Source: Longispora albida DSM 44784
Lineage (GTDB): Bacteria > Actinomycetota > Actinomycetes > Mycobacteriales > Micromonosporaceae
Direction of reading: 5' to 3'
Assembly (NCBI RefSeq): GCF_000379825.1
Contig: NZ_KB903834.1
Location: 199,976-231,975, forward strand
DNA length: 32,000 nucleotides
A program made the position numbers and the translations under genes. The notes under the pieces are model-generated. The model was not told where the DNA came from and searched no databases. It saw only the letters and a list, made by a program, of their open reading frames with translations. Below, in pieces: positions 1-32,000 of this stretch. Position 1 is the stretch's first letter, and each line of letters opens with the position of its first letter.

Positions 1-540
1 CACGAGCACTACAACCCGATCGCGCAGCGGCTGGCTTCGCTGCCGAAGCCGGTCATCGCCGCGGTGAACGGCTCGGCGGCCGGTGCCGGGGCCTCGCTGG
101 CCCTGCTGGCCGACTTCCGGGTCGGCGGGCCGAAGACGAGCATGCTGATGGCCTTCGCGAAGGTCGGGCTGGCTGCCGACACCGGCGCGTCGTGGATCCT
201 GCCCCGGATGGTCGGGCACGCCAAGGCCACCGAGTTGCTGCTGCTGGCCGAGCCTGTGGGCGCGCAGGAACTGCTGTCGCTGGGCCTGCTGACGAAGCTC
301 GTCGAGGACGACGCCGACGTGCTGCCGGTGGCCCGTGAGCTGGCGGTGCGGCTGGCGCAGGGGCCGACGACCGCGTACGGCGCGATCAAGCGGCAGCTGT
401 CCATCGCCACAGCGTCCGGCCTGGCCGACTCGCTGGCCGTGGAGGCTGAGGCTCAGGCGATCTGCGGCCGGACCGAGGACCACCGGGCGTCCACGGCTGC
501 CTTCGTCGCCAAGGAGAAGCCGGTCTTCACCGGCCGGTAA
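1..540 (+). CDS. enoyl-CoA hydratase/isomerase family protein (5' end outside window)
   Basis: Frame 1 is open from nt 1 with no start in the window. The sequence PKPVIAAVNGSAAGAGASLALLADFRV ... EDHRASTAAFVAKEKPVFTGR is typical of the crotonase fold. Stop TAA at 538-540. Confidence 0.85.
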   Translation, partial: HEHYNPIAQRLASLPKPVIAAVNGSAAGAGASLALLADFRVGGPKTSMLMAFAKVGLAADTGASWILPRMVGHAKATELLLLAEPVGAQELLSLGLLTKLVEDDADVLPVARELAVRLAQGPTTAYGAIKRQLSIATASGLADSLAVEAEAQAICGRTEDHRASTAAFVAKEKPVFTGR

Positions 541-590
541 GCAAGCTTCCTCATAGGAATCTCACAGGGTGGGGGCCTACCGTCCCCGGC

Positions 591-1724
591 ATGACGGACA
601 TCGCGCGGTTGCTCCGCCGGGTCTCCTTCGGCCCCCGCCCCGACGAGCTGGCCGCAGCCGAGCTGGCCGGCTTCGACGCGACGCTCGCAGCCCTGCTCCA
701 GCCCGGTCCCGCCGTGACGTATCCGGCGCTCGATCCGCGGGCCGACCGGGCCAGGCAGAAGGAGGAACGCCGGCAGCTCGCGCTGTGGTGGGTGGGGCAG
801 ATGGTGTCGAGCCCCTCCCCCGGGTACGAGAAACTGGTTTTGTTCTGGCACGGTCACTGGGCGACGAGCATCCGCAAGGCTGGGCCGGCGCTGATGGCCA
901 GGCAGCAGCAGACCTTCCGCGCGCACGCCCATGACTTCGGCGCGCTGAGCCGGGCGATGGTGGCCGATCCGGCCCTCCTGGTCTGGCTCGACGCCCAGCA
1001 GAACACGAAGAAGGCCCCGAACGAGAATCTCGCCAGGGAGCTGCTGGAGCTGTTCACGCTGGGCGTGGGCAACTACTCCGAGGACGATGTTCTGGAAGCC
1101 GCCCGGGTGCTGACCGGCTGGCGGGTCGACCGGGCGGCGATGACGGCCACCCTGGACCCGAAGCGGCACGACGACGGCGCGGCGACCGTGCTCGGGAAGA
1201 CCAGCCAGTTCACGGCACAGTCCCTTGTGGACCATCTGCTCGCCCAGCCGGCGTGCGCGAAGCACGTGGCCGGGCAGCTCGGTGCCTACTACGGCGGCGC
1301 GGGCGGCTCGCTGCGCGAAATCTGGTCGAATCTGGGCGGCGAGGTCGTCCGGCCGCCGATCGACTGGGCGGTGAGCGCGATGCGGCAGCTCGGCGTCCAG
1401 CCGAAGATGGAGCTGCTGCGCGGCCTGACCGACCTGGGGCAGGTGCCGTTCGCGCCGCCGAACGTTGGCGGCTGGCCCTCGGGCGCCGCGTGGCTGACCA
1501 CCTCCGCGGCGCAGGCCAGGCTCCAGGTCGCTGCCGCGATCGCCGACGCCGCGAAGACAGATCTTTCCTCGGTACCAGCGAAGGAGCGGCCGGACCGCCT
1601 CGCGAAGCTCCTCGCCGTCGGCGCCTGGACCGACCGCACCCGTGCCGCGCTGTCGGCAGCCGACCGCGACGTGAAGCAGCTGGTCACCCTCGGCCTGATC
1701 AGCCCCGAGTACCTGGTGGTGTGA
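591..1724 (+). CDS. DUF1800 family protein
   Basis: ATG at 591, 377 aa. LVLFWHGHWATS and NENLARELLELFTLGVGNYSEDDV match my recollection of DUF1800. The stop is 1 nt before the start of a DUF1501 partner, the usual pairing. Confidence 0.7.
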   Translation: MTDIARLLRRVSFGPRPDELAAAELAGFDATLAALLQPGPAVTYPALDPRADRARQKEERRQLALWWVGQMVSSPSPGYEKLVLFWHGHWATSIRKAGPALMARQQQTFRAHAHDFGALSRAMVADPALLVWLDAQQNTKKAPNENLARELLELFTLGVGNYSEDDVLEAARVLTGWRVDRAAMTATLDPKRHDDGAATVLGKTSQFTAQSLVDHLLAQPACAKHVAGQLGAYYGGAGGSLREIWSNLGGEVVRPPIDWAVSAMRQLGVQPKMELLRGLTDLGQVPFAPPNVGGWPSGAAWLTTSAAQARLQVAAAIADAAKTDLSSVPAKERPDRLAKLLAVGAWTDRTRAALSAADRDVKQLVTLGLISPEYLVV

Positions 1725-1725
1725 C

Positions 1726-2880
1726 GTGGATTCCGTGACCCGGCGCCGGTTCCTGCTGGCGAGTGGCGTGGTGGGGGCCGGTGCCCTCGCGGCCGGCGGC
1801 TCGACCATCGCCCTGTCGTCGCTCTTCGAGACCCCCGAGGGCAGAGTCCTCGGTGGACGGCCACTGGTCGTCGTGACCCTGTACGGCGGCAACGACGGCC
1901 TGAACACCGTGATCCCGTACACCGACAAGGCGTACCACGCCGCACGGCCCGACCTCGCCTACACCGAGACGCTGACGCTCGGCTCCGGCCTCGGGCTCAA
2001 CCCGAAGATGTTGGGCTTCAAGAAGCTGTGGGACGCGGGGAAACTCGCGATCGTCCGCGGCGCCGGGTACCCGAAGCCCAACCGGAGCCACTTCAGCTCG
2101 ATGGACATCTGGCAGACCGGTTCGCCGGACAGTCCGGTGGACACGGGCTGGCTCGGCCGGTGGCTCGACGCGACCAAGGGCGGGCCGCTCGACGCGATCT
2201 CCTTCGAACCGGTACTGCCACCGCTGCTCGCAGGCTCCACAGTGGCCGGTGGCTCGGTGCCGCTCAAGGGCTTCACGTCGACGTCGCTGGTGACAGGGCT
2301 GGCCGGGCCGGGTGGGCCCTCGCTGCGCGACCGGGTGTCGGCCTCCTACACCGACCTGCTCGCCGTCCGGAAGCTCGCCGTGTCGGTCGACACCGACGAA
2401 CCAGGCGAGGACGCCGAGCACGAGCAGGGGCCGCTCGCAGCCCAGCTCGACATGACGGCCCGGTGCATCGAGGCCGGGGCGCAGGCCAGGGTGTACTCGG
2501 TCAGCCTCGGCGGCTTCGACACCCACGCCGTCGAGAAGGCCGCTTCGGAACGCCTGCTCGGAGAGGTGGACGCGGCGGTCAGCGCGTTCGCCGCCCGGGT
2601 ACCCGGCGCCGTGGTCCTGGTCTACTCGGAGTTCGGGCGGCGGGTGCGGGGCAACGGCTCCGACGGTACCGACCACGGCACAGCCGGGCCGGCCTTCGTG
2701 ATCGGCGGCAACGGCGGCTTCTTCGGCCAGCAGCCCAGCCTCACCGACCTCGACCGGGGCGACCTGAAGGCGACCACGGACTTCCGGGACATCTACGGCA
2801 GCCTGCTCAGCTCGGTGCTAAACACGGACCCGGGCAAAGTGCTCAACGGCTGGCAGGGCCGCGTCCCCGGCCTGTTCTGA
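1726..2880 (+). CDS. DUF1501 family protein (Tat-exported, sulfatase/alkaline-phosphatase-like fold)
   Basis: GTG at 1726 lies one nt after the TGA of the upstream gene. Twin-arginine signal TRRRFLLASGVVGAGALAAGG. C-terminal SEFGRRVRGNGSDGTDHGTAGPAFVIGG is typical of DUF1501. Confidence 0.75.
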   Translation: MDSVTRRRFLLASGVVGAGALAAGGSTIALSSLFETPEGRVLGGRPLVVVTLYGGNDGLNTVIPYTDKAYHAARPDLAYTETLTLGSGLGLNPKMLGFKKLWDAGKLAIVRGAGYPKPNRSHFSSMDIWQTGSPDSPVDTGWLGRWLDATKGGPLDAISFEPVLPPLLAGSTVAGGSVPLKGFTSTSLVTGLAGPGGPSLRDRVSASYTDLLAVRKLAVSVDTDEPGEDAEHEQGPLAAQLDMTARCIEAGAQARVYSVSLGGFDTHAVEKAASERLLGEVDAAVSAFAARVPGAVVLVYSEFGRRVRGNGSDGTDHGTAGPAFVIGGNGGFFGQQPSLTDLDRGDLKATTDFRDIYGSLLSSVLNTDPGKVLNGWQGRVPGLF

Positions 2881-2942
2881 GGTTGTGCCGACCGCCTTAG
2901 ATCAAGAGCGAAGGTCAAACCAGGGTGGCGAGGGCCGGCTGG

Positions 2943-3149
2943 TTATTCCTCTTCGGGGTCCAGGTTCACTTCTTCGGCGTTCTCGCCCAGGACGTAGGCC
3001 GCCATCGCGAGTTCGTCGTCGGCCGGGGACACGAAGGCCGGGAGTTCGGCCGGGCCGAGCTGCTGGAGGTATGTCCAGAACTGGGCGACCGCCTCGGCCG
3101 GGGACTCGGCCTCGATGGGCAGGTCGACACTTACCAGCCAGGAACGCAT
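2943..3149 (-). CDS. small acidic hypothetical protein (68 aa)
   Basis: ATG at 3149 and TAA stop. GC3-rich codon usage like its neighbours. Acidic C-terminus NAEEVNLDPEEE. No recognisable domain. Confidence 0.5.
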   Translation of the reverse strand: MRSWLVSVDLPIEAESPAEAVAQFWTYLQQLGPAELPAFVSPADDELAMAAYVLGENAEEVNLDPEEE

Positions 3150-3264
3150 GATCTCACTCTAGTACGCGTTCACCTGCACTGATCTGCGGGTGAACGGCGC
3201 TGGCGCGACAATCATTTGCGTACGTCGATAGACTCGGCAGGACTGGACGGAAGGGGCACCTGCC

Positions 3265-4497
3265 GTGGCTGGGACACATTCGGCGTACTCGCGGCGAGAC
3301 TTCCTGACCGGCGTGCTCGCCTGCGGCACGCTCACCTCGGCGGCCATCTACCTGCTCCCCGGCGGCAGCCAGCCGAAGGACACCGAGCTGACCCTGGTCA
3401 CCGGGGCCGACTCGACCGGAGCCCGCCAGCTCCTGATCGACATGTGGAACCGGGCCAACCCCCGGGTCCGGGTCAGCCTCGCCACCTCGCAGGGCGCGAC
3501 GGCCGACCAGAAACGGCAGGCCGTCACGGCCGCGCGTAACGGCGTGGCCGACGTGGTGAACCTCGACGCGATCGACATCCAGGACTTCGCCGGGCAGGGG
3601 CTGCTCCGGCCGATCGAGATGCACGACGCCGAGCTGTTCCTCGACCGGGCGATCCGGGCCAACCGGGTGCCCGGCGACCCCGACCGGTACTGGGCCGTGC
3701 CCTTCAACACCGACGTCGGCATGCTCTTCGCCCGGCAGGAGCCCGGAGACCCGGCCGAGCACACGCTGCGCGAGGTGCTCGACGACGCGGCGCTGGACGG
3801 TACGCGAGCCTTCGTCGGCCAGCTCGACCCGGCGTCGTCAGCCTCGAACGAGGCCTTCGTCGTCAACATCCTCGAACACGCGCTCGCCCGCGACGAGGGC
3901 ATCCTCGACGTGAACGGCGGGCCGGCCTACGACCTCGGGCGCTGGCAGCAGGCACTCCAGCCACTACGGGTGGCCGCGGCCAAGGGCCGGGTGCTGCTGT
4001 CCGACAACGAGCAGAGCAGCCTGGAGGCGTTCGGGGAGCCGGGGCGGCGGTACATGAGGAACTGGCCGGTGCAGTACCGGGTGCTCCAGCAGAAGGAGGA
4101 TCCGGGCGTGCGGAACGCGCGGCTGCGGGTACGGGCGCTGCCGATCGGGATCCTCGGCGGGCAGAGCCTGGCCGTCGTCGCCGGTTCGCGCAATCCGGGG
4201 CCAGCCGCCGACCTGATCCGGTTCCTGACCGGCGAGGAGGCCCAGAAGGTCCTCGCGGCGCACGGGCTCGCCCCGACCAGGACCAACGCCTACATCGACC
4301 CGAACCTGAAGGCGTTCATCCCGCACCTGGGCGCGATCCGGGGCGCCGTGGAGAGGTCCAGGCCCCGGCCGGTGCACCGCGACTACGGCCGGTTCGCCGA
4401 GGCCGTCGTGCTGCACGCCGGCCGGCTGCTGCGGAGCAACATCGACCTGCCATCCAAGTTCGTCGACGACATGCGCGCTGCGCTGGGAGGCAGGTGA
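3265..4497 (+). CDS. extracellular solute-binding protein (ABC-type SBP family), Tat signal, no adjacent permease or ATPase
   Basis: GTG at 3265 preceded by GGAAGGGG. Tat signal SRRDFLTGVLACGTLTSAAIYL. 410 aa with an SBP-like sequence (ELTLVTGADSTGARQLL..., WAVPFNTDVGMLF). Confidence 0.65.
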   Translation: MAGTHSAYSRRDFLTGVLACGTLTSAAIYLLPGGSQPKDTELTLVTGADSTGARQLLIDMWNRANPRVRVSLATSQGATADQKRQAVTAARNGVADVVNLDAIDIQDFAGQGLLRPIEMHDAELFLDRAIRANRVPGDPDRYWAVPFNTDVGMLFARQEPGDPAEHTLREVLDDAALDGTRAFVGQLDPASSASNEAFVVNILEHALARDEGILDVNGGPAYDLGRWQQALQPLRVAAAKGRVLLSDNEQSSLEAFGEPGRRYMRNWPVQYRVLQQKEDPGVRNARLRVRALPIGILGGQSLAVVAGSRNPGPAADLIRFLTGEEAQKVLAAHGLAPTRTNAYIDPNLKAFIPHLGAIRGAVERSRPRPVHRDYGRFAEAVVLHAGRLLRSNIDLPSKFVDDMRAALGGR

Positions 4498-4808
4498 TCG
4501 GGGTGCGCGTCGAACTGTGGCTGATCCCGCTGCTGGTCACGGCCGGGATCGTGGTCGTGGAGTACGGGCTGCGCGTCGCACGCGACCGGGGCCTGCTGCC
4601 GGCCGCGCGCCGGCTCCGGCTGCGGACCGGCGCGCTGGTCGGGCTGGCTGGCATCATGCTCGCGCTGCTCTGGCAGGCGTGGTCGCGGATCGGCACGTCG
4701 GTGATGGCCAACCTGGCGGCCGTGCTCTCCACGCTCGTGGAGGTCATCACGCTGTGGCTGACCTACCAGTCCTACCGGGAACTGCGGAGCAGGAAGGACC
4801 AGCCTTAG
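4494..4808 (+). CDS. small integral membrane protein (about 3 TM helices, 104 aa)
   Basis: GTG at 4494 overlaps the SBP stop (GTGA at 4494-4497). Hydrophobic segments LWLIPLLVTAGIVVV, ALVGLAGIMLALLW and LAAVLSTLVEVITLWL. Its stop TAG overlaps the TAA of the convergent gene (TTAG at 4805-4808). Confidence 0.55.
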   Translation: MIGVRVELWLIPLLVTAGIVVVEYGLRVARDRGLLPAARRLRLRTGALVGLAGIMLALLWQAWSRIGTSVMANLAAVLSTLVEVITLWLTYQSYRELRSRKDQP

Positions 4809-6541
4809 CGCTCGTCCTGGTACCCGTCGGGGACGAACACCTGCTCTGGTACGCCGAACGCCTCCACAAGGGTCAGTGTGTGCGGGGCGAGCGCCGTCAC
4901 CGCCCTGTCGATCAGGTCAGGTAGCTCCTCGACCTGCTCCGCGGTGAGCCGGCCGGCTGCGAGCAGCACGCCGTCGTGGCCGGAGATCCGCCGCAGGGCG
5001 AACAGCCGGTGCACCCCGCGCAGCACTTCCCTTGCTGGCTGGCCGTCGGCGCGCTCGGCCCAGTCGTGCAGTGCCTCGGCTGCCAGGCGGTGCGCATGGG
5101 CTGCGACCAGCTCGAGAGCCGGGCCGACGGTGGCGTTCCACCGGGCCAGCGGTGACCGGGCGCCGCGGTCCCGGAGCTTGCGGCTCGCCCGCTGGTGCCA
5201 GATCTCCTCGATGCCGATCAGCAGCCCGTGCAGGTACGCGGGGTCAGCCAGGTCCGGCTCGGTTCGCGGGACCGCGGGCCTGCGCCAGCCGAGGCTCAGC
5301 TCGGCGGCTGCCTTGTTCCAGATCACCAGGTTGTCGCCCTCGGCGGTGATCGGGCCTTCGATCGCGGCGATCGGGTCGGCGAACCCGTTCACCCGGAGCG
5401 CGCCGCGTGCCCCGCACCGCTCACGGCACTCGATGGCCACTGCGCGGCCCTGCCACGTGGTCCAGCCCTTGGTGATCGCGACGACGCGTTCGGCCTCGGA
5501 CCGGTCCGCGGGTCCGGCGTCCAGCCAGCGGCGCACGGCGTACCGATGCAGTGCGGTCACGGCATAGGCAGTGACAGTCGCGTCAACGAGCCGGGCCTGG
5601 TGTGCCCCGTGCTCGAAGAGCGTGACCGACTCGCCGGGCCTCAGGCCGGCCGTCGATCGGGCGTGCGCGTGCCGGACCGCGAGGGCGACGGCCGTCTTCG
5701 CCGCGCTGACCCCGCAGGCACTCATGCACAGCTTCCCGGCGGTGACCCGGCCGATCGCGTGCAGTAACCGGCGACGGCCACTGCCAGCCGCCTGGCCGGA
5801 CGGCAGCGGGCCGAGGAGCGCTTCCGGCGGCAGGCGTACCTGGTCGAAGCTGGTCACGGCATGGTCGACCGGGCAGGTGAGCGCCGGCGGCAGCAGCTCG
5901 ATCCGTACTCCTGGCATCGGCTGGCGCCCGTCGTTCAGCCGGGTGAGGAACAGGTGCACGCCATGGTCCGTACTGTCGGCGAGCAGCCTCGCGGCGACCA
6001 GCCCGGTCTTGGCGCCGCCCGCGCTGGACGTGTTGGGCATGAACTTCGCCGCGCCCCGGTTCGGAGTGTGCAGGACGAAGTCGCCGGTCCCGGGGTCCCG
6101 GGTCGCCGTGGTCTCCAGCCTCGCGGCGTCGTTACCGTGCGCCACCTCGGTGCACAGGAACGTGCCGGTCTCGCGCAGCCCGGTGTACTCCGCCAGGTCG
6201 CGTACGCCCTCGGGCTCCAGGTCCAGCAGGCTGCCGAGGAACAGGTTGTAGTGGATGCCGGCGATCGCGGTGAAGCCGGGTTCGACCGCGCCCGTCCACT
6301 CGTGCATCACGGCGAGCTGCTCGGGATCGGCCACGAAGGCCGGCACGTCAGCAAGGCTCTCGTTGACCAGCGCGAGCAGCCGGTACGCCCGGTGCACCCG
6401 CTCCTCGTGGGACAGGCCGCCACGGTGAGCGAAGCCGGTTGTCCCGATCAGCTTGCGCCACCACTCGTGCAGGCCTGCGGACTCTGGTGGGTACAGCACG
6501 CTGGTCAGGGCCGACAGGACCGACGCGTTCACGGTGTTCAT
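4805..6541 (-). CDS. acyl-CoA oxidase-like / acyl-CoA dehydrogenase family protein
   Basis: 578 aa. TEVAHGNDAARLETTATRDPGTGDFVLHTPNRGAAKFMPN resembles the ACOX middle-domain signature (E.GHGS/N...LET.A.yD....eF.ihTP...a.K.w). Confidence 0.75.
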   Translation of the reverse strand: MNTVNASVLSALTSVLYPPESAGLHEWWRKLIGTTGFAHRGGLSHEERVHRAYRLLALVNESLADVPAFVADPEQLAVMHEWTGAVEPGFTAIAGIHYNLFLGSLLDLEPEGVRDLAEYTGLRETGTFLCTEVAHGNDAARLETTATRDPGTGDFVLHTPNRGAAKFMPNTSSAGGAKTGLVAARLLADSTDHGVHLFLTRLNDGRQPMPGVRIELLPPALTCPVDHAVTSFDQVRLPPEALLGPLPSGQAAGSGRRRLLHAIGRVTAGKLCMSACGVSAAKTAVALAVRHAHARSTAGLRPGESVTLFEHGAHQARLVDATVTAYAVTALHRYAVRRWLDAGPADRSEAERVVAITKGWTTWQGRAVAIECRERCGARGALRVNGFADPIAAIEGPITAEGDNLVIWNKAAAELSLGWRRPAVPRTEPDLADPAYLHGLLIGIEEIWHQRASRKLRDRGARSPLARWNATVGPALELVAAHAHRLAAEALHDWAERADGQPAREVLRGVHRLFALRRISGHDGVLLAAGRLTAEQVEELPDLIDRAVTALAPHTLTLVEAFGVPEQVFVPDGYQDER

Positions 6542-6553
6542 GTCTCGTTGATC

Positions 6554-6584
6554 GGGTTCCCGCCCGCTGGCCGGGCGGGAACCC
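6554..6584 (-). terminator. 13-bp GC-rich hairpin downstream of the EF-hand gene and 12 nt upstream of the acyl-CoA oxidase start
   Basis: GGGTTCCCGCCCG (6554-6566), loop CTGGC, then CGGGCGGGAACCC (6572-6584), a perfect complement. No U-tract, so an I-shaped terminator or attenuator. Confidence 0.5.
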
Positions 6585-6591
6585 GCCGTTG

Positions 6592-7146
6592 TCAGCGGCC
6601 GAGGCTGCCGAAGAAGCCGCTCATCGGGGAGTCGGCCGAAGGGTTGCGGTAGAAGTCGCTCGCCGCGGCCAGCAGTTCCTCCCGGTCGATGCGGCCGTCA
6701 CCGTCCGTGTCGATCAGCCGGAAGACCCGCTCGCTGTCCTCGGTGGAGACACCCATCGCGACCTGGGCCTGCCGGAATTCCGCCATCGAGACGATCCCGC
6801 TGTCGTCGGCGTCGGCGAGCGCGAAGATCGCCGAGGCCAGCGGACGGAGCAGTTCGTCGAAGCCCTGCTCGCTCTCGCCGACAGCCACCGTGAGCGCCGC
6901 GCTGAACTGCTCACGGCTGAACGGGCCGTCGCCGCCACCGAGCTGGGCCGAGATGCCGTTCCAGTAGCTGACGAAGGCCGCCCGGACCGTCTCGATCTTC
7001 GCGGGAGCCGCCGTGGCGCCGAACCCGGCGATCACGCGCTCGCCGAGAGCCGTCATGTCCGCCGCGCGCAGGTCACCGCTGCCGTCGATGTCGAGCAGGT
7101 CAAACAGCCGGGAGTACTTGATCGAGAAGTCGGTAGCCATAGTCAT
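6592..7146 (-). CDS. EF-hand calcium-binding protein (calerythrin / sarcoplasmic Ca-binding protein-like)
   Basis: 184 aa with canonical EF loops DIDGSGDLRAADM, DADDSGIVSMAEF and DTDGDGRIDREEL. Confidence 0.85.
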   Translation of the reverse strand: MTMATDFSIKYSRLFDLLDIDGSGDLRAADMTALGERVIAGFGATAAPAKIETVRAAFVSYWNGISAQLGGGDGPFSREQFSAALTVAVGESEQGFDELLRPLASAIFALADADDSGIVSMAEFRQAQVAMGVSTEDSERVFRLIDTDGDGRIDREELLAAASDFYRNPSADSPMSGFFGSLGR

Positions 7147-7152
7147 GGCAGA

Positions 7153-7158
7153 AGTATA
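7153..7158 (-). promoter_or_regulatory. putative -10 box TATACT, 6 nt upstream of the EF-hand ATG (leaderless-type promoter)
   Basis: The minus strand reads TATACT-tctgcc-ATG. There is no Shine-Dalgarno. The surrounding region 7147-7185 is locally AT-rich. Confidence 0.4.
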
Positions 7159-7212
7159 GGCCTTATGTAAAATAAGTCCGATTTGGGGCTGGCGGGGCCA
7201 GTGGGGCCAGAG

Positions 7213-7785
7213 TCAGGACGCTGGCTTCTCCATGCACCCGATCAGGTGGTCGTTGACCATGCCGGTGGCCTGCATCAGGGCGTAGGCCGTCGTCGGGCCG
7301 AAGAACTTGAAGCCAGCCTTCTTCAGCGCCTTCGCCATCGCGGTCGACTCGGCCGTCACGGCCGGGACGTCGCCGCCGGTCGCCGGGCGGGCCTGGTCGG
7401 GCACCGCGTACGCCCAGAGGAAGTCCGAGAGCCCGCCGGGCAGGTCCAGCGCGACCCTGGCGTTGTGGATCGCTGCCTCGATCTTCATCCGGTTGCGGAC
7501 GATGCCCTGGTCGGCCATCAGCCGCTCGACGTCGTCGCTGCCGAACCCGGCGACGGTCTCCAGCGCGAAGTCACCGAACGCCGCCCGGAAGGCCGCGCGC
7601 TTGCGGAGGATGGTGATCCACGACAGCCCGGACTGGAAGGCCTCCAGGGTCAGCCGCTCGTACAGCGGCTCGTCGCCGCGCACGGGCTGCCCCCACTCCT
7701 CGTCGTGGTAGGGCAGGTATTCCGGAGCGGAGTAGGCCCAGTGGCAGCGGCCGAGCCCGTCGGGCCCCACAACCAGCGCAGTCAT
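7213..7785 (-). CDS. tag: DNA-3-methyladenine glycosylase I
   Basis: 190 aa. YHDEEWGQPVRGDEPLYERLTLEAFQSGLSWITILRKRAAFRAAF is the classic Tag signature. Confidence 0.9.
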   Translation of the reverse strand: MTALVVGPDGLGRCHWAYSAPEYLPYHDEEWGQPVRGDEPLYERLTLEAFQSGLSWITILRKRAAFRAAFGDFALETVAGFGSDDVERLMADQGIVRNRMKIEAAIHNARVALDLPGGLSDFLWAYAVPDQARPATGGDVPAVTAESTAMAKALKKAGFKFFGPTTAYALMQATGMVNDHLIGCMEKPAS

Positions 7786-7817
7786 GCCGCCAACGGTATC
7801 GGAGGGGTACGACGGGG

Positions 7818-8297
7818 CTAGCGCTTGCCCTCGTCCTCAGTGGACCCGGTGGCCTCGGCGGACTCCGGAAGCTCGGGCTCGGCGTCCAGGTCGATGATCT
7901 CTTCGTGGTCGCTGGCCGCCGGGTGCTGGCCGCCGGCCGCGAGCCGGGCCTCCCTGAGCCGGTCGGCGTCGTCGGCCCGGCCCTCGCGCAGGGCGACGAC
8001 CTCGGATTCGAGGACGCTGATCAGCTCCTGCTTGTAGCCGAGGTCGTAGCCGAGGCGGCCGATCGCCTCGTCGACCTGGTCGGCGCGGTACCCGCGCAGG
8101 CCCACGTCGAACCGCAGGCGGCCCAGGTCGCCCTCCGCCAGTGGCCGGCCGGCCGGGAGGGCGACGGCGCGCCCGTCGGGCTCGACCACGGCGAGGCCGG
8201 GATCGGTACCGGTCAGCAGGGCGGCGGCGCCGAACACGATGCCACCGGCGACCAGCGCGACGACGAGCAGCAGCAGGACCTGGTTCATAACCGGCAA
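7818..8297 (-). CDS. DivIVA domain-containing membrane-anchored protein
   Basis: N-terminal TM LLLLVVALVAGGIVFGAAALL, then LRFDVGLRGYRADQVDEAIGRL (DivIVA N-terminal motif). The ORF-track start at 8297 is TTG. An in-frame ATG at 8288 is an equally plausible start. Confidence 0.75.
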   Translation of the reverse strand: MPVMNQVLLLLVVALVAGGIVFGAAALLTGTDPGLAVVEPDGRAVALPAGRPLAEGDLGRLRFDVGLRGYRADQVDEAIGRLGYDLGYKQELISVLESEVVALREGRADDADRLREARLAAGGQHPAASDHEEIIDLDAEPELPESAEATGSTEDEGKR

Positions 8298-8341
8298 TGC
8301 TAGTGCCGGCCGGCAGTCAGCGCGAGGCCTGCGTGCGAGCG

Positions 8342-8896
8342 TCAGCCGACTTCCTTGAGCGACGTGGCCAGCTGGGCCAGCGCGCCGTCCAGGGTATCGA
8401 CGATGATCAGGGATTCCAGGGCTGCCTCGCGGACCATGCCGAGCGTGACGAGCCGGCCGAGCCAGGTCAGCAGGCCGTCGTAGAAGCCGCCGGCGTTCAC
8501 GACGACCACGGGCTTGGCGTGCATGCCGAGCCCGGCCGTCGTCCAGACCTCGAACAGCTCGTCGAGGGTGCCGAGCCCGCCGGGGAGTACCAGGAAGGCG
8601 TCCGAACGATCGATCATCTGGCCCTTGCGATCCAGCATCGACCCCGCGACCACCAGCTCGTCGGATCCGGTGTCGGCGATCTCGACGGCGGCAAGCGCCT
8701 CGACGATGATCCCGACCGTGTACCCACCGGCCGAGCGGGCGCCGCTGGTCACGGCGCCCATCATCCCGACACGGGCCCCGCCGCTGACCAGGGTGTGCCC
8801 GGCCTCGGCCAGCCGGATGCCGGTCTCGCGGGCGAGGTCCAGATAGGACTGCGCGACGGTGACCGACGAGGCGCAGAAGACGCAGACGGCTGCCAT
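8342..8896 (-). CDS. LOG family protein (TIGR00730, short type-I-like, 184 aa)
   Basis: ATG at 8896 overlaps the TGA of the upstream LOG gene (ATGA). MAAVCVFCASS... and the LOG motif PGGLGTLDELFE. The longer ORF-track extension to 9502 overlaps the upstream gene and is rejected. Confidence 0.85.
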   Translation of the reverse strand: MAAVCVFCASSVTVAQSYLDLARETGIRLAEAGHTLVSGGARVGMMGAVTSGARSAGGYTVGIIVEALAAVEIADTGSDELVVAGSMLDRKGQMIDRSDAFLVLPGGLGTLDELFEVWTTAGLGMHAKPVVVVNAGGFYDGLLTWLGRLVTLGMVREAALESLIIVDTLDGALAQLATSLKEVG

Positions 8897-9645
8897 CAGA
8901 TCCGGCCGGCCGCCTGGATCCGGTGCACTGCCTCGGCCACGTCGTCGGTGAGGTGGACCAGGTCGAGGTCGAGCGGCCCGATCATGCCGTCGGCGAGCAT
9001 GCTGGTCCGCAGCCAGCCGAGCAGGCCCGACCAGTAGTCGACGCCGAGCAGGACCACGGGGAACTCGGTGACCTTGCCGGTCTGCACGAGGGTCAGCGCC
9101 TCGAACAGCTCGTCCATCGTCCCGAAGCCGCCGGGCAGGACGCAGAAGGCCTGCGCGTACTTGATGAACATGGTCTTGCGGGCGAAGAAGTAGCGGAAGT
9201 CGATCCCGATGTCGCACCACTCGTTGAGGCCCTGCTCGAACGGCAGCTCTATCCCCAGCCCGACCGACAGGCCACCAGCCTCCTGGCAGCCCTTGTTGGC
9301 GGCTTCCATGACGCCCGGCCCGCCACCCGTGATCACGGCATAGCCGGCCTGGGCGAGCGCGGCACCCAATTCCTCGGCCAGCAGGCACTCGGGGCTGTCG
9401 GGCTTGCTGCGCGCCGAGCCGAACACGCTGACCGCCGGCGGCAGCTCGGACAGGGTGTCGAAGCCCTCGACGAACTCCGCCTGGATCCGCAGCGAGCGCC
9501 ACGCGTCGCCGATCCGCCAGTCCTGGCGGCCCTTCGAGTCGAGCAGCCGCTGGTCGGCGGTGACGAGCTGGCTGGCGGCACCCCTGCGCAGTGTGACCGG
9601 GCCTCGGTGCCGCTCGGGTCCTCTCTTTTCCGTCATGTCAGCCAT
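8896..9645 (-). CDS. LOG family protein (TIGR00730, long type-II-like, 249 aa)
   Basis: VSVFGSAR..., ITGGGPGVMEAANKG and PGGFGTMDELFE are LOG / cytokinin riboside 5'-monophosphate phosphoribohydrolase family motifs. Confidence 0.85.
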   Translation of the reverse strand: MADMTEKRGPERHRGPVTLRRGAASQLVTADQRLLDSKGRQDWRIGDAWRSLRIQAEFVEGFDTLSELPPAVSVFGSARSKPDSPECLLAEELGAALAQAGYAVITGGGPGVMEAANKGCQEAGGLSVGLGIELPFEQGLNEWCDIGIDFRYFFARKTMFIKYAQAFCVLPGGFGTMDELFEALTLVQTGKVTEFPVVLLGVDYWSGLLGWLRTSMLADGMIGPLDLDLVHLTDDVAEAVHRIQAAGRI

Positions 9646-9647
9646 TG

Positions 9648-10715
9648 TCAGCCATTGACCCCGGCGAGCCAGTCACGCAGCACCGCAGCCCCGTCGATGA
9701 TCTTCTGGATCTCCACGTGCTCGTCCTGCTTGTGGGCCAGATTGGGGTCGCCGGGGCCGAAGTTGACGGCCGGGACGCCGAGCGCAGAGAAGCGGGCGAC
9801 GTCCGTCCAGCCGAGCTTGGCGCGCGGCTCGGCACCGGCCAGAGCCAGGAAGTCCTTCACCGCTGGCTGTTCGAGGCCGGGCAGCGCACCGGGCGCCGAG
9901 TCGGAGAGTTCAACGTCAAACCCGTCAAAAACCTCTTTCACGTGTACCAGCGCCTCGGCCTCGCTCCTGTCCGGCGCGAACCGGTAGTTGACCGTCACCT
10001 CGCACCGGTCCGGGATCACGTTGCCCGCGACCCCGCCATTGATCAGCACGGCGTTGAGCCCCTCGCGGTACTCGCAGCCGTCGATGAGGACCGTGCGGGC
10101 CTCGTAGGCGTCGAGCCGGCGGAGCAGCTCGCCCATCGCGTGGATCGCGTTGACGCCGAGCCAGGAGCGGGCCGAGTGCGCGCGTTTGCCGTGCGTGGTG
10201 ACGCGGACCCGCATCGTGCCCTGGCACCCGGCCTCGACCACGCCGTACGTCGGCTCCAGCAGGACGGCGAAGTCGCCGGCCAGCCACTCCGGGTTCTCCT
10301 GGGCGATCCGGTTGAGCCCGTTGCGCTCGGCTTCGACTTCCTCGCAGTCGTAGAAGAAGTACGTGACGTCGTGGACGGGCTCGGTGAGCGTCGCGGCGAG
10401 GTGCAGTGCGATGGCTGTGCCGGACTTCATGTCGGACGTGCCGCAGCCGTGCATGACGCCGTCCTCGGTACGCGACGGCCAGTTGTCGTGGTGCGGCACC
10501 GTGTCGAGGTGGCCGGCCAGCACGACGCGGCTCGCCCTGCCCAGATTCGTCCGGGCCATCACGGAATTACCGGAGCGGGCGACGCTCAGATGCGGAAGGT
10601 TTAGCGCGGCCTCGACCTGCCCGGCGATATTTTCCTCATCGCCGGAGACCGACGAGATATCGACCAGGGCCCGGGTCAGCGCGACAGGGTCTGCGAGCTC
10701 ATCCGTTGTCAGCAC
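9648..10715 (-). CDS. dapE: succinyl-diaminopimelate desuccinylase
   Basis: 355 aa M20 peptidase: [34 protein letters not shown]. It is divergent from dapD. GTG start at 10715. Confidence 0.85.
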
Positions 10716-10734
10716 CCCCGTAGACTAGCCCGTC
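10716..10734. promoter_or_regulatory. 19-bp dapE/dapD divergent intergenic region with overlapping -10-like boxes (TAGACTA core)
   Basis: Plus strand: TAGACT (10721-10726), 8 nt, then GTG of dapD at 10735. Minus strand: TAGTCT (10727-10722), 6 nt, then GTG of dapE at 10715. Neither gene has an SD. Confidence 0.45.
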
Positions 10735-11643
10735 GTGAGCAGCGAATTTCTCGACGAGACGGCATGGGGCTCAGGCCTCGCGACCGTGACAGCCGACGGC
10801 ACCGTCCTGGAAGTCTGGTACCCGGAGCTCGGCCTCGGCGAGGCCCGCGACGTGACCCTCCCGGCGGGCGAGCGCCCGCTCGGCATGCGGCGCGTACCGG
10901 TCACGACCAGCATCAGCCTGGCCGAGCCCCCGAAGGACACCGCCGACGCGTACCTGCGCCTGCACCTCATCTCCCACCGGATCATCCGGCCGCACCAGGC
11001 CAACCTGGACGGGATCTTCGGCATCCTCCCGAACATCGCGTGGACCTCGGCCGGCCCGGTGCTGCCCGAGCAGGTCAACGAGCTGCGGCTGACCGTGCCG
11101 CACCTGACGGTGTTCTCTGTGGACAAGTTCCCGCGCATGGTCGACTACGTCGTGCCGTCCGGTGTCCGGATCGCCGACGCCGACCGGGTGCGGCTGGGCG
11201 CGCACCTGGCGCCCGGCACGACGGTCATGCACGAGGGCTTCATCAACTTCAACGCCGGCACGCTCGGCGCCTCGATGGTCGAGGGCCGGATCGTGGCCGG
11301 GGTGGTCGTCGGGGACGGCTCGGACATCGGGGCCGGCGCCTCGATCATGGGTACGCTCTCCGGCGGCGGCAAGCAGGTCGTCTCGATCGGCGAACGCTGC
11401 CTGCTCGGGGCCAACGCCGGCATCGGCATCTCGCTGGGTGACGACTGCGTCGTGGAGGCCGGGCTGTACGTCACGGCGGGTACGAAGGTCACCCTGCCCG
11501 ACGGCCGGATCGTCAAGGCGCTGGAGCTGTCCGGTTCCTCCGGCATCCTCTACATCCGCAACTCGGTGACGGGCACGGTGGAAGCGCGGGCCCGCAAGGG
11601 TACGGGCATCACGCTGAACGCCGCGCTGCACGCCAACGACTAG
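10735..11643 (+). CDS. dapD: 2,3,4,5-tetrahydropyridine-2,6-dicarboxylate N-succinyltransferase (actinobacterial type)
   Basis: 302 aa. It has a C-terminal left-handed beta-helix hexapeptide region ([46 protein letters not shown]...). It sits in dapE-divergent synteny. Stop TAG at 11641-11643. Confidence 0.85.
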
Positions 11644-11807
11644 GGTCTGTCCGGTAGATCTTGTCGGTGCGAGGCGAGTCTCAGGAGTCGGCTGACAAGC
11701 CGTTTTCCTCCCGGAATACCGGTGTTGTATTCCGGGAGGAAAACGGCGCAGGCAGGCGGCTTCTGAGGCCGCCGCAGCCCGGCAAAGATCTACCGGACAG
11801 ACCCTAG
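11640..11807. mobile_element. 168-bp non-coding MITE-like element with perfect 23-bp terminal inverted repeats and an internal 20-bp perfect hairpin
   Basis: TIRs are CTAGGGTCTGTCCGGTAGATCTT (11640-11662) and AAGATCTACCGGACAGACCCTAG (11785-11807). The inner stem 11699-11718 pairs with 11728-11747 around the loop CCGGTGTTG. There is no ORF. The left CTAG contains the dapD stop codon. Confidence 0.6.
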
Positions 11808-11823
11808 TTCTCCCGCTCCTCCA

Positions 11824-11870
11824 CTGTGGCTGGTACCGATCCGGTACCGGCCACAGGTCTTTTCTCCCTT
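11824..11870 (+). terminator. intrinsic terminator (presumably the original dapD terminator)
   Basis: CTGTGGCTGGTACCG (11824-11838), loop ATC, then CGGTACCGGCCACAG (11842-11856). That gives 15 bp with one U-G pair, followed by GTCTTTTCTCCCTT. Confidence 0.7.
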
Positions 11871-11932
11871 GATGAACCAGGGAGATCCTGATTGGCTCAC
11901 CGGGCGACTCGACCGCAGGGGGACACAAACGG

Positions 11933-14854
11933 ATGACGGTGGAACTGCGGATACTCGGACCGGTTCAGTTACTGGTGGACGGCACGGCCGTGACGATCGG
12001 CCCGCCGCGCCGCGTGGCCGTCCTGGCCGCACTGCTCGCGGAGCACGGCAGGCTGGTACAGCAGGACACGCTGACCCAGCGGGTCTGGGGCGACGAGGCC
12101 CCGGACTCCGTACGCTCGACCCTCCACGCGCACCTGAGCCGCATCCGGGCCCTGCTCGACGGCACGGGCGTGCAGATCCGGCGCGAGGGCTCCGGCTACC
12201 TGGCTAGCGTGCCGGACGGCGTGCTCGACCTCCAGGTCTTCCGCTCGATGGTCGCCGAGGCCCGCGCTCTGCCCGCCGAGCGTCTCGCCGAACGGGCTGC
12301 CCTGCTCGCGGCGGCGCTCGGGCAGTGGCGGGGCAGGCCGCTCTCCGGGCTGACCGGGCCGGCCACCGGCTGGGCCGAGCGCACCGCCGAGACCCTCGAC
12401 CGCCAGCGCCTGACCGTGATCGCGGAGTGGGCCGACGCCGAACTCCAGCTCGACCGGCCGGGTTCCGTGCTCGACGCGCTGGCCACGCTCACCGCGGAGT
12501 ACCCGCTGGCCGAGCAGCTCACCGGCCGCCTGATGCTCGCCCTGGCCCGTTCCGGCAGGCGCGCCGAGGCGCTGGACGTCTACGCCCGCGCCCGGGAACA
12601 CCTCGCGGCCGAGCTCGGCGAGAACCCGGGTCCGTACCTGCGTGACCTGCACACCCGGATGCTGCGCGGCGAGGAGAACACCCCAGGCGACGAGCCAGCC
12701 GCCGCCGAGCCCGCACCGGGGCCGGCCCCGGTCTGCCAGCTCCCGGCCGGGGTGGCCGACCACACGGGCCGGCTGGCCGAGACCGGGTCAGCCATCGAGG
12801 CGCTGAGCCGGGCGGACGGCCGGGCTGGCGCGCTGGTGACGATCTCCGGCATGGGCGGCACCGGCAAGACCTCCCTCGCCGTGCACATCGCCCACCAGGT
12901 CCGGGACCAGTACCCGGGCGGGCAGCTCTTCGCCCACTTGCGCGGCCTCGACGAGCACCCGGCCCAGCCAGCCGACGTGCTCGCCGAGTTCCTGCGGGCG
13001 CTGGGCGTGGCCGGTCACGCCATCCCGGACCGGCTCGACGACCGGGCAGCCGCGTACCGCTCGCTGCTGAGCAGCCGCCGGGTCCTGGTCGTGCTGGACG
13101 ACGCCACCGACGAGCGGCAGGTCAGGCACCTGCTCCCCGGCGCGGGCCACTCCGCGGTACTCGTGACCAGCCGCTCACCGCTGTCCACTCTGGACGGCGC
13201 GCTGCGGCTGAGGATCGGCGAGCTGCCCGAGCCTGAAGCGCTCGACCTGCTCCGCCGGGCCAGCACCCCGGGCCAGGTCGACGCCGACCCGGCGGCAGCG
13301 AGGCACCTGGCCGAGCTGTGCGCCCGCATGCCGCTGGCCCTGCGCGTCGCCGGAGCCCGGCTCGCCCACCGGCCACACTGGACGGCCGCCGAGCTGGTCG
13401 AGGCGCTGGCCGACGAGCGGGACCGGCTCGACGCCCTCGACCAGGGCGACCTCGGCGTCCGGACCAGCCTGGCGCTGAGCTTCCACGCCCTGCCGGGACC
13501 CGCCGCCGGGCTGCTGCTGCGGCTGGCCACCCTGCCCAGTACCGACTTCCCCGGCTGGGCCGCCGCCGCGCTGCTCGACCAGCGCCCGGCCCCGGCCCGC
13601 GAGACGCTGGAGCTGCTGGTGGACGCGCAGCTCGTGCAGCTGCGCGGGCGCGACGACCTCGGCCAGGTCCGGTACCAGCTGCACGACCTGGTCCGGCTCT
13701 TCGCCCGCGAGGAGTCCGAGCGGGCACTGCCGGTCGTGGAGCGCGCCGAGTGCCGCGAGCGGTACTTCGACGGCTGGCTGGCGCTCGCCGAGGAAGCCGA
13801 GCGGCGGGCCCCGCACGGGTACCTGGGCCCGAGCCCGCTGCGCCCCGACCGGTGGCCGTGGCTGGCGGAGCTGCGCGGGCGGCTGATCGCCGATCCGTAC
13901 CGCTGGCTGGAGGCCGAGATGCCGGTCCTCACGGCGGTGGTGGAGGCGGCGGCCGAGCACGGGTACGTGCAGCACGCCTGGCGGATCGCCCGCTCGGCCG
14001 TCGGGTTCTTCGAGGTCCGTGGCCGGTACGCGGACTGGAGGCGCACGCACGAGGCAGCGCTGAGGGCGGCACGGGAGGTTGGGGACCGGCAGGGTACGGC
14101 GGCGATGCTGCACGGGCTCGGTGAGCTGACGGCCGTGCTCGACGACTACGACACGGCCCCGCGCTGCCTCACCGAGGCCCGGGATCTCTTCACGACGCTC
14201 GGCGACCCGCAGGGCGCTGTGCTGTCGGAGTGCGCGCTGGGCGTCGTGGACCGCATCCTCGGCCGCCGCGAGGAGTCGGTGGCCCGGCTCCGGTCGGCAG
14301 CCGCCGAGGCCGGGGCGCACAAGGAGTCACGGGCCGAGGCCTACGCCAGGTACCTGATCGGCATGACGCTGCTCGACGGCGGCGACTACCCGGCGGCCGA
14401 GGCCGAGTTCGCCCGTTCGCAGGCCCTCGCGCACAGCTGCCGTTTCATCCGTGGCGAGCAGCAGGCGCTGCGCGGGCTGGCCGTCGTGAGCCTGCGGACC
14501 GGCAACCTCGCCTCGGCGCGCGGCCGGGCCTCCGACGCGCTGGTGATGAGCCAGCGGATCGGGGACGAGCTGGAGACCGCGTACACGATCAACGTCCTGG
14601 GTGACTCGGCGCGCCAGCTGGGCGAACTCGCCCAGGCCGAGAAGCTGCTGACCTCCTCGCTGGCCATGTTCCGCAGGTGCGGCGAGAAGTACGGCGAGGC
14701 AGCGACCCTGCACCTGCTCGGCGAGGTCTACCTCGACGGTGGCCAGCCGGAGCCGGCCCGCAGCCACCTGGAGGCCGCCCGCGTCCTCTGGGACCTGCTC
14801 GACGCTCCAGCCGGCCAGGAACGCACAGCCCGCGCCCTCAACCGGCTCAGCTGA
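11933..14854 (+). CDS. AfsR/SARP-family transcriptional regulator with BTAD, NB-ARC (STAND) ATPase and TPR domains
   Basis: 973 aa. The N-terminus has a winged-helix/SARP and BTAD region (ELRILGPVQLLVDG..., DLQVFRSMVAEA..., PLAEQLTGRLMLALARSGRRAEALDVYARAREHLAAELGENPGPYLRDLH). P-loop ISGMGGTGKTSLA, Walker B RVLVVLDDA, then VLVTSR. The C-terminus has TPR-like repeats. Codon 13 is TTA. Confidence 0.9.
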   Translation: MTVELRILGPVQLLVDGTAVTIGPPRRVAVLAALLAEHGRLVQQDTLTQRVWGDEAPDSVRSTLHAHLSRIRALLDGTGVQIRREGSGYLASVPDGVLDLQVFRSMVAEARALPAERLAERAALLAAALGQWRGRPLSGLTGPATGWAERTAETLDRQRLTVIAEWADAELQLDRPGSVLDALATLTAEYPLAEQLTGRLMLALARSGRRAEALDVYARAREHLAAELGENPGPYLRDLHTRMLRGEENTPGDEPAAAEPAPGPAPVCQLPAGVADHTGRLAETGSAIEALSRADGRAGALVTISGMGGTGKTSLAVHIAHQVRDQYPGGQLFAHLRGLDEHPAQPADVLAEFLRALGVAGHAIPDRLDDRAAAYRSLLSSRRVLVVLDDATDERQVRHLLPGAGHSAVLVTSRSPLSTLDGALRLRIGELPEPEALDLLRRASTPGQVDADPAAARHLAELCARMPLALRVAGARLAHRPHWTAAELVEALADERDRLDALDQGDLGVRTSLALSFHALPGPAAGLLLRLATLPSTDFPGWAAAALLDQRPAPARETLELLVDAQLVQLRGRDDLGQVRYQLHDLVRLFAREESERALPVVERAECRERYFDGWLALAEEAERRAPHGYLGPSPLRPDRWPWLAELRGRLIADPYRWLEAEMPVLTAVVEAAAEHGYVQHAWRIARSAVGFFEVRGRYADWRRTHEAALRAAREVGDRQGTAAMLHGLGELTAVLDDYDTAPRCLTEARDLFTTLGDPQGAVLSECALGVVDRILGRREESVARLRSAAAEAGAHKESRAEAYARYLIGMTLLDGGDYPAAEAEFARSQALAHSCRFIRGEQQALRGLAVVSLRTGNLASARGRASDALVMSQRIGDELETAYTINVLGDSARQLGELAQAEKLLTSSLAMFRRCGEKYGEAATLHLLGEVYLDGGQPEPARSHLEAARVLWDLLDAPAGQERTARALNRLS

Positions 14855-14907
14855 CCCCCGTCTCGTTTGCGCGCTGGCACGTTGCCACGGACCCGGGTGC
14901 GCCTCGG

Positions 14908-14913
14908 TAGGCT
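14908..14913 (+). promoter_or_regulatory. putative -10 box TAGGCT, 6 nt upstream of the ATPase ATG (leaderless-type)
   Basis: TAGGCT-ggcctc-ATG (ATG at 14920). There is no SD in the 65-nt gap after the SARP stop. Confidence 0.35.
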
Positions 14914-14919
14914 GGCCTC

Positions 14920-16296
14920 ATGCTGACCAGGTTGGAAGTCCAGGGTTTCAAGAACCTGCTGGACGTCCGGGTGGACTTCGGCCCGTTCACCTGCATCGCG
15001 GGCGCCAACGGCATCGGCAAGTCCAACCTGTTCGACGCGATCGAATTGCTGTCGTACCTGGCGGAGATGCCCCTCGCCGAAGCCGCGAAACGTGTCCGGG
15101 GATCTTCGGACCCGCGAGACCTTTTCTGGAACGGTTACCAGTCCGGTGAACACCAGATGAGCCTCGCAGCCGAGATGATTGTTCCCGGGGAGGCGTGGCT
15201 GACCGCGGGCGGCCACGAGGCCATCCCTGACTCCTACCTGCGCTACGAAGTCGTGCTCGGATTGGAGGAAGCCTCCGGCCCGGCGAGCGTTGGCAAGCTC
15301 GTCATCATGAGGGAAGATCTCCACCCGCTCTCAGCGGCTTCCCTCGTGGGGAGTCCCGTCGAGCGGCTAGCCGCAGACATAAGCAGCCAGTCTGCGGCCA
15401 GGCCGCTTCTGACCTCCCGTATGGACGACAGTCGGCTCCGGCTCGCCTATCACAGCGACCAGGGCCCGGTAATCATGAACGTGCCCAAGCATCCGAAGGG
15501 GCACCGAACCGGCCTCAGCATGATGATCTTCAGCCTGGCGCCTTCGGTCTGGCCCGCCCGGCAGGAGATGCTCGGCTGGCGGCGGCTGGCCCTCGAACCT
15601 TCGGCGCTCCGCGCGCCCGACAGCTTCGGAGACCCTCGGGTGCTGAGCACCGATGGCCGGTACCTCGCAGCCAGCCTGTATCGCATTGCGCATGAAGGAT
15701 CCAGCGACCCCGACGCCGTCTACGCCCGCGTCGCCGGACGGCTGGCGGACCTCGGCGACACTGGTGTCCGCGAGGTTTCCGTCGAACCGGACGAGATCAG
15801 GGAGGCCTTCACGCTGTTCCTCACGACGCGTGACGGCATGCGGCTACCGGCGAGGGCCTTGTCCGAAGGCACCCTGCGTTTCCTAGCCCTGTGTGTGCTT
15901 CTCGAGGACCCCGATCTCACAGGTCTGATCTGCATGGAGGAGCCGGAGAACGGCATCCACCCGGCGAATCTGCCAGCCGTGGTCAGGCTGATCCAGGATC
16001 TTGCTCTGGACCCAGCGGAACCGGTGGACGAGACCAATCCGTTCCGGCAGGTGATTGTCAACACTCACTCCCCGGGCGTGGTCCAGGTGTGCGACCCGCA
16101 GGACCTGTTGCTCGCCGAACTGCTACCTCAGCAGGCGCCGGACGGCAGCGTGACCAGCGCGCTGACATTGCTTCCGTTCAAGGACTCCTGGCGAGCGGCA
16201 TCTGGGATCACGACGTTCTCCGAAGCCGACATCGTGCCCTACCTCACTGCTCCATCTGGCACACAACTTCGCCTGCCTTCGGAGTGGAACCAGTGA
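14920..16296 (+). CDS. non-transporter ABC-type (RecF/SMC/OLD-like, AAA_15/AAA_21-type) ATPase
   Basis: 458 aa. MLTRLEVQGFKNL..., Walker A GANGIGKSN, signature-like LSEGTLRFLAL, Walker B LICMEEPENGIHP, H-loop VNTHSP. A long insert separates Walker A from the signature. There is no permease partner. It uses many A/T-ending and rare codons (TTG, CTA, ATA, AGT, TCT, AAT). Confidence 0.8.
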   Translation: MLTRLEVQGFKNLLDVRVDFGPFTCIAGANGIGKSNLFDAIELLSYLAEMPLAEAAKRVRGSSDPRDLFWNGYQSGEHQMSLAAEMIVPGEAWLTAGGHEAIPDSYLRYEVVLGLEEASGPASVGKLVIMREDLHPLSAASLVGSPVERLAADISSQSAARPLLTSRMDDSRLRLAYHSDQGPVIMNVPKHPKGHRTGLSMMIFSLAPSVWPARQEMLGWRRLALEPSALRAPDSFGDPRVLSTDGRYLAASLYRIAHEGSSDPDAVYARVAGRLADLGDTGVREVSVEPDEIREAFTLFLTTRDGMRLPARALSEGTLRFLALCVLLEDPDLTGLICMEEPENGIHPANLPAVVRLIQDLALDPAEPVDETNPFRQVIVNTHSPGVVQVCDPQDLLLAELLPQQAPDGSVTSALTLLPFKDSWRAASGITTFSEADIVPYLTAPSGTQLRLPSEWNQ

Positions 16297-16934
16297 GGCA
16301 ACGTTCCGGGCTGTTCATCGCGGAGGGCACCTCCGACTTACCGCTGGCGGATCTCGTGGAAGCGTTGTTTCTCGAACAGGGCGTGAGTGTACGGCTCAGC
16401 AAACCAGACTTCGGTCTTCTTGAGCGCAGTATCAAAAAGGATGTCAGGTCCAAGCTCGAAGCTGGCTGTCAGCTGGCCGGGCAGCCAGTCGATGTCCTGG
16501 TCGTGCACCGGGATGCCGACAACGCGGGTCCGGCACCCCGGCGGCAAGAGATCGCCGAAGCCTCCGCTCAGAGCGCTCCTGAGGCCGCCGTGATTCCCGT
16601 GGTGCCTGTCCGGATGACCGAGGCTTGGCTACTGCTCGACGAGGCAGCGATCCGCCAGGTCGCCGGTAATCCGAAGGGGCGCAGCTCACTGGGGCTTCCG
16701 AACCCGCGAGAGGCTGAACGGGTCGCCGACCCGAAGAAGCTCCTCGCGGAATGCCTTGCCGAGGCCTCCGGTGCGACAGGGCGTCGCCGCAAGCAGATGG
16801 CTGAGCGGTTCCCGCAGCACCGCCGCCAGCTCCTGGAGCGTTTGGACCCCTTCGGCCCGGTCACCCGGCTGGAGAGCTGGAAGCAGCTGGTGGCCGACGT
16901 GGAGGACATCGTGGCCAGCTGGACTGGTCGGTAA
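16293..16934 (+). CDS. small TOPRIM-like protein, probable DUF4276 family (213 aa)
   Basis: GTG at 16293 overlaps the ATPase stop (GTGA). N-terminal LFIAEGTSD (Glu) and VLVVHRDADN (DxD) give a TOPRIM-like acidic pattern. The length fits DUF4276 as I recall it. A TTA codon lies at 16338-16340. Codon usage is atypical. Confidence 0.6.
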   Translation: MRQRSGLFIAEGTSDLPLADLVEALFLEQGVSVRLSKPDFGLLERSIKKDVRSKLEAGCQLAGQPVDVLVVHRDADNAGPAPRRQEIAEASAQSAPEAAVIPVVPVRMTEAWLLLDEAAIRQVAGNPKGRSSLGLPNPREAERVADPKKLLAECLAEASGATGRRRKQMAERFPQHRRQLLERLDPFGPVTRLESWKQLVADVEDIVASWTGR

Positions 16935-16935
16935 G

Positions 16936-17670
16936 TCACTCGCTGCCGCCGCCCGAGCGGGACGGGAAGAAGGGCCGGAGCAGGCCGGCCAGTGCCTCGA
17001 TGTTGCGGGTCTGCATGAGGAGCGTGCCGGGCCCGGTGAAGGTCGCGACCAGTCCCTCTCCTGACGTCATCGAGCGGAAGATGCTCTTCGTGGCCTTGTT
17101 GATCGTGTACGGCATCGCGGCGGGCCAGGCCACCAGGTGCCCGGTGTCCACGACGTAGCGCTCGCCCGGCTGGAGCACCCGGCTGTGCAGTGCGCCGTAC
17201 GCGGTCACGAACAGCAGCCCGTTCCCCCGGATCTGGAGCACGAACATGCTCTCGCTGCTGAAGAAGGACCGCGCGCCGCCCCAGCCCGTCTCGACCTCCA
17301 GGCTGGGCTCGGCCGCGAGGTAACAGGACGCAGCCACGTTGTACGCCTCGCCGGACACGTGCAGCGGCACGATGTCACCCGGCGCGCCCGGCGCCAGCGT
17401 CAGCTCCCCCGGCCCGCCCCGCGCCGTGTACGTCGACACGAAAGCGCTCCGCCCGCCGGCCCCGCGTTTGAGCGCGCCCCACAGCCCGCCCTCCATCTGG
17501 GACTCCAGCTCGACGTTGCCGCTCATGCTGACCATCGCGCCGGCCTCGGCCTTCACCGGCTGCTCCGGGGCGAGCACGAGCGTGGCCAGCGCGAAGGCCG
17601 GGCGGTAGCCGATCTGGTAGCTGAACGCCGGGGTCTGGCCGGCGTCGGGAAGCACGCGAAGCTCGGTCAT
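16936..17670 (-). CDS. AIM24 / TIGR00266 (DUF124) family protein
   Basis: 244 aa. AEAGAMVSMSGNVELESQMEGG...GEGLVATFTGPGTLLMQTRN is typical of the family. It lies 18 nt downstream of dapC on the same strand. Its stop is 1 nt from the convergent stop at 16934. Confidence 0.75.
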   Translation of the reverse strand: MTELRVLPDAGQTPAFSYQIGYRPAFALATLVLAPEQPVKAEAGAMVSMSGNVELESQMEGGLWGALKRGAGGRSAFVSTYTARGGPGELTLAPGAPGDIVPLHVSGEAYNVAASCYLAAEPSLEVETGWGGARSFFSSESMFVLQIRGNGLLFVTAYGALHSRVLQPGERYVVDTGHLVAWPAAMPYTINKATKSIFRSMTSGEGLVATFTGPGTLLMQTRNIEALAGLLRPFFPSRSGGGSE

Positions 17671-17688
17671 GCCCCGAGCGTAGACCGG

Positions 17689-18774
17689 TTAAGGGGCCCT
17701 CAGGCGCTCAACAGCGGCAGCGACGGCCTGATCGGAGCCGGTCAGTGCCACCCGCACGTACTCGGCGCCGGCCGGGCCGTAGAACGCGCCGGGTGAGACG
17801 ACGATGCCGCGGCTCGCGAGCCAGTCCACGGTCACCCAGCAGTCCTCGCCGCGGGTCGCCCACAGGTACAGGCCGGCCTCGGAGTGCTCGATCCGGAACC
17901 CTGCGGCCTCCAGGGCGGGCTTGAGCAGGTCGCGGCGGGCCGAGTACAGGCCGCGCTGGGCGGTCACGTGCTCGGTGTCGGCCAGCGCCGCCGTCATCGC
18001 CGCCTGCACGGGGCCGGGCACGATCATGCCGGCGTGCTTGCGGACGGCCAGCAGTTCCTTCACGAGGGCCGGATCGCCGGCCACGAAGCCGCCCCGGTAC
18101 CCGGCGAGGTTCGACCGCTTGGACAGCGAGTGCACGGCGAGCACGCCGGTGTAGTCGCCGTCGCAGACCGAGAGGATCGAGACCGGCTCGGTGTCCCAGC
18201 CGAGTTCGAGGTAGCACTCGTCGCTGACCACGATCGTGCCGGAGGCACGCGCCCAGTCCAGCACCTTGCGCAGGTGTGCCTCGGGCAGCACCCGGCCGGT
18301 GGGGTTGGACGGCGAGTTCAGCCAGATCATGGCGACCCTGGCCGGGCCGAGCGCGGTGAGCGAGTCGGAACGGACCAGCTCGCAGCCTGCCAGCCGGGCG
18401 CCGACCTCGTACGTCGGGTACGCCAGCTCGGGGATCACGATCGTGTCGCCGGGGCCGAGGCCGAGCAGCGTCGGCAGCCAGGCCACCAGCTCCTTGGAGC
18501 CGATCGTGGGCAGTACGTCGAAGCCGTCGGCCGCGCCGCACCGCTCGCGCACCCAGTCGGTGACGGTGGCACGCAGTACGGCGGAACCGGTGGTCAGGGG
18601 ATAGCCCGGCACATCACCGGCGGCGGCAAGCGCAGCCTGCACCGTGGCGGGAACGGGGTCCACTGGAGTACCCATGGACAGCTCGATCACGCCACCGGGA
18701 TGTGCCCGGGCCTTCTCCAGATAGGGAGCCAGGACGTCCCAGGGGAAGTCCGGCAGCCGGGCGGAGACGCTCAG
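17689..18774 (-). CDS. dapC: succinyldiaminopimelate transaminase (class I aminotransferase)
   Basis: Aminotransferase motifs LSVGTPVDP-like ([12 protein letters not shown]), [10 protein letters not shown] and [15 protein letters not shown] (PLP Lys). The first ATG/GTG/TTG in frame is GTG at 18690. The conserved N-terminus [15 protein letters not shown] is encoded upstream of it, so the proposed start is CTG at 18774. The start is uncertain. Confidence 0.75.
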
Positions 18775-19097
18775 TGCTTCGCCTCGGCCGGCGGCAGCGC
18801 CGCCACGAACGGGGCGTCGGCGTCGATCTTGCCGCTCTTGGACGCGCCACCCGGGGAACCGAGGTCGTCGAAGAACCGGTAGTTCGCGTCGGTGAAGTCC
18901 TTCCAGTTCTCCGGGACGTCGTCCTCGTAGAAGATGGCTTCGACCGGGCAGACCGGCTCACAGGCACCGCAGTCCACGCACTCGTCAGGGTGGATGTACA
19001 GCATGCGGTTGCCCTCGTAGATGCAGTCAACAGGGCACTCTTCGATGCACGCCTTGTCCAGCACGTCCACACACGGCTCGGCAATGATGTACGTCAC
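18771..19097 (-). CDS. fdxA: 7Fe ferredoxin
   Basis: 108 aa. [26 protein letters not shown]...[16 protein letters not shown] carries the [3Fe-4S][4Fe-4S] ferredoxin cysteine pattern. GTG start with GGAGAGGA upstream. Confidence 0.9.
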
Positions 19098-19186
19098 GGC
19101 ATTCCTCTCCGCACTGAATCCAGGCTATACCCGCCAGCGAGTAAGCCTAAGGTGTCCCCGGCGTGCAATCCACCGGGAGGGGCACC

Positions 19187-20104
19187 GTGCTTGTGAAAGA
19201 CCAGATCGGGCGGAGGGTGGTTATTCGCCGCAGGCTGCCAGACCAGCATCTTACGGATGTGGTCGGCGTCCTCCGAGCCCTGGGTGAGATGGATCTCATC
19301 GTTGCCACGGACAAGGGGGAGGTCACCATCCGGTACGCCGACATCGTCGCGGCGAAGGAGGTGCCGCCCCGGCCGGTGAAGTACTCAGAGATCGCTGCCC
19401 TGGAGCGGGCCGCGGTGGGCGGCTGGCCGCCGGTGGAGACGGCCGCGCTGGGCGACTGGGTGCTGCGAGCTGGCGGGGGCTGGACCAACCGGGCCAACAC
19501 CGCGCTGCCGATCGGCGACCCGTGCGTGTCCCTTGAGGAGGGTGTGGCGACCGTCGTTTCCTGGTACAAGGAAAGGGGTTTGCAGCCGAGGTTCGCCGTG
19601 CCGCTGCCGCTCGCGCGTGGCGTGGCACGGGTCCTGGAGGCACAGGGCTGGGAGAGTTACTTTCCGACGACAGTGATGGTCTCCGATCTCTCCTTCGCCG
19701 CCGAGGACAGCGACGTGGTCCTGGCGGACGAGCCGGACGAGGCCTGGCTGCGGATGATGGCGGGGCAGAAGGGCGAGCTGCCACCCATCGCCCGGAGCAT
19801 CCTCACCGGGCCGGAGATGGTCACATTCGCTTCCCTGTACTGCGGCGGCGAACTCGCCGCGATCGGCCGGTGCGCGGTGGCTGACGGCTGGGCGGGCTTC
19901 GCTCTCGTGCAGACCAGCCTGCCGTACCGGGGTCAGGGGCTGGCCCGGAAGGTCATGGGCGCGCTGGCAGCCTGGGCGCGCGCAGCCGGGGCGGGACGCG
20001 GCTATTTGCAGGTCGAAGAAGCGAATGAGCCCGCTATCTCCCTGTACACCCGGCTGGGCTTTGCGCGGCACCATGGCTACGTTCATTATCGTTTGACTGA
20101 TTAG
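19187..20104 (+). CDS. GNAT family N-acetyltransferase
   Basis: C-terminal acetyl-CoA motif YRGQGLARKVMGALAAWARAAG...ANEPAISLYTRLGF. I prefer GTG at 19187, 6 nt after GGGAGG at 19175-19180. The ORF-track start is GTG at 19163. Confidence 0.7.
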   Translation: MLVKDQIGRRVVIRRRLPDQHLTDVVGVLRALGEMDLIVATDKGEVTIRYADIVAAKEVPPRPVKYSEIAALERAAVGGWPPVETAALGDWVLRAGGGWTNRANTALPIGDPCVSLEEGVATVVSWYKERGLQPRFAVPLPLARGVARVLEAQGWESYFPTTVMVSDLSFAAEDSDVVLADEPDEAWLRMMAGQKGELPPIARSILTGPEMVTFASLYCGGELAAIGRCAVADGWAGFALVQTSLPYRGQGLARKVMGALAAWARAAGAGRGYLQVEEANEPAISLYTRLGFARHHGYVHYRLTD

Positions 20105-20119
20105 TACTATATTGGGGCG

Positions 20120-20869
20120 GTGATCGCCGCCGCGCTGCTGAGCATGTTCCTCGCCGCCCCGCTCGCCCCTCCCGCCGTCTCCCCCGTCGACCAGCATCCC
20201 GTCGACGGGGTCGACGTCGCGAGCTGGCAGCACCCGCAGGGCGCGGCGATCAGGTGGCCGGACGTGGCGAACTCCGGCGTCGACTTCGCGACCGTGAAGG
20301 CCACCGAGGACAACGACTACGTCAACCCGTACTTCCGGTCCGACATGGACGGTGCGCGGGCCGCGGGGCTGCCGGTCGCGCCGTACCACTTCTACCTGGC
20401 CAGGGCCGCCGACACGGGCACAGCGCAGGCCGAGCACTTCGTCGCGACGGTGCGGGAGGCCGGGTACACGGGCAAGCGCCAGCTCGACCTGCCGCCCGTC
20501 CTCGACCTCGAATGGGACTGGAAGACGAACCAGTGCCCGGCCCAGATCTCCGTCACCGACGTGAAGGCGTGGCTGGACACCGTCGAACGCGCCTTCGGCC
20601 GCAAACCCGTGATCTACACCAACCGGTACTTCATGCTCGACTGCATGGGCGGCACCAAGGCCCTCGGCGGGTACCCGCTGCAGATCGCCCACTACGGCCA
20701 GACCCCGCCGCAGGCGCTGCCGCCGGGCTGGGACACCTGGCACATGTGGCAATGGACGGCGCAGAGCGCGGTACCAGGCATCCAGGGCAAGGTCACGCAC
20801 TCCGTGTTCCACGGGACGGCCGGAGCGCTCCGCGAACTCGCCGGGCTGGCCAGGCGCGGCTACGAATGA
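20120..20869 (+). CDS. secreted glycoside hydrolase family 25 muramidase (lysozyme)
   Basis: Signal-like N-terminus MIAAALLSMFLAAPLAPPAVS. GH25 motifs GVDVASWQH, DFATVKATE and YHFY. TATATT (20108-20113) lies 6 nt upstream of the GTG, a possible leaderless promoter. Confidence 0.8.
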   Translation: MIAAALLSMFLAAPLAPPAVSPVDQHPVDGVDVASWQHPQGAAIRWPDVANSGVDFATVKATEDNDYVNPYFRSDMDGARAAGLPVAPYHFYLARAADTGTAQAEHFVATVREAGYTGKRQLDLPPVLDLEWDWKTNQCPAQISVTDVKAWLDTVERAFGRKPVIYTNRYFMLDCMGGTKALGGYPLQIAHYGQTPPQALPPGWDTWHMWQWTAQSAVPGIQGKVTHSVFHGTAGALRELAGLARRGYE

Positions 20870-20908
20870 GGGTTACCACTCCGGCCCGATGGATGGTATG
20901 AATCCCCG

Positions 20909-21373
20909 ATGAAGCAACGGTGGATGCCCGTCGCCGCTGTGGCCGGGCTGCTCTTCGTGATCAACGCGGCCAGCCGGCTGACGGTCAAGCTCGGCGAGAT
21001 CACCGAGATCTCCGGCCAGGACCGGGTCGCCATGATCAGTTTCGTGGCGGTCGCGCTGGCGTGTGCGGCGGCCGGAGCCTGGTGGACCATGCGGTACCCG
21101 ATGATCCGGCTCGCGGCCGACCTGCTGGTCGCGATCACGGCTGGCTGCCTGCTGTCCGTGTTCGCCGGGCCGCTGCTGACCGGCTCCCAGCCGTTCAGCT
21201 CCGGCCTCGGCTTCCTCATCGGACAGACCCTCCAGTACCTGGCGGTGGCCGGGCTGGGCACGGGCCTGGGCATCCTCGCCGTCATCGCCTTCGGCCAGGA
21301 CTGGAAGGCGAAGGCGTGGAAGCGCCACGAGGCCGAGATGCGCGACCGCCGTACCAGATCAAAAAGATCTTGA
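20909..21373 (+). CDS. integral membrane protein (about 4 TM) with a highly basic C-terminal tail
   Basis: 154 aa. Hydrophobic helices VAAVAGLLFVINAA, MISFVAVALACAAAGAWW, LLVAITAGCLLSVFAG and LAVAGLGTGLGILAVIAF. Tail KAKAWKRHEAEMRDRRTRSKRS. Confidence 0.55.
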   Translation: MKQRWMPVAAVAGLLFVINAASRLTVKLGEITEISGQDRVAMISFVAVALACAAAGAWWTMRYPMIRLAADLLVAITAGCLLSVFAGPLLTGSQPFSSGLGFLIGQTLQYLAVAGLGTGLGILAVIAFGQDWKAKAWKRHEAEMRDRRTRSKRS

Positions 21374-21395
21374 TCCTGATCATTTGATCTTGATC
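21357..21395. repeat. AT-rich cluster of six GATC sites containing a 20-bp-phased GATCTTGATC direct repeat
   Basis: GATC occurs at 21357, 21366, 21372, 21378, 21386 and 21392. GATCTTGATC occurs at 21366-21375 and 21386-21395. TGATCA palindrome at 21377-21382. Confidence 0.6.
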
Positions 21396-21406
21396 TAAGG
21401 CGAGGT

Positions 21407-21506
21407 GGCCCGCTGAGCGGAAATCTGACAAGCGAAACGAAAGCCCGTGTACTGGGTTGTACACGGGCTTTTGTTTCGCGCAGCTCAGATTTTCGCTCAG
21501 CGGGCC
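21407..21506 (+). repeat. 100-nt nested inverted repeat (22-bp outer stem plus 21-bp inner stem) between convergent genes; probable structured RNA or bidirectional terminator
   Basis: Outer stem 21407-21428 pairs with 21485-21506. Inner stem 21432-21452 pairs with 21459-21479 around the loop TGGGTT. The only two non-Watson-Crick positions are G-T, which are G-U only on the plus-strand transcript. Confidence 0.6.
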
Positions 21507-21907
21507 GGCACCACCAAGACGCGGTAGGCGCCGATTCCGGCTGCTATCGAGCCGAAGAACAGGAACGCCAGGGACACCCAGTTGTCCCCGTACACGATGT
21601 CGTTCTCGGCGGTCGGCCACAGCCAGAAGCCCGCGCCGGCCAGCCAGAACGCCGCAGGGAGCGCCGCCCAGCCACTCCGGGTCAGCTGGTGGGCGACGCG
21701 GCACAGGTACGGCGTGATGACGACGGCGGCGGCGATCGACACCGGCACCAGCCAGCCGGCCACCCGGAACGGCGTGAAGAACACCTCCACGACCGCCGAG
21801 GCCGCCGCCGCGAAGCAGGCGAGGAAGATGATCACGGCCACGTACCAGGCGGGCTCCCGCTCGTCTGGTACGACGTCCTGGCTGTGGTCGTGGAAGGTCA
21901 GGCTCAC
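21497..21907 (-). CDS. small integral membrane protein co-transcribed with mshB (136 aa)
   Basis: GTG at 21907 overlaps the mshB stop (GTGA). Four hydrophobic helices ([37 protein letters not shown], ...). The upstream part of the ORF-track entry (to 22546) overlaps mshB out of frame and is rejected. Confidence 0.6.
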
Positions 21908-22767
21908 CCGGAAAGGGTAACGCCGGCGAAGAGGTCGGACTCCCAGCCGTACGGGCCGACGCCCGGCCCCTTGGTGCCCTCGGCGAGCGTGTAGTACTCC
22001 ACGCCCATCATCTCCTCGCCGAAGCCGCCGGCCAGCGTGAACAGCCAGGACGTCGGCGGGATCTGTGTGGCGTGCGCGCGGAGGGAAGCGAGCTTCTGTT
22101 CGCCGTACGCCGTGGCCTCGATCCGGGCGGCGATCTCCTCGTCCGGCGTGCCGAACGGCAGGTCGTCGACGCTCTCCACGCCCGCGAACGGGTTGTCGGA
22201 GGACCCGGCGAACTCGGCGAGCCCAGCGGCCATCACGCTCTTCGGCACGGCCGTCCAGTACACCTTCTGCGGGGCGGCGTCCCCGGCCAGCTCGCAGGCG
22301 CGCATCGCGACCCGGTGGGCCTGGATGTGGTCGGGGTGGCCGTAGAACCCGTTCGGGTCGTAGGTGACCAGGACCTGTGGCCGGGTCTCCTCGAACACCT
22401 TGACCAGGTGTTTGGCCGCCTCGTCGAGGTCGGCGCCCCAGAAGGCCCTCGGGTGGTTGTTCGGCTCGGTGCCCATCATCCCGGAGTCGCGGTAGCGGCC
22501 GGCCCCGCCCAGGAAGCGGTGGTCGGACACGCCGAGAGCCTGGCACGCCGCCGCCAGCTCGGCGATCCGGTATCCGCCCAGCTGGTCGGCCTCCGCGGCC
22601 AGCAGCCCGGACAGCTCCGGAACGTGGATCTCGCCCTCTTCACCGAGGGTGCAGGTCACCAGGGTCACCTGGGCGCCCTCGGCGGCGTAGCGGGCCATCG
22701 TGGCCCCCGTGCCGATGGCTTCGTCGTCGGGGTGTGCGTGCACGAATACGATGCTGCGGGAGGTCAC
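21904..22767 (-). CDS. mshB: N-acetyl-1-D-myo-inositol-2-amino-2-deoxy-alpha-D-glucopyranoside deacetylase (LmbE family)
   Basis: 287 aa. [27 protein letters not shown]. The size and context fit MshB. The Mca paralogue cannot be fully excluded. Confidence 0.8.
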
Positions 22768-22785
22768 TCGGCTACTTTAGACCGT
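22768..22785. promoter_or_regulatory. 18-bp mshB / S9-homologue divergent intergenic region with overlapping -10-like boxes (TACTTTA core)
   Basis: Plus strand: TACTTT (22773-22778), 7 nt, then ATG at 22786. Minus strand: TAAAGT (22779-22774), 6 nt, then GTG of mshB at 22767. There is no SD on either side. Confidence 0.45.
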
Positions 22786-24543
22786 ATGGTGGACTTTCCC
22801 GGACCGCCGCGCGCCGTGCGGATCTCCGCTGACGGCCTGCGGGTCACGTTCCTGCGGTCCGGCCAGCTCCGGATCTTCGATCTGCCCGAGGGCAGCGAGC
22901 GGGCCGTCGTGACACCGGGGCCCCTTTCCTGGTACTCGGCGGACGCGCTGGCCACCGTCGCGGCGTTCGAGATCGGCGGCGAGCTGCACCGGGCGGACCT
23001 GGCGACCGGCGAGGTCACCGCGATCGACGTGCCAGGGCCGGTCAGCGAGCCGAGGCCGGACCCGACCGGCAGGCGGATCGCGTACCTGACCGGCGGCAGC
23101 CTGCGGGTCTGGCAGCCCGATGGCCATGACTTCCTGCTCGCCGGGGAGGACAGCCGGGGAGTCTCCTGGGGTGTGGCAGAGCCGGTCGCCAGCGAGGTGT
23201 TCGGCCGCGACGCCGGGTACTGGTGGTCGCCGGACGGCGAGCACATCCTGGCAACCAGAGTCGACGTCTCCCGGCTGCCGGACGAGGGCGTACCCCTCGC
23301 CGGGCAGGACAACGCGATGGTCTCCCTGCACGTGCTCGACCTCGACGGCGGCTGGGTGGACGTGCACTGGGACCGGCTGGCCTACCCGTACCTGGCCGCG
23401 GCCGAATGGAGCCACTCCGGCCCGCTGATCACGGTCCTCCGGCGGCTCCAGCAGCACGGGCTGGCCCTGACGATCGACCCGCGTACCGGGGAGACCCAGG
23501 TCCACGCCGAGCTGTCCGATCCGCACTGGGTGGAGTTCGTGCCCGGCACGCCGTCCCGGCTGCCCGACGGGCGCGTGGTGCTCGCCGGCGAGCTGGTCCG
23601 CGACGGCCTCGACGCCCGGTGCCTCTTCGCCGACGGCGCGCTGCTGACACCGCCGTCCATGTACCCGCGCTCGGTCTGCGGGGTGCTGCCCGAGGGCCTC
23701 CTGCTCGGCGCCAGCGAGGGTGAGCCCAGCGAGCAGCACCTGTACCTGGTCAGCCTCGCCCCCAGTACCCCGCCCAGGCAGCTCACCACCACACCGGGCT
23801 GGCACAGCGCCGTGACGGGCGGGGACACGTACGCGCTCTGCTCCGCCTCGTGGGAGCACGGCGAGCCACAGTGGACGGTCGTGCGCGGGGACACCCGGTA
23901 CACCCTGGACAGCGGGACGCCCCTGCGCGCCGCCCGGCCCGCGCTGACCCGGGTCACCGACCGGCAGATCCCAGTCGCCGTGTGCTACCCGGCCGGCCAC
24001 GTGCCCGGCGTGCGGCTGCCCGTGCTGGTCCAGATCGGCACCCGGCCCGGCGAACAGCAGGTCCGCGCGGACGGCGGCACGTGGGCCGAACGGCAGTGGT
24101 GGGCCGACCAGGGATTCGCCGTGGTCAGCGTGGACGGGCGGGGGACGCCGGGGTGCTCGCCCCGGTACGAGAAGGTCGTGCACCACCGGATCGGGGACGT
24201 GGCCCTCGCCGACCAGTGCGACGCGCTGCACGCGCTGGCGGCCAAGCACCCCGACCTCGACCTCGACCGGGTCGGCGTGCGGGGCACCGGGTACGGCGGC
24301 TTCCTCGCGATCGCCGCGCTGCTCCGCCGGCCGGACCTCTTCCAGGCCGGTGTGGCGCACGCGCCGCTGCTGGACTGGGGCACGGCCAGTACCGGCTTCG
24401 CCGAGCGCTACCTCGGCCTCCCTCTCGAACAGCCAGAGGCCTACGCCAGGCACTGGCTGCACGAGGAGCTGTCCACGCTGGAGCGCCCGCTGCTGATGTC
24501 GGCGGACGGCGAGCTGGAGTTCCTCAGGGAACACCTGTCCTGA
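22786..24543 (+). CDS. S9 (prolyl oligopeptidase / DPP-IV-like) family homologue, probably catalytically inactive
   Basis: 585 aa, with a beta-propeller-like N-terminal region and an alpha/beta-hydrolase C-terminal region. The nucleophile elbow reads GTGYGG (GGG codon at 24289-24291) instead of GxSxGG. The protein ends about 80 aa later, before the expected catalytic His. The ORF-track extension 22072-22785 overlaps mshB and is rejected. Confidence 0.7.
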   Translation: MVDFPGPPRAVRISADGLRVTFLRSGQLRIFDLPEGSERAVVTPGPLSWYSADALATVAAFEIGGELHRADLATGEVTAIDVPGPVSEPRPDPTGRRIAYLTGGSLRVWQPDGHDFLLAGEDSRGVSWGVAEPVASEVFGRDAGYWWSPDGEHILATRVDVSRLPDEGVPLAGQDNAMVSLHVLDLDGGWVDVHWDRLAYPYLAAAEWSHSGPLITVLRRLQQHGLALTIDPRTGETQVHAELSDPHWVEFVPGTPSRLPDGRVVLAGELVRDGLDARCLFADGALLTPPSMYPRSVCGVLPEGLLLGASEGEPSEQHLYLVSLAPSTPPRQLTTTPGWHSAVTGGDTYALCSASWEHGEPQWTVVRGDTRYTLDSGTPLRAARPALTRVTDRQIPVAVCYPAGHVPGVRLPVLVQIGTRPGEQQVRADGGTWAERQWWADQGFAVVSVDGRGTPGCSPRYEKVVHHRIGDVALADQCDALHALAAKHPDLDLDRVGVRGTGYGGFLAIAALLRRPDLFQAGVAHAPLLDWGTASTGFAERYLGLPLEQPEAYARHWLHEELSTLERPLLMSADGELEFLREHLS

Positions 24544-24549
24544 GAAGCG

Positions 24550-24599
24550 TCAGGACGCGACACAGCCCCGGCGTACGCGACGCCGGGGCTGTGTCCTGA
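24550..24599. terminator. long GC-rich hairpin between convergent genes (I-shaped, bidirectional terminator candidate)
   Basis: GACACAGCCCCGGCGT (24559-24574), loop ACGCG, then ACGCCGGGGCTGTGTC (24580-24595). An outer 4-bp extension (24550-24553 with 24596-24599) follows a 5-nt bulge. Confidence 0.6.
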
Positions 24600-24606
24600 G
24601 AGAGGG

Positions 24607-25638
24607 TTAGGCTCGTTCGATTTCCGGGAAGTGGCAGGCCGAGGACTGCAGCGGGCCACCGACCTGGAGCAGCTGCGGCTCCTCGGTCGCGCAGATGTCC
24701 TGGGCCTTCCAGCACCGGGTACGGAACCGGCAGCCCGACGGCGGGTTCAGCGGGGTCGGCACGTCACCCTTGAGCAGGATCCGGCCGCCCTGCGCGCCCA
24801 GCTTCGTCACGTCAGGCACCGCGGAGAGCAGAGCCTTGGTGTACGGGTGGCTCGGCCGCTCGTAGATGTCGTTCCGCTCGCCGATCTCGACCATCTTGCC
24901 GAGGTACATCACGGCGATCCGCTGGCAGAAGTGCCGGACGACGGCGAGGTCGTGCGCGATGAACACGAACGCCAGGTTGAACTCGCGCTGGAGGTCACGG
25001 AGCAGGTTGATCACCTGCGCCTGGATCGACACGTCCAGGGCGGACACCGGCTCGTCGGCGATGATGATCTTCGGCCGGAGGGCCAGGGAGCGTGCGATGC
25101 CGATCCGCTGGCGCTGGCCGCCGGAGAACTCGTGCGGGAACCGGTTGTAGTGCTCCGGGTTCAGGCCGACGATCTCCAGGAGCTCCTGGACCCGCTTCTT
25201 CACGCCACCGGGCGGGTTGATCCCGTTGACCTCGAGCGGCATGGAGATGATCTTGCCGACCGTGTGCCGCGGGTTCAGCGACGAGTACGGGTCCTGGAAG
25301 ATGATCTGCATGTCCTGGCGCAGCGAGCGCATGCCGGCGTTGTTCAGCTTCGTGATGTCGCGGCCCTCGAACGTGATCTTGCCCGAGGTGGACTCCAGCA
25401 GCTTGACCAGCATCCGGCCGGTCGTGGTCTTGCCACAGCCGGACTCGCCGACCAGGCCGAGAGTCTCGCCGGCCGCGACATCGAAGCTCACGCCGTCGAC
25501 AGCCTTCACGACCTGCTTCTCGCCGAACAGGCCACCACGCACCGGGAAGTGCTTGGTCAGGTTCTCCACCTTCAGCAGCGGCTCCGCGGAACGGTCCGGG
25601 GTGCGGGGCGCCGGCGCGCTGTTCTCGATGGTGGTCAC
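24607..25638 (-). CDS. oligopeptide/dipeptide ABC transporter ATP-binding protein (OppF/BldKE-like)
   Basis: Walker A GESGCGKTT, signature FSGGQRQRIGIARSL, Walker B IIIADEPVSALD. C-terminal Cys-rich extension CRFRTRCWKAQDIC...CHF. ATGA-type overlap with the upstream ATPase gene (25635-25638). Confidence 0.9.
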   Translation of the reverse strand: MTTIENSAPAPRTPDRSAEPLLKVENLTKHFPVRGGLFGEKQVVKAVDGVSFDVAAGETLGLVGESGCGKTTTGRMLVKLLESTSGKITFEGRDITKLNNAGMRSLRQDMQIIFQDPYSSLNPRHTVGKIISMPLEVNGINPPGGVKKRVQELLEIVGLNPEHYNRFPHEFSGGQRQRIGIARSLALRPKIIIADEPVSALDVSIQAQVINLLRDLQREFNLAFVFIAHDLAVVRHFCQRIAVMYLGKMVEIGERNDIYERPSHPYTKALLSAVPDVTKLGAQGGRILLKGDVPTPLNPPSGCRFRTRCWKAQDICATEEPQLLQVGGPLQSSACHFPEIERA

Positions 25639-26687
25639 TGTGCGACTCCCGAATGTGCGATGTCCTGCTGGTAGGTCTGCACCCGCTCCTGCTCCGGCAG
25701 GTGACAGGCGACGGAGTGGCCGCGCTCCTGCACCTGGAGCAGCTGCGGGATCTCCAGGTCACACGGCCTGCCGTCGCCCAGCATGGCGTACCGGCACCGC
25801 GGGTTGAACGCGCAACCCGAAGGCAGGTTGATCAGCGACGGCGGGTTGCCCTTGATCGGGACCAGGTCCTCGTTCGCGTCGCCGTGCAGGGAGGGCACGC
25901 TGGACAGCAGGCCCCAGGTGTACGGGTGCTGCGGGCGGCGCATGACCGACTCGACGGTACCGGTCTCGACCGCGCGGCCGCCGTACATCACCAGGACGTC
26001 GTCGGCGATCTGGCTGATCACGCCGAGGTCGTGGGTGATCATGATGATCGCGGAGTTGAACTCGCGCTGGAGGTCCAGCAGCAGGTCGAGGATCTGCGCC
26101 TGCACCGTCACGTCGAGCGCGGTGGTCGGCTCGTCCGCGATGATCAGGTTCGGGTTGTTCACCAGGGACATGGCGATCATGGCCCGCTGGCGCATACCAC
26201 CCGAGAACTCGTGCGGGTACTGGTCGGCACGCTTGGCCGGCTGCGGGATGCCCACCCGGTCGAGCATCTCGATCGCCCGCTTGCGGGACTCCTTCTTGCT
26301 CACCTTGTGGTGCACCTGGTGAGCCTCCACGATCTGGTGACCGATCGTGTAGAAGGGGTGCAGCGCGGACAGCGGGTCCTGGAAGATCATGGAGACCTGC
26401 TGGCCACGGACCTCGCGGAGCTTCTCCTCCGGCAGGTTCAGGATGTTGCGGCCATCCACCAGGATCTCGCCCGTCATCGCCGCGCGCTTGCGGTTGTGCA
26501 GGCCCATGATGGACAGGCTCGTCACGCTCTTGCCGGAGCCGGACTCACCGACGATGCCGAGCGTCTTGCCGCGCTCGACGGCGAACGACACACCGTCGAC
26601 GGCCTTGACGACGCCGTCTTCGGTCTTGAACTGGACCCGCAGATCCTTGACCTGAAGGTACGGATTCTGGTCAGCCATTGGTGTCAC
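25635..26687 (-). CDS. oligopeptide/dipeptide ABC transporter ATP-binding protein (OppD/BldKD-like)
   Basis: Walker A GESGSGKSV, FSGGMRQRAMIAMSL, LIIADEPTTALD. C-terminal CAFNPRCRY...C...CHL. Confidence 0.9.
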   Translation of the reverse strand: MTPMADQNPYLQVKDLRVQFKTEDGVVKAVDGVSFAVERGKTLGIVGESGSGKSVTSLSIMGLHNRKRAAMTGEILVDGRNILNLPEEKLREVRGQQVSMIFQDPLSALHPFYTIGHQIVEAHQVHHKVSKKESRKRAIEMLDRVGIPQPAKRADQYPHEFSGGMRQRAMIAMSLVNNPNLIIADEPTTALDVTVQAQILDLLLDLQREFNSAIIMITHDLGVISQIADDVLVMYGGRAVETGTVESVMRRPQHPYTWGLLSSVPSLHGDANEDLVPIKGNPPSLINLPSGCAFNPRCRYAMLGDGRPCDLEIPQLLQVQERGHSVACHLPEQERVQTYQQDIAHSGVAQ

Positions 26688-26693
26688 TCCCCC

Positions 26694-27686
26694 CTAGCTC
26701 AGCTTGACGCGCGGGTCGATGACCGCGTACATCGCGTCGACGATCACGTTGAACAGCACCACGAAGAACGCGGCGAGCAGCACGGTGGCCATCACGATCG
26801 GCAGGTTGTCGTCGCCGACCGCCTTGACCGCGAGCTTGCCGATACCCGGCATGTCGAACGTCGTCTCGGTGATCGCCGCGCCACCGAGCAGGCCGCCGAG
26901 CTGGAGGCCGAAGATGGTGACGATCGAGCTGAGGGAGGCGCGCAGCGCGTGCTTGATGTTCACGGCGCGCGGCGTCAGGCCCTTGGCGCGTGCGGTACGC
27001 ACGAAGTCTTCGGAGAGGATCTCCAGCATCTCGGCGCGGGCGAACCGGGCGTAGGTCGCCGCGCTCAGCACGCCGAGGGTGACCCACGGAAGGCTCATGC
27101 CGCTCAACCAGCCCAGGAAGTCCTCGGAAGGCGGGACATATCGCGGGCGGTCCCAGATCTTGAGCTGGTAGACCAGCACCATCTGGAGTAGCAGGCCGAG
27201 GAAGAAGATCTGGAGGGAAGCGCCGGTGAGCGCGAACCCGATGGAGAACTTGTCGAGCCAGCCACCGCGTTTCAGCGCGGAGGCGATGCCCAGCGACACG
27301 CCGAGCAGCACGGAGATCACCGCGCTGCCGACAGCGATGCTGGCGGAGACCGGAAGGCCACGCTCGATGATGTCGAGCACCGGCTCGCTGGTCCGGAAGG
27401 ACACGCCGAGGCAGGGGGCTGGGCACTTGATCGCGTCGGCGCCCTCGCCGATCTCGCGGCCGGTGAAGATGCCGCTCATGAACCGGCCGTACTGCTCGTG
27501 GATCGGGTCCTTCAGGCCGAGCGACTTGTTGATCCGCTCGATCTTGGCAGCGTCACACGCCTTCGCCCCGCACATCTGCGCCGCGGGATTCGCCGATCCT
27601 GCGAAGAACAGCCAGAACGTGGTAATGGAGATCATCAACAGGGTGATGACCGCGATCAGCGATCGCTTGATGAGATACCGCAGCAT
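26694..27686 (-). CDS. oligopeptide ABC transporter permease (OppB/DppB/BldKC-like)
   Basis: I chose ATG at 27686 (MLRYLIKRSLIAVITLLM, the usual DppB N-terminus, with GGAAGG upstream). It has the FVRTARAKGL EAA-loop. The ORF-track GTG at 27782 adds 32 non-conserved residues. Confidence 0.85.
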   Translation of the reverse strand: MLRYLIKRSLIAVITLLMISITTFWLFFAGSANPAAQMCGAKACDAAKIERINKSLGLKDPIHEQYGRFMSGIFTGREIGEGADAIKCPAPCLGVSFRTSEPVLDIIERGLPVSASIAVGSAVISVLLGVSLGIASALKRGGWLDKFSIGFALTGASLQIFFLGLLLQMVLVYQLKIWDRPRYVPPSEDFLGWLSGMSLPWVTLGVLSAATYARFARAEMLEILSEDFVRTARAKGLTPRAVNIKHALRASLSSIVTIFGLQLGGLLGGAAITETTFDMPGIGKLAVKAVGDDNLPIVMATVLLAAFFVVLFNVIVDAMYAVIDPRVKLS

Positions 27687-27844
27687 GGGGGCCTTCCGAG
27701 GTTCTGCCCAGAGCGTCCGGTCGAGGGCGAGCGATTGACGTGCTTGGCTGGCCGCCGGGGGTGGCCGGATCACTCCGGCCACCCCCGGCGTGCGGAGCGG
27801 CTACCTGACGGTCACCGCGCCGCGCGCCTGGTCTAGCGAGGGAC

Positions 27845-29596
27845 CTACGCCTTGACGAAGATCCGGGTCACGTTGACCTGGGAGTACAGCGGGCTGAGGA
27901 ACGCGCCGCCGACCTTGGTGCCGATGAGGCTGTAGTGCCGGGTGTACGTCGTCGGGATGACCGGGACGAACTCCTTCATGATCTTCTCGTCCAGCTCGCC
28001 GTAAGCCTTCGCGGCGGCCTCGCGGTCCGTCATCTCACGCAGCTTCTTGAGCTCCGCGTTGATCGAGGGCTCGTTGAAGTACGAGTAGTTGTTGTTGCCC
28101 TCGTCCTTGATCAGCGTGCCGTCGAACAGAACACCCAGGGTGCTCTCACCGTCGGGCCAGTCCTGACCCCAGCCAGAGCCGACCAGGTCGCAGTCGTTGC
28201 CCTTCTTGCCGATCGTGGTGTAGTAGTCCTTGCGGTCGATCGGCTTGAGCGCGACCTGGAAGACGTTGTCCCGCTCGAAGCTGGCCTTGACGATCGCGGC
28301 GGCCTTCTGGCCGTTGGTGGTGTTGACGAAGCAGTAGGTCAGCTTCTCGACCTTCTTGCCGGTCATGAGCTGCTTGGCCTTGGCCACGTCGCCGCTCTCG
28401 CCCATCGGGTAGGCGTCGTACTTCTTGTAACCCGGGACAACCGGAGCCATCAGCGTGGTGGACGGCACGGCGACCTTGTTACCACCGGCGTTCTTGATGG
28501 CGGCCGACTTGTCGTACATGAAGACCAGGGCGCGACGAACGTCGACGTCCTTGATGCGGTCGTAGTTCATGTTGATGTAGTTGGCGTACGGCGTCGCGCC
28601 CTGGATGACCCGCTTCTCGAGCTCCGGGTCGGCGGCGACGGTCGCCAGGTTCTCCTGCGCGACGTCCGACACGGCGATGGCCGCAGCGTCCTCACCGGTG
28701 GAGGCCATGACCCGCTGGGTCTGGTTCTGCCGGTTCACGGAGAAGTCGAACTTGACGGTGTCCGGGTACTGGTGACGGATCGGGTCCGTCTTCGGGTCCC
28801 AGTTCGGGTTGCGGTCAAGGATCAGGTGCGAGTCGCGCTTGTATTCCTTGATCTTGTACGGACCAGACGACTGGAACTCGGTCTCGTACTTCTCGTTGTT
28901 GAACTTGGACTCCTGCACCGGCGTGCTGATCGGGTACGTCAGCCAGTACGGGACGGCCTGCTCGGGCTTCTCGAGGGTGATGACGACGGTCTTGTCGCCC
29001 TCAGCCTTGACACCCGGAACCGGCTTGCCCTTGTCAACGGTCGGACCCTGGTACTCACGCTTCGGGTCGGCAGCGGCCTGCAGGTACTGCGGGCCCTGGA
29101 CGCCGAACTTGCCGTACGACAGGCCAAGGCCGAACACGACGTCCTTGGCGGTGATCGGCGAGCCGTCCTCGAACTTGATGCCGTCACGCAGGGTGAACTT
29201 CCAGGTCTTACCACCGTCGGTGGTGACACCGGCGTTGGTCGCCAGGTCGCCGACGACCTCGATGGCGTCGCCCTGCTTCACCGGCTCCTTGTACGCGGTC
29301 AGCGTCCGGTGGAACAGGCCCGTTCCGTAGTTGATGGCGTCGCCGACGTAAATCTGCTGCGGCGACAGGTGCTCGAAGTCGCCGTCCTGCAGGATCAGGA
29401 GCTGGCCGCCCTTACGAGCGCCCTCGACCTCGGGGGCTGGGACCGGGGTCTTGCCCTCCTTGTCGACAACGATCGCCTTCTTGTTCGAGTCGGCGCCTTC
29501 ACCCTTGTTGTCGCTGTTGGTGGTCTTGCTGCAGCCAGCAGCGGCGAGGCTGATGGCGAGAGCGCTGATCGCCAGCGCCCGTACGCGGTGTCGCAC
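27845..29596 (-). CDS. peptide-binding lipoprotein, ABC SBP family 5 (OppA/BldKB-like)
   Basis: GTG at 29596 preceded by AGAGAGGAGA. Lipoprotein signal RALAISALAISLAAAGC. 583 aa with a family-5 SBP sequence. The 5' part of the ORF-track entry (to 29935) overlaps the permease gene and is rejected. Confidence 0.85.
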   Translation of the reverse strand: MRHRVRALAISALAISLAAAGCSKTTNSDNKGEGADSNKKAIVVDKEGKTPVPAPEVEGARKGGQLLILQDGDFEHLSPQQIYVGDAINYGTGLFHRTLTAYKEPVKQGDAIEVVGDLATNAGVTTDGGKTWKFTLRDGIKFEDGSPITAKDVVFGLGLSYGKFGVQGPQYLQAAADPKREYQGPTVDKGKPVPGVKAEGDKTVVITLEKPEQAVPYWLTYPISTPVQESKFNNEKYETEFQSSGPYKIKEYKRDSHLILDRNPNWDPKTDPIRHQYPDTVKFDFSVNRQNQTQRVMASTGEDAAAIAVSDVAQENLATVAADPELEKRVIQGATPYANYINMNYDRIKDVDVRRALVFMYDKSAAIKNAGGNKVAVPSTTLMAPVVPGYKKYDAYPMGESGDVAKAKQLMTGKKVEKLTYCFVNTTNGQKAAAIVKASFERDNVFQVALKPIDRKDYYTTIGKKGNDCDLVGSGWGQDWPDGESTLGVLFDGTLIKDEGNNNYSYFNEPSINAELKKLREMTDREAAAKAYGELDEKIMKEFVPVIPTTYTRHYSLIGTKVGGAFLSPLYSQVNVTRIFVKA

Positions 29597-29676
29597 GGTA
29601 TCTCCTCTCTCAAGCCCGGCACTCGGTGCTCGTCCGGCGGACCAGCCCCGGGGCGGGACGTCTGCGGGGTGCGGCG

Positions 29677-30711
29677 CTACTTGGTGGACTTGGGGTCCAG
29701 AGCGTCGCGGAGGGCGTCGCCGAACAGGTTGAACGAGAGCACCAGCAGGAAGAGCGCCACGCCGGGGATCAGCATGTACATGGGCTCGACCTGGTACCAG
29801 GCAACACTCTCGTTCACCATGCGGCCCCAGTCGGGGGTGGGCTCGGTGACGCCGATGTTGAGGAAGGACAGAGCGGCCTCGCCTGTGACGGTGGCCGGGA
29901 CGCCGAGAGAGAGGGTCACCAGGATCGGCGCCCACAGGTTCGGCAGGAGCTGACGGAAGAGGATGTGGCCCGTACCGGCGCCGGCGGCCCGCGCGGCCTC
30001 GATGTACTCGCGCTCGCGGAGGGACAGCACCTGGCCGCGGACCAGACGGGCCGTGCCCATCCAGCCGAACACGGAGAACACCACGATGATCGTGATGACC
30101 CGGGAGAACGGTGAGACCTCGCCCTTGTCGTCAGCCAGCCAGGTGTTGACGATCGGGATCGCCGCGAAGGCGAACAGCACGAACGGGAACGCCAGCATGA
30201 AGTCGGTGAACCAGTTGATGAACGAGTCCACCCAGCCGCCACGGTAGGCGGCGACCAGGCCCATGACCACGCCGATCGCCAGCGAGATGAGCGAGGCGGT
30301 GACCGCGATACCCAGCGAGGTACGGGCGCCGTAGACCAGCTGCATGAAGATGTCACGGCCGGTACGGGGCTCGACACCCAGGATGTGGATGTTGTTCGAC
30401 GGGTTGTCCGTGCTGAACGTGATGCCGCCGAGCACGCCCAGCGGGCGGGAGTCGTCGTTCAGCAGGTTCGAGTTCAGCGTGGTCGCCGACTGGCCGTACA
30501 CCATCTCGATCAGGGGCGCGGCGATCGCGACGATCAGGAACGTCACCGAGATCCACATCGAGACCACGCCGACCCGGTCGCGCTTGAAGCGCATCCAGGC
30601 GAGCTGGCCCGGCGAACGGCCGACCAGCGCGGCCTTGTTCTCGGCCTTGGGCTCCGGTGCCGTGCCGGGCTCGAGGGCTGTGCCCTGGCCGGACGACGTC
30701 GTGTCGCTCAT
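29677..30711 (-). CDS. oligopeptide ABC transporter permease (OppC/DppC/BldKA-like)
   Basis: ATG at 30711 preceded by GGAGGAGG. N-terminal WMRFKRDRVGVVS and YIEAARAAGAGTGHILFRQLLPN (EAA loop). 344 aa. Confidence 0.85.
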   Translation of the reverse strand: MSDTTSSGQGTALEPGTAPEPKAENKAALVGRSPGQLAWMRFKRDRVGVVSMWISVTFLIVAIAAPLIEMVYGQSATTLNSNLLNDDSRPLGVLGGITFSTDNPSNNIHILGVEPRTGRDIFMQLVYGARTSLGIAVTASLISLAIGVVMGLVAAYRGGWVDSFINWFTDFMLAFPFVLFAFAAIPIVNTWLADDKGEVSPFSRVITIIVVFSVFGWMGTARLVRGQVLSLREREYIEAARAAGAGTGHILFRQLLPNLWAPILVTLSLGVPATVTGEAALSFLNIGVTEPTPDWGRMVNESVAWYQVEPMYMLIPGVALFLLVLSFNLFGDALRDALDPKSTK

Positions 30712-30719
30712 GAAACGTG

Positions 30720-30752
30720 CCTCCTCCGTGCGGAGGGCCCGTCTCGCCCTCC
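30720..30752 (-). promoter_or_regulatory. SD / anti-SD / SD-mimic triplet in the 5' leader of the first permease gene
   Basis: The minus-strand mRNA reads GGAGGGC (from 30746-52), loop, GCCCTCC (30732-38), GCAC, GGAGGAGG (the SD, 30720-27), 8 nt, then ATG. CCTCC can pair either with the upstream GGAGGGC (7 bp) or with the SD (5 bp). Confidence 0.35.
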
Positions 30753-31099
30753 CACTGACGGAAAAGTAGCGGGCGCCACAGGATTGGTGGACGCCGCGCG
30801 GCATCGTTCCGATAACAGCTCGATCACGCAAGCCGGTTTCACGTCCGGTTTTGCGGGTTTTGGCGCTGCCGTGGGCGGTTTTAGTGTATCGGTAAGTAGG
30901 TTGTGAATACCCGGATTGCCCCCGGCAATTGCCACTGTGTGTAGTCATGTGACGGCAAATCGTGACGGGATGTGCGCACAAGGCATCACGGGCCGGGCAC
31001 AGGCCATCCCGGACGGTCACCGCGGTCATCCTGACCACGATCCCTGTCGCGCGCCCCCGTGGCGCTCTCGCCGTAAAGGTTGACTCTGCCTCAGCCAAT

Positions 31100-31143
31100 C
31101 GGAGATCGGCAAGACCCTTTTCGGAGATCTGCAAGACCCTTTT
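31100..31143 (+). repeat. two tandem copies of a 22-bp repeat upstream of tldD (candidate operator)
   Basis: CGGAGATCGGCAAGACCCTTTT (31100-31121) and CGGAGATCTGCAAGACCCTTTT (31122-31143) are 21/22 identical. They lie 54-97 nt upstream of the ATG at 31197. Confidence 0.6.
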
Positions 31144-31196
31144 TGGCTGGCCGGATGTGTCAGGCTGGGCCCAACGTCCATCCTGGAGGTAGCAAT

Positions 31197-32000
31197 ATGG
31201 GACTTTTCTCCTCCGCCACCGCGGCGGTCGAGGCGGCGCTGGCCGCTGGCGCCCGGTACGCGGACGCCAGGGTCATGCTCCGCCGTTACGAGTCGATGTC
31301 GGCCCGTAACGGCGAGATCGAGGACCTGACGCGTGACGAGGACGCCGGGATCGGTGTCCGCGCGCTGGTCGGCTCCTCGTGGGGTTTCCACGCGGTACCG
31401 GAACTCGGCGACGAGGAGGCCAGAGCAGCCGGGCGCGCCGCGACGGCGATCGCCAAGGCCAGCGCGCTGGTCGCCGGGCCAGCCCTGGAGCTGGTGCCTG
31501 CCGAGGCCCGCCAGGACACCTGGAACGGGCCGTGCCTGACCGACCCGTTCGCCGTGCCGCTCTCCGAGAAGGGTGACCTGCTCGTCGAGGCCACCAAGAT
31601 CATGAAGGAGAACGGGGCCGACCAGGCCGAGGCGCTCTACCAGATCTGGGAGCAGCACAGCTGGTTCGTCTCCAGTGCCGGGCACCGGATCGAGCAGAAG
31701 GTCACGAAGAGCGGGGGCGGGATCTCCGCGACGGCGGTCGGCGAGCACGAGACGCAGCGCAGGTCCTACCCGTGTTACCGGGGCCAGTACGGCACGGCCG
31801 GCTGGGAGCTGGTCGACGCGCTGGACCTCAGGGCGCACGCCGCCCGGGTGGCCAGCGAGGCCCGCGAGCTGCTGACCGCGCCGGAGTGCCCGTCGACCAC
31901 GACCGACCTGATCCTCGGCGGCGAGCAGATGGCGCTCCAGATCCACGAGTCGGTGGGCCACGCGATCGAGCTGGACCGGATCCTCGGCTGGGAGGCAGCC
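31197..32000 (+). CDS. tldD: TldD-type metalloprotease (TldD/PmbA family), 3' end outside window
   Basis: It is not in the ORF track because it is open at the window end. My own translation from ATG 31197 (GGAGG 7 nt upstream) gives MGLFSSATAAVEAALAAGARYADARV...GIGVRALVGSSWGF...LQIHESVGHAIELDRILGWEAA. This contains the TldD HExxxH motif. Confidence 0.8.
   Translation, partial: MGLFSSATAAVEAALAAGARYADARVMLRRYESMSARNGEIEDLTRDEDAGIGVRALVGSSWGFHAVPELGDEEARAAGRAATAIAKASALVAGPALELVPAEARQDTWNGPCLTDPFAVPLSEKGDLLVEATKIMKENGADQAEALYQIWEQHSWFVSSAGHRIEQKVTKSGGGISATAVGEHETQRRSYPCYRGQYGTAGWELVDALDLRAHAARVASEARELLTAPECPSTTTDLILGGEQMALQIHESVGHAIELDRILGWEAA

Follow-up and report, generated by a model that had tools for sequence, protein, structure and literature searches.

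The locus described here raises the question of what a two-gene cassette, formed by the gene of an ABC-type ATPase and that of a small TOPRIM-like/DUF4276 protein, does in Longispora albida (Micromonosporaceae). Both genes lie on the plus strand of the window, that is, the whole stretch of 32,000 nucleotides that was analysed. The first ORF (14920-16296, ATG start) encodes the ATPase, protein A, of 458 aa, and the second (16293-16934, GTG start) encodes protein B, of 213 aa. The two ORFs and their overlap had been placed exactly in the preliminary description and all the motifs named in it were present; the NCBI gene models of Longispora albida are identical for both (100% identity and coverage), the product of 458 aa being named 'AAA family ATPase' and that of 213 aa 'DUF4276 family protein'. 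The stop codon TGA of the ATPase gene and the start codon GTG of the second gene share the plus-strand sequence GTGA at 16293-16296. Of 71 homologous loci, 57 have this 4-nt overlap, as ATGA or GTGA, and 8 more have one of 1 nt. A Shine-Dalgarno-like motif before the second gene was found in only 21 of 68 loci; in L. albida a GGAG is located at 16281-16284, ahead of the second gene. The GTGA overlap probably couples the translation of A and B and fixes their ratio.

The pairing itself is not due to chance, since the ATPase gene was identified directly upstream of the B gene in all 80 related loci. The pairwise distances of A and B are correlated as well (r 0.75, a value reached by none of 999 permutations) and, by these comparisons of sequences, the two proteins are co-inherited as a strict unit. 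The window offers the ATPase neither a permease nor a solute-binding protein as partner, as had been proposed: the sole transporter genes present are those of an Opp/Dpp-type operon, located 8 kb off and equipped with two ATPases of its own.

Protein A contains the four motifs of an ABC ATPase in canonical order, all encoded on the plus strand: the Walker A motif GANGIGKS (residues 28-35, nt 15001-15024), the signature-like LSEGT (residues 314-318, nt 15859-15873), the Walker B motif LICMEEPE (residues 336-343, nt 15925-15948) and the H-loop NTH (residues 381-383, nt 16060-16068). The four motifs are invariant in 43 homologues, and about 280 residues separate the Walker A from the signature motif, the long insert noticed from the sequence at the outset. 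Pfam matches were AAA_21 (E 1.3e-27), AAA_15 (E 2e-18) and also SMC_N. The N-terminus is similar to RecF/SMC and its best sequence match in the PDB is the N-terminus of the Thermus scotoductus OLD protein (6P74); the scores against the RecF, SbcC and SMC models were all far under their cutoffs. The nearest homologues (56-59% identity) are spread over Saccharothrix, Nocardia and Micromonospora. Its motifs and matches place protein A among the ABC-type ATPases that resemble SMC, OLD and AriA. An AF2 model of this protein, with 43 close homologues as input, had a mean pLDDT of only 58, too poor for a fold search or for judging the insert and the holding of the nuclease, and was therefore set aside for these purposes.

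Protein B (23 kDa, 213 aa) contains the acidic pattern E...DxD that had been pointed out in the preliminary description. The Glu is E11 (nt 16323-16325, plus strand), within AEGTSD, and the DxD is formed by D74 and D76 (nt 16512-16520, plus strand), within HRDADN. Among 122 diverse family members, position 11 is Glu or Asp in 117 (96%), position 76 is Asp or Glu in 117 (96%) and D74 is present in all 122; a further acidic residue, E110 (nt 16620-16622, plus strand), is present in 100% of them. The AF2 model of protein B has a pLDDT of 95.4 and strands alternate with helices along the N-terminal residues, up to about 115; in this model the Glu is placed after strand 1, the DxD after strand 3 and E110 after strand 4. 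The best structural match in the PDB is the C-terminal (TOPRIM) region of the Burkholderia pseudomallei OLD protein, 6nk8_A, with a probability of 0.97, an E value of 0.014 and TM scores of 0.41/0.43, weak in absolute terms. A profile search of the PDB with the B family returned chance-level sequence matches only, and a Foldseek search of the BFVD viral structures gave no meaningful match. The model suggests that the N-terminal half of B has a TOPRIM-like fold, in which E11, D74-x-D76 and E110 are putative metal-binding residues; B would be a putative metal-dependent nuclease effector.

The assignment of protein B to DUF4276, at first made from its size, agrees with the NCBI name and with a marginal pass of the Pfam model PF14103 (30.7 bits, gathering threshold 30.2). 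The DUF4276 family comprises about 1,900 clusters at 50% identity, and nearly all of the best 150 representatives are of about 200-220 aa, which is the size of a free-standing protein. More specific matches were identified in PADLOC, where protein B matched the HEC-01B model PDLC04210 (E 7.7e-22), all 14 of the families matched being HEC-01B models, and the ATPase matched the HEC-01A model PDLC04184 (E 9.7e-89, 296 bits) along residues 1-394 of 458. L. albida thus has an A-model match and a B-model match in genes adjacent on one strand, as HEC-01 is defined, and by these profiles the pair is a member of this PADLOC candidate system. The searches of both proteins (AAA_21/AAA_15, DUF4276, HEC-01A and HEC-01B), together with the fold of the AF2 model, the acidic residues and the linkage in 80 of 80 loci, bear out the early view of a split module with an ABC-type ATPase and a TOPRIM-like effector.

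HEC-01, the Hma-embedded candidate 01 of PADLOC-DB (Payne et al. 2024, 10.1101/2024.01.29.577857), was discovered inside Hma and R-M systems, and the predicted structure of HEC-01B was aligned in the same study to the TOPRIM metal site of the B. pseudomallei OLD protein. In E. coli, the discoverers saw no defence from one representative tested alone (10.1101/2024.01.29.577857); in a later study a second representative, a stand-alone HEC-01, conferred some protection against one or more of the phages T4, T5 and T7 (10.1101/2024.09.26.614923). With the family already catalogued and the TOPRIM assignment and phage tests published, the idea of an uncharacterised, unnamed subtype did not hold, and the finding is sound but not new in kind because the pair belongs to HEC-01. 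The L. albida copy shares with HEC-01 the order of an ABC ATPase gene followed by a small TOPRIM/DUF4276 gene, and HEC-01 supplied the best models for both proteins. It differs in being from an actinomycete and in standing alone among housekeeping genes instead of embedded in Hma, and it belongs to an actinobacterial clade with a conserved leaderless-type promoter signal.

The locus had also been called PARIS/AbiL/OLD-like, a comparison of which the shared architecture stands and membership in PARIS, AbiL or OLD/Gabija does not. PARIS, formed by AriA and AriB (Rousset 2022, as cited elsewhere), likewise has a separate ABC ATPase of AAA_15/21 type and a separate TOPRIM-containing effector, and its nuclease cuts tRNA (Burman et al. 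2024, PMC11464382). The analogy suggests a common logic in which the ATPase holds the nuclease and releases it on a trigger. The PARIS effector, however, is a DUF4435 protein of about 35 kDa, in contrast to the 213-aa DUF4276 protein of L. albida, and the HEC-01-type family, unlike PARIS, was not found on phages or satellites. With E values up to 1 allowed, neither PADLOC nor Pfam returned an AriB/DUF4435 match for B, and the AriA models covered only residues 274-388 of the ATPase, its C-terminal third, with an E value of 2.9e-27, far below the HEC-01A match; membership in PARIS was rejected on these grounds. In the OLD family and in GajA of Gabija an ABC ATPase is likewise joined to a TOPRIM nuclease, but within one polypeptide, whereas the L. 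albida domains are on two ORFs. The GajA and Old models matched the ATPase weakly (E 1e-8 to 1e-11), mostly in the Walker A region, and there is no GajB-type helicase gene near the pair; the two separate ORFs and the missing helicase gene exclude it from OLD/Gabija. AbiL was discarded as well, the AbiLi match being weak (E 1.2e-13) and AbiLii being absent among the matches listed for B.

Similar in composition is part of MADS, an eight-gene, methylation-based system in which mad3 and mad4 are needed for defence (Maestri et al., 10.1101/2023.03.30.534895). Its Mad4 belongs to the DUF4276 family (PMC12065111), so that Mad3/Mad4 are likewise an ABC ATPase and DUF4276 pair. The L. albida locus differs in having no methyltransferase and no mad6-8. 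The NCBIfam MAD3 model scored 126 bits on the ATPase, the cutoff being 420, and B matched only HEC-01B in PADLOC; membership in MADS was rejected. In the three-gene system Menshen, DUF4276 is an effector variant fused to NsnC (NsnC-C), and the DUF4276 and RloB domains have been put in the TOPRIM superfamily as predicted effectors (PMC12065111). NsnC-C and the RloB of type I R-M loci resemble protein B in being tied to ATPases and R-M loci. Protein B differs from the Menshen variant in being free-standing and coupled to an ATPase of its own.

The claim of a leaderless-type -10 received strong comparative support. The hexamer TAGGCT at 14908-14913 (plus strand) is followed by 6 nt and then by the ATG of the ATPase, as in a putative leaderless promoter. 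In 56 of 76 homologous loci a TANNNT hexamer precedes the ATPase start, at a distance of 6 nt in 40 of them and of 7 nt in 16; at any other offset within 40 nt there were just 3 occurrences. Copies of the pair located behind hsdR still keep a -10-like hexamer of their own. Most likely A and B are transcribed as one leaderless mRNA from the hexamer located 6 nt before the ATG. A scan of the plus strand near the pair with an E. coli-style sigma-70 consensus returned neither promoter nor terminator, and an Rfam search of the window returned nothing. The comparison of the hexamer across loci was more informative than the consensus scan.

The base composition of the pair is foreign-looking, as had been noticed from codon usage: GC3 is 0.80 and 0.757 in the two genes and 0.89-0.95 in the neighbouring ones, and the pair lies under the median of its flanks in every one of the 74 loci compared, with a mean difference of 0.19. 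In L. albida the neighbours of the pair are dapD, a SARP-type regulator gene, AIM24 and an aminotransferase gene. A segment of 5.3 kb (11642-16962), located between the convergent dapD and AIM24, is missing in Longispora sp. NPDC051575, a sister species. The segment contains a long palindrome, the SARP gene (11933-14854) and the HEC-01 pair. In the sister species AIM24 adjoins dapD, the two conserved blocks being 196 nt apart, and this is a clean empty site for the segment. No convincing direct repeat or att-like duplication was identified at the edges of the insertion. The pair had been thought to lie in the only accessory island of the window, which proved incorrect: positions 3163-7242 are likewise absent from the sister species. 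A place in a defence island was rejected too, as no other window gene tested against defence models gave a match.

Across the family, a motif scan of 185,579 species genomes identified the pair in at least 151 stretches. Housekeeping genes make up most of the +/-1 and +/-2 neighbours in the 80 loci, so that a classic defence island was discarded for the family as well. The synteny is not conserved, the contexts being variable, with no flank family in more than 9 loci; none of the flanking genes of the window recurs beside the other 80 pairs. A functional link with the SARP gene, located 65 nt upstream on the same strand, was rejected because just 2 among the other 80 loci have a homologue of it, in neither case next to the pair. 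The pair follows hsdM-hsdS-hsdR directly and on the same strand in about 6 of 80 loci, from several Micromonospora and one uncultured Actinomycetota MAG. Searches with B by tblastn gave no match in 50,697 phage records and, in plasmids, matches to two large replicons only. Judged from its sequence context, the pair is a self-contained, horizontally acquired cassette, the acquisition being deduced from the variable context and from the empty site in the sister species.

We consider it fairly probable that the L. albida pair is a HEC-01-type phage-defence cassette with an ATPase-controlled TOPRIM nuclease. By analogy with PARIS, OLD, Gabija and Mad3/Mad4 of MADS, the ATPase would be a sensor and regulator that keeps the nuclease inactive, possibly within a complex of A and B. 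The trigger, as in the analogous systems, would be a cue from a phage or other mobile element, perhaps an anti-restriction factor, upon which the TOPRIM nuclease would cut nucleic acid, either DNA or tRNA/rRNA, and the infection would be stopped. The link to defence is drawn from the order hsdMSR-A-B, from HEC-01 within Hma and R-M systems, from the partial phage protection and from Mad3/Mad4. Counted against it are the HEC-01 representative without defence in E. coli (10.1101/2024.01.29.577857), the weak match to the OLD TOPRIM region with no sequence relative in the PDB, the location of most pairs, including that of L. albida, among housekeeping genes and not in defence islands, and the absence of the family from phage records and near absence from plasmids.

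Part of this evidence can be read in other ways. The pair might be an accessory effector module in need of a partner, either a type I R-M or a methylation-based system, and in L. albida, where it is alone, be inert or a remnant; models of such dependence are Mad3/Mad4 in MADS and Rlo/PrrC in type I R-M loci. The loci with the pair directly behind hsdM-hsdS-hsdR, about 6 of 80 and on the same strand, agree with this, as do the finding of HEC-01 inside Hma, the isolated representative without defence (10.1101/2024.01.29.577857) and the function of Mad3/Mad4 inside an eight-gene system (10.1101/2023.03.30.534895). We nevertheless regard it as unlikely: R-M and other defence genes are lacking close to the pair in most of the 80 loci, where both ORFs with all their catalytic residues are nevertheless retained, as are the overlap and the promoter-like signal, the hexamer is kept even behind hsdR, and a stand-alone HEC-01 gave some protection (10.1101/2024.09.26.614923).

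It also seems improbable that the pair is a selfish addiction module similar to toxin-antitoxin systems, in which a nuclease toxin kept in check by the ATPase would kill the cells that lose the pair, with no benefit against phages. The patchy distribution, the foreign composition and the insertion between housekeeping genes would suit such a module, and so would the tight translational coupling, typical of TA pairs, and the Pfam label of AAA_21, 'putative AbiEii toxin, Type IV TA system'. Addiction modules, however, thrive on plasmids and phages, where this family is nearly absent and absent, respectively; the R-M operon linkage in some genomes and the published partial defence activity also argue against it, and antitoxins are typically far simpler than an ABC ATPase of 458 aa with a large insert. 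A role in housekeeping DNA repair or RNA maturation (RecF, SbcCD or RNase M5-like), or as a target of the adjacent SARP regulator, is highly improbable. TOPRIM domains are known from RNase M5 and RecR, the N-terminus of the ATPase is RecF/SMC-like and the SARP gene is only 65 nt upstream on the same strand. Nonetheless, the pair is absent at the same site in the sister Longispora species, the motif scan of 185,579 species genomes found it in only 151 stretches, albeit as a lower bound, its GC3 is atypical everywhere, the RecF, SbcC and SMC scores are far under their cutoffs, and the SARP homologue of 2 of the other 80 loci never adjoins the pair.

Returning to the phage-defence cassette, a narrower version is conceivable, if doubtful: actinobacterial HEC-01 may be a free-standing sensor of anti-restriction factors, whose ATPase would set free a TOPRIM enzyme of the DUF4276 family with RNA (tRNA or rRNA), and not DNA, as its substrate. 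An ATPase that detects a phage counter-defence factor would fit the place right behind hsdMSR in several Micromonospora genomes.

Taken alone, the sequence finding adds one more member to the catalogued candidate type HEC-01. DUF4276 effectors belong to no fewer than three defence systems, named or candidate (HEC-01, MADS and Menshen), and no biochemical study of them was found in the literature searched. The actinobacterial clade is a compact test case, with two genes under a promoter-like signal of their own, a clean empty site and natural variants attached to type I R-M operons. A phage phenotype, if found, would add to the sparse knowledge of defence in antibiotic-producing actinomycetes and, with the substrate defined as well, would show in what way DUF4276 effectors work. 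If the reading as an RNA-cutting sensor of anti-restriction factors is true, it would provide the first defined mechanism for these effectors, shared with Mad4 and the Menshen variants.

The pair comprises two ORFs on the + strand, gene A (14920-16296; 458 aa, start ATG) and gene B (16293-16934; 213 aa, start GTG), linked by a GTGA in which the stop of A overlaps the start of B (16293-16296). The list of ORFs and the raw nucleotides both bear out the two ORFs and their link as read in the preliminary description, and every motif quoted there was found. A contains Walker A GANGIGKS (residues 28-35), a signature-like LSEGT about 280 residues further on (314-318), Walker B LICMEEPE (336-343) and the H-loop NTH (381-383); B contains AEGTSD, including E11, and HRDADN, including D74 and D76. 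Both proteins agree residue for residue, over their whole length, with the NCBI models 'AAA family ATPase' and 'DUF4276 family protein' of Longispora albida, which is placed in the Micromonosporaceae.

The pattern of PADLOC-DB, Pfam and NCBIfam matches identifies the pair as a member of the PADLOC candidate system HEC-01 (Hma-embedded candidate 01). A matched the HEC-01A model PDLC04184 (E 9.7e-89) and B the HEC-01B model PDLC04210 (E 7.7e-22), both over nearly their full length. These matches are much stronger than those to the anticipated Pfam families, AAA_21 (E 1.3e-27) and AAA_15 (E 2e-18) for A and DUF4276 for B, the last a narrow pass (30.7 bits, threshold 30.2). PARIS, Gabija/OLD and AbiL were rejected because the PADLOC-DB matches of A to AriA, GajA, Old and AbiLi are partial and far weaker than to HEC-01A and those of B are exclusively to HEC-01B models; MADS was rejected because the Mad3 match is likewise partial and far weaker and A reaches 126 bits with the NCBIfam MAD3 model (cutoff 420). 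The split ATPase and TOPRIM-like effector proposed earlier is thus retained, the pair belongs to none of PARIS, OLD and AbiL, and the supposedly uncharacterised subtype is one already catalogued, so that the L. albida pair adds a new member to a candidate type and not a new type.

HEC-01 was named by Payne et al., who described an ABC ATPase paired with a TOPRIM protein and aligned the metal site to that of Burkholderia pseudomallei OLD (10.1101/2024.01.29.577857). The AlphaFold2 model of B, with 43 homologues as input, is confident (pLDDT 95.4, pTM 0.89) and presents the strand/helix alternation of a TOPRIM core in residues 1-115, followed by a helical C-terminal half. E11 lies after strand 1, D74-x-D76 after strand 3 and E110 after strand 4. 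The top Foldseek match in the PDB was 6nk8_A, the C-terminal (TOPRIM) region of B. pseudomallei OLD, with modest scores (E 0.014, probability 0.97, TM 0.41/0.43), and no sequence-level relatives of B were found among PDB entries; the predicted structure favours the TOPRIM-like reading. Across 122 diverse members of the family, whose identity to L. albida B is 32-54%, D74 and E110 are invariant and E11 and D76 are each acidic in 96%. A profile search recovered the family as about 1,900 clusters (50% identity); among the best 150, almost every member has the length of a free-standing protein (about 200-220 aa). In A the four ABC motifs are invariant in 43 homologues. Among solved proteins, A comes closest in sequence to Thermus scotoductus OLD, over the first 44 residues of the latter; the AF2 model of A is poor (pLDDT 58). 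The nearest homologues of A (56-59% identity) come from several orders and follow no taxonomic order.

When one genome per species was scanned, 80 homologous loci were identified, almost all in Actinomycetota, and in all 80 an A homologue immediately precedes B in the same orientation. Of 71 scorable loci, 57 have a 4-nt overlap of the two genes (ATGA/GTGA) and 8 more a 1-nt overlap. A Shine-Dalgarno-like motif precedes B in just 21/68, a scarcity consistent with coupling by reinitiation. A and B correlate in their pairwise distances (r 0.75; 0/999 permutations as high), which shows co-inheritance, although physical contact is not thereby proved. In several loci the matches are incomplete, beginning at residue 68-83 of B (L052, L061, L066, L077) or being in two pieces or without the N-terminal part of A (L067, L076, L080); these could be frameshifts, pseudogenes or draft-assembly errors.

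The TAGGCT noted earlier as a leaderless-type -10 is present 6 bases ahead of the ATG of A (14908-14913) and has comparative support. A TANNNT hexamer, most commonly TAGGCT, TAAGCT or TAGCCT, precedes the start codon of A in 56/76 loci, at a distance of 6 nt in 40 and of 7 nt in 16, with just three occurrences at other offsets within 40 nt, and 16 of the 20 loci lacking it have a purine-rich Shine-Dalgarno-like motif. A generic sigma-70 scan found no promoter near the pair on the + strand. Since the hexamer is retained while the upstream genes vary, the cassette seems to bring along a leaderless-type promoter of its own.

The pair is mobile. GC3 is 0.80 in A and 0.757 in B against 0.89-0.95 in neighbouring genes, in line with the foreign-looking codon usage described before, and is below the flank median in 74/74 loci (mean gap 0.19). 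The flanking genes of the window were found beside none of the other 80 pairs, and no flank family is common to more than 9 loci. In the sister species Longispora sp. NPDC051575, AIM24 and dapD lie next to each other, the conserved blocks being 196 nt apart against 5.3 kb in L. albida, where the additional DNA (11642-16962) contains, besides the pair, a long palindrome and the gene of a SARP-type regulator. The island is not the only accessory one, as had been stated, because the sister contig also lacks about 4 kb at 3163-7242, where a solute-binding protein, a short ORF, an acyl-CoA-oxidase-like product and a protein of 184 aa are encoded; the remainder is housekeeping, and none of the other genes tested in the window matched a defence model.

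The palindrome is near-perfect, about 170 nt long, and stands immediately after the dapD stop codon (within 11638-11856), at the left edge of the segment. It has perfect 24-nt terminal inverted repeats (ACTAGGGTCTGTCCGGTAGATCTT) and a perfect 21-bp inner stem (11699-11747), and is followed by a perfect 15-bp hairpin (11824-11856); the predicted RNA fold is -169.8 kcal/mol (z = -16.7 vs shuffles). No further copies were found in the window or in 82 loci, nor any Rfam match, and the palindrome may represent a MITE-like element or act as a bidirectional terminator. At the other end, the stop of B (TAA, 16932-16934) is one base from that of the convergent AIM24/TIGR00266 gene (16936-16938), with no terminator-like site between them, so transcription of the pair could run antisense into AIM24. 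The SARP/AfsR-type regulator (11933-14854; 973 aa, OmpR-type wHTH, BTAD, NB-ARC and TPR) resembles host genes in its GC3 (0.94) and may have entered this spot by an insertion of its own. That the pair has a housekeeping or SARP-regulated role is very improbable; the regulator is not associated with HEC-01 pairs at other loci.

Most genes in the first and second positions beside the 80 pairs have ordinary metabolic functions; a type I restriction R-subunit gene lies upstream in 6. These are five Micromonospora loci (L002, L015, L038, L039, L043) and an uncultured Actinomycetota MAG (L008), with the R-subunit gene 21-34 nt upstream on the same strand. Genes further upstream were annotated in L002, L015 and L008; all three have S-subunit genes, and L002 and L008 a methylase gene, giving the order hsdM-hsdS-hsdR-A-B. 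The arrangement echoes the published discovery of HEC-01 inside Hma systems. It is unlikely that the pair depends on a partner system of the R-M kind; in the R-M-linked loci (about 2300-10650 in each) the pair retains its own TAAGCT/TAGGCT hexamer. The MAG also has a second, truncated A-like ORF (12988-13722; 244 aa, only the N-terminal Walker A part) about 2.3 kb downstream of the intact pair.

In MADS, where Mad4 is a DUF4276 protein (PMC12065111), defence needs mad3 and mad4, and the methylase gene mad5 can be deleted only if mad2 or mad3 is deleted too (10.1101/2023.03.30.534895), which points to toxic, ATPase-dependent nuclease activity. A single HEC-01 representative gave no defence in E. 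coli (10.1101/2024.01.29.577857), and a cold-seep study reports that one representative gave protection from one or more of the phages T4, T5 and T7 (10.1101/2024.09.26.614923). The best-understood analogue is PARIS, where the AriA assembly holds AriB until a trigger frees it to cut tRNA (PMC11464382); unlike PARIS, the HEC-01 family was found in no phage record and on hardly any plasmid.

The best-supported reading is that the pair is probably an ATPase-controlled TOPRIM nuclease cassette, in which A would control B and both would be expressed as one leaderless, translationally coupled bicistron acting against phages or other mobile elements; for it we infer a complex of A and B, a trigger, a substrate and a phenotype. 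A selfish addiction module is an unlikely alternative. Family matches, fold, linkage and mobility uphold the core of the preliminary interpretation, and its observations are confirmed. The main value added is comparative, namely the conserved promoter-like signal, the prevalent overlap, the consistently low GC3, the empty site and the pairs appended to R-M operons.
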